A stretch of DNA of 64,000 bases from a virus (taxonomy: Duplodnaviria; Caudoviricetes). Shown in pieces: positions 1 through 64,000 of this stretch (position 1 is its first letter; each line of letters begins with the position of its first letter). The position numbers were made by a program, and so were the translations under genes. The stretch lies in the IMG/VR virus record IMGVR_UViG_3300042860_004240, positions 17,066 to 81,065 of that record; one strand, written 5' to 3'. The notes under the pieces are model-generated. The model did not search any database. It saw nothing but the letters and a program-made list of their open reading frames with translations, and was not told the DNA's origin.

Positions 1-346
1 TGGGAGATGGACTGTTGAATATTATGATGTTGATAAAAAATATAAACAAATATTAGGCTATCAAAATGATATGAGACAAGCCTTTGTATCATCTGATGTT
101 TGGATCCAAGACAACAGATCTTCAGCTTTAGCGTTACTTGATTCTAATGCTGCTTGGAGAGCTGATGGCCCCACCCCTGCTCAAACTAAGTTTTTAAAAA
201 GCCGAGGCATTGCTATCACACCAGAAATGACTAAAGGCTTTGCTTCACAAATAATCTCTAATATCATTGAAAATGATCCTCAAGAAAAAAAGAAAGCCGA
301 ACAAAGAGCTTATTGGAAAAATAAAAATTCTAATAAGCGTTGGTAA
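1..346 (+). CDS. C-terminal part of a protein entering from the left edge; possibly the tail of a DEAD/DEAH-type helicase
   Basis: 'WRADGPTPAQTKFL...TKGFASQII' resembles the 'W...PT..Q...L...TKG.AS..I' tail seen on phage helicases; 5' end probably lies outside the window. Confidence 0.4.
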   Translation, partial: GRWTVEYYDVDKKYKQILGYQNDMRQAFVSSDVWIQDNRSSALALLDSNAAWRADGPTPAQTKFLKSRGIAITPEMTKGFASQIISNIIENDPQEKKKAEQRAYWKNKNSNKRW

Positions 347-362
347 TAAAATACTATAATAT

Positions 363-2027
363 ATGATAGGATACATCATGACAACCAAATATAAAACATT
401 TAAACTAGGACTAGCAGCTTCTGTTATTCCTACGTTTTTAATGTTAACTCCCCTTACTGTGCCTATTTCGTCTGCAGCACAAGACGATGGATCTTCTCAA
501 ATTGTTCAATACAATTCCAAAAAAGATTTCAACAAAAACACTCGTAAACGTTCTAGAACATTTACTTACAATGATGTACAATCAAAACCTGATCCACTAG
601 TTGCTACTGCTACAGAACCTGTAAAGTTTAGCACTACTTTAGATGTTTCTACTTCTAAAATATCTGCTAACATTCCTTACGACCTTGGATACCAAGGCGA
701 AGATGTTTACGTTGCCGTCATCGACACAGGCGTTGAATCTGCTCATCCATTTCTTCAGAACAGAGTTGCTTTAGAAGCTTGCTTTTCTGATCAATGTCCT
801 GATGGAACCGAAGAACAATATGGTCCTGGTTCAGCTAGACCAGTTCACTGGCATGGTACCCATGTTGCCGGCATTGTTGCTGGTTACAATTCCACATTTC
901 GTGGTGTTGCACCAAAAGTAAAAATCATTGCTATTAATGTTTTTGATCCTTATGGTGGAGCTTACGATGAAAGCATTATTAAAGCTTTAGAATATGTTTA
1001 TTCAATAGCTGATACTTATAATATTGCTTCTGTTAATATGTCACTTGGCAGTTCAAGAATATTTAAAGCTACTTGCGACGATTATATTCCTGCTATGACT
1101 ACAGCTATTAAAAACTTAAAATCTAAAAACATTGCTACTGTTGTAGCTAGTGGTAATTCTTATGCTGTTGGTATGAGCGCTCCTGCTTGTATCAGCGATT
1201 CTGTAAGTGTTGCTGCTACTTCAAGCTGGACTGACAAAGTTACTGAGTTCTCTAATGTATCTCAGTATACAACTTTGTCTGCCCCAGGATTAACTATCAA
1301 ATCCTCTAAGCTTATGGGAGCTTATGCCACTGCTTCTGGGACATCTATGGCTGCTCCACACGTTGCTGGAGCTTACGCCGTATATCGTTCTAAGTTTGGA
1401 CTTCAAACAGTTTCTAAAGTAACTTCTGATTTCCAATCTGCTTCTGTACCAGCACTCGATGAGTACAGCAGTATCATTACTAAAAGAATTGATTTTAAAA
1501 AAATATTTGATCCAAATTATGTTGCACCTCCTGTAACTACTACAATTCCTCAAACCACTACTACCACTACACCACCTGTTGTTACAACCTCTACGACTGT
1601 TGCACCTAGCCCTACAACTACTATTCCATCACAATCAACAACTACTACTAGCTTACCTGTAACTAGTACAACATCTCCAGTAGTCACTACAACAACAGTA
1701 CCATCTCCAACTACTACAGTTGTTACAACCTATATCAATCCTCCTTCTATTAATAGAATTGTTCAAATCAATTCTTCTACCTTTGGAATAACTTTAAGAT
1801 ATTATACTTATAATAACGCTAAACCATCATCTATTAATGTATACTGTTACGCTTACGACGATTCAACTGATATAACTTATCAAGTTTCGTTTCCATATAC
1901 TTCAGGAAATTTGTTAAACTATCAATTCATTTCTGATTCTACTATGGTAAAATATTGTAGAGCAAACGCAGTTTCTTCTAACAATGTCATGAGTAGATAT
2001 ACCCAATATATTGGAGTAACAAAATGA
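363..2027 (+). CDS. Subtilisin-like S8 serine protease with signal peptide and Thr/Pro-rich linker
   Basis: Catalytic triad motifs VAVIDTG, HGTHVAG and GTSMAAPHVAG; hydrophobic N-terminus; poly-Thr region. Confidence 0.93.
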   Translation: MIGYIMTTKYKTFKLGLAASVIPTFLMLTPLTVPISSAAQDDGSSQIVQYNSKKDFNKNTRKRSRTFTYNDVQSKPDPLVATATEPVKFSTTLDVSTSKISANIPYDLGYQGEDVYVAVIDTGVESAHPFLQNRVALEACFSDQCPDGTEEQYGPGSARPVHWHGTHVAGIVAGYNSTFRGVAPKVKIIAINVFDPYGGAYDESIIKALEYVYSIADTYNIASVNMSLGSSRIFKATCDDYIPAMTTAIKNLKSKNIATVVASGNSYAVGMSAPACISDSVSVAATSSWTDKVTEFSNVSQYTTLSAPGLTIKSSKLMGAYATASGTSMAAPHVAGAYAVYRSKFGLQTVSKVTSDFQSASVPALDEYSSIITKRIDFKKIFDPNYVAPPVTTTIPQTTTTTTPPVVTTSTTVAPSPTTTIPSQSTTTTSLPVTSTTSPVVTTTTVPSPTTTVVTTYINPPSINRIVQINSSTFGITLRYYTYNNAKPSSINVYCYAYDDSTDITYQVSFPYTSGNLLNYQFISDSTMVKYCRANAVSSNNVMSRYTQYIGVTK

Positions 2028-2147
2028 ATAATATAGATGTTTCAGATCCTCGATATATGATACATCCAACTTTAACTCCTGATTTATATCGGAACCCTTA
2101 CAAAAACTAGAACACTGTACATCCCTGCAGGCACTACGCCTGAAGTT

Positions 2148-2474
2148 ATGTACAATAGTCCAGATCAACTTATCTCATATGTTTTTAAAGAAGGTCTTTA
2201 CGAATATATACAATTAGATAAATACGCCCATGCTTTAGTTGATGCTAAAGCATTTGACAAATCTTTGCCAATAAACTATTTAGCTTCTTATTATTTTAGA
2301 AATAATTTTAAAATATATGAAATTAATGCCCGTGTTCTTGGCCCTGTTTTATTGTTTGGTTCACTTGACCACAATAAAAAAATAGACTATAAACATCATT
2401 CAATACCAATTGATTACATCACTTATGTATTGAAAATACCATATCTGCCTTATACAAATGCAGAAAAACCATAA
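2148..2474 (+). CDS. Hypothetical protein
   Basis: 108-aa ORF in gene-dense + strand run. Confidence 0.55.
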   Translation: MYNSPDQLISYVFKEGLYEYIQLDKYAHALVDAKAFDKSLPINYLASYYFRNNFKIYEINARVLGPVLLFGSLDHNKKIDYKHHSIPIDYITYVLKIPYLPYTNAEKP

Positions 2475-2491
2475 CAACGAAAGGTTATACT

Positions 2492-2701
2492 ATGATAGGA
2501 ATTATCATTGGAGACAAAGTTGAACATACCGTTTACTTAAACAATATTCAACGCGCTCTCAAAACTAACAACTTACAAGAAACTAAATTATCAGAACAGG
2601 AAATTAGCAGCATGTCTGCTTGGGTTTCTGAAATGCTAGAAACTATCAATATGATACAATTGAATGATACTGTAAATCATTCAGAAAATGTGGGTGCTTA
2701 A
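2492..2701 (+). CDS. Hypothetical protein
   Basis: 69-aa ORF with AAGG RBS. Confidence 0.55.
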   Translation: MIGIIIGDKVEHTVYLNNIQRALKTNNLQETKLSEQEISSMSAWVSEMLETINMIQLNDTVNHSENVGA

Positions 2702-2711
2702 CTATTCCTAT

Positions 2712-2802
2712 GCCCAAGTGGCGGAATAGGTAGACGCAAGGGGCTTAAACCCCCTCGATTAGTCAAACAATCGTACCGGTTCGAGTCCGGTCTTGGGCAC
2801 CA
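2712..2802 (+). tRNA. tRNA-Leu(TAA)
   Basis: Acceptor stem GCCCAAG/CTTGGGC, anticodon arm AGGGG-CTTAAAC-CCCCT, long variable arm, GTTCGAGT T-loop, encoded CCA. Confidence 0.95.
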
Positions 2803-2862
2803 CATACTATAATATAAATCTAAATTTGTTATTCTTATATAAAGGAAGATTTATGGATTCAA

Positions 2863-3174
2863 ATGACTATAGATAAAAACCCTGAATTTATGAATTTATC
2901 TTGGCAAGATCGAGCAATTTGTAAAAACAAATCTGATCTTTTTTTTGGTTCGTACAACGAAAGAACTACTGCTAAAATAAAAAGAGAACAAGAAGCTAAA
3001 AAGCTTTGCGATGTTTGCCCTGTCTTAACTCAATGTAGAACGCATGCTCGTACCCATTCAGAATATGGGTTTTGGGGTGGAGAATCTGAAGAAGAACGAT
3101 ATACTTCTGGATATAAGATATCCAACCCAACAGTCCGTAGAAGAATCAATAAACTTAATTCATCTAAGGATTAA
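2863..3174 (+). CDS. whiB: WhiB-family Fe-S transcription regulator
   Basis: WQDRAIC...LFF...AKKLCDVCPVLTQC...GFWGGESEEER; four Cys plus the G[IVF]WGG turn. Confidence 0.93.
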   Translation: MTIDKNPEFMNLSWQDRAICKNKSDLFFGSYNERTTAKIKREQEAKKLCDVCPVLTQCRTHARTHSEYGFWGGESEEERYTSGYKISNPTVRRRINKLNSSKD

Positions 3175-3508
3175 CATGAAAAAGCTTGTCTTATTTCTAA
3201 TAACTACTGTATCTGCATTTATGCTTTATTTAAAATATAAAGCTATATCAGATCACCCTTATGATATAGATATGTACGAATAAAAACTATCAAAATTTTT
3301 TAATGAAAGAAATTCCATGCTCCTTTACGTAATCATTTTTATCGGTGCCCTATGGGGTACTTTTACTCTTATCGGAATAAACGAAGAAGATAAAGAAATT
3401 CAAGAAATGGTTCAATCTGCTCGCAAAGCAACTATGCCATCTCATGGCTCAGAATGATTTAACTCTAATATATAATACAAAAAACAACACAGAAAAGAAC
3501 AACCAAAC

Positions 3509-3709
3509 ATGAATTATGGTACAGTAAAATTTTTTAACGACGAAAAAGGCTTTGGCTTTATTGCCGTTGAAAATGGCGAAGATATCTTTGTCCACTTCTC
3601 AAATATTGAAGGAACCGGCAGACGCTCACTGGCTGCTGGTCAAGAAGTAGAATTTGAGATTGGTCAAGGCCAAAAAGGTCTTGAAGCTAAAAACGTTAAA
3701 CCAGTATAA
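3509..3709 (+). CDS. cspA: Cold-shock protein (CspA family)
   Basis: [15 protein letters not shown] (RNP1) and DIFVHFS (RNP2). Confidence 0.96.
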
Positions 3710-3970
3710 GCTTTACTATAAGTACTAAAGGGGAATAATAACATGCAAAAGAATCATTTATCTATAGCTACTTCTTTAGTCGACAAAGCAATTTCTGAAA
3801 TTTCTTCAAGAAACCTTGTTTCTTCTTCTGAAATGACGGATCTATTATTAGATATCCGTTTAGAAATTATGCTATTCCAAGAAACTAATTTATCTAAAGT
3901 TTAGTTTTTGTCCGATAATGTCATACAGTGATATGCCTCGGATAGAAACTATTACTAAAAAGGAAACACA

Positions 3971-4171
3971 ATGAAAGTTAAATTTACTATTGAAATCCAC
4001 GCTGACATTCCAGGTGAATTTCAAAACGATGCTTTAGCAGTTACTTTACTGCAAGAAGAAATTGATGAATTACTGTCAATTGGTGCTGAATACGAAAAAG
4101 AAGATCAACCTTCAGTTATGTTTGAATCAGCTAAGATTAAAACTTACTTTCCTGGAGCAGGAAAACTTTAA
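3971..4171 (+). CDS. Hypothetical protein
   Basis: 66-aa ORF with AAGGA RBS. Confidence 0.6.
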   Translation: MKVKFTIEIHADIPGEFQNDALAVTLLQEEIDELLSIGAEYEKEDQPSVMFESAKIKTYFPGAGKL

Positions 4172-4176
4172 CTTTT

Positions 4177-4452
4177 ATGCAACATTTACCTAGTGATTTT
4201 ACAGCAAACGTATTAATGACTTACGACCAAATGCTTGAAGTCCACAAAGCAATTAGCGCTAAAATTATGAACATAATTACTACAGGATTTGAAAACGAAA
4301 TTGATGATCCTTATTCTCAACTTCGCATTAGCACGTTAATGAATTTTCAAATTAAATTAGATGCTCTTATTACTCAAGCAGTAGATGAGTGGGAACAAAA
4401 AGTTGCAAAAGCTGAAATACAAGATCTCAATTATTTTGATTTTGAAGAATAA
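4177..4452 (+). CDS. Hypothetical protein
   Basis: 91-aa ORF tightly packed after the previous gene. Confidence 0.6.
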   Translation: MQHLPSDFTANVLMTYDQMLEVHKAISAKIMNIITTGFENEIDDPYSQLRISTLMNFQIKLDALITQAVDEWEQKVAKAEIQDLNYFDFEE

Positions 4453-4476
4453 CTATAAAATTAATTAAGGATTAAG

Positions 4477-5241
4477 ATGAATGAGTTATCAATTCAAATA
4501 AAAAACTTAACAAAAAAATTTGCTCCAGGCTATTATCAATCTATAGATGTTGATGAAGGCTGGTATCAAATTGTTTTAGATTGTGATAAAGAATTATCAT
4601 CTATCGATCCAGATTATATTATTCTTCAAGTTAAACAAAAGTTTGGTGGATTGCGCTATTATTGTCAATCATCACAACCAGACAACCCTGAATTGTTTGC
4701 ACAAATTAATTCAGTAATTAAAAAGTATGAAAACATTGCAGCAGTTACTTGCGAAGTTACTGGCAATCCTGGTGTCTTAATGAAATCCGAAACTGGATGG
4801 CATAAGACGCTTGACCCCTTATGGGCTGAAAGTGCATTATTCCATAAGAACTATACTGTAGTTGATAAAACTCCGTTAGCCAATCTTCAGCCAGACTTTG
4901 ATATTCAAAAATTCAAAAAAATTGCCGATAACTGGAGAAAAACAGCTATCGCACTTGCTACAGATTTAGGCAACCCCGATATTGCTATAGATCTTTATGA
5001 AGATATCCAAAGCGGATTGTATGACACAATTCGCGAAAGAATGATACCTAATACTAATGTATCAAATGCTTTTGATGGTTTGCATGATTATGCAATGTTA
5101 TTATCTACAAAAGCAGGCGAAGCTCAAGAACTTAGAGTAGCAGCAGAAGATTCCAGCGATGCTGAAAACACTTATTATTGGGAAGGCTATGAAGCAGCAT
5201 TAGACTTTGCTATAGACTCATTGCCCAATTACAATAACTAA
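4477..5241 (+). CDS. Conserved phage hypothetical protein
   Basis: 'GWY...QVKQKFGGLRYY...TCEVTG.PG' pattern common in large-phage hypotheticals; AAGGA RBS. Confidence 0.7.
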   Translation: MNELSIQIKNLTKKFAPGYYQSIDVDEGWYQIVLDCDKELSSIDPDYIILQVKQKFGGLRYYCQSSQPDNPELFAQINSVIKKYENIAAVTCEVTGNPGVLMKSETGWHKTLDPLWAESALFHKNYTVVDKTPLANLQPDFDIQKFKKIADNWRKTAIALATDLGNPDIAIDLYEDIQSGLYDTIRERMIPNTNVSNAFDGLHDYAMLLSTKAGEAQELRVAAEDSSDAENTYYWEGYEAALDFAIDSLPNYNN

Positions 5242-5246
5242 TCTAA

Positions 5247-5319
5247 GGGCCGGTAGCTCAGTGGTTAGAGCAGGGGACTCATAATCCCTTGGCCGTGGGT
5301 TCGATCCCCACTCGGCCCA
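5247..5319 (+). tRNA. tRNA with CAT anticodon (Ile2-like, or elongator Met)
   Basis: Acceptor stem GGGCCGG/TCGGCCC, AGCTCAGTGGTTAGAGC D-arm, GGGGA-CTCATAA-TCCCT anticodon arm; lacks initiator features. Confidence 0.9.
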
Positions 5320-5726
5320 CTACACCTATTGCATAAAGGAGAAAAAATAATGACTCAACCAAAATGGAACGACAAAGATGAAAATGGTGGTTATACTTAT
5401 TTTTATATGCACCACGAAGTAAATGATCATGGCGAAACTGAAGAAGACGCTGTAGCTATTCTTACTAAATACTTTGGTCCTGAACCAACTATAGAAGATT
5501 CTGATCTTGAAGATAGATGGTGGCAGGCCATAAGATGAACACAGCCCAACCTGAACAACAACCTTATATCAAACAGATGCCTAAAGGGGAATGCACTTAT
5601 TGTGATTTAGAATACGATAAGCCTACTGGCTTTTTCCCCTCTCACACAGCTTCCCCTAACTGCCGATCAGGCAATCATAACCATTGCACTTGTGATACTT
5701 GCTTTTAAAAACTACTAAAGGAAACC

Positions 5727-5978
5727 ATGAAACTTCAAACCATAGAACTTCCTCTTAATCCTGAAAACTATTATGGACATTCTATAGCTATAAATAATCT
5801 TAAAGTAAACGATGTAATTTATTTAGGTAATAACAAAAATGCTACTTTGCATTTAGTTACTGATATTACTTGGAATGAATCCGGTTGGTACGAAGTATTA
5901 GCAGATCCTAATATTAAAATAATTGCTCCACCTAACACTCGTGTTAATTTAGCTAGAAATGTAATTAATGCTCTCTAA
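5727..5978 (+). CDS. Hypothetical protein
   Basis: 83-aa ORF with AAGGA RBS. Confidence 0.55.
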   Translation: MKLQTIELPLNPENYYGHSIAINNLKVNDVIYLGNNKNATLHLVTDITWNESGWYEVLADPNIKIIAPPNTRVNLARNVINAL

Positions 5979-6325
5979 TTATTTTGACTTAATATCTATT
6001 GCTCTTAAAGAATCTTATTTTATGAGAATCTTTTTTGTAGCTATTATTTCTTATTTTTACTTCTCCTTTAAAGGTGCTAAAAAAATATGATAACTAAAGT
6101 AATATACTTTTTTAAATCTTTATTTAATAAACCTTCTAACTTGCTTGATTGTTCTAAACAATATTGTGCTGACCCAGATAACCCAGATGCCTTATATTGG
6201 GAAGACGAAGATTCTAGAGGTTTAACTTGCGGTCGTTGTAATCAAATTATTAGTTTTGAAACTTATAATCAAAACGGCTCAACTGAATATTATATGAAAG
6301 AATTTAAAAATTAGGAGATAACATT

Positions 6326-6811
6326 ATGGGTATGGACGTATATGGACGTAATCCTGAAAACGAAAAAGGCGAATACTTTAGAAACAATGTTTGGTGGTGG
6401 CGACCACTTTGGATGTATGTTGAAGACACTTTCCCTGAAATAGCTAAACTTGTTCCAAACGCTCATACCAATGATGGCGATGGACTTGGCAAAAAGCATT
6501 CTGTTATGTTAGCTAAAAAAATAAAAGCTAATATTAAATCTGGTCAAGTCAAACAATACGAAAAAGAATACACAGAAGCTATTGAAGCACTCCCTATGGA
6601 AGACTGTGAATATTGTTCTACCACTGGTCAAAGAACTTGGGAAGCAAACTCCTCTAATAATCCTACTGATGAACCCATTCAAAAAGTATGCAATGCTTGT
6701 AATGGTTTAGGTAAGACAAAAACTTGGGCTGCTAATTATCCATTTAGCGAAGAAAATGTAATTGAATTTGCAGAGTTTCTATTATACTCTGGCGGTTTTA
6801 GAATATGTTAG
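6326..6811 (+). CDS. Hypothetical protein with DnaJ-like zinc-finger insertion
   Basis: MGMDVYG...YFRNNVWWWRPLW; CEYCSTTG...CNACNGLG; AGGAG RBS. Confidence 0.7.
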   Translation: MGMDVYGRNPENEKGEYFRNNVWWWRPLWMYVEDTFPEIAKLVPNAHTNDGDGLGKKHSVMLAKKIKANIKSGQVKQYEKEYTEAIEALPMEDCEYCSTTGQRTWEANSSNNPTDEPIQKVCNACNGLGKTKTWAANYPFSEENVIEFAEFLLYSGGFRIC

Positions 6812-6845
6812 TATACTTTTATAATTCAATATAGAAAGGCTTTTT

Positions 6846-7211
6846 ATGCCACCTCTTAAAAACCAAAACAAAGTAGCGGTTAAAGATAACCGTACACCAG
6901 AAGAAATTGCTATTCAATCAGCAATTACTTCTCATTACAATATTCTTACTCCTATGTACAAAGCTCAAAACATTCGCATTACTAGTCCTCTAACAAAAAA
7001 AGATCATCTTTTCAGCGTTACAGATACAAAGTTTTTCGAAATGTTTTATGAACTTTCTCAACTAGGTTTAAAAGATAAGCTCTTTGATGAACTTGAAACT
7101 TTTATAGTTAAGATAGATCCTGATTGGCAATCAGTTTATTCTGATATGGTTCAATACTTTGAATCAATGGACGGAACTAATGAAATTGCTCAAGACTCTA
7201 GTATATCGTAA
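6846..7211 (+). CDS. Hypothetical protein
   Basis: 121-aa ORF with AAAGG RBS. Confidence 0.6.
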   Translation: MPPLKNQNKVAVKDNRTPEEIAIQSAITSHYNILTPMYKAQNIRITSPLTKKDHLFSVTDTKFFEMFYELSQLGLKDKLFDELETFIVKIDPDWQSVYSDMVQYFESMDGTNEIAQDSSIS

Positions 7212-7303
7212 TATAGAACACGCTGAGCAACGTCAAAAAGAAGTTCCTGAAAATGATGAACATTCCTATAGATATTGGGATGGTTATATCAGCGCTTTAA
7301 AAT

Positions 7304-7480
7304 CTATCGTCCATGTTTTACCAGATGATCAGGATCTTTAATTCTGTCCCAATACATTACAGCGTGCATTTGCTTGTACTCTATATTGTCGTATCCATAT
7401 TCATATGATTCTACTGCTTTCATCAAGCCCTTGTGAATCAAAATTATTATTGTTGTTAAAATTATAAGTGCTATTATCAT
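7304..7480 (-). CDS. Small membrane-anchored hypothetical protein (58 aa, not in ORF track)
   Basis: MIIALIILTTIIILIHKG...HGR*; GTGATACTAT extended -10-like element just upstream. Confidence 0.5.
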   Translation of the reverse strand: MIIALIILTTIIILIHKGLMKAVESYEYGYDNIEYKQMHAVMYWDRIKDPDHLVKHGR

Positions 7481-7583
7481 GCCTGTATAGTATCACACTA
7501 TCTTATTAAGTGAACAGCTTAACTACTAGTATCTTTAAATTAGATACCACCTATCTACAATCCAAATATGGAGTTTAAATCAA

Positions 7584-8036
7584 ATGAAATCTACAAGAAA
7601 TAAAACTACCAATATAGCATTTCCTTCTAACTGGGAAAATTCTTATTTAATATTTTACAATTTTAATTCAGAATCTGTAAAGGAAGTTTTATACTTTAAA
7701 TCAATTACAGAAGCAACAAATAAATCAGGAACTGCTTTAGGCTTCTATGGTGTCAAAGCTTCCGCATACGGCATCAGGGTGCCCGCTAACGCCACTCATT
7801 GGTGTTTAGCTATCTTGGGTGGTTCTGCCCCAATTATAATTATGGAGCATCCTATTGCTGACAGTATGACTCAAAATGAATATCCTTTAAATCAAGACGT
7901 TTCTGTATTCTTTAATAGGTATTCTAAAAATGTTAAATTTATGATTGGTTCTAGCAATTATTCTAGATCAAAAACTAAAATACAAAATCTTCCAAATTAT
8001 GATATAATAAACGATCTTCTTAATCAAGAAAGTTAA
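7584..8036 (+). CDS. Hypothetical protein
   Basis: 150-aa ORF, GGAG upstream. Confidence 0.6.
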   Translation: MKSTRNKTTNIAFPSNWENSYLIFYNFNSESVKEVLYFKSITEATNKSGTALGFYGVKASAYGIRVPANATHWCLAILGGSAPIIIMEHPIADSMTQNEYPLNQDVSVFFNRYSKNVKFMIGSSNYSRSKTKIQNLPNYDIINDLLNQES

Positions 8037-8091
8037 CAATCATGTTATTATTTTCCAGCCTTTCAACTCGAATACCTACCCTGTAACATAC

Positions 8092-8167
8092 AGGGCGGTA
8101 TACCCTCACTCTTATAAAGTGTTGAAAGGTTAGTCGGTCCACGTGGGTTCAATCCCCACCCGCCCTA
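8092..8167 (+). tRNA. Non-canonical tRNA-like RNA with anticodon TAT (Ile) and no D-arm at the normal position
   Basis: Perfect 7-bp acceptor AGGGCGG/CCGCCCT plus discriminator A; T-arm GTGGG-TTCAATC-CCCAC; CACT-CTTATAA-AGTG anticodon arm only 8 nt after the acceptor strand. Confidence 0.75.
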
Positions 8168-8189
8168 CTAACAAAATTAAGGAGCTTCT

Positions 8190-8540
8190 ATGAAAAATTA
8201 TAGCCAACTTATTAAACAAATAAATGAGTCTATAAAAGAAGAAAAAAACAATATAGAATCTACTTCTGAATCTATATCTAGTTTAGTCCAAACTTCTATT
8301 AATACTTACGAACAGATTAAACTTCTTCCTAAAAGTTCTATCTCTGATCTTACTAGTATTTTTGTATTAATTGAATCTTTTTCTCAATCTATAGTTGATA
8401 TATGCAACAAGTACATTGCTTCCAATGTATCTAATCCTGACTTTGTCGATTTATTATTAAAACTTAGGAATCTTCAAAACGATCTTCTTGCTTCTTTGAT
8501 TATACTAAGAAGCAATTCGGAAGAATTTAATAAGTTTTAA
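8190..8540 (+). CDS. Hypothetical helical protein
   Basis: 116-aa ORF with AAGGAG RBS. Confidence 0.6.
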   Translation: MKNYSQLIKQINESIKEEKNNIESTSESISSLVQTSINTYEQIKLLPKSSISDLTSIFVLIESFSQSIVDICNKYIASNVSNPDFVDLLLKLRNLQNDLLASLIILRSNSEEFNKF

Positions 8541-8636
8541 CTCTTAAGCTGTTTTTTTTCTAAACTATTAAAAACAAAACCGTAAATCATACAAAAGTTT
8601 TGGTCACTTCTATACTAATTTTAAAGGAATATAAAC

Positions 8637-9320
8637 ATGTCATACGACGATTATCTTTTGAATAATAATGACGATGATATTTTTAATGATGATTCTAACC
8701 AATCAGACAACGAGCATATTGCTAACACGTTCACTAACCATATGCGGAATGAACACAATATAGATCTCGACGCTAAAGATTTTATCACAGATGTTAAAAC
8801 AGATAATGTAAGAGCTAAGATAGCTATTTCATTGTTTGAAGCTACCGGTAACTGGTTAGACACTGCTAAGGTTTCAGCTTTTACTAAAGCTACTCATGTT
8901 ACTCTAGATAAATTAACTGATGGTCTTTATTCTAAGACTTTCTATTTTTATCAATTAGAGTCTCAACTTTCTCAAAGACACACAATCATCCAAGTTGTAA
9001 CAGCTATGTCTGACATCGACAACAATGATTTTAAGGAACTTAGCAAATTTATAAACGTTGAAATTGATACTATGTACATTCATGTTTTCTTTAAGACAAT
9101 GCTTAATATTTTATTAAACGTTAATGCTAAAGAACGACTCGTTTATGCTGCACTAGGGAAAGAAATCAATTTGCCTGTTAATCCTAATTTAATTAATCCA
9201 GCACCAGACATGGATGATGATGGTTACATGGGACACGAGGACTTTATGCAGGCTCAAATTAAATCTTATGTTACAAGAGATTATGTTAAAAGCATCATAT
9301 CAAAAAATATTTCAAACTAA
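8637..9320 (+). CDS. Hypothetical protein
   Basis: 227-aa ORF with AAGGA RBS. Confidence 0.65.
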   Translation: MSYDDYLLNNNDDDIFNDDSNQSDNEHIANTFTNHMRNEHNIDLDAKDFITDVKTDNVRAKIAISLFEATGNWLDTAKVSAFTKATHVTLDKLTDGLYSKTFYFYQLESQLSQRHTIIQVVTAMSDIDNNDFKELSKFINVEIDTMYIHVFFKTMLNILLNVNAKERLVYAALGKEINLPVNPNLINPAPDMDDDGYMGHEDFMQAQIKSYVTRDYVKSIISKNISN

Positions 9321-9783
9321 AGCTAATGTTTTTAATAATTATTTTTTATTAAAGACAGATTCTAGATCACAACTTAATTTAATATACACTATTATCACTG
9401 CTGTTGCTGCTGCTCAAGTCAATTATCTTTTCTTTGGAATAGATATAGTACTTTTAGTTATATTCTCAGTTTTGTCTCATGAGTTTGCCCATTATATATA
9501 TTCCAAATCTTCTGGAGCAAAAACTTCTTTTCCTTTATTTATACCACTACCATTCTTTATTATAGGAATGGTAAGATCCCAAAATCTTTCTGATGAATAC
9601 AGATCTTCTGTTGCTATATCTGGAATGATTGCTGGTTCTTTTACTTTATTTATAATGTTATTGTTAAATATATATTTTAATTATTTTAATCCATCAACAA
9701 TAATTTTTATGATTCTTTTTGAGATTCTTATAAATTACTTTGGTTCTGATGGCAAAAAATATAGACTGTTTAAGAAAGGTTAA
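9214..9783 (+). CDS. Membrane protein, site-2 protease (M50)-like
   Basis: HEFAH within hydrophobic segments, followed by 'FIPLPFFIIG' and 'VAISG'; true start probably downstream of 9214. Confidence 0.6.
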   Translation: MMMVTWDTRTLCRLKLNLMLQEIMLKASYQKIFQTKANVFNNYFLLKTDSRSQLNLIYTIITAVAAAQVNYLFFGIDIVLLVIFSVLSHEFAHYIYSKSSGAKTSFPLFIPLPFFIIGMVRSQNLSDEYRSSVAISGMIAGSFTLFIMLLLNIYFNYFNPSTIIFMILFEILINYFGSDGKKYRLFKKG

Positions 9784-10162
9784 CGTAATGCCTTTAATAA
9801 TATTTTTGTCTGTTTTAGGAATATTCTCTAAAATTCAATCTTCTAAGTTAAGCAAAATAAACCAAAGCTATGATGAACAAAATAATGTTGATTATATATT
9901 TGCTTCTATTGTTAATCAATTAAATTTAGGGGATAACATTGAAGAAACAAAATAACGACATAAAACAAAAAATTGAACTCTTTATTTCTGAAACACATTT
10001 TGATATACATGGCATCTCTGCCACTCCATCATTTGATCAATCTTATGTTGTAAAGCTAATCACAAGAATAACAGTTAGCGCAACAACTGCTTTTTGGTCT
10101 TTTTTAGAACTAAAAGATTATTTAAACCAATTGAAAAAAACAAAATCTAGGAGAAATTAATA

Positions 10163-10531
10163 ATGGCTGACGAATATGATAAAGACATGACGTCTTTTAC
10201 TTTCTCTTTGAAACTTGCTTTAGAAGCTAAGAAAGATATTTCTGAAAAAGTTGATATGTTATCAGAAAGAATTGATCGGATTGTCGAGCACTTTACAATA
10301 GAAGACATTCCTATTATCAAACCAATTCTGAACATTACTCATTCCCGTAAAGAGTTGAAGAAACTTGCTAAAGCACTAGATAGAGTTGCCGATATTATCG
10401 AGCACCACGATGCTTTAACACAAAAGCTTAAAGTTATAGAACTTGCTGAGAAAGAACCAAATTGGTTCGCTGCTGCTTTTGGAGATTTTCAAGGCGATAT
10501 TGATTCTACAATATCAAACTTATTGTCATAG
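10163..10531 (+). CDS. Hypothetical protein
   Basis: 122-aa ORF with AGGAG RBS, directly before the Ubl cassette. Confidence 0.65.
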   Translation: MADEYDKDMTSFTFSLKLALEAKKDISEKVDMLSERIDRIVEHFTIEDIPIIKPILNITHSRKELKKLAKALDRVADIIEHHDALTQKLKVIELAEKEPNWFAAAFGDFQGDIDSTISNLLS

Positions 10532-10543
10532 GAGAAATTAATA

Positions 10544-12388
10544 ATGATAGAATATTCCTTAATCCAAGATCAAGATAAATATGTTGCAGTTCGCAGCACT
10601 GTAAAATCTATGAATCTTGACCATGTTACTGATAAAGATCTTTCATCTTTTTTCACTAATTTTTCAAAATATGCTCACTTTGATACTGGCTTGTTGCCTC
10701 TTGACGGAACTGGCCTTTTGGCTTACCGGCAAGCGGGTAACCACGCACAAATTGTAGTTCAAACAGCTCCTGCCGTTTCTAGAATCTTATGGGGTGAATC
10801 AGAAGGTGGCAGAGTCCAAACATACTTTTTGGCTCAACCTTACAAGATATATATTGGAGATATACTAGACGGTAACTTTTATGGTGCTAGAATATTTTAT
10901 TCTTACAATCCTATAACATCTCCTTCTCAAGAACTTTATCATACTAATCTTCCAAACATGAACTGTAGAGGCTACAGGGGCAACGCAGTTGGCTGGGTGT
11001 GCTTGTATCATACTTCTGATTGGAGCAATATTCCTCTTGGAGAAAAAGTTGCAAGATTAATTGAAAGATGTTCTGGTGATGAAGCTTACAATGATCGCAA
11101 TATGAGCGAAACAGATGGACCTCGCTTTTATGCTATGAATAAAAAGCCTAGCTATTTGTCTAACCCAGTTGAATGGGAACAGAAAACTACTGAAGAAGGA
11201 TTTTTGTGGACTTTGAATGAAGGAACTTGGATACCAGTTCTAGTTCAAGATCAAGATCATCAAGATAAACATTACGAAGATGGCATTCCTTTAACTTTGG
11301 GAATGGCTTTGACTGGTGACTATCAAGCTTATTACACAGATAACATTAAAACTAAGCCAGTAAACAAAATAGCTCGAAAAGATAAAACATTTGATGAAGA
11401 TTATGTTTTTACTTTAGTTAAAAAGTCTTATGAACTTTCTAGATTAAAAGAACCAAAACCTGATAATCTAGATCCATATACTTATGTCCAAAAAGTTCGT
11501 GATACTCATGCTCTTTCATCTAATCCTAATGGTAACGGTAACAGCGATAACGAAGAACACGATGAAGATGAGCAATTCTTATGCATCCATTGTGAAGAGT
11601 ATTTTAGTTACAACGATGATAACCACACCGTTGTTGATGATGGCGTTCTTTGCCAAGATTGTTATAATGAAGAATATGTTTACTGCGAAAATGTTGGTAA
11701 AGATATTTCTATGCAAACAGGGAATGCTGTATATCTAGAAGAAATAGATATGTGGGTTGATGGTAATGGTCCTAACATAATTCATTGCACAGGATGTGGT
11801 CAAGTTCATTACAGCAAAAACGCTACTAATACCTTTATGGTATTTTTGAATTCTGAAACCCAAGAGTATGATTCTTGTACACAATGCTATGAATATTCTG
11901 CACAGCTTATTCAAGCAGATTGTGCAGTTTGCACTAAACCACTTCCAATGGGAAGCCAATATAGCTCTTATGTAAACTCTATATCTTTTATTGATCAAGA
12001 CACTTCTCAAGTCAAAACAGCTCACATGCACAACGATTGCTCTGTTAAAGCAGCTTCAATTGTTTGTCCTTGTGGAAAATTAAGACATGGTGAACCTTTT
12101 GGTTATGAACAAATTGTTTCTCCTGAATCCATTAAAGATATAGATTCATTTACAATGATAACTCTTAAAGATCCTTTTGATCCTTTAGCTTTAATTGCAA
12201 ATTATAATAATGTCGAAAAGACTCTCAATACTGTTCCATCCTGTCAAAACGTTTGCGCTTCGTGCGTATGCTTTGATCAAGAATCTATGTCTTACAATTA
12301 TGATCCTAGTAAGTTTGATTTTCAACATTATGAATCTCTTACTAGTTTAATTTCAAAAGCCCTTAATCAAGAACAAACACAATTATAA
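10544..12388 (+). CDS. Prokaryotic E2 (family D / PRTRC-B-like) domain fused to a Cys-rich multi-zinc-ribbon region
   Basis: 'QPYKIY...IFYS..PI.S..QELYHTNLPN...GWVCL' fits the LY..P.PN...G.vC pattern of Prok-E2_D; many CxxC in the C-terminal half; adjacent to JAB, E1 and Ubl. Confidence 0.65.
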   Translation: MIEYSLIQDQDKYVAVRSTVKSMNLDHVTDKDLSSFFTNFSKYAHFDTGLLPLDGTGLLAYRQAGNHAQIVVQTAPAVSRILWGESEGGRVQTYFLAQPYKIYIGDILDGNFYGARIFYSYNPITSPSQELYHTNLPNMNCRGYRGNAVGWVCLYHTSDWSNIPLGEKVARLIERCSGDEAYNDRNMSETDGPRFYAMNKKPSYLSNPVEWEQKTTEEGFLWTLNEGTWIPVLVQDQDHQDKHYEDGIPLTLGMALTGDYQAYYTDNIKTKPVNKIARKDKTFDEDYVFTLVKKSYELSRLKEPKPDNLDPYTYVQKVRDTHALSSNPNGNGNSDNEEHDEDEQFLCIHCEEYFSYNDDNHTVVDDGVLCQDCYNEEYVYCENVGKDISMQTGNAVYLEEIDMWVDGNGPNIIHCTGCGQVHYSKNATNTFMVFLNSETQEYDSCTQCYEYSAQLIQADCAVCTKPLPMGSQYSSYVNSISFIDQDTSQVKTAHMHNDCSVKAASIVCPCGKLRHGEPFGYEQIVSPESIKDIDSFTMITLKDPFDPLALIANYNNVEKTLNTVPSCQNVCASCVCFDQESMSYNYDPSKFDFQHYESLTSLISKALNQEQTQL

Positions 12389-12399
12389 AGAAGGATATT

Positions 12400-14091
12400 A
12401 TGTCCAAAAAAAATGAAATAACAGAAGAAAAAGTATATACTTTAGAAGATTTAGATTATTTCTGGCTTCCAAATGGTTCTCCTTGTTTCCTTGGGAACAA
12501 AGAAAACATTTGTGATATTATAGAAAATTTAGGTATTAATATTTATTATTTAATATCTGATAAATCTACTTTTAAAGAATATACTCAAACTAAGCCAGCT
12601 ACTTGGACCAATGGTACTCAAGTCCCTGCTACAACAACTAAATACACTGAAGAATCTCGTGAAGCAGTTATATTTAAAGTTGTTAAAAATATGATCGGAA
12701 GAACTATTTCAGTTTCTAAAGATTCATTAGATGGGACTTATGTTGGCTTAGAGCCGCAAGCTATATATTCTCTTCCTCCAATTCCTATGAGTATCGTCAA
12801 CAAACTTGATGAATTCTTTAGATTAGTAGAAGCTCAGCTCGGCACTGAATCAATTGTCCTTTTGACTTTTGATTCTGCTAATCCAGATTCATCTGATTCT
12901 TGGGGTATTTTAGTTCCAGAACAAGAGAATACTTCAGTTCACTGCAAGTATGACCCAGATTCTATTGTAGCTATAAAGCCATATCATCTTTCTATTGTTG
13001 GATCAGTTCATTCTCATCCTGGAATGGCAGCTTATGCTTCTGGTACAGACCATGAAGATCAAGCAGACTTTGATGGTATCCATATTACTTATGGATGGCA
13101 AAAGAATGTTAATAATGGTGCTACTCAATATTACGCAGAAATGCAAATGGCAGGAACTGCTTTTGTTCTAGACATTGAAGATGTTTTTGATCTAGATCGA
13201 ACAGTAAAAGATCCTGATCCTGAAGTAATAGAATGGGCTCAAAATGTCTCAAAAAAAGCACTGCCCCCGTATTCGGCTACGGGGGTTACCAAGGGACAGC
13301 AGTACCAGCCTCTAACTCAGCCAACTATAGCAAGTTCTCCAACTATGGCGACGACTACAGCTGGTGGGGTAACTAGAAAGATCACAGATCTTGATATCCC
13401 CAAAGATGCTGTTCTTGTTGTAGAAGTAGATGATAAATCTATAGATCCTAAATGTCCACTTTGTGATTGGGAAGTATCAAATGTTGATCTTTCTAATTGC
13501 GTTTGCGGGGGATGCAACAATTATATAGCTACTCCTGGTGACACAGTACAAGAAATTATCGAACTAGTTACCTACGCTTATGAAATAAACAATGAAACTA
13601 CTTACAAAACCTATGGTGCACGTCCTGCATTTACCGATATTTATTACATGTGCAAAGATGTTAACATGGAGTTTATGTTTCTTCATATTTATGGAGAAAA
13701 AGTTACAGAAGAAAGTATTGCAAAACAAATTACAGCAAGCGCTTTAAATGATGATTATGATAACCCTTGGAACGCTTATGCTGAATATACTCTTTGTTGC
13801 AATACTCATATAGATTCAATAGCTGAAAGTTGCCCTTGCAATCCGACAGTTACTGTTGACGACATGTATGATTTTGAACTTAAGTTTCCTCAATTATTTG
13901 TGTATGACGACAGCTCTAACTGTAGTGCTTGTCAAAATTATTTACAACCTACATGTACTCCATATAGGAATTTAATAATTGATTGGGCTAAAACTGGAGA
14001 AGATCCATCTAGTCCTTTTATTGAAACATGCAAAGACTTCGTTGCGTATGATTCTCTTTATGCGTACGATAACGATAGATATCTAGATTAA
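12400..14091 (+). CDS. JAB/MPN+ metallo-isopeptidase with Cys-rich C-terminal domain
   Basis: Upstream Glu (GTESIVLL) and GSVHSHPGMAAYASGTD, matching HxH-x7-S-x2-D. Confidence 0.88.
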   Translation: MSKKNEITEEKVYTLEDLDYFWLPNGSPCFLGNKENICDIIENLGINIYYLISDKSTFKEYTQTKPATWTNGTQVPATTTKYTEESREAVIFKVVKNMIGRTISVSKDSLDGTYVGLEPQAIYSLPPIPMSIVNKLDEFFRLVEAQLGTESIVLLTFDSANPDSSDSWGILVPEQENTSVHCKYDPDSIVAIKPYHLSIVGSVHSHPGMAAYASGTDHEDQADFDGIHITYGWQKNVNNGATQYYAEMQMAGTAFVLDIEDVFDLDRTVKDPDPEVIEWAQNVSKKALPPYSATGVTKGQQYQPLTQPTIASSPTMATTTAGGVTRKITDLDIPKDAVLVVEVDDKSIDPKCPLCDWEVSNVDLSNCVCGGCNNYIATPGDTVQEIIELVTYAYEINNETTYKTYGARPAFTDIYYMCKDVNMEFMFLHIYGEKVTEESIAKQITASALNDDYDNPWNAYAEYTLCCNTHIDSIAESCPCNPTVTVDDMYDFELKFPQLFVYDDSSNCSACQNYLQPTCTPYRNLIIDWAKTGEDPSSPFIETCKDFVAYDSLYAYDNDRYLD

Positions 14092-14110
14092 ATTAAAAGA
14101 TTGGAAAAAA

Positions 14111-14878
14111 ATGTCAGATCAAAATGAAACAAAACAACATCGGTTTATACTCATCGGTGCTGGTGGAATTGGTACTTGGTTAGCTGCTGGTTTAGTGCGG
14201 CTACTAGAGTGGAAGTTCCCCGGCTCTGCATTGATTATAGTCGATGGTGACACCTATGAAGAAAAGAACAAAGAACGTCAAGACTTTACAAAAATTGGCA
14301 ATAAAGCCAGTGTTAAAGCATATGAGCTTTCTGTTCAATTTAACAACACCACTATTATCCCTGTACCAAAGTGGATAGTAGGCGAAAACTATGAAGGCGT
14401 TGCAGATAGCGATTCTCCTAAAATTAAAGCTTCAGATTTAATTGCTGAAGGAGACGTTGTTTTTGCTGTAGTAGATAACTTTGCTGCTAGGAAAATTATT
14501 TTTGACGCAGCAACTTCTATAGCAAACATAGACATTTTTACTGGCGGAAACGATGATGATTTGTTTGGCAGCATTTATCATTATCAGCGTAGGAATGGAG
14601 AAGACGTTACTGAACATCCAGTTAACTTCCATCCTGAATACGAAAATCCACCAGATAAAAACCCAGGAGAATTATCCTGTCAAGAAAGATCAGAGATAGA
14701 AGGAGGAACGCAATTGCTTGCAACAAACATGGCAGTTGCTTCGTTCTTGCTCGGTCGTGTACAGAAAACGATAGTTAATTCAGAAAGCCCTACAGAAGCA
14801 GAGATATACTTTGACTTAGGTGTAGGTAAAGCTGAACCATATGATCGTTCACCTGTAAAAGTTAATGCCAATATATAA
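14111..14878 (+). CDS. ThiF/E1-like activating enzyme
   Basis: IGAGGIG, VDGD-x4-KN-x2-RQ, NKA, VDNFAAR, and candidate catalytic Cys in LSCQE. Confidence 0.92.
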   Translation: MSDQNETKQHRFILIGAGGIGTWLAAGLVRLLEWKFPGSALIIVDGDTYEEKNKERQDFTKIGNKASVKAYELSVQFNNTTIIPVPKWIVGENYEGVADSDSPKIKASDLIAEGDVVFAVVDNFAARKIIFDAATSIANIDIFTGGNDDDLFGSIYHYQRRNGEDVTEHPVNFHPEYENPPDKNPGELSCQERSEIEGGTQLLATNMAVASFLLGRVQKTIVNSESPTEAEIYFDLGVGKAEPYDRSPVKVNANI

Positions 14879-14902
14879 ATAATCCCAACAAGGAGAATAA
14901 CA

Positions 14903-15157
14903 ATGCAAATTAATAGCAACAACAATGAAAACGCATCAGGGGGTGTAGCAAACGTCCGTTTTGGCGTTTACTCACAAGCTAGCCCTGTTGCTGGAAAGAG
15001 CATCAAAGAAATTCGTGAACAGTTTTCTAAACTGTGGGGAATTCCTTCTGACGCTACAGCTTACAAGGGTAAGGACAAGATGGACGAAGACTACGTTGTC
15101 CAGCAGAATGACAACCTTGAGTTCCACCGCCGTGCTGGTGAAAAAGGTAGTCTCTAA
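14903..15157 (+). CDS. Ubiquitin-like (beta-grasp) protein ending GEKG-SL
   Basis: 84 aa with a beta-grasp-like pattern (...DEDYVVQQNDNLEFHRRAGEKG); strong AAGGAG RBS; directly after E1. Confidence 0.8.
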   Translation: MQINSNNNENASGGVANVRFGVYSQASPVAGKSIKEIREQFSKLWGIPSDATAYKGKDKMDEDYVVQQNDNLEFHRRAGEKGSL

Positions 15158-15169
15158 ATTTAAAAGATC

Positions 15170-15225
15170 GTGGGGGGATTTTAAAGATAACAATGCTTTA
15201 TTAAATCCTCTGGATGTCCCCCCAC
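15170..15225 (+). other. Intergenic stem-loop between the Ubl and AAA genes
   Basis: GTGGGGGGA (15170-15178) pairs with TCCCCCCAC (15217-15225). Confidence 0.6.
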
Positions 15226-15240
15226 TTATACCCTTTATGA

Positions 15241-16869
15241 ATGGAATATATGATACTCGAACAAATTAAATTAGGAACTCCACTATTGTGGATTAAAACA
15301 GAAGATATTGACAGGATTAATGACTTTGTAATTAATTCTAAAATTAGAGATTTTTATAGCATTATTCCAAATTTAGGTTTTTCCAAATTAGTAGATAAAA
15401 CCTGGAAACCAGTATTAGTAGATTTTCCTAATCCAGACGATGGAAGCATTACTCAAGACACAACATACGATTTTGTTGTTGCTTACCAGCACTTGAAGAA
15501 GACCAACGAAAGTATGTCTTCAATTGCTTTTATTCATAGCTTTTATACTGATCCAAAAAGCTTTCTTGAAGCATACGGCCCAGTTATGTCTTCATTCAAC
15601 CACTTTTATAGGAACTCTTTCTTTGCAGATGATGTAACCCTTCTGCCAATGCAAAATATATTTATTTCAAGTTTTGATTGCCCGGAAGAGTATGCTTCTA
15701 TTTTTAGTATCAATAATTCTGAGCCTTTATCTATAGGAGAAATGCTTGAAATTTTGAACCACTTTGCTACCATAAGCGACAATTTGTTTGTAGAAGATGG
15801 TACCGCACAAGATATTGCTCGCAGTGCATTAGGTTTATCTGAGTCTGTTTTTATTAATCTTTGTTTACTTTCTATTATTAAAAACAAAGTAATATCTTCT
15901 AAGTATATTTATGACACTAAAATGTCTAAAATAAAACAGAGTGGAATTTTAGAAATCATTAAACCTAAAATGACATTTGATAATATCGGTGGATTAGATA
16001 ATGCTAAAGATATTATCAAGAAGAATGTATGGTTGTGGAATAACCCAGAAGAAGCTAAGAAATTTGGTGTTCAGCCTATTAGAAGAATACTAATGGTTGG
16101 AGTTCCAGGTACTGGCAAGTCTGCTATTTGTGAAGCTACTGCTCATGAATTAGGTCTTGATTTGGCTAGAACTGGAGTCAGCCAAGTTATGAATTCTTTT
16201 GTTGGTCAATCAGAAGCCAACATGAGAGCTGTCTTTAACCAGATTAAAGTTATGGCTCCTTTGTGTGTTTGGATCGATGAGTTTGGTCGTGATATGTCAG
16301 GCGGTCAAAGTTCTTCCCATGTAGATGGTGGTACTACCGACAGAGTTCACGGTGAATTTCTAACTGGTCTTCAAGAACTTCCTGAAAATGTTTTTCTTAT
16401 TTGTGCAGCAAACCAGATTGAAAATCTAAAACCAGAAATGCTTAGAGCAGAACGTTTTGACAAGATTATATTTGTTGGTTTACCTTCACAATCAGAGCGT
16501 AAAGAAATAATTAAAATACATCTTTCTAATATTCAAACTGATCACAATTGGGATCTTGACGCTCTTGCTGAATCTACTACTGGATTTACCGGTGCAGAAA
16601 TAAAGTCTTTAATTAAAGAAACTAACTTCTATGTTGTTTCTTCTGAATTGCGAACTTTAAATACTAATGATATACTTATAAAAGCACCAAAGATGCGTAA
16701 TATACTTTGGAATAAGAATAGAGATTCTATTATAGGATTGTACAAGTCCGCTATTGAACAATGGGACTTTGCTTCATCTTCTCAACTAGAAGATGCCTCT
16801 AAAGTTATTTCTGGTAATTACACTTCTAGAGGTACAGCTAAACCTACGCCTCAAAAATCTAGTTGGTAA
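15241..16869 (+). CDS. AAA+ ATPase (Ycf46-like)
   Basis: FDNIGGLD, Walker A GVPGTGKS, Walker B VWIDE, SRH 'AAN...LKPEMLRAERFD', lid 'GFTGAEI'. Confidence 0.93.
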   Translation: MEYMILEQIKLGTPLLWIKTEDIDRINDFVINSKIRDFYSIIPNLGFSKLVDKTWKPVLVDFPNPDDGSITQDTTYDFVVAYQHLKKTNESMSSIAFIHSFYTDPKSFLEAYGPVMSSFNHFYRNSFFADDVTLLPMQNIFISSFDCPEEYASIFSINNSEPLSIGEMLEILNHFATISDNLFVEDGTAQDIARSALGLSESVFINLCLLSIIKNKVISSKYIYDTKMSKIKQSGILEIIKPKMTFDNIGGLDNAKDIIKKNVWLWNNPEEAKKFGVQPIRRILMVGVPGTGKSAICEATAHELGLDLARTGVSQVMNSFVGQSEANMRAVFNQIKVMAPLCVWIDEFGRDMSGGQSSSHVDGGTTDRVHGEFLTGLQELPENVFLICAANQIENLKPEMLRAERFDKIIFVGLPSQSERKEIIKIHLSNIQTDHNWDLDALAESTTGFTGAEIKSLIKETNFYVVSSELRTLNTNDILIKAPKMRNILWNKNRDSIIGLYKSAIEQWDFASSSQLEDASKVISGNYTSRGTAKPTPQKSSW

Positions 16870-16881
16870 CAGGAGAAACAA

Positions 16882-17508
16882 ATGTCTAATTTTGATGTAA
16901 AAGAATTTTTAAATGGAATTGATCAAGAAGGTTCAGATGAACTTAATCCAATTCCACCAAAGCAGTTTACCACTGAACTCTACAAAAAATGGTTTCGTTC
17001 AAAAACGAGCAGTGGCTTCTTAGCTATTAAGCCTTGGTTTGAAGGAATGAAATTTAAAATTGATATTGGTAAAACTGCTCCAGAAGGCAAGTTAATTAGT
17101 TCTACTAATGTTTATCTTGACGCTTTTGATTTTGCAGCTTATCTAAAGTCAATAGCAAACGGAACTGCAATTACCAATTATCCAGCCAATGAAAGAACTG
17201 GTATTCCTTCTCCTGAAGGATTCTCTTCTTACGGTGGTTCTGAGATTAATGGTAAGCCTGTTAGTAGAATCTTTAAGTCCCACTATTGGCAAAATGGTGA
17301 TTCTTTTGATCCTAACGCTTTTGCTTGGAAGTGTGGCCATTTTGCAGCACGCAAGTCTGAAAGTGGAGCTTTCATACCAGATTTAAAATCACCTATATCT
17401 GTTGATTTTATTAAAGTTACAAGACAAGATATATGTTCTATATCATATCTTTTAGATTTATCTTTAGCAGCTTACGTAGCAAACAACTCAGATTGGTATG
17501 AACAATGA
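16882..17508 (+). CDS. Hypothetical protein
   Basis: 208-aa ORF with AGGAG RBS in the Ubl operon. Confidence 0.7.
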   Translation: MSNFDVKEFLNGIDQEGSDELNPIPPKQFTTELYKKWFRSKTSSGFLAIKPWFEGMKFKIDIGKTAPEGKLISSTNVYLDAFDFAAYLKSIANGTAITNYPANERTGIPSPEGFSSYGGSEINGKPVSRIFKSHYWQNGDSFDPNAFAWKCGHFAARKSESGAFIPDLKSPISVDFIKVTRQDICSISYLLDLSLAAYVANNSDWYEQ

Positions 17509-17924
17509 CCGAATACGAAGAACTAGGCGATGCCTACTCTCTTGACGAAGACTTGCTTAACAAGCACATTCAAGACATTGATTACAAAGACCAAGTAGAA
17601 CAGGTTTTGATGACTTTGGCTTCTACTTTAGAAGGTAGATTGCAAGAGTTTGAAAAGTACTTGGAAAATTTTGAAAAACAAATTGCTACTCTTGTAATTG
17701 GTTTTGGCGAACAAGCTGTTTTTATGGATGCATTGATAGCGCAAATGGCTTTTTCTTCTGAAGAATCTAAGAAGGCATTTCACGATACTATAAACAAGTC
17801 TCGCAAACAAATGCTAGAGATAATGAAAGAAGGAGCTAATGACCTCTTGGGCTCAAGTGATCCAGGAATTTCGTCAGCCATTGAGAGCTTGGCTAGCGAA
17901 CAGCTATCTAACTTTACCGAATAA
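17505..17924 (+). CDS. Hypothetical coiled-coil protein
   Basis: ATGA overlap with the upstream gene. Confidence 0.7.
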   Translation: MTEYEELGDAYSLDEDLLNKHIQDIDYKDQVEQVLMTLASTLEGRLQEFEKYLENFEKQIATLVIGFGEQAVFMDALIAQMAFSSEESKKAFHDTINKSRKQMLEIMKEGANDLLGSSDPGISSAIESLASEQLSNFTE

Positions 17925-18135
17925 TGGTATATCGATATTGTTTTTAAATGACAACAGTCATAAAATGATATCTAATAATTTGTATTATATTAATCAAATA
18001 TACCCTTTAGTCCAAAAAGTTAGTCCAGATATATTTTCTTTGTTTTTTATTTCTGATGATTCTTTAATAAACCATTTAAAAAATGATGCTATTTCTTTTA
18101 GCCATTTTGAAAAACAATCTTTAAGTTAGGAACAC

Positions 18136-18825
18136 ATGTCTTCTCAAGTTATATTACCTTTAAGTAAATTTAATAAAAAACATATTGACACAATAGTAAA
18201 TCATAATCAACTTGTAAAGATTAATCAATCTACTTTTGATTCTTTAAAGTTAAATGATTTTGATTCTCTTAAGTCAATATATTTATCGCCAAATATACAA
18301 CAAAATAATATTACTGTAGGTTATTATTTCAGCGATGAACTACGTCAATATTTTCAACAAGTTATCACTGATAATACAACTACTAAAAATAACTTACCAG
18401 TTTTATCAACAGATTTAACTAGAACTTACATTTATCCTTTTTCTGCTGATGAATATAAAGCTCAACATCTTGCTGGATATTCTCCATATGAACAAGATTT
18501 TTTATTTAATATCTTTTTGAATAAAGATGATCTTCCTATATTTAATAGGATAATAGACTGTAATTCTTATCTGATAATCATGGCTATTCCTTTAACTGTT
18601 GAAGAACATAAAATATTTTCCTATCAGTGGAAATCTGTTTATTCTATTAATGCAATACTCCCTAATCTTGCGACTATTGAAAAAGTTTATAAGTCTTATA
18701 TAAAAGAATTAGATTATTATTATGGACAAAATGAACAACTTTTAGAAGAAAACAACAATTTGAAACAACAACTTAACTTTTTAACTGAAGAGCTTATTAA
18801 GAGCAATAAAGTTACTTGGAATTAA
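18136..18825 (+). CDS. Hypothetical protein with C-terminal coiled coil
   Basis: 229-aa ORF with AGGA RBS. Confidence 0.65.
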   Translation: MSSQVILPLSKFNKKHIDTIVNHNQLVKINQSTFDSLKLNDFDSLKSIYLSPNIQQNNITVGYYFSDELRQYFQQVITDNTTTKNNLPVLSTDLTRTYIYPFSADEYKAQHLAGYSPYEQDFLFNIFLNKDDLPIFNRIIDCNSYLIIMAIPLTVEEHKIFSYQWKSVYSINAILPNLATIEKVYKSYIKELDYYYGQNEQLLEENNNLKQQLNFLTEELIKSNKVTWN

Positions 18826-18852
18826 AAATTACAACTATTTAAGGACTATTAT

Positions 18853-19764
18853 ATGGATAACAAAATTTCTCTTGATGATTCAACTCAATTTATTCAAAGA
18901 GACCGGGTTTTTAACATTTGCGATTACAAACAAGCAAATAAAAAGAATGGTTCTAATATAGATATCCCTTCTGGGTATTCTTATATTTATTATCATTCCC
19001 GTGAAAGCGAAGCTATTGATGTCTTTTATAATAATGAAAATTTGAATCAGGATTATTCTTATCAAATTTCTTCAATAAAAGAAGATAATTTTTCTACAAT
19101 CATGAAAGATATCGTCCAGCATTACGAAAAGGCATCCCCTAATTCTTTAACTGCTGAGCAAAAGCAGCGGATTCCTTTTACTTTAAGCGTTTTGAATTTC
19201 TTGTATAATGAATACACTAATCAGTATGTTTACATTATAGACACTAATTTAATAGCTAGTTTTTCTAAAAAAGTTGCTGTTTATTCTGTTTGTAAGTCTT
19301 TTAGCAATCCTCAAAATAAGCAATATTCTGATACTTATCAATACGCTAACGACACCTACGCTAACAATTGTTCTAATAAAAATGTTGTTAAATTGAGCGT
19401 TACTGCTGTCGTTCCTTGCGTTTTTGCTAACCAAACACAATGTAATTTTTACGAAAAAAATCTTACAGTATTAAAAACTGAATTAATAATTGACAAAATA
19501 AACCAAACAGATTCTATATTGTACACTCTTCAAAAAGAGTACTTTTCAGATAGATCTTTAGTTTATACTATAAAATCAGAACACTCTACTGCTTTGGTGT
19601 TTACCCACGATTCTGTATCAACATCAGATTTTGAGCTGTACGATCAAGAAGCAATAATTGTATTTGATAATTTTATATCAGAAACTGCAAATGCTATTCT
19701 TGAATCTTCTCATCTTGCTAATGCTACCGAAACAAAAAATAGCTATTTGATGAGCTTAATTTAA
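18853..19764 (+). CDS. Hypothetical protein
   Basis: 303-aa ORF with AAGGA RBS; several Cys. Confidence 0.65.
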   Translation: MDNKISLDDSTQFIQRDRVFNICDYKQANKKNGSNIDIPSGYSYIYYHSRESEAIDVFYNNENLNQDYSYQISSIKEDNFSTIMKDIVQHYEKASPNSLTAEQKQRIPFTLSVLNFLYNEYTNQYVYIIDTNLIASFSKKVAVYSVCKSFSNPQNKQYSDTYQYANDTYANNCSNKNVVKLSVTAVVPCVFANQTQCNFYEKNLTVLKTELIIDKINQTDSILYTLQKEYFSDRSLVYTIKSEHSTALVFTHDSVSTSDFELYDQEAIIVFDNFISETANAILESSHLANATETKNSYLMSLI

Positions 19765-19778
19765 GGAGCTTTATTAAA

Positions 19779-21005
19779 ATGAACAATAAGATTTATCCAA
19801 AAATTCCAGTTAACTTTTATCCTGAAAAAGAAACTAACGAAGAAAACCCTGCTTATGTGAATTCTACTTTGTTGATTAAAAACAAAGAAGTTCATTTACT
19901 AAAAGTTCTTAGCTTTTACAGTAAATCTTCTGACCAACCTCTTGAATTTGAATATGCTAAGTACGCGCTTGCTGATTTCTTTGAAACTGTTCAACAATCT
20001 GAATCTATACAAAAGTCATTAAATAACAATGACCGGTCAGTTCTAAAGAAAATATTTCCAACAGCTACCAGATTTATTACAGAAGATGGTTCTGTTCTTA
20101 TAGAGCGTCCTCCTTTTCGCCACACTATAGATTTTACACCTGTAAAAGCTTCTAAAGTTAACAGAAAATCATCTAAAAAGATTGAGCCTATTACTGTTTG
20201 GGTTCCTTGGACTGTTTATAAAATGAACATTAATAAACAAGGCCATTTTAATATAACAATTCATTTTAATGATTCTTCTATATCTTCATTAAATGATCAT
20301 ATCTTTCCTTCTCTTTTCCCAAATGTTTTTAGCGGTGGACTAATATGTTTTGGAAGTGAGTCTTCATACAATAGTGAGTTTGTTCAAAACGCTATTAAAG
20401 ACGACACTTATTCTTACAAAGAATTATTTAATTATTTAATTTCCAATTATTACAATGGTGGCTGGAATACTGACATATTGCCAAGTAGTTCTGACATTCC
20501 TATGTTTATGATGTTTCAATCTTATGACCGCATTAAAGCCTTGAATGATCCTAAAGCTTTAGAAATATATTCTAACGCTATGGCAAAGTGTACCCCAGTC
20601 AAGCACAAAGATAGCTATATTGCAATGTATCTTAACGCTTTAAATATATGGTCTGTTTACTCATTAGAAGATCTTCTTTATTTATACAAGCATTGTGTTG
20701 ATGCTCACTCTTTGCGACAAATGGTTTCTTTATCTTCTTTAGTCACTGTCGATATTAACCCACGTGCTTTCCGTTACAACTCAACCGACCTAGACGAGCA
20801 TTTGCGCAAAATGATGGTAAAGCCCAACTACCATGCTTACAAACAAGGCGTTACAATTTTGCGTTATGACAGAGACCCAATAACTGGTGAACAGTATCCT
20901 TCTTGTGGCAATATACTTCAAGAAAATATGTATAAAATGTTAGATAATATAATCACGCATGAAGATTCTAAAAAATCATCTGCTACTTTTGAGGAAAAAT
21001 TATGA
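19779..21005 (+). CDS. Prokaryotic E2 family D-like protein (paralog 2)
   Basis: 'IERPP...VWVPWTVY...FPNVFSGGLICFG...WNTD'. Confidence 0.6.
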   Translation: MNNKIYPKIPVNFYPEKETNEENPAYVNSTLLIKNKEVHLLKVLSFYSKSSDQPLEFEYAKYALADFFETVQQSESIQKSLNNNDRSVLKKIFPTATRFITEDGSVLIERPPFRHTIDFTPVKASKVNRKSSKKIEPITVWVPWTVYKMNINKQGHFNITIHFNDSSISSLNDHIFPSLFPNVFSGGLICFGSESSYNSEFVQNAIKDDTYSYKELFNYLISNYYNGGWNTDILPSSSDIPMFMMFQSYDRIKALNDPKALEIYSNAMAKCTPVKHKDSYIAMYLNALNIWSVYSLEDLLYLYKHCVDAHSLRQMVSLSSLVTVDINPRAFRYNSTDLDEHLRKMMVKPNYHAYKQGVTILRYDRDPITGEQYPSCGNILQENMYKMLDNIITHEDSKKSSATFEEKL

Positions 21006-22261
21006 CAAACAGTGCTTTTGAAATTATGGCAACTTGCTTTTCTGGTAATAGTTATTTTGAATATAATCAAGAACAACGAAACCAAATTTTTAATACTTTT
21101 GTAGGAAACATGGGTCGTTCTAATTCTTTGGATTGCATTAGCTTTGCTCAGAATTCTATTTACGGACACGCTCAAACTGAAACATTATATTTTGAATCTA
21201 GCGAAAACAAAAAGATAATAAATAGTATTATTGGAGTTGAATCATACAACTCTAGTGGCCTTATCCCTCCTGGTTTAGTTTCTTTGGGAAAAAATATTGT
21301 AATCTTTGAGAATCCTCCAACTAGTAAATTGATTAGCCACCATCCAACTGACCGTGATTCTATAAGCGATGATGATGAACCTGACAGCTACTATATCCCT
21401 GTGCCTTGGCAAGTATATGTTTGTGTATTTAATAACGAATATAATTTATTAGATACTTATATGTTTTATACCCGCGATGCCATTTCTAAAACAGGTTTTG
21501 ATCAACAAGTTTATGCTCCTGTTCTTCCTAACTTCTTTGGCAATGGTCAATTGTGTAGGCCTTTCTATCCTACCCTTGATGATGTCGATAGGTATTCAAA
21601 AGATATTTCTGGGGTAATAGCTTCGGCATATGACTCTATTTGGAATAGCGGTTGGAACTTAGATTTATACGAAACTTTAAACGAATACTTTATTCTATTT
21701 AAAGACACTCGTTTAATAAATACTGATACTGGAATTACAGATTCTTTTAAAAGAAATTTAAATCCTATTCTTAAAAATTCTTTAGAACTTTTTGAATCTG
21801 AACAACAGCAATCTGTTTATGTAGATATCCATCAACAAACAAAAACTTTATTTGCAACTCGAGCTAGAAATAACCTTTTGGATACTTATTGCTCTGTAGT
21901 TAAAGACCTTACGCTTAATCAAATTTGTTTAGCTCCTTTTCCATCTCCTTCTTTTGAAAGATATGCAGACAGTGATTCTTTAGACCGTGATGAGTTGCAC
22001 GAAGAATACATGAATTCTTGCGATGAAGACGAGTATTCAGACCAAGGTTGGGAAGAGTATTATTACGAACACAGAAATGCTATGCGTTTTTCTAATAAGC
22101 CTTTTGAAGCAGTGCTCAATAAACTTTTGAGTAATCTTGATGGGATACTAGGTAGGCAACGAATAGACAATATGCAGACTATGGTTAAAGAAATTAACAA
22201 TCAAGATATGCATCGTGTAGAAAATGTTCCTGTATCTCAAGTTTCTCAAGATCCTTTTTAA
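21002..22261 (+). CDS. Prokaryotic E2 family D-like protein (paralog 3)
   Basis: 'FENPP...IPVPWQVY...LPNFFGNGQLC...WNLD'; ATGA overlap with paralog 2. Confidence 0.6.
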   Translation: MTNSAFEIMATCFSGNSYFEYNQEQRNQIFNTFVGNMGRSNSLDCISFAQNSIYGHAQTETLYFESSENKKIINSIIGVESYNSSGLIPPGLVSLGKNIVIFENPPTSKLISHHPTDRDSISDDDEPDSYYIPVPWQVYVCVFNNEYNLLDTYMFYTRDAISKTGFDQQVYAPVLPNFFGNGQLCRPFYPTLDDVDRYSKDISGVIASAYDSIWNSGWNLDLYETLNEYFILFKDTRLINTDTGITDSFKRNLNPILKNSLELFESEQQQSVYVDIHQQTKTLFATRARNNLLDTYCSVVKDLTLNQICLAPFPSPSFERYADSDSLDRDELHEEYMNSCDEDEYSDQGWEEYYYEHRNAMRFSNKPFEAVLNKLLSNLDGILGRQRIDNMQTMVKEINNQDMHRVENVPVSQVSQDPF

Positions 22262-22327
22262 ACTTGATTTTACTATCTTTTTATGATACTATATATACTT
22301 AGATAAAGTTATCAAAAGGTACTTAAA

Positions 22328-22636
22328 ATGGCAAAGTTTAATAAAATTAATAAACACCCTTCTTTTTCAAGGTTAGACGTATCTAATATTTTAAATGTTT
22401 CTACTTTAACAATTGCTAACAGGGAAAAAAATAAAAAATACCCTCCATCTAAAAGAGATTTAAATAATTATAGAATTTACTCTTTGAATGATGTTTTCAA
22501 TTTACAGCTGATAACATATAATCACATAGATCCAAAACCAATAATATCAATTCTTTACGATAAAGGATATAAAGATCCTAAGATTGTATCTGAAATGATA
22601 GACCAAGTCTTATCGAGAAGGAATTCTAATGCCTGA
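22328..22636 (+). CDS. MerR-like helix-turn-helix DNA-binding protein
   Basis: 'DVSNILNVSTLTIANREK...P.KRD.NNYRIYS'; TTGATT...TGATACTAT promoter-like sequence upstream. Confidence 0.7.
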   Translation: MAKFNKINKHPSFSRLDVSNILNVSTLTIANREKNKKYPPSKRDLNNYRIYSLNDVFNLQLITYNHIDPKPIISILYDKGYKDPKIVSEMIDQVLSRRNSNA

Positions 22637-22877
22637 CCAAAACAATCAATATGATGACAGCAACTATGCTGATCTAGTAGACCCAATAAATGAATACGTT
22701 CATACGGATTCAGTTACTGATTTAAAGTCAGGTATCTTTAATTTGTTTAATAATTTATTTCAAACCTTATCTGTTACTAACGGTCCAGTAAAAGCTTTAG
22801 AAATATCTTTGCGATACCTTCAAGATATAATAGATCATTTTCAAACCGTTTTAACGGAAAATGATAATAATAAATAA
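22629..22877 (+). CDS. Hypothetical protein
   Basis: 82-aa ORF overlapping the previous stop. Confidence 0.55.
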   Translation: MPDQNNQYDDSNYADLVDPINEYVHTDSVTDLKSGIFNLFNNLFQTLSVTNGPVKALEISLRYLQDIIDHFQTVLTENDNNK

Positions 22878-22908
22878 TAACATACCAAACTAACAGGAGA
22901 CAAATAAA

Positions 22909-23325
22909 ATGATAGATCCAAGAAACGTAGTTTCAATCACAGCTGGTGTCGTAGCTGACCCAGAACTAATCAACGATAAAATAGCAAAGCTTCGCGTAGC
23001 AATAGATTATGCTGGCTCAGAAAAAGGTGCTAGCGCTAGCTCTGGCTATTTTGACATAGTTTACTACCTCAAAGATGGAGACAACTTTAGTTCAAAGAAT
23101 GCTAAGTTTGTTCACACTCAAATAGTAGACAAGAAGATGAAGAAAGGTTCGCAGATCCAGCTTATTGGCCGTTTGGTCCAAGAACGTTGGCAGCAAGAAG
23201 ATGTCAATCGTTCACGCGTTGTCATCGTTGCAGAATCAGTATCTTATGTAGGTTCAGCTGCCCCTAAAACAGCAGAAAAATCAGATTCTTCTGCAGAATC
23301 AAAGTTCATCCCTGATTCGTTTTAA
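22909..23325 (+). CDS. ssb: Single-stranded DNA-binding protein
   Basis: OB-fold pattern 'N.V.ITAGVVADPEL...KKGSQIQLIGRLVQERW...RSRVVIVAE' and acidic/Phe tail. Confidence 0.8.
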   Translation: MIDPRNVVSITAGVVADPELINDKIAKLRVAIDYAGSEKGASASSGYFDIVYYLKDGDNFSSKNAKFVHTQIVDKKMKKGSQIQLIGRLVQERWQQEDVNRSRVVIVAESVSYVGSAAPKTAEKSDSSAESKFIPDSF

Positions 23326-23355
23326 CGAACTCTATAGTGTAAACTAAGCACTATT

Positions 23356-24099
23356 ATGAACGTTGAAGATTATTCCGAACAAGAAATAACGGATTTAATC
23401 GCATCTGCTTTATCACTTGACGGGAGTAATAAACTATTCCCGTCAAGTGGAATGCATTTGGGGTTTGCTGAAAGTTCTTTGTTTGAACTTTTGGCTAACA
23501 AGCTAGAGAACAAGTTTGCTCACTCTGAGTTAAATTCTTTTTTGCAAGAGCTACGAGATGATTTGCTTTCTAACAAAGTTCCTTATGATATTAAGAATTT
23601 ACATACTCAAGTAATTAATTGCAGAAAATGTAAAAACTTTACCCCTAATCCAGTTCTTCCTATGTGGAACAATCAAAATCCAGATATAGTATTTGTATTA
23701 GATTACCCTATCTACAACAAAGAAGTTGCCGAGTTCTTTTTAGATACTTTAAAGTCTTCTAATTTTTCTTCGGAAAAGATTTGCTTAACCTATGTTAATA
23801 GGTGTTCTTATCCTAAAAGAAAATTTGAGAGTCAAGAAATATTTAATTGCTCACCGTATTTACATACTGAAATTCAATTGCTAAATCCAAAAGCTATAGT
23901 TTGCCTTGGGTCAGTTGCTGCTTCAGCTGTATTTGGTTTAGAAGTTACAATTAAAGATTATAGATCAAAACCTAATTGGCTTGGTTCTTGGCCAATTTTT
24001 GTTACCTATTCACCACTGCATATATCAAAATCAAGCTCTCATTTAGAAGACAGCTTTGCATCTGATATGATGTATGTTCATGATTATATTTATAAATAG
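23356..24099 (+). CDS. Uracil-DNA glycosylase family 4-like protein with degenerate catalytic motifs
   Basis: CRKC...RC...EIFNCSPYL..EI.LLNPK.IV.LG..A; GEAPG position reads LDYPI and HPS position reads SPL. Confidence 0.75.
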   Translation: MNVEDYSEQEITDLIASALSLDGSNKLFPSSGMHLGFAESSLFELLANKLENKFAHSELNSFLQELRDDLLSNKVPYDIKNLHTQVINCRKCKNFTPNPVLPMWNNQNPDIVFVLDYPIYNKEVAEFFLDTLKSSNFSSEKICLTYVNRCSYPKRKFESQEIFNCSPYLHTEIQLLNPKAIVCLGSVAASAVFGLEVTIKDYRSKPNWLGSWPIFVTYSPLHISKSSSHLEDSFASDMMYVHDYIYK

Positions 24100-24110
24100 A
24101 AAAGGACATT

Positions 24111-24500
24111 ATGTCTAACGAAAACTACATTCAACAAATTAATGAAAATGATCCTAACTTTGAAGCTTTTAAGCAGATTGTTTTAAAAGACGTTAGAAAT
24201 GAATCTTCCGAAGAGGAAAAACAGTATCTATCAGAAAACTTAGACATTTGGTTATACTTTTTGCAAATCACAAAAAAAGATGTTGAATTTCAACTTGCTT
24301 CTCAAAAAGCAAAAGATAAGATTTCTTTTAAAGAAATTAAATTACACAATCCTGAAGAGTCTGTTATAATAGGACTCATGCAAAAACAAGATAAGTGGAG
24401 AATGGGTGCTTTAAGATTCCTCACTGCTATAGAAAAAAAGATGCTGTTTGTAAAAATGCAGCTCAAGAATATACAACTTTTTGAAAGTGGAGCTGAATAA
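24111..24500 (+). CDS. Hypothetical protein
   Basis: 129-aa ORF with AAGGA RBS. Confidence 0.65.
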   Translation: MSNENYIQQINENDPNFEAFKQIVLKDVRNESSEEEKQYLSENLDIWLYFLQITKKDVEFQLASQKAKDKISFKEIKLHNPEESVIIGLMQKQDKWRMGALRFLTAIEKKMLFVKMQLKNIQLFESGAE

Positions 24501-24505
24501 AGCAA

Positions 24506-25000
24506 ATGTTTGGGTGTACTTCTAAATCAATAACTGCTTTAAAAACTGAATGGAACGAAGAAAAATCTTATTCTTTTTTAAACTTTTTTATCACTTATCA
24601 AAACTGGTGCACTTACTCTACTAAAAAACTTTCTCATTCTGAAGTTCTTGTTCTATCTGACTTGTTTTGTTTGTCTCATGGTAAGGTAGCCCCAAAACAA
24701 GATTCTGAACTTTCTTTTTGGTCAGTTCATCCTATGAATATATTTAGATTTAAACTGTTAGATAACTTAGATTTTTCTGTTCTAAATTATCCAGACCCAG
24801 CTTATGACAAGCCCGGCTATATTGTAGAAGGCTGTTATTGGGTTAATGGTTTTATGTATCAAGTTTTAGAAGAAGACTCTAAAAACATCCTAGAATTAAA
24901 TTTACTAATTGACAAACCGACTCAACAGATATATGATTACCCTAATACCTTTATTTTAATCAACGATTTAATCAACGAATATATTACACTGCCTTCGTAG
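24506..25000 (+). CDS. Hypothetical protein
   Basis: 164-aa ORF; stop codon lies inside the downstream tRNA. Confidence 0.6.
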   Translation: MFGCTSKSITALKTEWNEEKSYSFLNFFITYQNWCTYSTKKLSHSEVLVLSDLFCLSHGKVAPKQDSELSFWSVHPMNIFRFKLLDNLDFSVLNYPDPAYDKPGYIVEGCYWVNGFMYQVLEEDSKNILELNLLIDKPTQQIYDYPNTFILINDLINEYITLPS

Positions 25001-25064
25001 CTCAGTTGGATAGAGCAACGGACTTCTAATCCGCAGGTCGTATGTTCGAATCATACCGAAGGCG
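24991..25064 (+). tRNA. tRNA-Arg(TCT)
   Basis: Acceptor GCCTTCG/CGAAGGC, AGCTCAGTTGGATAGAGC, CGGA-CTTCTAA-TCCG, GTTCGAAT. Confidence 0.95.
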
Positions 25065-25256
25065 CTATGAACATAGAAAACATAGAAAATCCAGAAGAAA
25101 TTCCAGAAACACCAGAACAAACATTTACAGAACGCCTAGAAGAATCTCTAGACTTTGTAGTAAATATGATGAATTCTGGGCAGCTAAATCCCGAAGATGT
25201 TTACCCTCCCGGTAGATACTCTGGGGATTAATTGCTAGATTTTATTTTAACAAGTT

Positions 25257-25318
25257 TGTCACAAGGGACCAGGTCTTTTTCGGGACTCCTTTCAACTGGT
25301 CTCTTGTGACATTTTTTT
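25257..25318 (+). terminator. Long hairpin followed by T-tract (terminator or small RNA)
   Basis: TGTCACAAGGGACCAG pairs with CTGGTCTCTTGTGACA, followed by T7. Confidence 0.65.
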
Positions 25319-25474
25319 ATAGAAAGATATTATGGAAAACTCAATAGATCATTTTATATTAATCTTTCTATCGTGCTATATTTTGCTGATAGACAAAACG
25401 CCAGTTGCTTACGCAATTGGTTTGCTCGCATTACGTAGCACTTACATATTGTATCAAGACAGAAAGAAGCAGAA

Positions 25475-25798
25475 GTGAAAGATAAAATTACAAAAGACAA
25501 TACAATTACTTATACCTCAGTTGACGCTAGTTCTTTTATCACGCATGCTACCTATAGCGTCAAAGATTCCATTTTAATAGTTAACTTTAAATCTAATTCT
25601 GCTTGGGCTTATGACAAAGTCCCACAATTAGAGTTTGTAAAAATGGTTGCTGCTAAGTCTGTTGGTTCTTATTTTAATAAGAATATAAGAAACAAATACC
25701 ATGGTGTCCAATTACTTGCTTCTACAGATGATGGTTTGGTTGTTAAGTCCGACGCGCACTCTGACTTATTGAAACTTAAAGAAATTAAAGCAACATGA
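25475..25798 (+). CDS. KTSC domain protein
   Basis: 'SSFI....Y...L.VNFKS...AY..VP......A.SVGSYFNKNIR'. Confidence 0.85.
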   Translation: MKDKITKDNTITYTSVDASSFITHATYSVKDSILIVNFKSNSAWAYDKVPQLEFVKMVAAKSVGSYFNKNIRNKYHGVQLLASTDDGLVVKSDAHSDLLKLKEIKAT

Positions 25799-25955
25799 GT
25801 AAAAAGAAAAATAAAAAGAATCGATATAACAACAATTACAACTACTACAGTGCCCCTAAAAAAAACACTAGCTTTTCTACTTCTACAGCTAAAGAAGTTA
25901 ACGATCTTGCTTTAAATGTTTTTGGCTCATTACAAATTTCAGCTAAGGAGATATC

Positions 25956-26486
25956 ATGAACGATGATGTTGATATTGACATTATAAAATTAATTGACAAA
26001 GAAATAGCAAAACTATCTTTAACAGATAAGTACTGTTACGCACTCGGCGCTGATTTGAACAAGCTAGAAGGTGAAATTCAATCTATCGAATTATATGAGA
26101 TAGAAAAAAGTGAAGATGTTTATGGTCTTCTAGAAGGTGCTAAGCTAAGAACTTCTACTGAATTTTACGATGTTATTATTGTCATCACTTCTGGTTGGGC
26201 TGCTCCAATAGAAGACGATTCTCTTAGCGAAGACAATGTGCCTCCAAGCAAGCATCCTGGTAGAAGACGAGTTGAGCTTCATATAGCTTTAGACAAAAAT
26301 TCTTCTATGGCTTGTTCTATCCTTTTTATGGAAGAAGGCAAAGTGGTTAACACTGAGTACGATACTACCGGCACCGGACCTTTAGCCGATGCGGTTAGAA
26401 GTATTCACCCCAATAATTTAAAATCTGATAAAACTTTACTTACCAAAGGGACTGATAAAATTGTTGACTTTAAAGACCCTTTTTAA
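25956..26486 (+). CDS. Hypothetical protein
   Basis: 176-aa ORF with AAGGAG RBS; 'GWAAP...PSKHPGRRRV'. Confidence 0.65.
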   Translation: MNDDVDIDIIKLIDKEIAKLSLTDKYCYALGADLNKLEGEIQSIELYEIEKSEDVYGLLEGAKLRTSTEFYDVIIVITSGWAAPIEDDSLSEDNVPPSKHPGRRRVELHIALDKNSSMACSILFMEEGKVVNTEYDTTGTGPLADAVRSIHPNNLKSDKTLLTKGTDKIVDFKDPF

Positions 26487-26767
26487 AAAAAAGAATAAAG
26501 TTATAAAAGATGAAAAAAAGCCTGACGTATACTTTGTTCAATACGCTAGATATGGAGCTCCTAACGTCCAGTGGGGACCCTTTTACGACCTTCAGGACGC
26601 TATAGCATGGTGCTCGTATAACCTAGTAGTTCACGGTATTAACGCAGATATTCTTTTTGCTAAACATCCTGAATCCGACCCAAAGTATTGGTTTATTTAA
26701 TATTCTAAAACTTACCTTTTCTAGCTCTAATCTGTTATAATATTTCTTGGTTCTAAGGAGAAATGTT

Positions 26768-27382
26768 ATGACAACCATAGTTGCAATACAAGGTGACAGT
26801 TTTGCTGTAGTAGCAGTTGATTCTAGAATTTCAGCCATGGAATCAGACGGCTTTGCTACGATATCTACTTTAGGGGAAAACAGCGGTAAAGTAGCTGTAA
26901 ATGGTAAATACCTTTTAGGTGCAGCTGGGGATGTAAGAGCTATAAATATTTTACATCATGCTTTTATTCCTCCTACTCCTCCTTCTGGATTAAAGGGTAA
27001 AAAGTTAGACCAATTTTTTACTGTTAAATTTATTCCTGCTTTGCGCGATTGCTTTGAAAAGCAAGGATATGCTTCTCCTGACAATAATGAAGACAAGCAG
27101 CACATTGCAGAACAGGCTTCTACTATTTTAGCTGTTGTATCTGGCACTGTTTACGTAGTCGATTCAGACTATGCTTGGTCTTCTGATAGCAACGGAATAT
27201 ATGCTTTGGGTTCCGGCAGTGCTTATGCCCTTGGTGCACTTACTGCCTTAACTGCAGGGAAGAAAATACAAACAGTTTCACAAGCTAAGTCTTTGGCTTT
27301 GAAAGCTTTGGCTGTGTCTGCTAAATTTGATCCTTACACTGGCCCTCCATTTAGGACTCATGTTCAAGATTTTTCTAAGTAA
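26768..27382 (+). CDS. Proteasome beta-subunit / HslV-like Ntn threonine protease
   Basis: With ATG at 26768 (AAGGAG RBS) the protein starts M-TTIVAI...VAVDSRIS...K...GAAG...ALGSGSAYALGAL. Confidence 0.88.
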   Translation: MTTIVAIQGDSFAVVAVDSRISAMESDGFATISTLGENSGKVAVNGKYLLGAAGDVRAINILHHAFIPPTPPSGLKGKKLDQFFTVKFIPALRDCFEKQGYASPDNNEDKQHIAEQASTILAVVSGTVYVVDSDYAWSSDSNGIYALGSGSAYALGALTALTAGKKIQTVSQAKSLALKALAVSAKFDPYTGPPFRTHVQDFSK

Positions 27383-27452
27383 TCTTTATTTAGACTAAAA
27401 AAAATTTTAAAGCTATCAGATAATTTTTATTAACCACAAAATTTGGAGAACA

Positions 27453-28022
27453 ATGCGCGCTAAACAAAAGACTACTTATTCTATGAAAAATCCTACGCCT
27501 CAATTGTCTGGAGACGTAAACAAATGGTTTAAAGAAGAATATCAACACCTTGCAGACACTCTTTGTGGTGGAGACAAGTTTGCTGTTACCAAAATAGCTA
27601 AAGAAGAACAGCTTTATTTATCAGAATACTTAAGAGCTATCTATGTTTTACAGACAACTAATAGCTTTGCTGAGTTGTCTAAGTACTCTATAAGTTACAA
27701 TGTATATAAAGATATTTTGGTAAATTATAAACAAGTTGATTTATCTTCTTCTACAGAAGAAGATATTGTTTTAAATTTAAAGCCAAAGTTTAAATCTAAG
27801 CGCCAAGATAAATACGAAGAAGTTATCCAATGGTGCAAAGACAACGCAGGTAAGAAAGTTAAAGTAAAAGATGTATCCGATTTAGTAGAATGGTCTTATC
27901 CTACTGCTAACACTTTTGTCCAATCACGCCCAGATCTTTTCTCAAAGTTTTCTCATGGGGTTTATTTGTTAAAGAACCCAGATGAAGAAAGAATGAAAGA
28001 AAAAAAAAGCTTAAAGAATTAG
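27453..28022 (+). CDS. Hypothetical protein, possible C-terminal winged HTH
   Basis: 189-aa ORF with GGAG RBS. Confidence 0.6.
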   Translation: MRAKQKTTYSMKNPTPQLSGDVNKWFKEEYQHLADTLCGGDKFAVTKIAKEEQLYLSEYLRAIYVLQTTNSFAELSKYSISYNVYKDILVNYKQVDLSSSTEEDIVLNLKPKFKSKRQDKYEEVIQWCKDNAGKKVKVKDVSDLVEWSYPTANTFVQSRPDLFSKFSHGVYLLKNPDEERMKEKKSLKN

Positions 28023-28032
28023 GAGATTAAAA

Positions 28033-28476
28033 ATGATTTTTGAAAACGAACAAACAACAATTTTTTCTGTTTTGATAGAAAACAATGACCAATATTACGA
28101 TGTAGCAGACTTAGAAGAAAATCCATATATTTATAAGATTTTAAGATCTTACGACAATGGATTAACTTGGAGCCATTTAGCTACAATGAAAGCTTCTGAT
28201 TTAGAAGAAGCTCATGATACTGTCGATTTGCTCAACGCTGGAGCACGAAAAAATAATTCTTTTAAAGATAACACTCCAACAAACATTTTTGGCAATGAGG
28301 TTAAACAATCAGACAAAAAATATCCCCATAACCATAGAACAAGTAATGGTTATGATGTTTTTATAGAAGCAGCACAGAAGTTTAAGAACGATTCTAATTA
28401 TTATATTAAATATAAGAATGAAATAGATTCTGTTATAAACCAATCTATAGACCCTGAAGACGACGACATAAGATGA
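28033..28476 (+). CDS. Hypothetical protein
   Basis: 147-aa ORF with AGGAG RBS. Confidence 0.6.
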   Translation: MIFENEQTTIFSVLIENNDQYYDVADLEENPYIYKILRSYDNGLTWSHLATMKASDLEEAHDTVDLLNAGARKNNSFKDNTPTNIFGNEVKQSDKKYPHNHRTSNGYDVFIEAAQKFKNDSNYYIKYKNEIDSVINQSIDPEDDDIR

Positions 28477-28552
28477 ACCCAGATAAGTTTTTTTTATATA
28501 GTATTTTTGGTTTAATATCTGTTTCTTTTATTTTAGGAGTTTTGAGTTTATT

Positions 28553-29323
28553 GTGATAGTTTTAATTGTAGGATTGCCGGGCGCAGGTAAAACATCACTA
28601 GCACAAGAGCTAGTTAGTCGCACTGGAGCTATTCATTTAAACGCAGATGCTGTACGCGCAGATCTTAACAGTGATCTTGGATTCACAACTACAGACCGTT
28701 TGGAGCAAGCCCGCAGAATGGGTTCAATGGCTAGACTTTTATCTGCTCAAGGTTTTTTAGTTATAGTTGATTTTGTTTGTCCGACAAAAGAAACTCGTAA
28801 AATGTTTGGTAAAGCTGACTTTACTTTTTGGGTGAGTAGGATTGAAGAAGGTCGTTACGAAAATACAAATCGTATGTGGGAAGATCTTTCTGAAGATGAA
28901 TACGATTTAAAGATTAATAAAGGTCTTACTGTCAAGCAAGAGGGCGATGCCTGCTTTGGCAAGATGAAAATACCTTGTTGGAAGACACCAACAACGCTCA
29001 TGCTTGGCCGTTATCAACCATGGCATTCTGGCCACAAAGCTTTATACGAAGAAGCAAAAAAGCGTGGCAATCCTGTTGTTATTGGAGTACGAGATACTGG
29101 CGGGATGTCTAATAAAGATCCATTTGAGTACGCTACAGTAAAAGAACTAATATTAAAAGATGTGCCAGATGCTTTTGTCACAATGATGCCAAACATAACC
29201 AAGATTATTTACGGAAGAGATGTTGGATATAGTATCGAAGAAATTGATTTACCTGACCACATAAAAGCTATATCTGCAACCCAGAAACGAAAAGAGCTAG
29301 AAGATGAACAACGTAATGCCTGA
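28553..29323 (+). CDS. Adenylylsulfate-kinase-like P-loop kinase fused to a HxGH nucleotidyltransferase
   Basis: GLPGAGKT, NADAVR, DFVCPT; second domain GRYQPWHSGH...YGRDVGY. Confidence 0.85.
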   Translation: MIVLIVGLPGAGKTSLAQELVSRTGAIHLNADAVRADLNSDLGFTTTDRLEQARRMGSMARLLSAQGFLVIVDFVCPTKETRKMFGKADFTFWVSRIEEGRYENTNRMWEDLSEDEYDLKINKGLTVKQEGDACFGKMKIPCWKTPTTLMLGRYQPWHSGHKALYEEAKKRGNPVVIGVRDTGGMSNKDPFEYATVKELILKDVPDAFVTMMPNITKIIYGRDVGYSIEEIDLPDHIKAISATQKRKELEDEQRNA

Positions 29324-29879
29324 TTGGGGCCAAGATGATTTATTGCCATCTGATAAAAAAGAAGCTACTAAAGAAAACACTGAAAAAATATTTCCAATAA
29401 CATTTTCTGATTCTACTTCTTTTATTGATTTTAAACAAAACATGGAAAATTTAATTTCCTTTTTTACTAAACATAGCCCACCAAAACTAGGTGGTTTTGA
29501 TTTAGATGATGCTTATTCTCAAAAAGGCGAGATCCCATTTCCTAAACAAAAAGACCTTCCTTACGATGAAGTTGTTGGCTTGTGCGGTGAATACGGTATA
29601 AACCCTCTTAACGTTACTTCTATCAAAGTTGCTGACCATGACACTGACAAATGTTTAAAAGTTATAACAATTGAGAAACTTGTTTTTTAATTATGTTTAC
29701 AAAAAAAGTAAAGATAAAATTTGTTTCTTCTAAAAACAAAAAAATATGTACTATTAAAATAACAAAAAAAGAATTTGACAACTACGAAAAAATAGCTTAT
29801 TATTCAGGTCAAACTTTAGAGCAATTTGTTAATAAAGCTATTATTGATTATTTAAACAAACTAAAAAAGGAAGTTAAAA

Positions 29880-30122
29880 ATGGATAACGAAGAAGTTTTT
29901 GCAAAATTTAAGACAAGCTTAGCTAAGATTGAACCTAAGTTTGATGTTGAAACAATTACTTTAAGCTCATCTCTTAAAGATGATTTAGGTCTTGATTCTT
30001 TAGACGTTATAGAATTGCTTATGATTCTTGAAGAAGACTTTCAGTTAGAAATTAATATAGAAGATATAATTGATATTGAAACCGTTAAAGACGCTTGCAA
30101 TATCCTACAAGATTTGTCGTAG
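29880..30122 (+). CDS. acpP: Acyl carrier protein
   Basis: [12 protein letters not shown] phosphopantetheine motif; acidic, 80 aa. Confidence 0.92.
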
Positions 30123-30130
30123 TACTTGAT

Positions 30131-30331
30131 ATGGCTAAAAAATGTTCTCTTGTTGGTTCTAAAGTACAGCTAATAAGTACAGATGATCCTTATACTAAAC
30201 TAAAGTCTGGCGATATCGGCGTCATAACTCATATTGATGACAATGGTACTGTTTTTGCAGATTGGGAAAACGGTTCTTCTTTAGGCCTTATTCCTAACAT
30301 TGATAATTTTAAAATACTATCAGGGATGTGA
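30131..30331 (+). CDS. DUF4314-like small beta-barrel protein
   Basis: 'V.L....DPY..L..G..G....IDD.GT....W.NGSSLGLIP..D'. Confidence 0.7.
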   Translation: MAKKCSLVGSKVQLISTDDPYTKLKSGDIGVITHIDDNGTVFADWENGSSLGLIPNIDNFKILSGM

Positions 30332-30332
30332 T

Positions 30333-30614
30333 ATGGGTGATAACCACGAAACTCGCAAAGCAATACTAGCTTCTTTATTTAATAAGATTACTTTTGATGA
30401 ATGGCTAGAAATAGGTATGAATCAGAACTGGTGCGGTCCAGCAGTATGCTACACCCATGATAGTTTTCCTATGAACGAAGAAGAAGATAATGAATTTGCT
30501 GATGGCAGCGATCCATGCATGCATATGATAAGATTGTACGAAGATAACGAGCACAAAGAATTAATAGAAGAAGCTCATTCTCCTTCTCAATGGAGAAAGC
30601 CATACAAGCAATAG
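30333..30614 (+). CDS. Conserved phage hypothetical protein
   Basis: 'FDEWL..G....WCGP.VCYTHD..P...DPCMH..RLY'. Confidence 0.65.
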   Translation: MGDNHETRKAILASLFNKITFDEWLEIGMNQNWCGPAVCYTHDSFPMNEEEDNEFADGSDPCMHMIRLYEDNEHKELIEEAHSPSQWRKPYKQ

Positions 30615-30626
30615 TTAGGAAAAACA

Positions 30627-30875
30627 ATGCCCTATATACACAAGTTAGACAGAGAACAAATAGTTAACGGAAGAGACATTGAAACTGCTGGTGAGTTAAA
30701 CTTTGTTATCTCTACCCTTATCAACCAGTACCTTGTCAATAAAGGTAAAAACTATAGCAATATCAATGAAGCCATTGGTGTTCTTGAATGCGCTAAACTC
30801 GAGCTCTATCGTAGGGTAGCCTTACCATACGAAGATATTAAAATTGAAGCTAATGGTGATGTCTACACTATATAA
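30627..30875 (+). CDS. Conserved phage hypothetical protein
   Basis: 'MPYI...GELNF...GVLECAKLELYRR...PYED.K...NGDVY'. Confidence 0.75.
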   Translation: MPYIHKLDREQIVNGRDIETAGELNFVISTLINQYLVNKGKNYSNINEAIGVLECAKLELYRRVALPYEDIKIEANGDVYTI

Positions 30876-31107
30876 TACTCCTCAAGCACTTACTTGCGTG
30901 GATTGCAAGACTAAATCTGTACAAGTATCTAAAAACAAGAAGTTTAAAGTAAATCTTTGCGTCCCTTGTTTTATAGATAGAATGCTTCAAGAAAGTACTT
31001 CATAATTTTTTTTTTAAACATACGATATTAGATTACCGTTTTTTAGCTTGCAGTGCTGATTATTTGCATGGTATGATATAGGGTGACGCTATAGAGAGGG
31101 CACCGCC

Positions 31108-32049
31108 GTGATTACTTTTAATGACCTTGAATTGATCCATGAGGAAATATACCCACATATTGTTGTGTATAAAAACTTAATAAGAGATGTTGGTGCAATC
31201 AGCGATAGCCTAAAATTTTCTTCTCTTGTTACAGGGGAAGAAAAGCCTGGCATTTTGCCAATTTGGGGTAGATGGTTTGGTTTTGGAACATATGTTTCGG
31301 TGAGCGGCGATGCTTTGTCTCAAGATAGGCAAGCAGCAGATTTAGACGATGGTAATAGCTTGTATGAAAGAGAAAGAAGAGCTATTCATGCAGCCTACAA
31401 CGCTAGACTAGCTGCCATTTGCCATTATATGGGCAAGTACAATATGGGTGGCGGAAAATATCCAGAAGATGTTAAGACTTATATTCAGCCTTCTATTAAC
31501 TTTGCTAAATACGATCCAGATATTAAAGGTCTTGGAGCTATGGGCGAAGAAGAGCCGGAACTGACCATGCAATACCACACTGATTTTCATTTAGATAAAA
31601 TACTTAGACCATGTGAGAACTTTATGCTTACTTGTAATATCTATTGGAATGACGACTATGACGGTGGAGAAGTAACATTTTTGGTTCATGGTAAAGTTGT
31701 TGACTATAAACCTGTTGCAGGGGATGTGGTAGTTTTCCCTTCCGGTTCGTATCTTTTTCCTGGCGATGAGCCATACTTCCATGGTGTTCGTACTGTAAAG
31801 AACGGTAATAAATTTATTTCTAGAAACTATTTAATGTATTCTCAGCCAGCTAGCCAAAATTGGATTGACGGAGTAGCAAAATATGGAGAAGAAGAATGGT
31901 TGAAAATGGAGAAAGAACGTCAAGCAAAAGATAAGATTGCTCCTAACGTTGTTGTGTTAGACTACCATAACCCACCGCCAGGTAAGGATTTCGATTTATT
32001 ATATAACCCTGTAGTAAAAGAATACTATTGGAAAAAGGACAAAAAATAA
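31108..32049 (+). CDS. 2OG-Fe(II) oxygenase
   Basis: YHTD, Y.NDDYDGGE, FHGV...G.K. Confidence 0.85.
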   Translation: MITFNDLELIHEEIYPHIVVYKNLIRDVGAISDSLKFSSLVTGEEKPGILPIWGRWFGFGTYVSVSGDALSQDRQAADLDDGNSLYERERRAIHAAYNARLAAICHYMGKYNMGGGKYPEDVKTYIQPSINFAKYDPDIKGLGAMGEEEPELTMQYHTDFHLDKILRPCENFMLTCNIYWNDDYDGGEVTFLVHGKVVDYKPVAGDVVVFPSGSYLFPGDEPYFHGVRTVKNGNKFISRNYLMYSQPASQNWIDGVAKYGEEEWLKMEKERQAKDKIAPNVVVLDYHNPPPGKDFDLLYNPVVKEYYWKKDKK

Positions 32050-32050
32050 T

Positions 32051-32635
32051 ATGTACAAAGGAAATAGCCAACAAGAGAAGTTTGTAGTAGACCTCCTAAA
32101 AGGAAAAAGAAATGGGTACTACGTAGAGTTAGGTGGCTTTAATTCTACTATGGGGAGCAACACGTATCATCTTGAAAATGACTATGATTGGAACGGTGTT
32201 TCTTTTGAAATAGTAGATGAACGTAGAGAAGAGTTTCTTTCTAACAGAAAAAATCCCTGTTTTGGAGATGCGCTAAAGTTTGATTATATCTCATATTTTG
32301 AAGCCAACCATTTCCCAAAACAAATAGATTATTTACAGGTTGATATAGACGCAGGCTATGACCTATCTTTGAGACCCCTAGGCAATGCCTATACAACCCT
32401 ACATGGCCTGATAACCGTGCCACTGACCCAGTACAGATTTTCTGTTATAACTTTTGAGCATGACGCTAATATGTACTTTAGGAATCGTGGTATGCGTGAA
32501 GCCCAAAGAGAGATTCTTGATTCATTAGGTTATACTTTAGTTGTGAGAGATATCCACGAAGATTGGTGGGTCGATCCTCTAGAAGTTAGCCCTGAAGAAT
32601 ATAGGAAATATTTAAGATGGCAAACCCTAACTTAG
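32051..32635 (+). CDS. FkbM/Methyltransf_21-like methyltransferase
   Basis: GYYVELG...SNTY.LE....W.G; IDYLQVDID; ITFEHD; EDWWV. Confidence 0.75.
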   Translation: MYKGNSQQEKFVVDLLKGKRNGYYVELGGFNSTMGSNTYHLENDYDWNGVSFEIVDERREEFLSNRKNPCFGDALKFDYISYFEANHFPKQIDYLQVDIDAGYDLSLRPLGNAYTTLHGLITVPLTQYRFSVITFEHDANMYFRNRGMREAQREILDSLGYTLVVRDIHEDWWVDPLEVSPEEYRKYLRWQTLT

Positions 32636-32645
32636 GATTTTATTT

Positions 32646-33254
32646 ATGAGCGCATTGTACCCAACTATAATAGTAGAAAAGTTTTTTTCTGATGAAGAAT
32701 GCAATCTTTTGTTAGACAATATAAAAAATTCAGGTAAAGAATTTGACGTTATAGACTACGGTGGTGGAGACAAAGGCAAAAGTTACTTTAATGTTTCAGA
32801 TCTTCCTATGAAAAGTTATTACGACGCTTTAAACAAGTTCATAGAAAAAAATTACAATTGCTCTATCGTTTCATCACGCGGGAAAAGCGTTGCAAGATAC
32901 ACTAAAGATCAAAACATTAATTTGCATCAGGATTGGGATCCTAAGTCCCCGGATGTAGTTGAGCACAGCAAGCCCCAGGTGCATATATCTAGTATTACCT
33001 ATCTTAACGAAGATTTTATTGGTGGAGAAATTGTAATTGCAGAAACTAGTAAAAATATAGATAAGTCGAGTGATGAACAAAGACAATTGGTGTTGGAGCA
33101 GATTGCAAATAACTCTACCCTAATGACTGTTACGCCAAAAACTGGTTTAACTATTTTTTTTGATGCGCTGTGCTGGCATATAACTAATCCGATAAGTTCA
33201 GGCATAAAATACTGCTATACTGATTTTTACTCAATAGAGAAAGTAGAAAGCTAA
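32646..33254 (+). CDS. 2OG-Fe(II) oxygenase (prolyl-hydroxylase-like)
   Basis: LHQD, YLNEDFIGGE, WH...I.SG.KY. Confidence 0.8.
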   Translation: MSALYPTIIVEKFFSDEECNLLLDNIKNSGKEFDVIDYGGGDKGKSYFNVSDLPMKSYYDALNKFIEKNYNCSIVSSRGKSVARYTKDQNINLHQDWDPKSPDVVEHSKPQVHISSITYLNEDFIGGEIVIAETSKNIDKSSDEQRQLVLEQIANNSTLMTVTPKTGLTIFFDALCWHITNPISSGIKYCYTDFYSIEKVES

Positions 33255-34042
33255 TGATAGTTAAGCACTTGGGTGGGGGCATTGTCCTCATAGAAGATCT
33301 TCTAAGTAAAGAAGAGCTAGATTCCATTAATCTTGATTTAGTTGTAGAGAAGTGCCCAGTCCAAGGATTCAAGGCTGTTGGGGAAAAACTATTCCTAGAA
33401 GGGGGTTACGAAATAAAAGACCAACAAGAAGATATACCCAGCTTTGCTAGTAGGTATTCGGAAAATATTGAATCACTTCCCTTTTACCCAACTGTAGATG
33501 AAGCTATGTATCGTGGGGTTGTTGAGTATTGTAAAATTTTTCCTGTCGCTGTTGAATCTATAACTAATTGCGTTGGTCGTCATTTTATCAAATATGTTTC
33601 TGGTAACTTTATGGGCCCACATTCTGATTCCTCATTGTCTTACAAGCAAGGGACCGTTGAACCAACCTCCGCTATTGCTCTAGGTAACACTATCACTGTA
33701 TCAATTATATTAAACGACCAGTTTGAAGGTGGTTCTATATTATTTAATACATGGGGACTCAAAGTAGAGCCAAAACCTGGTTCAGCCTTATACTATCCCT
33801 CTAATTATATTGGGTCTCATGAGGTCAAAGAAGTTACCTCTGGAGTTCGTTGGGCTTATCTTGCTTTTTATGCCCACGGTGATAGAACTTTTACTTCTAA
33901 CGCATCTTTAGAAAAATACCCAGAAAGATACCAATGGACAATGAAGTTGAGAGAAGACATAAAAAAAGCCTGCGAAGAAGACGGCTTAATTGGCGAAGAT
34001 GTTGATATACTTAACTTAAATCGTCTTCAAAGAAAAGTATAA
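33254..34042 (+). CDS. 2OG-Fe(II) oxygenase (prolyl-hydroxylase-like)
   Basis: GPHSD, LNDQFEGG, YPSNYIGSHEVKEVTSGVR. Confidence 0.85.
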   Translation: MIVKHLGGGIVLIEDLLSKEELDSINLDLVVEKCPVQGFKAVGEKLFLEGGYEIKDQQEDIPSFASRYSENIESLPFYPTVDEAMYRGVVEYCKIFPVAVESITNCVGRHFIKYVSGNFMGPHSDSSLSYKQGTVEPTSAIALGNTITVSIILNDQFEGGSILFNTWGLKVEPKPGSALYYPSNYIGSHEVKEVTSGVRWAYLAFYAHGDRTFTSNASLEKYPERYQWTMKLREDIKKACEEDGLIGEDVDILNLNRLQRKV

Positions 34043-34043
34043 A

Positions 34044-35297
34044 ATGATTGACAATGGACCAAAAAAAGTTACGGATTGGGCAACTGATTTTGATCATGGC
34101 TCCCAAGAATGGGCAGATGACCCATATGCTATTATAAACGAATTAAAAAACGCTGGTTGCCCAATAGCACACACAGAGCGTTACGGGGGGATGTGGGTTC
34201 CTACAACTTATGACATGATTAAGCAAATATTCCTTGATACAAAGAATTTTAGTAGCGAGGGCACTATTATCCGAGAAGAAAGGCCGTACCAGCAGGCTAT
34301 TTTTTTAAAAGAAACTGCATCTCCTATAGGCATTATGCCTCCAATAACTTCTGACCCGCCATTCCATAAAATAGCTAGGAATTTGTTATCTCCTATTTTT
34401 TCTCCAGATGTAATTGCATTGTGGCATGATGAAATAGGGACGACGTGTAATAGGCTTATAAGATCAATGGAAAATCAAAAAAGCTCTGAGCTTATGCACT
34501 CTTACTGTAATAGAATCCCATCTATAATAATAGCAAAAATGCTAGGTGTCCCAGAACAGGATATTGATAAATTTGATGATTGGGTAACTTTTTTTATGCA
34601 CGATATAAATGAGCCACCAAGTAGAGATCGTTTTATAAAATACTTAAAATATAAAAAATACATGGAGAATCATGTTGATGATCACATAAAAAATCCAAAA
34701 AAAGATATTATTAGTTATTTATTGAGCTGCAATATTGAAGATAAAACATTATCAATACCTTACTTAATTGGGATAATTACTTTAATACTAGTGGCAGGGG
34801 TGCATACCGTGTCTAGCGTTATGGGTTCATCATTATGGCACCTTGCAACCAACCCAGTAGACCGTCGTCGTTTGGTAGAAAACCCAGACATGATTCCTAC
34901 AGCTGTTGAAGAGTTCCTTCGTGCATATGCGCCTGTGACTATAGCCCGCCTTTTGAAAGAAGACATAGAATTCCATGGCGTACAGATGAAGAAAGAAGAT
35001 TGGGTACTTCTCTCTCTTCCCGCAGCTAACCGTGACGAAAAGCAATTTGCAAACGCGCATGAGGTTATAATTGACCGTGAAGACAATCGCCATGCTGCCT
35101 TTGGCCTTGGGGTCCACAGCTGCCTTGGATCAAGTCTTGCTCGTCTAGAGCTTAAGGTTGCAATATCAACTTTTCTTGAAAATTTTCCAAATTTTTGGGT
35201 TGATCCGCATACTGAAGTTAAGTGGAGTACAGGGCAAGTTAGGGGTCCGTTAAATTTATCACTTATATTTGGAGACGATAAAAAGCCCGGTAATTAG
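34044..35297 (+). CDS. Cytochrome P450
   Basis: DPPFH...R, AGVHT (I-helix), EEFLR (ExxR), FGLGVHSCLG heme-Cys motif. Confidence 0.96.
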   Translation: MIDNGPKKVTDWATDFDHGSQEWADDPYAIINELKNAGCPIAHTERYGGMWVPTTYDMIKQIFLDTKNFSSEGTIIREERPYQQAIFLKETASPIGIMPPITSDPPFHKIARNLLSPIFSPDVIALWHDEIGTTCNRLIRSMENQKSSELMHSYCNRIPSIIIAKMLGVPEQDIDKFDDWVTFFMHDINEPPSRDRFIKYLKYKKYMENHVDDHIKNPKKDIISYLLSCNIEDKTLSIPYLIGIITLILVAGVHTVSSVMGSSLWHLATNPVDRRRLVENPDMIPTAVEEFLRAYAPVTIARLLKEDIEFHGVQMKKEDWVLLSLPAANRDEKQFANAHEVIIDREDNRHAAFGLGVHSCLGSSLARLELKVAISTFLENFPNFWVDPHTEVKWSTGQVRGPLNLSLIFGDDKKPGN

Positions 35298-35353
35298 AGG
35301 TTGCTAAATAATTCTTTATATGGTAATCTTAACAAAAGAATGTGAGGATATAA

Positions 35354-35917
35354 ATGAATTTTCCTACCTTAATAGCAGACAAATTAATCTCCAACGAAGA
35401 CTGCAACTTTTTATTAGATGGGATTTCTGAATGTAAGTTTCAGCAGTACAACAACGCTGAGTCCTATAGGCCAGAAGATGATGACGATATGTTTAATGGT
35501 AATGTATCTAAATACAATAAATTTAAAGATATTATTTTAGGACTATCATCTTTTGTTGAAAAACATTACGCCGTGCGCGTTCTTAATATTTATGGTAATG
35601 TTTTTATGAAATATGAAAATACCCAAAACATAAGATTACATAAAGATTATGATATGGACGATCCGTATCAAGCTGCTAAAGAACCATTTAATATTAGCAG
35701 TGTTTTTTATCTTAACGATGATTACCAAGGTGGAAAACTTATCTTTCCAAATGAATCTGACAAACCTATTACCGAAAGAGAAAATAGACTTGAGTTTATC
35801 CCAAAACAAGGTTCTGTAATATTTTTTGACTCAATCTCGATACATTATACTGACCTGGTAACTTACGGTACTAAGTATGTTCTCACTAACTTTTATGACG
35901 TGTTAGAAAATAACTAG
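35354..35917 (+). CDS. 2OG-Fe(II) oxygenase
   Basis: LHKD, YLNDDYQGG, IH...V..G.KY. Confidence 0.8.
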   Translation: MNFPTLIADKLISNEDCNFLLDGISECKFQQYNNAESYRPEDDDDMFNGNVSKYNKFKDIILGLSSFVEKHYAVRVLNIYGNVFMKYENTQNIRLHKDYDMDDPYQAAKEPFNISSVFYLNDDYQGGKLIFPNESDKPITERENRLEFIPKQGSVIFFDSISIHYTDLVTYGTKYVLTNFYDVLENN

Positions 35918-35931
35918 AAAGAAGTCAACAA

Positions 35932-36648
35932 ATGAAAAATTTTTGGAATGAAGAAGTAATGGATATTCCAATATGTCAAGATTTATGCGAAAACTGGGAA
36001 GAGATCAGGGATGAAGCCTTACTTTACTTAGGAAAGCCGCATCCTTATTCTAGAGATAAATCACCAATACTTAAATACCCGACCTATACCAAACCAAGTA
36101 TTGATAACCCAGAGGTCAAACAGAGAATATATGATGGGGACTGGGGAATAGCACCTTTGGGTATAAAAACCCCAAAAGAAGATAAGAACGACAAAAATTT
36201 TGGACATAACCGTTTATTCGGTACGAGCGAAAAATTCTTAGAAAAATACACTAAATGGAACACAGGAAAGACCGTTGATGAAAACTTAGAATTTCAATCA
36301 ACTCAATTTCCCTTTTTCCATAACATATTACAAAAACATGACGCAGGGTGTTTAATGAGCGCTGCTCTCAGTTTACTTACCCCAGGTTCGGTAATCAACC
36401 CACATACTGGAGGAGAAGGTTTTATCAGATGCCATTTATGCTTAGTTAACGATCAAGGTTGTTCAATGACAGTTAACGGCGAAACACAAAAATGGGAAAA
36501 TGGTAAAATAACAGCTTTTGAAGACAGATTAACGCATTCTGTAATTCACGCAGGAACTCAAAATAGATTAGTTTTATTATTTGATATTAGCCTTGAGTAT
36601 GCAAAAAGATATATTAAAGATGAAGATTTTCAAGGGCTAGGTAATTAA
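35932..36648 (+). CDS. Aspartyl/asparaginyl beta-hydroxylase family protein
   Basis: L.PGS.I.PH.G...RCHL.L...W..G....FED...HSV...R.VL.FD. Confidence 0.85.
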   Translation: MKNFWNEEVMDIPICQDLCENWEEIRDEALLYLGKPHPYSRDKSPILKYPTYTKPSIDNPEVKQRIYDGDWGIAPLGIKTPKEDKNDKNFGHNRLFGTSEKFLEKYTKWNTGKTVDENLEFQSTQFPFFHNILQKHDAGCLMSAALSLLTPGSVINPHTGGEGFIRCHLCLVNDQGCSMTVNGETQKWENGKITAFEDRLTHSVIHAGTQNRLVLLFDISLEYAKRYIKDEDFQGLGN

Positions 36649-36649
36649 T

Positions 36650-37354
36650 ATGGAACAAGCTTTTTGGGATGAAGAAGTAATGGCGATACCAGTTTGTCAA
36701 GAAATAGTTAAAAACTGGGAAAAAATTAAAGAAGAAGCTTTATCTTTTATTAACACAAAAAATCCAAATACAAAAAATAAAAAATCCACAACTTTGCTTA
36801 CTTCAAAATTTATGAAAATACCTAAAATAAAAAACGATAAAATAACAGAAGAATTCGTAACGGTTTCTGACAAAGGTTCTTGGGAAGTAGTATATGTTGG
36901 AAAAAATAAAATTAGATCAAACTCAGGTGAATTTAGTAAATTAAATGATTTTTATCAAAGAATTACATTAAAAAATACTGGAAAAACTATAGAAGAGAAT
37001 GCAGAATACGCAATCAAGTTTTTTAAGACTTATAATGAAATAGTTGAATTTTTTGCTCCAGGCGAATGCTCGGCATCTACCTTAAGTATAGTCTCCCCTG
37101 GCACTTCTATATCCCCTCATTTTGGGGCACCGGGGTTTCTTAGGTGCCACCTATGCCTTGTGAATGATAGTGGTTGCACTATAACAATTGGCGAAGAACA
37201 AAGACAATGGCACGAGGGTAAATTGCTAGCTTTTAAAGATGGTGGCCCATACGCTCACTCAGTAAATCACACTGGCACCAGAGATAGAATTGTGTTAATA
37301 TTTGATATTAGCCTTGATTACGCAAGAAAATATATTAAAAACACGGATTTCTAA
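36650..37354 (+). CDS. Aspartyl/asparaginyl beta-hydroxylase family protein (tandem paralog)
   Basis: Same motifs; N- and C-termini clearly similar to 35932..36648. Confidence 0.85.
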   Translation: MEQAFWDEEVMAIPVCQEIVKNWEKIKEEALSFINTKNPNTKNKKSTTLLTSKFMKIPKIKNDKITEEFVTVSDKGSWEVVYVGKNKIRSNSGEFSKLNDFYQRITLKNTGKTIEENAEYAIKFFKTYNEIVEFFAPGECSASTLSIVSPGTSISPHFGAPGFLRCHLCLVNDSGCTITIGEEQRQWHEGKLLAFKDGGPYAHSVNHTGTRDRIVLIFDISLDYARKYIKNTDF

Positions 37355-37367
37355 AGATTGGAAAAAA

Positions 37368-38549
37368 ATGCAGCCTGTACATGTAGTAGGTTATGGGATA
37401 ATTGATGGGTTGGGCAATAACCCTAGTGATTGTTTTTTAAATTCCCTAAATGATAAAGATTTTACTGTTGATCTTGATTTTATGATTCAACAAAAGCTTC
37501 AAATCACCAGAGGAATACGTGTCGATGATTCTGGTATATCGCTTCCTAAATCATTAGATGAAAAATCATTAAGACACATGACAAGAACACAGAAAATTGC
37601 CATACATGCGGTTGAACAAGCAATGAATATGTCCGGGTTGCCTATGTCCTCTAACGTTGCCGTTATTTATTCTAGCGTGTCTAACGACAGCGAATCTATA
37701 GAATATATGTCTGACAAATTCCTAAATAACAAAAGAGCACATCCGCTCATTGTTCTTAATAGAATACCAGACATAATAGCTTCTCACATATGTGGCCATT
37801 ACGGATTTATGGGCACTTCTTTTGCCCTCATGGCATCGTGCGCAACTGGTTTGCTTTCGATAGACTATGCAATGAGATTATGTGACGAATATGATTATGT
37901 TATAGTTGGTGGCAGCGACGCCCCTGTGCATGGCATGGCGATGAAGTACTTCAGTGCCCTCGGTGCCTTAGGTAACCGCAATGCTCCATTCGACGATAGT
38001 AGAGAAGGGTTTATTATGGCCGATGGTGCTGGAGTATTGATACTGCAAAGCTCAGAAAAAGTTAAAGAATTTGGTTCAAGAGATTACGCAAAATTATACC
38101 CAGTAGGGTCAGCTTCTGATGCCCTTAGCTTAACATCGCCTGCCGAAGATGGCAGAGGGTCAAAAATTGCCATGAAAAAAGCACTGCGATACGTAGAAAA
38201 TATAGATGTCATTTCTGCTCATGCAACCTCTACAGTAGTAGGCGATCCTATAGAATATTCAGTAGTTTCAGAAATGCTACCAAACACACCGATATATGCT
38301 CCAAAAAGTAAAACTGGTCATACTCTAGCTGCTTCCGGTATTATAGAAACTATTTACGCAATAGAATCTTCAAAAAACGGAATAATACCGCACTGCCAAA
38401 ATCTTAAAAATTGTTCATTTGATACTAACAAGACCCTAACAAGAGAGCCTATTACTATTAATAAAGAAGTAATAAGAACTTTAAACAATTCTTTTGGATT
38501 CGGCGGGAAGTCAGCCAGCCAAGTGATAGAGGTAACAAAAAATGATTGA
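37368..38549 (+). CDS. fabF: Beta-ketoacyl-ACP synthase II-like
   Basis: Cys-His-His triad: ASCATG, AHATST, KSKTGH; PFD..R.GF; NSFGFGG. Confidence 0.9.
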   Translation: MQPVHVVGYGIIDGLGNNPSDCFLNSLNDKDFTVDLDFMIQQKLQITRGIRVDDSGISLPKSLDEKSLRHMTRTQKIAIHAVEQAMNMSGLPMSSNVAVIYSSVSNDSESIEYMSDKFLNNKRAHPLIVLNRIPDIIASHICGHYGFMGTSFALMASCATGLLSIDYAMRLCDEYDYVIVGGSDAPVHGMAMKYFSALGALGNRNAPFDDSREGFIMADGAGVLILQSSEKVKEFGSRDYAKLYPVGSASDALSLTSPAEDGRGSKIAMKKALRYVENIDVISAHATSTVVGDPIEYSVVSEMLPNTPIYAPKSKTGHTLAASGIIETIYAIESSKNGIIPHCQNLKNCSFDTNKTLTREPITINKEVIRTLNNSFGFGGKSASQVIEVTKND

Positions 38550-48236: not shown

Positions 48237-51139
48237 TAGTCTTCGTCCTTCTTTATCATTACGTATACATAATGCACTACGAATGCAGATAACGTTGCTA
48301 TTAGTGTGATCCTTCTAGTATCACCAGAAAGTGTTGCGAAAACGATCACACTTCCAGATATAGTAAAAGCCATCGCTGCGGTTTCCCTTGAGAACTTTTT
48401 AACAAAGCCCCATGGACTGAATTTTTTGCTCATTGTACCCTCCTGGTATTTGAATATGCTATTTTTTGTAAAGTTACCTTTTTCAGGGCCTTCAGGGCCC
48501 TCGATCTCAACTTCTTCTTCCTCTTCTTCTTCTTTTCTTCCAGCTGGCATGCCTTCGCCACCTGGCTTATTATTATTTGGACCACCGCCAGAACCAGAAC
48601 CACCACCGAGTCCTCCTCCTGTTCCACCCATTGAAGCAGCTGCTGCAGCCAGTGCAGTTGTCGCTGCTATCATTGTCTTACGGGTTCCTACGTCGATACT
48701 AGAACCAACAGCAGTGTAATCGTCAAAGCCGTCACCATAGATGTCGACTTCTTGTTCTAGAGCTTCCTTAATGTCTTGCGGTGCGTCGGTAAGTGCTGCA
48801 GCCAATTCAGCTTCTTGTTCTGGCGTTACACTTGCTATATCCAACGAAGCAAAAACTTCTGTAGCTTGCTCTGGGGTTATGCTTTCCAAAACTTTAGGGC
48901 TTGCAGAAAGTTCAGCTGATTCATCTGCTGATATTTCGTTTTCCAGAATTGAATCAACAGCTGCCGAGACTTGATCTTCGGTAACGGTCTCAGATTCAAA
49001 GACATTGACTAATTCAGAAAATTGTTCCTGGGTAAGAGGTTCATCTAAAACAGCGGAGATAATTGCATCAAACTTTTCGTCTGAAATTGGCTCGTCAAAT
49101 ACTGCGTCAAGTGCTGCGCTAAATTGCTCTACAGTCAAAGGCTCAGAGAATACGGCATCAACCGCAGCAGAAAAGCTTTCATCAGACATAGGTCCATCAA
49201 ACACAGAATCAATCACTGTTACAAACTGCTCATCGTTTAGGTCCTGTGACAGTAAAGAATCTACTACTGCAGTTAATTCTTCAGGTGTATTAGCCTCTGT
49301 GATAAGATCACCAACAGCATCTGCGAGTTCCCCGTTTGATAATGGACCGTCAAAAATATCTGCTACAGCAGCGTCTGCAGCATCTTGCACTTCTTCAGGA
49401 ACTATAATATCTACTGGAGTGTCTTCTGGCTCTGGAGTAGGAACTGGATTTGGGTCTAGATCAGGGACTGAAACTGGAGTTTCATCTATTTCTGGAACAG
49501 AAACTGGACTTGGGTCTAAGTCAGGAATTGAAACAGTAGTATTTTCTGGTTCAGGTGTTGAAATTGGAGTTGGATCTAGTTCAGGTATTGAAACAGTAGT
49601 GTTTTCTGTTGGGATAGTTTCAATAGGAGGTAGAACAACCGCTGGTGCAGTAGTTGTTGTTGTCGTGCCTGTTGGTACTTGTGGGATTGTCGTTGTAGTA
49701 GTTGTTGTAGTAGTATAAGGCTCTGATGTTGTTACATCAGCAACTTCCTGAGGACCGTACAAACAGTTCCCTACTGCTTCGCCCACACATGGGGCGGTGC
49801 CTGCTTGAATCTTAAACCTTACAGGGCCATAACCGGTTTGGCCTGAAGTATTAATTGTATAAGTAGTGTTGGCAGCATATGTCCAAACTCCCCAACCACC
49901 AGACTCTGTATTGTTATCTAAATCATAAAAAAGAATATTGTACACATACGGCTGTGTGTTACTTGCGTTTGGTGCATCCCAATCTAATGTCACGCTTCCA
50001 TCATCATTTTCTACAGCTGTTAAGTTTTGAATTGAGTTAAAATAAGGTGCAGTAGTTGTAGTTGTTGTATCTGGCACTGTTGTTGTTGTTGTTGTTGTTG
50101 TTGTAGTGGTTGTAGTAGTTGTAGTGGTTGTAGTGGTTGTAGTGGTCGGTGCTGGTTCAGTAGTGGTAGTTGGAGGAAGAGTTGGTGCTGTTTCGTTATT
50201 TGGCTCAACTCCGCCAAATGTTTCGCAAGATCCACCCTGAGTACACTTTTGCGTTGATCCTATCTCGTCATCAACCATCAACACTGGAGGTAAACCTTGA
50301 TCATCTAGGTTGAATGATGTAAAACCAAGTTTGTATGTTCCTGACACAGAGACTTCATAAGTTGATACTTGCCAACCAGTAGCGCCGTAGGAGTTTGTTG
50401 AATAATCTCCTGTGCCTGGGTTTGTAAAGCCCAAAAGGGCATATGATTGTTCAAAGTTATTAACTGTAATTACTGGAGTTGATGCAACAGTGACAGGAGT
50501 AAGCGATGTTATAGAACCATCATTAAATGGAACATAGTCAGTCGCCATATAGTTCCAAGACATTGTGTAAACTACACCCGCAGTTAATTGAACTTCACGA
50601 GTAATCCATGCTGCATCGGTTGGATTACCACCGCCAAATCCAGCAGCAGTAGCCTGCTCTGCAAGCATGGTCTTAATTGCAGAGTTATCTGTTCCAGAAA
50701 GACCAAGTGCGGCGGTTGCTTGATTAAATGTTTGCTCACCTTTTGGTTGCAAAGCAACAGCGTATGTTCCGCCATTTGGAGAAAATGTCCAGCTACCTGC
50801 AGCAACCGCTGAGGCATAGTATGGGTTCGGGCTGCCATTTGAAAGCGTTGGGCTTCCCATTGCGCCATTTGGACCATGAGTAAATGTCCTTGAGCCATTG
50901 AATATGGTTACTCCAGTGCCACCTCCGTTAATTGAACTCCCAAGGGTTCCTGTTTGTGATCCCCTTGACCAACCAGTAAAGGTGTTATCTTCAAATCCCG
51001 CATTTGGAATAGAAACAGAGCTGCCAGTAGCATTTGCCTGAAATCCAGCTGAAGTAAAAATTGAAACGGCTATCATAGGCACAAAAACCCATGCAGCCGA
51101 ACGCGAAAAGGCCTTACTAATTTTTTTAAATATATTCAC
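48236..51139 (-). CDS. Large secreted/surface protein: signal peptide, beta-rich domain, poly-Thr linkers, FN3-like domain, Pro/acidic and helical repeats, C-terminal TMs
   Basis: 967 aa; 'NLTAV...SVTLDWDAP' FN3 pattern; ~17-aa 'AVFxxPLxxExFxxxxD' repeats. Confidence 0.8.
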   Translation of the reverse strand: MNIFKKISKAFSRSAAWVFVPMIAVSIFTSAGFQANATGSSVSIPNAGFEDNTFTGWSRGSQTGTLGSSINGGGTGVTIFNGSRTFTHGPNGAMGSPTLSNGSPNPYYASAVAAGSWTFSPNGGTYAVALQPKGEQTFNQATAALGLSGTDNSAIKTMLAEQATAAGFGGGNPTDAAWITREVQLTAGVVYTMSWNYMATDYVPFNDGSITSLTPVTVASTPVITVNNFEQSYALLGFTNPGTGDYSTNSYGATGWQVSTYEVSVSGTYKLGFTSFNLDDQGLPPVLMVDDEIGSTQKCTQGGSCETFGGVEPNNETAPTLPPTTTTEPAPTTTTTTTTTTTTTTTTTTTTTTTVPDTTTTTTAPYFNSIQNLTAVENDDGSVTLDWDAPNASNTQPYVYNILFYDLDNNTESGGWGVWTYAANTTYTINTSGQTGYGPVRFKIQAGTAPCVGEAVGNCLYGPQEVADVTTSEPYTTTTTTTTTIPQVPTGTTTTTTAPAVVLPPIETIPTENTTVSIPELDPTPISTPEPENTTVSIPDLDPSPVSVPEIDETPVSVPDLDPNPVPTPEPEDTPVDIIVPEEVQDAADAAVADIFDGPLSNGELADAVGDLITEANTPEELTAVVDSLLSQDLNDEQFVTVIDSVFDGPMSDESFSAAVDAVFSEPLTVEQFSAALDAVFDEPISDEKFDAIISAVLDEPLTQEQFSELVNVFESETVTEDQVSAAVDSILENEISADESAELSASPKVLESITPEQATEVFASLDIASVTPEQEAELAAALTDAPQDIKEALEQEVDIYGDGFDDYTAVGSSIDVGTRKTMIAATTALAAAAASMGGTGGGLGGGSGSGGGPNNNKPGGEGMPAGRKEEEEEEEVEIEGPEGPEKGNFTKNSIFKYQEGTMSKKFSPWGFVKKFSRETAAMAFTISGSVIVFATLSGDTRRITLIATLSAFVVHYVYVMIKKDED
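50050..50170. repeat. Trinucleotide (GTT/GTA/GTG)n low-complexity tract coding poly-Thr
   Basis: Visible imperfect triplet repeat. Confidence 0.85.
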
Positions 51140-51205
51140 TGGACCCCTCCAATTATGTACTGTTATAGTAACAACTCATAATAAAAATTAGTCCATAGAA
51201 AGGGA

Positions 51206-51239
51206 AGAACCCCAGTAGAAATTAATCCACTGGGGTTCT
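51206..51239 (-). terminator. Hairpin terminator downstream of the endolysin region
   Basis: AGAACCCCAGT pairs with ACTGGGGTTCT; pyrimidine tract follows on - strand. Confidence 0.6.
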
Positions 51240-51416
51240 GCACCGGCCTCCGTAGCAAGGAGATTATTATATCACATAGCTTAGTCTATATCTATCTCAT
51301 CATCAAAGTCTTTTATAGTGTCAATAACAATATAAAATAGTGCTACTGGCATTGCAAACATTGATAAAAAGATACTAAAAACTAAAATGTTTTTTAAAAT
51401 ACTCACTGATACCGTA

Positions 51417-52295
51417 TTACTTCATGCGCAAAAGAGCAAATACTTTTGCACCAGCTCTTCCATCAGCCTTAAGACCTTTGGCAGCTTTGAACTTGTTTAC
51501 AGAATCTTCTGTTACTTTTCCAAAGTCTCCATCTGCTTTGCCTGCATAAACCTTATGCTTTGCAAGAAGCTTTTGAAGCTCTACAACTTCTGGTCCTTTA
51601 GATCCAACAGACAAAACCTTGTCGTTGTCTGGATCTGCAGCCTTCTGTTGTTCTACTGGAACAGGAGCTGCTACTGGAGCAGGTGCTGCTACTGGAGCAG
51701 GTGCTGCACCGGAGAGTGCAGGAGCTTGCTTATCGCCAATGCAATACTGCCAATGCCAAGCTTCATACTCTGGGTTTGCTTTACCGTCTGGCTTAGTTGG
51801 TGCACCCTGTAGGTAGAACCCATAATTAGGTGCATTTTCAGTCATCCATGCGTAAGCCTTTGTTCCACCAATACCAACGATCTTACCTTTTGCATCAACA
51901 GCAAGGTCGATAGCCAATCCAAAACCGTGGTTAGAGGTTCCAGGGCTACCCGAAGGTGCCATGCCCTTCTTAAGATACCATTTCTTTCCTTCATAGGTTC
52001 TAGTAATCTCTGGCTTACGGTCAGTTGGCTTGTCGCTGTATCTTTCCTTAAACATTGAAAGCTGTTGCTCAACTGGTCGATAGTCACCAATGTTACGAAG
52101 CTTATGGCCTGCAGCCAATGCAGCATCATACATTGCATTGAATGCGTCTGCTGCTCCGGTCCACATAACACCGCCACACTTAACCTTCTTCTTCATCTTG
52201 TCGGTTAATTTGCCGTTACCAACCTTTTCTACCTCTTTAGGTAGAACCATTTTTGCTACGGGATGGGTCCCTTTGTCTTTGTTTAAAATGCTCAT
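51417..52295 (-). CDS. Endolysin: M15 (VanY-like) zinc peptidase plus PG_binding_1 domain
   Basis: YR...Q, PGTSNHGFGLAID, EAWH; C-terminal 'GSKGPEV.ELQ.LL...DG.FG..T...V..F...GL..DG..G'. Confidence 0.9.
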   Translation of the reverse strand: MSILNKDKGTHPVAKMVLPKEVEKVGNGKLTDKMKKKVKCGGVMWTGAADAFNAMYDAALAAGHKLRNIGDYRPVEQQLSMFKERYSDKPTDRKPEITRTYEGKKWYLKKGMAPSGSPGTSNHGFGLAIDLAVDAKGKIVGIGGTKAYAWMTENAPNYGFYLQGAPTKPDGKANPEYEAWHWQYCIGDKQAPALSGAAPAPVAAPAPVAAPVPVEQQKAADPDNDKVLSVGSKGPEVVELQKLLAKHKVYAGKADGDFGKVTEDSVNKFKAAKGLKADGRAGAKVFALLRMK

Positions 52296-52342
52296 TATTC
52301 TCCTTGGTTTGACTCTCTATTATAGTAATAGATTCTTCGCCA

Positions 52343-52375
52343 GAAAAAACTTAGCCCCCCATTTTACTGGGGGGC
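52343..52375 (-). terminator. Hairpin terminator
   Basis: GCCCCCCA pairs with TGGGGGGC; T-tract on - strand. Confidence 0.65.
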
Positions 52376-52496
52376 CTCGTAGCTCTTTACTGTCGGTTTC
52401 CGTGATATTTATTATACCACATCCACCTTCAGCGCATCTGACTTCGTAGAAATATTATACCACCTTATTGGTGGAAAAGGCAACTTGTTTGTCGTT

Positions 52497-53180
52497 TTAA
52501 GAAATGCCTAAGGAAGCTTTTATTTTAACAATATCATTATCCATATGATTATGCAGATAGTTTTCCCATTCTGCGCCATCAATTGAATATCTTTCTGGGG
52601 TATTTGTTTCAGAATATGATGCGTCCATATCTGATTTTCCAACAGAGTAATGAAGGTGTTCTATTATTACATTAGGACAGTATGTAATTGCTTCAAGCTT
52701 TAGCCCTACTTGCATCCAAAAATCATCAGCATATAGGTGCTTCTTTGGGTGGATAGGAAGAACCATGTTCCCATCAAGTGGTTTGATTATATTAGTGGAG
52801 AACATAACAGCGGTGCAAAGTTTTTCTCCCTGCAGGAGATCATCGCCGTAAGAAAATCCATACCCTCTTTTTTCTATTGGTTCTAATAAAATCTGATCCC
52901 AGTTTTTTGTTCTAATCCTATGATCATCTCCCATGAAGGCAAAGTACTCGTAGTCGTTGAAGTATTTTTGCGAGATTAGATTCATTGTCTGAGGAGCATA
53001 CACCCTAGGACCAACCTCATACATTGCTCCATCAATTCTTTCGTAATTGTGCTCATCATCTTCATCTAGACCAAAGACTATGTCACAGTCAAAAGAGTTT
53101 TCCATATATGTGCTATAAAGCTCTTTGACTTTATCCGGCCTACCTCTAGTAGGAACAATTAACAACACTTTTTTATTCAT
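52497..53180 (-). CDS. GT-A fold glycosyltransferase
   Basis: IVPTRGRP, FMGDDH, HLYADD, IEHLH. Confidence 0.8.
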   Translation of the reverse strand: MNKKVLLIVPTRGRPDKVKELYSTYMENSFDCDIVFGLDEDDEHNYERIDGAMYEVGPRVYAPQTMNLISQKYFNDYEYFAFMGDDHRIRTKNWDQILLEPIEKRGYGFSYGDDLLQGEKLCTAVMFSTNIIKPLDGNMVLPIHPKKHLYADDFWMQVGLKLEAITYCPNVIIEHLHYSVGKSDMDASYSETNTPERYSIDGAEWENYLHNHMDNDIVKIKASLGIS

Positions 53181-53834
53181 TTATTTTATCTCCGCATTTA
53201 TGTACCAATCATCCCATTCTGATATGGAATCGAATATTCTTATAAAATTTTTCTCTTCTAGAAAATTCTTTATCTTTTCTCTGTTATCAGAATAGTTATG
53301 CTCAACCGTAATAATGTTTATGTGTCTAGAGAAATCATATTCTTTTATAATATCAAATTCAGACCCTTCTGTGTCCATTGATAGATAATCAATTATAGCA
53401 GGTGCCGAAAAGTTATTTAAAAGATCAGATAAAGATATAGTTTCGACCTCATATGTGAGTCCATTGATCCTACTTACAGAATGTAAATCAGATTCTTTAT
53501 ATGAAGATATTGTAGAGAGCTCTTCATGTTCAGATTCAAAGAAACTAATTACATCTCCGCTTTTACTGTAAACGCATTTGTCAACGATAGTACATTTTCT
53601 ATTAGCACTTAGTCTATCTTTATAAACTCTAGCTGGTTCGCATAAGATACCTGACCAGCCATAGTCTTTTTCTAGCAGAAAAGTGTTAGATATATTAACG
53701 CCATCAGCTGCACCAAATTCAATAAAATATCCATCTCTCTTATTCTTTAGGGCCCATAGGACTAGTGCATCTTGGCCTAGTTGAGAATTAATATTAAATT
53801 CTTTTTTAAAACTAATAAAATCATTTATATTCAT
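53181..53834 (-). CDS. FkbM family methyltransferase
   Basis: FIEFGAADG...SNT..LE...W.GIL.EP; IDYLSMDTEGSE; TVEHN. Confidence 0.9.
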   Translation of the reverse strand: MNINDFISFKKEFNINSQLGQDALVLWALKNKRDGYFIEFGAADGVNISNTFLLEKDYGWSGILCEPARVYKDRLSANRKCTIVDKCVYSKSGDVISFFESEHEELSTISSYKESDLHSVSRINGLTYEVETISLSDLLNNFSAPAIIDYLSMDTEGSEFDIIKEYDFSRHINIITVEHNYSDNREKIKNFLEEKNFIRIFDSISEWDDWYINAEIK

Positions 53835-53849
53835 TTACTTTTTAACAAT

Positions 53850-54629
53850 CTAAACATAAAACCCCGGATGCTTATTCAAAACATATTCCTTTGATTTTTC
53901 CATATTACTAAACCAATTTGGATTGCTATTTCTAATAGTGGAACTTTCAAGTGCCTGTTGTTGAGATGCAACCCAGTTAACTGAATTACTTGCATCTGCA
54001 AATCTCCAAAACTGAAAAGTAAAACCCTGTTTTGCGCACCTTAATGTGTGCTCTAGGTGTTCCCAGCTATTATAGCACAAAGCTTCATCCATTAAACCAA
54101 CTTCTTCAATGCATTTCTTAGTGTAGAACGAGTATGATCCACAGCATGCTGTAAAAACGTCTATTCCATCGACTACTAGATCAGACTCACCAATCTCAGT
54201 AAGATCGCTAACAGCTAATGGAGAAGTATTCATGGGACTGTGATGGGCATAGTTAAAATGTTGAACATTGCTTTTTATCGAAACATCTATGTAACCAGTC
54301 ACAGCTTTTTCGTCGATAATTTGCATGTCGTTTTCCATTAAAAATATATAATCACAATTTTTATCTATAATTTTTTTTAGACAATTATTTTTTGTTACTG
54401 CAACGCTTTTATTTGTTTCGTTGATTATGTATTCGTATTCAAAATTAAAATTAAATTCATTAAGTATCTGATGTATTTCATCTCTATGTATTTCAGATGC
54501 ATCGTCGCATACTACCAAATAGTCAACAACACCACTTAGCTTATCTGCAACACTAGCTAAGGCTGTTCTTAAATATTCAGGACGTTCATGAGTGGGTATA
54601 CCAACCCCAACTTTTTTATTTAAATACAT
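53850..54629 (-). CDS. Glycosyltransferase family 2
   Basis: IPTHERP..L, VCDDAS, IFLMEND, VGLMDE. Confidence 0.82.
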   Translation of the reverse strand: MYLNKKVGVGIPTHERPEYLRTALASVADKLSGVVDYLVVCDDASEIHRDEIHQILNEFNFNFEYEYIINETNKSVAVTKNNCLKKIIDKNCDYIFLMENDMQIIDEKAVTGYIDVSIKSNVQHFNYAHHSPMNTSPLAVSDLTEIGESDLVVDGIDVFTACCGSYSFYTKKCIEEVGLMDEALCYNSWEHLEHTLRCAKQGFTFQFWRFADASNSVNWVASQQQALESSTIRNSNPNWFSNMEKSKEYVLNKHPGFYV

Positions 54630-55595
54630 TTATAGTTCCCCGTCTATTCTTTCGCGTATCCAATTATATGTTTTTTTAATTCCTTCAGATAAAGGAAGAG
54701 AATAATTCCAGTTTAACTTTTCTTTAATTAAATTGTTGTTTGAATTTCTTCCTCTTACTCCAGTTGGACCAGGGATGTGTGATTTGACCAAGTGCTTTCC
54801 TTCTATAGAGGAAGCTAGGTCTACCAGTTGGTTAATGCTAACCATTTCTTCTGAACCAATATTGACTGGTCCAATAAAATCAGAATCCATGAGTCTACGA
54901 GTAGCCTCAATGCATTCGTCTATATAAAGAAACGATCTTGTCTGTTCTCCATCCCCCCATATTTCTATAGAGTCTTGGTCTGACGCCACTGCAACTTTTC
55001 TACAAATGGCTGCGGGTGCTTTCTCTTTGCCACCTTTCCAAGTCCCTTCAGGGCCAAATATATTATGGTATCTAGCAACTCTCACTTTTATTCCATAGTT
55101 TCTGTGGAAAGAAAAATAAAGTCTTTCACTAAAAAGTTTTTCCCATCCATACTCACTGTCTGGATTTGCGGGATATGCAGAAGACTCTTCGCAATTTGGA
55201 TTATTTGGGTCCATTTGGTTATGCTCTGGGTAAATACATGCGGAGCTACTGTAGAAGATTTTAGTGTTTATAGAATTGTTTTTAATTGAATTTAATACAT
55301 TTAGATTAATTGTTGCTGAGTTATGCATAACATCTGCATCGTGATCGCCAGTAAATATATACCCAGCACCGCCCATGTCTGCGGCAAATTGATATATTTC
55401 ATCAAATCCAATTAAGATTTCATCAACAAACTGTGAGTCTCTTAGATCTCCAATTAAAAATTCATCTGCAGATGATTTAGAGAAATCAGGCAGCTTTAAG
55501 TCTACAGCTCTTACCCAATATCCTTCTTGTTTTAATCTTCTTACCATGTGGCTTCCGATAAAGCCACCACCACCTAAGACTAATGCTCTCTTCAT
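54630..55595 (-). CDS. NAD-dependent epimerase (GDP-mannose 3,5-epimerase-like)
   Basis: GGGGFIG, FAADMGGAG, SSACIYP, YGWEK, EKAPAAICRK. Confidence 0.92.
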   Translation of the reverse strand: MKRALVLGGGGFIGSHMVRRLKQEGYWVRAVDLKLPDFSKSSADEFLIGDLRDSQFVDEILIGFDEIYQFAADMGGAGYIFTGDHDADVMHNSATINLNVLNSIKNNSINTKIFYSSSACIYPEHNQMDPNNPNCEESSAYPANPDSEYGWEKLFSERLYFSFHRNYGIKVRVARYHNIFGPEGTWKGGKEKAPAAICRKVAVASDQDSIEIWGDGEQTRSFLYIDECIEATRRLMDSDFIGPVNIGSEEMVSINQLVDLASSIEGKHLVKSHIPGPTGVRGRNSNNNLIKEKLNWNYSLPLSEGIKKTYNWIRERIDGEL

Positions 55596-55614
55596 TTAAC
55601 TCTCCTTTATAGGG

Positions 55615-56493
55615 TTATTGGATCGATGATCCATCATAATTAACCCCTCGCGCATGCCAAACCTTTAGTCTAGATTCTTCATCCATCCATCCAGTGCCAT
55701 AGTCCCAACCGTAGTGGTACTCATGTGCCCACATGCACTTGAGGGCTTCAAGCTCATTAAAGTAGAAGCCACCCCACTTCTTATTGAACCAATCCCATGA
55801 TTGGGCTCCAAGTTCAGACCAGGTTTTTTCGTTGCCCTCTCCACTAGCATGGCCTACATGGTTAACGTAACCACTTTGAGAAATAAACAGTGGTAGCCCC
55901 ATAGCCTTGATCCTTATGCTGGTGTCAAAGTCGTCTGCACCCAAAGGCATAGCGTTGTCTAGAGGCCCCATAAGCTTGAAGGACTCTGCTCTCATTAGTA
56001 TACACGCTCCTTGCAAGCTAGAGGCTCTAGTGGGTGGCCTATTCTTTATCGCTGCGTAGAAGTCTTCACGCGAACTAAAACTAGAGTCTTCAGGGTGGTG
56101 GATAATATGATCTTGCATTCCTCCTAGTGCGCTGCCAGTTGGCCCCACTGCACCTGCGTTAGTCTCTATTAGATCCTTGACCATTCTTTCTAGGGACTCA
56201 TTTGGATAGCTAATATCATTATTGGAATAATGTATTATCTTCTCTTGATCATAGTATCTGTTAAACGCTGCGTTGATCGCAGGAGTCCAGTACATATTCT
56301 GGTCAGATGCATGAACTGTTATCAAATCACCAAACATATTGTTTAGTTGTTCCACTGTTCCATCTTTTGAATTGTTATCCCAGACGACAATCTTAGTTTT
56401 GATAGTCTGATTCAACAGACTTTCTACGGTCATGTATGTGTTCTTGAAATCATTGTATGAAATGATTATAGAAAGTATGCTCTTCTGGTCCAT
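55615..56493 (-). CDS. Glycosyltransferase family 2
   Basis: IISYN, WDNNSKDGT, SNND, GAC, DDFD..IR. Confidence 0.82.
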   Translation of the reverse strand: MDQKSILSIIISYNDFKNTYMTVESLLNQTIKTKIVVWDNNSKDGTVEQLNNMFGDLITVHASDQNMYWTPAINAAFNRYYDQEKIIHYSNNDISYPNESLERMVKDLIETNAGAVGPTGSALGGMQDHIIHHPEDSSFSSREDFYAAIKNRPPTRASSLQGACILMRAESFKLMGPLDNAMPLGADDFDTSIRIKAMGLPLFISQSGYVNHVGHASGEGNEKTWSELGAQSWDWFNKKWGGFYFNELEALKCMWAHEYHYGWDYGTGWMDEESRLKVWHARGVNYDGSSIQ

Positions 56494-56502
56494 TTTATCC
56501 TC

Positions 56503-57282
56503 TTAGTTAAATACCTTGGTGGTTATTACATTGCCTTTTCGTTCTTCCATCGGAGGCATTTCTCTTATGACAAGAACTCTTTGTATCCATCTGTCCGTAC
56601 CATCGTACCTAGGTTGAAACTCCCTACGTCCGTGGATAGTGCTATTGTTATCTATAACCAATAGATCACCAGATTGTAACACGATGTCAATTGTACATTG
56701 TTTTATGGCTGAACGCAAACTAACTAACGCGTTATTTGCTTCTTCATTTATTCCGCGCACAAAGTAACTATCGTAAGTGAAGGTAAGCTTGCCGTCTTTT
56801 TCCCCAACAATACTTATTGGTATCTGCTGGTCTTCTTCCCCGTTTGATCTAAAACTTATGTCTACACTGGTAGTAAAGATTTTCTTTTTTAAAACTTTTC
56901 TAGTATCTGGATCTAATATTTTTAGCACATCGGACAAATTAGCATACGTTGTTACAGCATTGGGGTCACCTCTAAGACAAAACAGCATAACGTAATCTGG
57001 CTTGTAGGGGTGAAATGCAGTTTCTGTATGCATCTCCAGCTCTACTTTAGATGAAGTAGATATTTGCTGGTGCTCCGTTTTATGAACTGGAACTATATTC
57101 TGTATAGTCAAGCCGTTTTGCTCTTGTATGTAACCAACAGGAAAACCAAATCGGTAGGCGTACTTATACACTATGTCTTTTACCTGTTGAAGCGCATAGT
57201 CAGGGTACGGAGTTGCCGGAGTCTTTGGTATGTCACCAAATTCAAGGTCTTTAAATATTATTACGCCCATGTTAAATGTCAA
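56503..57282 (-). CDS. Clavaminate-synthase-like (TauD superfamily) dioxygenase
   Basis: LEMHTETAFHP..PDY..L.CLR; GDLLVIDN..TIHGR..F.PRYDG.DRW..R. Confidence 0.9.
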   Translation of the reverse strand: MTFNMGVIIFKDLEFGDIPKTPATPYPDYALQQVKDIVYKYAYRFGFPVGYIQEQNGLTIQNIVPVHKTEHQQISTSSKVELEMHTETAFHPYKPDYVMLFCLRGDPNAVTTYANLSDVLKILDPDTRKVLKKKIFTTSVDISFRSNGEEDQQIPISIVGEKDGKLTFTYDSYFVRGINEEANNALVSLRSAIKQCTIDIVLQSGDLLVIDNNSTIHGRREFQPRYDGTDRWIQRVLVIREMPPMEERKGNVITTKVFN

Positions 57283-57493
57283 CCATCAAAGTTTTCATAA
57301 TCAAAAGATTTAATCTATGAAGATCATGTGGGGACATACTAAAAACAAAATCATGTCCTTCAACAGTTTGTATACTGATGCAGTGCACATCGACAATTTC
57401 TCCGCTTGATGCAAGGGAGTTAGTAAGAGCCGAGACTGTAACATTTTTGATTAATGGCATAAAGCCATCGAACATAGAGTAACCGTTTTCCAT
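57272..57493 (-). CDS. Hypothetical protein
   Basis: 73-aa ORF with TGTAGTATAAT promoter-like element upstream. Confidence 0.55.
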   Translation of the reverse strand: MENGYSMFDGFMPLIKNVTVSALTNSLASSGEIVDVHCISIQTVEGHDFVFSMSPHDLHRLNLLIMKTLMVDI

Positions 57494-57721
57494 GCACCTA
57501 TTATACTACAAGATAAAGTAGTAGGCTGTATTATTTAGATAATAGTATACCTATGGTCACAGCGTGTAGCGAAAAATATACTAAGTTTAAAATTAAAGCT
57601 TTAAAAGAATTTTTATTGATGTGCCAATGCATTTTGTGGTGGCCGTGGTCAGGATTAACGCCATCACCATTGCTGCAAGGTTGGTCGTTATGTACGTGAT
57701 GTTCTTTATTAGTGCAGTTCA

Positions 57722-57967
57722 TTAGCTCTTCTTGTTACTCGCTTTTGTATCATTAAGTTGTCCGGTTAAATGATCATGGATATGAGTGTCTAATTTATCC
57801 TCTATGCTTGCAACGTCTTCGTCAATATTGTTTATACTCACAAGAAGGTTATCAAGTTTATCTTTAACAAAACCATGATCTTTGACGTTTTCTCGACGCC
57901 CTTTTTCTACCATAATTGTTAGAAGCCCAAAAGCTCCAGTAACGATTGCAGCTATAACAAGTTCCAT
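57722..57967 (-). CDS. Small membrane protein with coiled coil
   Basis: N-terminal TM; 'RREN..DH..V...LD.HI.DH'. Confidence 0.6.
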   Translation of the reverse strand: MELVIAAIVTGAFGLLTIMVEKGRRENVKDHGFVKDKLDNLLVSINNIDEDVASIEDKLDTHIHDHLTGQLNDTKASNKKS

Positions 57968-58048
57968 TAGTTACCACCCTATGCTTTTGGTTATTTTAGC
58001 GTTAAGGTACATAGTAACACTATAAAACAATAACCTAGAAGAATAATA

Positions 58049-58336
58049 TTACTTTTTTGTATTATTCTTTTTTGGTGCTGGCTTTTTTGCTACTGGCTTC
58101 TTAGCTGCTGGCTTCTTAGTCTTTTTTACTTTGTCGACTTCGTTATTTACTTGCTTCTTTACTTCTTCAACAGAATTGTCTACAGCAATTGCTACCTTTT
58201 CTGCTTCTTCAACAACCTCTTTGACGACTACGTTAACCGAAGACTTGATGCTTTCGCTAGGAATAGAATCAATCAACTTCTTAACATCTTTGCCGGCCAT
58301 AAGCGCCTTAAGTCTAAGAACTAATTTTTTGAACAT
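58049..58336 (-). CDS. Hypothetical protein with histone-H1-like Lys/Ala/Pro tail
   Basis: KKPAAKKPVAKKPAPKK. Confidence 0.6.
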   Translation of the reverse strand: MFKKLVLRLKALMAGKDVKKLIDSIPSESIKSSVNVVVKEVVEEAEKVAIAVDNSVEEVKKQVNNEVDKVKKTKKPAAKKPVAKKPAPKKNNTKK

Positions 58337-58407
58337 GTTTTTACCTTTTCTTTAAAGTTTAAGTGGATTATCAGTATATACTATAGTAGCCAAATAAGTC
58401 AAATTGC

Positions 58408-64000: not shown

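What the first reader, a model, noticed from the sequence alone, without database searches (positions are those of the whole stretch)
10544..16869. Phage-encoded ubiquitin-like conjugation cassette: E2(Zn)-JAB(Zn)-E1-Ubl-AAA+
Seen: five contiguous co-oriented genes with the motifs listed in features. Established: E1/E2/JAB/Ubl operons occur in bacterial mobile elements (PRTRC-type) and in antiphage systems that conjugate proteins. No thiamine or molybdopterin genes and no ParB are adjacent here. Inference: the phage runs its own protein-tagging pathway, with the Cys-rich extensions acting as E3-like substrate adaptors and the AAA+ ATPase acting on conjugates. Possible roles are host takeover or counter-defence, in a host phylum that normally uses pupylation.
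Basis: partly seen in the sequence, partly recalled or inferred. Interest (0 to 1): 0.85.

Follow-up and report, generated by a model that had tools for sequence, protein, structure and literature searches.

The report
Phage-encoded ubiquitin-like tagging gene cassette
A family of roughly 200-kb uncultured lake phages carries its own ubiquitin-like tag together with activating, conjugating-like and tag-removing enzymes and a protein-unfolding ATPase, which suggests that these phages tag proteins much as eukaryotic cells do.

Summary
The five genes are real and lie at the stated coordinates. Three identities are solid. The E1 is a ThiF-family enzyme with an invariant loop Cys190. The JAB has a complete, invariant JAMM motif. 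The ATPase is a classical AAA+ with an intact pore loop.

The 84-aa protein is predicted to be a beta-grasp fold whose best PDB matches are ubiquitin, NEDD8 and SUMO. In 31 of 33 distinct relatives it ends exactly at the Gly that the window's copy follows with Ser-Leu.

The "E2" (10544-12388) has no Pfam hit and no PDB fold match. These carry a PN-x7-C motif and match Pfam Prok-E2_D.

E2-like, JAB, E1, Ubl and AAA+ genes are contiguous in every related IMG/VR locus long enough to show them. Several of those loci come from complete, roughly 200-kb terminase-bearing phage genomes. No cultured phage has the whole set.

A conserved HslV/proteasome-family peptidase gene lies 10 kb downstream (26768-27382).

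Best reading: a phage-run Ubl conjugation and deconjugation system, possibly coupled to unfolding or degradation. Targets, role and host are unknown. I rate it a new variant of a known kind.

The parts
10163..10531 (+). Conserved 122-aa upstream neighbour of unknown function, with a C-terminal WFA..FGDF motif. Membership in the system is not shown.
   Evidence: tblastn hit in 50 of 51 related loci, always directly upstream of the E2-like gene. No family hit above noise. The C-terminal motif is seen.
10544..12388 (+). E2-like protein ('E2c'). It has an N-terminal domain of about 290 aa with LPN(138)...GWVC(153)L, an acidic linker, then CxxC pairs (Cys347/350, 370/373, 415/418, 445/448 and more) that look like zinc ribbons.
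   Evidence: ORF. The family has 411 relatives and 237 clusters at 50% identity. Cys153 and Asn138 are invariant in 44 diverse sequences. hhalign to the 21002-22261 family gives 96.8%, E 2.6e-10. There is no Pfam hit. The AF2 model has pLDDT 89.4 but no PDB match.
12400..14091 (+). JAB/JAMM metallopeptidase with an N-terminal domain and a Cys-rich C-terminal tail. Catalytic residues are Glu150, His204, His206, Ser214 and Asp217.
   Evidence: Pfam Prok-JAB E 2.2e-4, 21.5 bits, below the cut-off of 25. The JAMM residues and the first CxxC...CxxC (352/355/369/372) are invariant in 27 of 27 sequences. The alignment to an archaeal Rpn11-like chain 6fjv covers the motif.
14111..14878 (+). Single-domain E1-like adenylating enzyme (ThiF family) with GAGGIG, DGD, VVDN..AR and an invariant loop Cys190 (NPGELSCQER).
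   Evidence: Pfam ThiF 6.1e-12, 45.6 bits, above the cut-off of 28.1. Residues are invariant in 30 sequences with 70% mean column identity. Best NCBIfam hit is PRTRC_ThiF at 4.1e-7, far below its cut-off.
14903..15157 (+). Ubiquitin-like beta-grasp protein of 84 aa. The conserved end is ...EFHRRAGEKG (Gly82), followed here by Ser-Leu.
   Evidence: AF2 model pLDDT 80.3 with bb-a-bb-b topology. Foldseek against PDB gave 19 hits at E<=1e-3, all ubiquitin-family (ubiquitin and engineered variants, NEDD8, SUMO, a Bacteroides fragilis ubiquitin-like protein), at probability 1.00. 31 of 33 distinct relatives end at this Gly. No Pfam, PHROG or NCBIfam hit.
15241..16869 (+). Classical-clade AAA+ ATPase. 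It has an N-terminal domain of about 230 aa of unknown fold, Walker A at 287-294, pore loop F320-V-G, Walker B WIDEF, sensor AANQ and Arg402/405.
   Evidence: Pfam AAA 2.7e-25 and AAA_lid_3. NCBIfam CDC48 1.8e-41, PAN 1e-38 and FtsH 2e-38, all below their cut-offs. PADLOC IetA 3.4e-30. The motifs are conserved in 36 sequences.
16882..17924 (+). Two conserved downstream neighbours (208 aa and 139 aa) of unknown function. Membership in the system is not shown.
   Evidence: Each was found in 46 of 51 loci in the same order. There are no family hits. The ESM Atlas gave only viral hypothetical clusters, plus a sub-threshold Whirly lead at 0.84.
19779..21005 (+). Second E2-like protein (408 aa) with FPN(182)-x7-C(190).
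   Evidence: Pfam Prok-E2_D E 0.0067, 16.6 bits, below the cut-off of 25. It is a paralogue of the next gene (BLASTP 2e-6; hhalign 99.4%). Pro, Asn and Cys are invariant in 21 sequences. Present in 40 of 51 loci.
21002..22261 (+). Third E2-like protein (419 aa) with LPN(177)-x7-C(185). It ends in ...QDPF.
   Evidence: Its family alignment includes L053:4019-4909, which scores Prok-E2_D 35.7 bits, above the cut-off. Asn177 and Cys185 are invariant in 13 sequences. Homologues in G001, G002 and G003 give weak Prok-E2_D matches. Present in 37 of 51 loci.
26768..27382 (+). HslV/proteasome-beta-family Ntn peptidase (204 aa counted from the ATG). It starts Met-Thr-Thr and has Asp18, Lys41 and a GSGS motif. 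A link to the cassette is possible but unproven.
   Evidence: Pfam Proteasome 2.6e-7, 30.9 bits, above the cut-off of 22.4. There are 866 relatives; most of the 120 listed carry precomputed PF00227 and several are named as HslV by JGI. All 6 distinct homologues begin MTTI. It is 62-65% identical in G001-G005 and was not found in G006, G007 or G008. PDB hits to BPH and HslV are weak.

Best explanation
The cassette is a phage-encoded system that activates, conjugates and removes a ubiquitin-like protein. It belongs to the conserved gene set of a lineage of uncultured lake phages of about 200 kb.

Proposed steps, all inferred:
(1) In this phage the 84-aa precursor is trimmed by the JAMM peptidase to expose Gly82. 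Most relatives encode the mature form directly.
(2) The ThiF-type E1, probably a homodimer, adenylates Gly82 and takes the Ubl onto its invariant loop Cys190.
(3) The Ubl passes to the invariant Cys of one of three E2-like paralogues: Cys153 of the zinc-ribbon-tailed 614-aa protein, Cys190 of the 408-aa protein or Cys185 of the 419-aa protein.
(4) The Ubl is then attached to unknown phage or host targets. The Cys-rich tails are candidate target-binding modules.
(5) The JAMM peptidase also reverses conjugation.
(6) More speculatively, the adjacent Cdc48/PAN-like AAA+ unfoldase engages tagged proteins. In the main clade the HslV-like peptidase may then degrade them.

Shown here: the gene order and its conservation, the family memberships of the E1, the AAA+ and the peptidase, the catalytic motifs, the predicted beta-grasp fold and the conserved terminal Gly. 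Every chemical step and every partner relationship is inferred.
For: - Gene order. E2-like, JAB, E1, Ubl and AAA+ are kept in all related loci that reach far enough: 51, 50, 48, 47 and 46 of 51.
- Conservation. E1 and Ubl are the best conserved parts of the block (52-98% and 44-99% identity, against 35-80% for E2c).
- E1. Pfam ThiF is above its cut-off, and the nucleotide loop, Asp residues and Cys190 are invariant.
- Ubl. The model is a beta-grasp, and its 19 PDB hits at E<=1e-3 are all ubiquitin-family proteins (ubiquitin and engineered variants, NEDD8, SUMO, a Bacteroides fragilis ubiquitin-like protein). No ThiS or MoaD appears among the 50 rows listed. 31 of 33 distinct relatives end in ...EKG.
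- JAB. E-HxH-S-D is invariant in 27 of 27.
- E2-like chain of homology. E2c to the 419-aa family scores 96.8%, E 2.6e-10. The 419-aa family to the 408-aa family scores 99.4%. Members reach Pfam Prok-E2_D at 35.7 bits, above the cut-off. The Cys is invariant in all three families.
- AAA+. The Walker motifs, pore loop and Arg fingers are conserved.
- E1-Ubl co-fold. Weak support: ipSAE 0.55, 0.56 and 0.53 against 0.00 for the best of 3 controls; partner pLDDT at least 79; runs agree in at least 70% of contacts. The tool states that a pass at 0.60 or under is more often wrong than right unless the guess was likely beforehand, and that the pass may reflect likeness to solved E1-Ubl complexes.
- RNA libraries. 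Contigs 90-99% alike, including one of 1278 nt spanning E1, Ubl and the start of the AAA+ gene, occur in 4 of 4 metatranscriptome runs laid. The tool notes that this does not show transcription, because DNA can be present in such libraries.
Against: - The window's own 408-aa protein scores only 16.6 bits for Prok-E2_D (cut-off 25), and the 419-aa protein has no Pfam E2 hit itself.
- The E1 is a minimal single-domain ThiF, like sulfur-carrier activators. It is not a eukaryote-like or Bil-like multidomain E1.
- These phage genomes appear largely collinear, so conserved adjacency of the AAA+ and other neighbours may reflect shared ancestry rather than function. In the divergent subgroup (L045, L047, L048) about 2.2 kb separates the Ubl and AAA+ genes.
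- The HslV-like peptidase was not found in G006, G007 or G008, which keep the cassette, and it is separated from the cassette by SSB- and UDG-type genes.
- No target, conjugate or phenotype is known.
Confidence: 0.6

Rival explanations
1. Sulfur-carrier or other non-protein acyl-adenylate pathway. The E1 adenylates the small beta-grasp protein, which is converted to a thiocarboxylate (ThiS/MoaD/CysO/QbsE style) and donates sulfur to a metabolite, tRNA or phage DNA modification. The JAB only trims or recycles the carrier.
For: The E1 is a minimal ThiF-type enzyme whose NCBIfam hits include ThiF, MoeB and MoeZ. JAB peptidases partner sulfur carriers in bacterial sulfur-assimilation gene clusters (Iyer 2006, PMC1779556, passages read). 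The carrier ends in a single exposed Gly. The phage carries many metabolic genes (P450, ketoacyl synthase, desaturase).
Against: No ThiS or MoaD appears among the 50 listed PDB matches of the Ubl model; all are of the ubiquitin family. No rhodanese, desulfurase, ThiG/ThiH or MoaE-type hit was seen in any neighbour scanned. Three E2-like paralogues with invariant Cys are conserved beside it. The E1 has no rhodanese domain: it is 255 aa with only a ThiF hit.
Confidence: 0.1
2. Only E1, Ubl and JAB form a working unit, for example a reversible tag added directly by the E1 as archaeal SAMPs are. The three 'E2-like' proteins, the AAA+ and the peptidase are unrelated phage core genes that merely sit nearby in collinear genomes.
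For: E2c has no detectable UBC fold match and no Pfam hit. Synteny extends to clearly unrelated neighbours such as SSB-like and UDG genes, so order alone is weak evidence of function. The peptidase was not found in G006-G008.
Against: Profile-profile and Pfam links tie the three proteins to the prokaryotic E2 family D. Each keeps an invariant Cys eight residues after a Pro-Asn pair in the two shorter paralogues; that this matches the canonical E2 spacing is my recollection, not a tool result. E2c, JAB, E1 and Ubl stay contiguous even in the most divergent subgroup.
Confidence: 0.15
3. A phage-borne exclusion or defence cargo of the Bil or CBASS type. The cassette would tag the structural proteins of competing phages, or prime a defence effector, rather than serve the phage's own cycle.
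For: Bacterial E1/E2/JAB/Ubl operons (Bil) conjugate a Ubl to phage tail proteins (PMC11601596, passages read). The AAA+ resembles the defence ATPase IetA (PADLOC 3.4e-30; NCBIfam IteA 1.7e-24). The E1 gives weak PADLOC matches to CBASS E1-E2 models (best 1.7e-4).
Against: The cassette is a fixed, highly conserved part of the lineage's genome, present in every locus long enough, unlike variable defence islands. No PADLOC hit was found for E2c, JAB or Ubl. The E1 lacks the tandem-domain architecture described for BilD and is not fused to an E2 as in CBASS.
Confidence: 0.07

Closest known systems
Bacterial Bil (BilA-D) Ubl-conjugation operons
   Same: Both have separate Ubl, E2, JAB/JAMM peptidase and E1 genes in one cluster, and a Ubl with a reactive C-terminal Gly (PMC11601596, passages read).
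   Different: BilD is described as a tandem inactive/active adenylation-domain E1 with a mobile Cys domain. Here the E1 is a single ThiF domain of 255 aa. This system sits in a phage core genome, has three E2-like paralogues, zinc-ribbon tails and an adjacent AAA+. No direct sequence match to Bil proteins was obtained or specifically tested.
PRTRC (ParB-related, ThiF-related cassette) of plasmids and mobile elements
   Same: The best NCBIfam hits of the E1 and the JAB are PRTRC_ThiF (4.1e-7) and PRTRC_A (0.03). Both are carried by mobile elements.
   Different: The scores are far below the family cut-offs (29.6 against 144.75 bits; 13.9 against 101.8). No ParB and no PRTRC B to F matches were found among the proteins scanned.
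Pfam Prok-E2_D (PF14460) prokaryotic E2 family
   Same: The 408-aa and 419-aa families match it, up to 35.7 bits in a relative, and keep the PN...C active-site pattern. E2c is linked to them by hhalign.
   Different: E2c itself has no Pfam hit and has about 7 extra residues between PN and the Cys. The window's own copies fall below the cut-off. PF14460 was not found in the 401 Actinomycetota genomes sampled.
Archaeal SAMP / UbaA / JAMM system with PAN or Cdc48 and the 20S proteasome, and the eukaryotic 19S lid (Rpn11 plus Rpt ring)
   Same: The components are a small beta-grasp tag ending in Gly, a single-domain E1, a JAMM isopeptidase, a classical AAA+ unfoldase (NCBIfam CDC48/PAN hits) and a proteasome-family peptidase.
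   Different: SAMPylation needs no E2 (recalled from the literature, not checked here). The peptidase here is of the HslV/BPH kind with no alpha subunit found. No coupling between any of the parts has been shown.
JAB-ThiF gene pair of cultured Bacillus jumbo phages vB_BceM_WH1 and Edson
   Same: These are the only 2 of 50,697 GenBank phage records with a tblastn match to the E1 (26-27% identity). In WH1 the gene upstream of ThiF (gp215) matches the JAB family at hhalign 95.7%, E 1e-8.
   Different: In WH1 there is no E2c-like protein (gp213, hhalign probability 0.4), no Prok-E2_D match and no HslV-like gene. No Ubl was looked for. Edson was not examined beyond the tblastn hit.
Lambda/T1 tail-assembly Ubl (TAPI) with the JAB of TAPK
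   Same: It is a phage-encoded beta-grasp protein with a conserved C-terminal Gly paired with a JAB peptidase (PMC1779556, passages read).
   Different: That system has no E1, E2 or AAA+ and lies in the tail module. The cassette here is not flanked by recognised structural genes.

Membership tests
Ubiquitin-like beta-grasp modifiers | beta-grasp fold | tested here: met
   The AF2 model has pLDDT 80.3 and strand-strand-helix-strand-strand-strand topology. Foldseek against PDB gave probability 1.00 to ubiquitin, NEDD8 and SUMO, with TM about 0.55-0.65. This is a predicted structure, not a solved one.
Ubiquitin-like beta-grasp modifiers | C-terminal Gly that is exposed or can be exposed | tested here: met
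   31 of 33 distinct relatives end in ...GEKG. The window, L002 and L049 add two residues. G79, E80, K81 and G82 are invariant in 34 sequences.
Ubiquitin-like beta-grasp modifiers | covalent attachment to targets | not testable with these tools
   This needs biochemistry or proteomics.
E1 / ThiF / MoeB adenylating enzymes (PF00899) | Pfam score above the curated cut-off, and a Gly-rich nucleotide loop | tested here: met
   45.6 bits against 28.1. GxGGxG, DGD and VVDN..AR are invariant in 30 sequences.
E1 / ThiF / MoeB adenylating enzymes (PF00899) | catalytic Cys used for a thioester | tested here: inconclusive
   Cys190 in NPGE(L/M)SCQ is invariant. Its position in the crossover loop and its role are inferred.
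JAMM/MPN+ (JAB) metallopeptidases | E ... HxH ... S..D zinc and catalytic motif | tested here: met
   Glu150, His204, His206, Ser214 and Asp217 are invariant in 27 of 27 sequences.
JAMM/MPN+ (JAB) metallopeptidases | Pfam Prok-JAB above the curated cut-off | tested here: not met
   21.5 bits against 25 (E 2.2e-4). The match covers only the motif region.
E2/UBC superfamily (for 10544-12388) | match to a UBC or Prok-E2 sequence model | tested here: not met
   No Pfam family for the window protein or for any of 44 diverse members. No PADLOC, PHROG or NCBIfam E2 hit.
E2/UBC superfamily (for 10544-12388) | UBC-like fold | tested here: inconclusive
E2/UBC superfamily (for 10544-12388) | homology to recognised E2s, and a conserved active-site Cys after a (H)PN motif | tested here: met
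   hhalign gives 96.8%, E 2.6e-10 to the 419-aa family, which contains a member above the Prok-E2_D cut-off. Asn138 and Cys153 are invariant in 44 sequences. The link is transitive, not direct.
Pfam Prok-E2_D (for 19779-21005 and 21002-22261) | score above the curated cut-off of 25 bits | tested here: inconclusive
   Window 408-aa protein: 16.6 bits. Window 419-aa protein: no hit. Relatives: L053:4019-4909 at 35.7 bits (pass) and L053:2239-3153 at 20.4 bits. Weak matches were also seen in G001-G003.
Classical AAA+ ATPases (PF00004) | Pfam score above the cut-off; Walker A and B, pore loop and Arg fingers | tested here: met
   89.8 bits against 21.2. The motifs are conserved in 36 sequences.
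PRTRC system | ParB-family partner and PRTRC A-F/ThiF models above their cut-offs | tested here: not met
   PRTRC_ThiF scored 29.6 against 144.75 and PRTRC_A 13.9 against 101.8, with no other PRTRC model hit. No ParB was found among the neighbours scanned.
Bil system | [quoted passage not shown] | tested here: not met
   The E1 is 255 aa with one ThiF domain. The Bil architecture is taken from PMC11601596 passages.
Proteasome / HslV Ntn-hydrolase family (for 26768-27382) | Pfam PF00227 above the cut-off, and an N-terminal Thr nucleophile | tested here: met
   30.9 bits against 22.4. Met-Thr-Thr start in the window's protein and in all 6 distinct homologues (7 loci, two of them the same gene). 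Most of the 120 listed relatives carry precomputed PF00227. PDB sequence hits are weak (BPH 0.0041 to 0.04).

The most novel reading that the evidence does not exclude
These phages carry a self-contained ubiquitin-proteasome-like pathway. It comprises a Ubl, a minimal E1, three E2-like enzymes (one with zinc-ribbon target adaptors), an Rpn11-like JAMM peptidase, a Cdc48/PAN-like AAA+ unfoldase and an HslV/proteasome-family peptidase. Together these would tag, unfold, de-tag and degrade chosen host proteins, or defence proteins, during infection. That would make regulated Ubl-directed proteolysis a viral invention or acquisition outside archaea and eukaryotes.
Probability: 0.15. Interest if true: 0.92.

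Novelty: new variant of a known kind. Interest (0 to 1): 0.72.

Why it matters
Ubl-conjugation operons in bacteria are currently understood as anti-phage weapons (Bil, type II CBASS) or as mobile-element cassettes of unknown role. This case puts a full set (Ubl, E1, three E2-like proteins and a JAMM peptidase) on the phage side, as a fixed and strongly conserved part of a widespread lake-phage lineage. An unfoldase sits next to it, and in the main clade there is also a proteasome-family peptidase.

If it works as proposed, three things follow. Phages would use protein tagging for their own programme. The system would be a compact, tractable Ubl cascade with a 255-aa E1 and an 82-aa tag. It would also bear on how E2s and Ubl-directed unfolding or degradation evolved.

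My full-text searches found no paper describing such a phage cassette. The passages I read of a 224-genome jumbo-phage survey do not mention one (PMC7824862). Subscription-only papers and supplementary tables were not searched.

Tried and rejected
Identity of the element
- Giant virus rather than phage: an NCLDV capsid search found nothing in 5 records, but its control rang nowhere, so it is uninformative. The terminase hits and terminal repeats decide for a tailed phage.
- Close DNA or protein relatives among cultured phages: blastn of the cassette and tblastn of E2c against 50,697 GenBank phage records found nothing. Those records may leave out the window's own genome.

The E2-like fold and family
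- phmmer of E2c against PDB gave only noise, such as PA28 at E 0.01 over the low-complexity linker.
- The ESM Atlas lead to Prok-E2_D rests on 13-15% of cluster members, and the query's recognition value was low (1617). I treated it only as a pointer, which searches then tested.
- A direct hhalign of E2c against canonical bacterial Prok-E2_D could not be made, because the sampled Actinomycetota gave no members (0 of 401).
- The E2c family was not found in 401 genomes of the class around G010. The E1 profile was not found in 5 Acidimicrobiia genomes. Both are samples, and no positive control genome was available.

Other checks
- The promoter and terminator scan of 9800-22400 was no richer than shuffles (50 against 54.7 +/- 7.4; 10 against 6.0 +/- 2.8), and no terminator-like site lay between the five genes. 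It says nothing either way about an operon.
- RNA libraries: parts of the stretch without cover in the four runs (for example 13271-13788 and 15602-15860) prove nothing, and depth cannot rank genes.
- Habitat: 19 lake-water DNA runs hold 98-99% of the sampled words, but they may include the source sample.
- In WH1, gp213 is not E2c-like.

Alignments used subsets of what was available
- A1: 29 of the 120 listed relatives (of 411), plus the window.
- A4: 33 of the 51 loci, plus the window.
- A5: 43 of the 150 listed representatives (of 237), plus the window.
- A2: all 33 distinct Ubl sequences, plus the window.
- A3: 29 of 34 distinct E1 sequences, plus the window.
- A8: 26 distinct JAB sequences, plus the window.
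- A6: 19 of 31 distinct sequences, one ORF from L053, and the window.
- A7: 10 of 11 distinct sequences, two ORFs from L053, and the window.
- A9: 6 homologues, plus the window.
Duplicates and ORFs cut by contig ends were dropped.

Supplementary files of the papers were closed. Table S1 of PMC11601596, which lists the operons, might include phage-borne examples that I could not see.

Full report
**What is there.** One search confirms five co-oriented ORFs at exactly the reported coordinates: 10544-12388 (614 aa), 12400-14091 (563 aa), 14111-14878 (255 aa), 14903-15157 (84 aa) and 15241-16869 (542 aa). The gaps between them are 11 to 83 nt. The window is part of an 81-kb virus record with 29-43% G+C and four tRNA genes.

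**Is it a phage?** Nothing similar exists among 50,697 GenBank phage records at the DNA level or for the first protein. The first protein does have 411 metagenomic relatives. A profile search of IMG/VR returned 51 loci, some on contigs of 170-270 kb. Of five such records examined, three have direct terminal repeats with a 100% completeness estimate, and four of the five have a Terminase_6N match, three of them above the cut-off. An NCLDV capsid search was empty, but so was its control. I therefore accept 'phage', meaning a tailed jumbo phage lineage known only from metagenomes. Nineteen lake-water DNA runs hold 98-99% of the stretch's sampled words, although these may include the source sample.

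**The solid identities.**
- The 255-aa protein is a ThiF-family E1 (Pfam 6.1e-12, above the cut-off). The Gly-rich loop, DGD, VVDN..AR and Cys190 in NPGE(L/M)SCQ are invariant across 30 sequences.
- The 563-aa protein matches Pfam Prok-JAB only below the cut-off (21.5 against 25 bits). However, the complete JAMM signature (Glu150, His204, His206, Ser214, Asp217) is invariant in 27 of 27 sequences.
- The 542-aa protein is a classical AAA+ (PF00004 2.7e-25). Its nearest NCBIfam models are CDC48, PAN and FtsH. Walker A and B, an F-V-G pore loop, sensor 1 and the Arg fingers are conserved in 36 sequences.

**The Ubl.** The 84-aa protein has no family hit. Folded with 34 sequences it gives a beta-grasp model with pLDDT 80.3. 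Its 19 PDB matches at E<=1e-3 are all ubiquitin-family proteins: ubiquitin and engineered variants, NEDD8, SUMO and a Bacteroides fragilis ubiquitin-like protein. The 50 rows listed add ISG15 and FAT10 and contain no ThiS or MoaD. Most telling, 31 of 33 distinct relatives end exactly at ...EFHRRAGEKG. Only the window, L002 and L049 add two residues. The family has 81 clusters at 90% identity, all unnamed. An E1-Ubl co-fold gave only weak support: 0.55 against 0.00 for the best of three controls. The tool itself cautions that a pass at this level is often wrong, and that it may reflect likeness to solved complexes.

**The 'E2'.** This is the weak point of the original claim.
- The N-terminal domain of about 290 aa is very conserved. 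Asn138 and Cys153 are invariant in 44 sequences that go down to 32% identity.
- It has no Pfam hit, in the window protein or in 44 diverse members.
- An ESM Atlas pointer to Prok-E2_D led me to search the genome with PF14460. That search hit not this gene but ORF 19779-21005.
- That ORF and its neighbour 21002-22261 are paralogues (BLASTP 2e-6; hhalign 99.4%). Each has an invariant Pro-Asn followed eight residues later by an invariant Cys. I recall this as the spacing of the canonical E2 HPN...Cys motif.
- A relative in L053 scores 35.7 bits for Prok-E2_D, above the cut-off. The window's 408-aa protein scores 16.6 bits. Homologues in G001-G003 give weak matches.
- The E2c profile aligns to the 419-aa family at 96.8% probability, E 2.6e-10, over 120 columns that cover the sheet, the PN motif and the following helix. 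It aligns more weakly to the 408-aa family (60%).

I conclude that the phage has three E2-like paralogues. E2c is a derived one, with about seven extra residues in the active-site loop. Membership of the UBC fold is inferred from sequence and has not been shown by structure.

**Conservation.** tblastn on the 51 loci finds E2c in 51, JAB in 50, E1 in 48, Ubl in 47 and AAA+ in 46, in the same order. Every miss falls at a contig end.
- The two flanking unknowns (10163-10531 and 16882-17924) are equally syntenic.
- The 408-aa and 419-aa genes occur in 40 and 37 loci.
- E1 and Ubl are the most conserved members of the block.
- A divergent subgroup (L045, L047, L048, L050) keeps E2c-JAB-E1-Ubl contiguous, but differs in three ways. 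Its JAB lacks the distal Cys-rich tail. About 2.2 kb, holding two ORFs of 390 and 172 aa in L045, separates the Ubl and AAA+ genes. The record behind L045 has three tandem E2-like genes.

Because these genomes look broadly collinear, synteny alone does not prove that the AAA+ or the unknowns belong to the system.

**An unexpected neighbour.** ORF 26768-27382 is a proteasome-family peptidase.
- Pfam PF00227 scores 30.9 bits against a cut-off of 22.4.
- The window's protein and all six distinct homologues begin Met-Thr-Thr.
- There are 866 relatives. Most of the 120 listed carry PF00227, and some are named HslV by JGI.
- PDB sequence hits to BPH and HslV are weak.
- It is 62-65% identical in G001-G005, in fixed order after SSB-like and UDG genes.
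- It was not found in G006 (75% complete), G007 or G008 (90% complete), all of which keep the cassette.

**Mechanism.** The best-supported reading is a phage-run Ubl cascade. The JAMM peptidase trims the tag where needed. The E1 adenylates it and carries it as a thioester on Cys190. The tag passes to an E2-like Cys and is then attached to unknown targets. The JAMM peptidase reverses the attachment. The AAA+, and in the main clade the HslV-like peptidase, may act on the conjugates. This would be an analogue of Rpn11 plus the Rpt ring plus the core particle, but the coupling is speculative. Rival readings (a sulfur carrier, an E1-only tag, exclusion cargo) are weighed in their own sections.

**Expression.** Contigs 90-99% alike occur in four of four metatranscriptome libraries laid. 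One 1278-nt contig spans the E1, the Ubl and the start of the AAA+ gene. The tool warns that this does not prove transcription.

**Host.** The evidence conflicts.
- For Actinomycetota: the phage's acyl-ACP desaturase has its nearest cellular relatives there (58 of 65 titled loci, 30-39% identity), and an Rpf-type transglycosylase domain lies upstream.
- Against: an NCBI record of a Ubl relative on a 193-kb contig is labelled Flavobacterium sp.. The only control genome with a Prok-E2_D match above the cut-off is Bacteroides thetaiotaomicron.

The pupylation angle is therefore unproven.

**Comparison and novelty.** The closest known systems are Bil, PRTRC, the archaeal SAMP/JAMM/PAN-proteasome axis, and a JAB-ThiF pair in the Bacillus jumbo phages WH1 and Edson. 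The cassette fails the defining tests for PRTRC and Bil membership. Six full-text searches found no description of a phage E1/E2/Ubl/JAB cassette. The passages I read of the 2021 jumbo-phage survey do not mention one. Supplements and subscription journals were not covered. I rate it a new variant of a known kind, with interest 0.72.

Noticed in passing
window 26768-27382 (+): An HslV/proteasome-beta-family peptidase gene (Pfam PF00227, 30.9 bits; starts Met-Thr-Thr). It is conserved at 62-65% identity in G001-G005 but was not found in G006-G008.
   Followed up: yes
window 21002-22261 and 25956-26486; E2c relatives in L005-L052: A shared C-terminal (D/E)PF tail. The 419-aa E2-like protein ends ...QDPF and the 176-aa ORF just upstream of the peptidase gene ends ...KDPF. 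29 of 42 distinct E2c relatives end in PF, though the window's own does not. The SSB-like ORF 22909-23325 ends ...IPDSF. This may be a common docking peptide.
   Followed up: partly
window 15241-16869 and homologues: The AAA+ proteins carry a Trp within their last six residues in 29 of 36 distinct sequences (an aromatic residue in 35 of 36). The position is not fixed as in an HbYX motif.
   Followed up: partly
window 31108-39474 (+): A run of metabolic genes unusual for a phage: a 2OG-Fe(II) oxygenase (31108-32049), a cytochrome P450 (34044-35297), a beta-ketoacyl synthase (37302-38549) and an acyl-ACP desaturase (38542-39474). NAD-dependent epimerase/dehydratase genes lie on the minus strand at 42045-43058 and 54630-55595.
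   Followed up: partly
window 363-2027 (+): A subtilase (Peptidase_S8, 4e-38). The cassette's AAA+ resembles IetA, whose known partner is an S8 protease (recalled), but the two genes are 13 kb apart.
   Followed up: no
L006 and L024 (both in IMGVR_UViG_3300042868_009074, 267,766 bp): One record holds two diverged copies of the whole cassette and two copies of the peptidase gene (L122, L125). It may be a chimera of two related phages or a true duplication.
   Followed up: no
L056 (Bacillus phage vB_BceM_WH1, LC597490.1 182508-184817): A cultured jumbo phage has a JAB-like gp215 directly upstream of ThiF gp216, followed by a NADAR gene. No Prok-E2_D or HslV-like gene was found in it.
   Followed up: partly
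L053 2239-4909 (G006:C1:31238-33908): Three tandem E2-like (Prok-E2_D-like) genes in the divergent subgroup, where the window has two.
   Followed up: partly
L001 9522-10394 (contig bases upstream of the window): A protein with both an Rpf-type transglycosylase-like domain (PF06737) and an SLT domain. It is a possible lysin and a host hint.
   Followed up: no
window 16882-17508 (+): The strongly conserved 208-aa neighbour has only viral hypothetical relatives. There is a sub-threshold ESM Atlas lead (0.84) to the Whirly ssDNA-binding fold.
   Followed up: no
window 22909-24099 (+): An SSB-like ORF (by its acidic C-terminal tail only) and a uracil-DNA glycosylase-superfamily gene (PF03167, 3.4e-12) lie between the E2-like genes and the peptidase gene.
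   Followed up: no
P0437: A Ubl relative on a 193-kb contig is labelled 'Flavobacterium sp.' by NCBI. This conflicts with the Actinomycetota hints for the host.
   Followed up: no

What the first reader, a model, noticed from the sequence alone, without database searches (positions are those of the whole stretch)
13251..13376. Canonical -1 ribosomal frameshift signal inside the JAB gene giving a short isoform
Seen: in-frame slippery heptamer A_AAA_AAA (13251-13257), a 6-nt spacer, then a GC-rich hairpin CCCCCGTA-TTCGGC-TACGGGGG (13264-13285) in an otherwise AT-rich gene. It sits at the boundary between the JAB domain and the Cys-rich domain. The -1 frame reads STAPVFGYGGYQGTAVPASNSANYSKFSNYGDDYSWWGN* (stop 13374-13376). 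Established: this architecture matches dnaX/IS-type -1 frameshifting. Inference: two isoforms, ~325 aa (JAB only) and 563 aa (JAB plus zinc domain).
Basis: partly seen in the sequence, partly recalled or inferred. Interest (0 to 1): 0.8.

Follow-up and report, generated by a model that had tools for sequence, protein, structure and literature searches.

The report
Conserved frameshift in phage deubiquitinase gene
A lake-water phage very probably makes a short and a long version of its ubiquitin-tag-removing enzyme, because some ribosomes slip back one base at a run of seven A's; all relatives of this gene type examined keep the same signal.

Summary
The interpretation, a -1 programmed frameshift, is strongly supported by comparative evidence.

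- **Signal conservation:** among 126 homologous loci (99 distinct site regions, about 35-100% protein identity), 99 of 99 keep A_AAA_AAA in phase, followed by G. All 99 have a C-run/G-run hairpin, mostly 4-6 nt downstream, and a 27-48 codon -1 frame.
- **Synonymous sites:** invariant Lys, Pro and Gly columns elsewhere in the gene vary freely in codon choice. The site is therefore fixed at the RNA level.
- **The -1 frame is itself selected:**
  - it always carries a Trp near its end;
  - the overlapping zero-frame codon encodes 11 different residues but always ends in T;
  - between close relatives, substitutions peak at the -1 wobble position;
  - 70 of 99 sequences have no start codon that could give independent access.
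- **Position:** the overlap coincides with the predicted disordered linker between the JAB domain and the Cys-rich domain.
- **Sister clade:** 6 of 6 loci reach a short/long pair the opposite way, with G_GGA_AAA or C_CCA_AAA at the ORF end extending into a Cys-rich -1 ORF.
- **Prior notes and literature:** this scan had already noted such extending frameshifts in phage JAB genes on other DNA. No paper was found.
- **Open points:** there is no direct expression evidence, and the function of the tail is unknown.

The parts
12400..14091 (+). JAB/JAMM deubiquitinase-like gene, zero-frame product 563 aa (JAB module, linker, Cys-rich module)
   Evidence: ORF. Complete E...HxHx7Sx2D motif, invariant in 39 homologs. 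Foldseek matches Rpn11-like/JAMM and a bacterial Ubl-deubiquitinase complex, E 4e-5 to 1e-4. Pfam Prok-JAB is weak: 21.5 bits against a cutoff of 25.
13251..13257 (+). Slippery heptamer A_AAA_AAA in X_XXY_YYZ phase (TC-A AAA AAA G)
   Evidence: AAAAAAA followed by G in 99 of 99 distinct homologous sites. The preceding codon is always GTA (87) or TCA (12). Gene-wide usage is AAA 66% of Lys, GTA 22% of Val, TCA 19% of Ser.
13258..13262 (+). Spacer between heptamer and stem (5 nt to the G-U pair, 6 nt to the first G-C pair)
   Evidence: Across the 99 homologs the spacer is 5 nt (35), 6 nt (31), 4 nt (15) or 3 nt (6); the rest are inner hairpins of bulged stems.
13263..13286 (+). Stimulatory hairpin: 8 Watson-Crick pairs CCCCCGTA/TACGGGGG plus one G-U pair, 6-nt loop
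   Evidence: MFE -20.9 for 56 nt; all 99 homologs fold to -10.3 to -21.3 kcal/mol in 40 nt (mean -16.0), against a background mean of -4.7 with 1.6% at -12 or better; 48 distinct stems; the arm-swap control is exceeded.
13257..13373 (+). -1 frame extension, 39 codons (S/G/Y-rich tail of the short isoform)
   Evidence: Selection on this frame is shown.
13365..13367 (+). Conserved Trp codon (TGG) of the -1 tail
   Evidence: a Trp lies within the last 14 residues of the -1 tail in 99 of 99, against 1 of 99 in the zero frame and 21 of 99 in the +1 frame; the zero-frame codon that supplies the T encodes 11 different residues but ends in T in 99 of 99.
13374..13376 (+). -1 frame stop codon TAG
13249..13380 (+). 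Zero-frame interdomain linker (residues 284-327), predicted disordered; it coincides with the dual-coded overlap
   Evidence: pLDDT below 50 for residues 284-327.
13387..14043 (+). Cys-rich C-terminal module (residues about 330-548), present only in the long isoform
   Evidence: folded segments 337-548. (invariant Cys 352, 355, 369, 372, 508, 511, 519, 544).
10544..16869 (+).
   Evidence: ThiF 6e-12 and AAA 3e-25; no Pfam family for the 614-aa and 84-aa proteins; the same order in 75 of 98 loci; the other 23 show an incomplete set.

Best explanation
This is a programmed -1 ribosomal frameshift site.

A fraction of ribosomes translating the JAB gene pause with the two Lys tRNAs on AAA AAA, held by the GC-rich hairpin that begins 5-6 nt downstream. 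They slip back one base on A_AAA_AAA and continue in the -1 frame for 39 codons. The result is a 325-aa product: the JAB domain plus a Ser/Gly/Tyr-rich tail with a conserved Y-x-x-W end. Ribosomes that do not slip make the 563-aa protein, in which a disordered linker joins JAB to a Cys-rich, presumably zinc-binding, module.

The site therefore fixes a ratio of two deubiquitinase-like isoforms for the phage's cassette of Cys-rich protein, JAB, E1, candidate Ubl and AAA+ ATPase.

- **Shown:** the signal, its conservation, and selection on the -1 frame.
- **Inferred:** that slippage occurs on the ribosome, its efficiency, and what the two isoforms do. My guess is that the Cys-rich module and the aromatic tail target the same protease to different partners.
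For: 1. **Correct anatomy.** In-phase heptamer, 5-6 nt spacer and an 8-9 bp GC stem.
2. **Conservation.** 126 loci give 99 distinct site regions. All 99 have AAAAAAA followed by G in phase, preceded by GTA or TCA. L176 does too.
3. **Synonymous sites are saturated elsewhere.** Invariant columns vary freely: K135 is AAG 63/AAA 33; P207 is CCT 58/CCA 28/CCG 7/CCC 6; G215 is GGC 37/GGT 30/GGA 26/GGG 6.
4. **Rare codons build the stem.** In the 12 codons after the heptamer, Pro is CCC or CCG in 173 of 222 cases (background 11% + 6%). Gly is GGG in 106 of 171 (background 3.6%).
5. **Hairpin stability.** All 99 fold to -10.3 kcal/mol or better (mean -16.0), against a gene background of -4.7 +/- 2.9.
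6. **Hairpin covariation.** There are 48 different stems. The mean contiguous stem is 7.48 bp and exceeds all 500 arm-swap shuffles (maximum 7.31).
7. **The -1 frame is coding.**
   - A Trp lies in the last 14 residues in 99 of 99.
   - The overlapping zero-frame codon encodes 11 different residues yet ends in T in 99 of 99.
   - In 38 close pairs, differences by -1 codon position are 139/90/179, so the peak is at the -1 wobble, which is the zero-frame second position. In the JAB domain the zero-frame counts are 102/50/907.
   - 408 nucleotide differences give 177 amino-acid changes in the -1 frame and 227 in the zero frame.
8. **No independent access.** 70 of 99 have no ATG, GTG or TTG between the nearest upstream -1 stop and the heptamer. 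64 have that stop two codons upstream.
9. **Position.** The overlap equals the disordered linker, residues 284-327.
10. **Sister clade.** 6 of 6 loci use an in-phase G_GGA_AAA (5) or C_CCA_AAA (1) heptamer 7-10 nt before the JAB stop, opening a 213-246 aa Cys-rich -1 ORF. In 2 of the 6 this ORF matches residues 463-553 of the window protein. Two isoforms are thus kept by two different layouts.
11. **Precedent.** A_AAA_AAA with a stem-loop is called a proven frameshift configuration in an IS cluster (PMC4066793, passage read).
Against: - There is no direct evidence of the product. The only RNA-library contig near the site covers 13267-13561 and does not bridge the A-run. Contigs cannot show rare slipped forms in any case.
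- No conserved upstream Shine-Dalgarno-like stimulator was found: 52 of 99 have any such 4-mer, at no fixed position.
- From recall, A_AAA_AAA is less shifty in E. coli than A_AAA_AAG. The host here is unknown.
- The openness and length of the -1 frame are partly a by-product of a Thr/Pro/Ala/Gln-rich linker, whose codons cannot create -1 stops. ORF length alone is weak evidence.
- Anchoring on the last Trp is partly circular.
- The 99 sequences are related, so the counts are not independent events.
- The single-sequence fold z-score is only -2.57.
Confidence: 0.82

Rival explanations
1. Transcriptional slippage. RNA polymerase adds one A within the A7 run, and ordinary translation of the A8 transcripts gives the same 325-aa protein.
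For: A homopolymeric A7 run is the kind of sequence on which polymerases stutter. PMC4066793 (passage read) notes that AAAAAAA is avoided in genes in all frames, possibly for this reason. The predicted protein would be identical. All the evidence for selection on the -1 frame fits this reading equally well.
Against: From recall, productive slippage in bacteria usually needs runs of about nine or more, or a hairpin upstream of the run. Here the conserved hairpin lies downstream at 3-7 nt, the geometry that acts on the ribosome. The phase of the run is strictly kept, with the preceding codon always ending in A; polymerase slippage would not require this. The sister clade uses non-homopolymeric G_GGA_AAA or C_CCA_AAA, which are ribosomal-type sites.
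Confidence: 0.08
2. The A-run and hairpin form a conserved RNA element with a non-recoding role, such as a translational pause for folding of the JAB domain, an RNase site or a protein-binding site. The -1 frame features are then by-products of linker composition.
For: A Thr/Pro/Ala/Gln-rich zero-frame linker automatically keeps the -1 frame open and makes it rich in Tyr and Ser (my own reasoning on the codon table, from the compositions). No product has been observed.
Against: This does not explain four observations:
- the invariant TGG, whose T is the third base of 11 different zero-frame codons;
- the substitution peak at the zero-frame second position;
- the strict X_XXY_YYZ phase;
- the sister clade reaching two isoforms by another frameshift site.
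In the window and in the sequences shown, the stem is not followed by a T-run, so it is not an intrinsic terminator.
Confidence: 0.06
3. The -1 ORF is a separate small overlapping gene with its own start codon (13233-13376 in the window, 47 aa).
For: The window has an ATG at 13233 in the -1 frame. 13 of 99 sequences have an ATG in the open stretch upstream.
Against: 70 of 99 have no ATG, GTG or TTG between the nearest upstream -1 stop and the heptamer. 64 of 99 have a stop two codons upstream. Only 1 of 99 has an ATG in the first 12 tail codons.
Confidence: 0.02
4. Chance co-occurrence of an A-run and a hairpin in a locally GC-rich linker.
For: The single-sequence z-score is modest: -2.57, with 3 of 200 shuffles as stable.
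Against: 99 of 99 are conserved across sequences whose synonymous sites are otherwise saturated.
Confidence: 0.01

Closest known systems
E. coli dnaX tau/gamma -1 frameshift (details recalled, not checked in a call)
   Same: An A-rich X_XXY_YYZ heptamer read by tRNA-Lys, a stem-loop a few nucleotides downstream, and a site at a domain boundary. The shifted product is a shorter protein that lacks the C-terminal domains.
   Different: dnaX uses A_AAA_AAG with an upstream Shine-Dalgarno-like stimulator, and its -1 frame stops almost at once. Here the heptamer is A_AAA_AAA and no conserved upstream element was found. The -1 frame adds a conserved, selected tail of 27-48 residues. The gene family is unrelated.
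IS-element orfA/orfAB frameshift sites, including the A_AAA_AAA_1 cluster of Sharma et al. 2014 (PMC4066793, passages read)
   Same: The same heptamer with a downstream stem-loop, stated there to be a proven case.
   Different: IS frameshifts fuse two ORFs to make a longer transposase. Here the shift shortens the protein, and the gene is a phage JAMM peptidase within a ubiquitin-like cassette.
Extending -1 frameshifts in the sister clade of phage JAB genes (earlier notes of this scan, e1-5897088 and others; checked here on 6 loci), which resemble the lambda G/GT layout (recalled)
   Same: The same gene family and cassette. Recoding gives a pair of isoforms, one without and one with the C-terminal Cys-rich module.
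   Different: The topology and position are opposite. There, G_GGA_AAA or C_CCA_AAA at the end of a 400-423 aa ORF extends the protein. Here, A_AAA_AAA just after the JAB domain of a fused 563-aa ORF truncates it and adds a dedicated tail. At the position homologous to our site the sister loci show no conserved A7 and no C/G hairpin.
copA/CopA(Z) -1 frameshift in E. coli (recalled, not checked)
   Same: A non-mobile gene in which -1 frameshifting gives a short N-terminal-domain protein alongside the full-length one.
   Different: The heptamer, the stimulator and the protein family are all different.

Membership tests
-1 programmed ribosomal frameshift cassette (dnaX/IS type) | X_XXY_YYZ slippery heptamer in the zero-frame phase | tested here: met
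   A_AAA_AAA at 13251-57 with AAA AAA as zero-frame codons; present in 99 of 99 homologous sites.
-1 programmed ribosomal frameshift cassette (dnaX/IS type) | Stable downstream RNA structure a few nucleotides (about 5-9) after the heptamer | tested here: met
   An 8-9 bp GC stem after 5-6 nt. All 99 homologs fold to -10.3 kcal/mol or better, with a spacer of mostly 4-6 nt. The arm-swap control is exceeded.
-1 programmed ribosomal frameshift cassette (dnaX/IS type) | Upstream Shine-Dalgarno-like stimulator (present in dnaX, not universal) | tested here: not met
   52 of 99 have any SD-like 4-mer within 30 nt upstream, at no conserved position.
-1 programmed ribosomal frameshift cassette (dnaX/IS type) | Signal conserved at synonymous sites among diverged homologs | tested here: met
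   The site codons are fixed in 99 of 99, while invariant Lys, Pro and Gly columns elsewhere vary.
-1 programmed ribosomal frameshift cassette (dnaX/IS type) | The -1 frame downstream encodes a selected product that is reachable only by shifting | tested here: met
   Trp present in 99 of 99; substitution phase 139/90/179; the T of TGG fixed over 11 zero-frame residues; no start codon in 70 of 99.
-1 programmed ribosomal frameshift cassette (dnaX/IS type) | Trans-frame protein observed, with measured efficiency | not testable with these tools
   The RNA contigs do not bridge the site. No proteomic data are available.
JAMM/MPN+ (JAB) metalloprotease | E...HxHx7Sx2D zinc and catalytic motif | tested here: met
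   E150, H204, H206, S214 and D217 are invariant in 39 sequences.
JAMM/MPN+ (JAB) metalloprotease | MPN fold | tested here: met
   Foldseek probability 1.00 and E 4e-5 to 1e-3 to Rpn11 homologs, BRCC36, CSN5, AMSH and a bacterial Ubl-deubiquitinase complex. The model's pLDDT is mostly 75-92 over residues 10-260 and lower (56-68) in four 10-residue blocks.
JAMM/MPN+ (JAB) metalloprotease | Pfam Prok-JAB (PF14464) above the gathering score | tested here: not met
   21.5 bits against a cutoff of 25 for the window protein. Many homologs carry a precomputed PF14464 hit.
JAMM/MPN+ (JAB) metalloprotease | Isopeptidase activity on the neighbouring candidate Ubl | not testable with these tools
   Needs a biochemical assay.
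Lambda G/GT-type extending frameshift | The zero frame stops just after the slippery site and the -1 shift extends the protein | tested here: not met
   The zero frame continues for 277 more codons. The feature is met in the sister clade, 6 of 6 loci.

The most novel reading that the evidence does not exclude
The phage's ubiquitin-like system needs two forms of its deubiquitinase in a set ratio, and recoding is how the ratio is hard-wired. This requirement is strong enough that two clades keep it by opposite frameshift layouts. The -1 tail would be a dedicated docking peptide, with GG-aromatic and Y-x-x-W motifs. It would recruit the JAB-only form to another cassette component, for instance the AAA+ ATPase, giving an Rpn11-on-unfoldase arrangement in a virus of bacteria. 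The Cys-rich form would act elsewhere. Frameshift efficiency could also respond to the state of the host's tRNA-Lys.
Probability: 0.15. Interest if true: 0.85.

Novelty: new member of a known kind. Interest (0 to 1): 0.66.

Why it matters
**For annotation.** Hundreds of metagenomic phage genes are currently called as a single 560-aa 'hypothetical protein'. They very probably encode a second, unannotated product with a conserved tail.

**For recoding biology.** From recall, few bacterial or phage -1 frameshifts are known outside tail chaperones, dnaX and mobile elements. This would add a well-supported case with clear dual-coding signatures. It also comes with a natural experiment: a sister clade that keeps a short/long pair by the opposite layout.

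**For phage-encoded ubiquitin-like systems.** It says that the deubiquitinase works in two forms, with and without its Cys-rich module. That is a concrete handle for dissecting what the cassette does.

Tried and rejected
- **GenBank phages.** A tblastn of the protein against GenBank phage records found no match. No cultured relative could be used.
- **Ungapped alignment.** RNAalifold on an ungapped MAFFT alignment of the 99 sites predicted no pairs, because loop lengths differ and the 3' arms were not aligned. I replaced it with per-sequence folds and an arm-swap control. A seed alignment for a covariance model was made (A3) but the model was not built. A model seeded on the C6/G6 core would have put the covarying inner pairs into the loop.
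- **Cys-rich regions.** The Cys-rich regions of the upstream 614-aa protein and of the JAB protein show no significant similarity (best E 6.4).
- **Similar tails elsewhere.** No other ORF end in the window carries a similar tail. The other hits listed were mostly short off-frame stretches (30-112 aa, most under 60), none with a tail like this one.
- **Sister-clade linker.** The linker of the sister clade is Thr/Ser/Gly-rich with only 4.3% Tyr. I dropped the idea that the -1 tail is simply the ancestral in-frame linker.
- **Sequencing runs.** 22 lake-water DNA runs hold the gene and may include its source. Two RNA-library runs hold small parts. When laid, one RNA contig covers 13267-13561 and another 12582-12732. 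Neither bridges the A-run, and presence in an RNA library does not show transcription. This is no evidence either way on slippage.
- **C-terminal module.** Foldseek on the whole model named only the JAB module among the 45 rows displayed. The C-terminal module remains unassigned.
- **Not attempted.** No complex prediction was sent, because I make no binding claim. The second structure job, the protein atlas and the remaining homolog searches were not used.
- **Literature.** Searches found no paper describing a frameshift in a phage JAB gene. I saw listings and abstracts only, except for passages of PMC4066793. Supplementary tables of that paper, which list the frameshift clusters, were not seen.
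Full report
**What is there**

The finding lies in a 563-aa gene at 12400..14091 on the plus strand. The window is part of an 81-kb viral record estimated to be 38% complete. Its DNA is held by many lake-water metagenome runs.

- AAAAAAA occupies 13251-13257. Base 13251 is the third base of a Ser codon, and AAA AAA encode K285 and K286, so the run is in X_XXY_YYZ phase.
- A 6-nt spacer follows, then CCCCCGTA-TTCGGC-TACGGGGG at 13264-13285.
- RNAfold adds a flanking G-U pair. The 56-nt fold has MFE -20.9 kcal/mol and z = -2.57, with 3 of 200 shuffles as stable.
- The -1 frame runs for 39 codons to TAG at 13374-13376. This predicts a 325-aa product beside the 563-aa one.

Within the window there are 129 A6[A/G] sites. 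Three have a 40-nt downstream fold of -12 kcal/mol or better. Two of them are overlapping registers of this A-run (-16.5) and the third is at 62433 on the minus strand (-14.3). The next best is -9.1. Runs of five or more C or G are rare: 17 in 64 kb, two of which make this stem.

**The gene and its setting**

The N-terminal module has a complete JAMM motif (E150, H204-x-H206, S214, D217), invariant in 39 homologs. Its AlphaFold2 model matches Rpn11-like, BRCC36, CSN5 and AMSH chains and a bacterial Ubl-deubiquitinase complex (Foldseek E 4e-5 to 1e-3). The Pfam Prok-JAB score is below the cutoff, 21.5 against 25 bits.

The model has two folded modules, about residues 10-283 and 330-548. They are joined by residues 284-327, which have pLDDT below 50. 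The slippery Lys-Lys is at 285-286, and the -1 stop falls at zero-frame residue 325. The dual-coded stretch therefore coincides with the predicted disordered linker.

The neighbouring genes are:
- a ThiF/E1 protein;
- an 84-aa protein with no Pfam family, a candidate Ubl;
- an AAA+ ATPase.

The same order is seen in 75 of 98 related loci. The other 23 show an incomplete set.

**Conservation of the signal**

The protein has at least 430 relatives in metagenomes. The 120 listed are 534-610 aa and mostly unannotated; where a source gives a name it is 'hypothetical protein'. K285, K286 and P289 are invariant in an alignment of 39.

I collected DNA for 45 viral-contig loci and 80 metagenome loci (the best 80 of 169 confirmed). 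With the window these make 126 loci and 99 distinct site regions.
- All 99 have AAAAAAA in phase, followed by G.
- The preceding codon is GTA in all 87 cases with Val and TCA in all 12 with Ser.
- A further locus, L176, has the same signal.

Gene-wide codon usage in the same sequences is AAA 66% of Lys, GTA 22% of Val, TCA 19% of Ser, CCC 11% and CCG 6% of Pro, and GGG 3.6% of Gly.

Synonymous sites are saturated across this set. At other invariant residues the codons vary freely:
- K135: AAG 63, AAA 33;
- P207: CCT 58, CCA 28, CCG 7, CCC 6;
- G215: GGC 37, GGT 30, GGA 26, GGG 6.

In the 12 codons after the heptamer the picture is different. Pro is CCC or CCG in 173 of 222 cases and Gly is GGG in 106 of 171. 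The invariant 'Pro-Pro' seen in the protein alignment is therefore better read as the footprint of an RNA stem.

**The hairpin**

Every one of the 99 sequences folds to between -10.3 and -21.3 kcal/mol in the 40 nt after the heptamer (mean -16.0). The background for 7288 windows of the same genes is -4.7 +/- 2.9, with 1.6% at -12 or better.

The spacer is 5 nt in 35 sequences, 6 in 31, 4 in 15 and 3 in 6. The remaining entries are inner hairpins of bulged stems.

There are 48 different stems built on a C-run/G-run core. The flanking pairs change together; examples are ...GTA/TAC......GC/GC......AC/GT... and TA.../...TA. Swapping 3' halves among sequences lowers the mean contiguous stem from 7.48 to 7.03 bp, and none of 500 shuffles reaches the observed value (maximum 7.31). 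Mean stability drops from -16.0 to -14.6 kcal/mol. This covariation is modest, because the core itself is nearly invariant.

No conserved Shine-Dalgarno-like element lies upstream.

**Is the -1 frame really coding?**

ORF length is weak evidence by itself. The -1 frame is 27-48 codons in all 99 sequences, against a background median of 5 and only 2.5% of positions reaching 27. However, a Thr/Pro/Ala/Gln-rich linker cannot create -1 stops, so some openness is expected.

Four other tests are more telling.

1. **Conserved features of the tail.** The tail is rich in Ser (18%), Gly (16%) and Tyr (12%), with 4% Trp. It has the form S-x-P-P...G-G...Y-x-x-W-(Y/G). A Trp lies in the last 14 residues in 99 of 99 sequences, against 1 of 99 for the zero frame and 21 of 99 for the +1 frame over the same nucleotides.
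2. **The fixed T of TGG.** The T of that TGG is the third base of a zero-frame codon. That codon encodes 11 different residues (A, L, T, V, G, I, P, N, S, D, R) yet ends in T in 99 of 99. The anchoring on Trp is partly circular. Even so, the variety of zero-frame residues shows that the constraint is not on the zero frame.
3. **Phase of substitutions.** In 38 alignable close pairs, differences in the overlap fall 139/90/179 on -1 codon positions 1/2/3. The commonest class is the -1 wobble, which is the zero-frame second position. In the JAB domain of the same pairs the zero-frame counts are 102/50/907. Over the overlap, 408 nucleotide differences give 177 amino-acid changes in the -1 frame and 227 in the zero frame. 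The pairs are not independent.
4. **No independent start.** 70 of 99 sequences have no ATG, GTG or TTG between the nearest upstream -1 stop and the heptamer. In 64 the stop is two codons upstream. The tail can then be reached only from the zero frame.

**A sister clade does it the other way round**

A search with the JAB module alone found 1238 relatives (E up to 0.001). Among the 150 listed are many proteins of about 400-480 aa. In 30 of these the Lys-Lys is not invariant.

I obtained DNA for six loci of this clade. At the homologous position:
- one (L159) has an in-phase A_AAA_AAA;
- one (L129) has an A8 run that contains an in-phase A_AAA_AAG;
- none has a C/G hairpin, and folds are -5.5 to -11.0 kcal/mol.

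Prompted by earlier notes of this scan, I examined the ends of these ORFs. In 6 of 6 the JAB ORF stops 7-10 nt after an in-phase G_GGA_AAA (5 loci) or C_CCA_AAA (1 locus). A Cys-rich -1 ORF of 213-246 aa opens 5-28 codons before that stop and ends just before the E1 match begins. In two of the six it matches residues 463-553 of the window protein by tblastn.

One clade therefore extends the protein by a -1 shift, and the clade of this window truncates a fused protein by a -1 shift. Both end up with one form lacking and one form carrying the C-terminal Cys-rich module. It also makes a ribosomal mechanism more likely than polymerase stuttering, because the sister sites are not homopolymers.

**Mechanism and rivals**

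The best explanation is a canonical -1 ribosomal frameshift on A_AAA_AAA, stimulated by the downstream hairpin (confidence about 0.82).

- **Transcriptional slippage on A7 (about 0.08).** It would give the same protein and cannot be excluded. The only RNA-library contig near the site starts at 13267.
- **Non-recoding RNA element (about 0.06).** It does not account for the signatures of selection on the -1 frame.
- **Independently initiated small gene.** Contradicted.
- **Chance.** Contradicted.

The function of the two isoforms is inferred only. My guess is that the Cys-rich module and the aromatic tail direct the same protease to different partners or substrates. No other ORF end in the window has a similar tail.

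**Comparison with what is known**

From recall, the anatomy is that of dnaX: a Lys-tRNA heptamer, a downstream stem-loop and a shorter shifted product. It is also that of IS-element sites. Sharma et al. 2014 (PMC4066793, passages read) state that an A_AAA_AAA IS cluster is a proven case stimulated by a stem-loop.

It differs from dnaX in three ways: the heptamer, the lack of a conserved upstream element, and a conserved, selected -1 tail.

Four full-text searches found no paper on a frameshift in a phage JAB gene. This scan had noted extending frameshifts in phage JAB genes in other genomes, and had noted this same stretch in an overlapping window.

**Verdict**

I class this as a new member of a known kind: an ordinary recoding mechanism in a gene family where it is not in print, with unusually clean comparative support. 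Direct evidence is still missing. A reporter assay, detection of the tail peptide, or raw RNA reads across the A-run would settle it.

Noticed in passing
L127, L128, L129, L134, L159, L175 (JAB ORF stops at 3674-3749 in locus coordinates): In the sister clade of JAB genes (ORFs of 400-423 aa), an in-phase G_GGA_AAA (5 loci) or C_CCA_AAA (1 locus) lies 7-10 nt before the stop. A 213-246 aa Cys-rich -1 ORF follows with no obvious start. This is an extending frameshift, the opposite layout to the window.
   Followed up: partly
window 15172-15223: A G6 run at 15172 and a C6 run at 15218 lie between the candidate Ubl gene and the AAA+ gene. They could form a long hairpin, and another first-reader note mentions it.
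   Followed up: no
window 62433, minus strand: This is the only other A6G site in the window with a strong downstream fold (-14.3 kcal/mol). It looks more like a terminator-type hairpin than a recoding site.
   Followed up: no
protein P0122 (284 aa): A 59%-identical relative ends 14 residues after the Lys-Lys with an off-pattern sequence. It may carry an indel in the C-run, or be a genuinely truncated variant.
   Followed up: no
protein P0264 (324 aa): A distant JAB homolog has an in-frame segment rich in Gly, Ser, Trp and Tyr right after the JAB domain. Its composition resembles the -1 tail.
   Followed up: no
window 2712-2802, 5247-5320, 24991-25065, 43112-43185: Four tRNA genes (Leu-TAA, Met-CAT, Arg-TCT, Gly-TCC). 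None is for Lys, so the slippery codons are read by a host tRNA.
   Followed up: no
window 13267-13561: A 295-nt contig from a freshwater metatranscriptome library matches with 10 of 295 letters different (about 97% identical). It carries paired A-to-G changes that turn two Asn into Gly in the -1 frame and two Thr into Ala in the zero frame. It starts just after the A-run.
   Followed up: partly
locus L139 / L037 (contig labelled GVMAG): One related contig carries a 'giant virus MAG' label. Its gene cassette and frameshift signal are the same as in the contigs of about 200 kb found in the same viral-contig scans.
   Followed up: no
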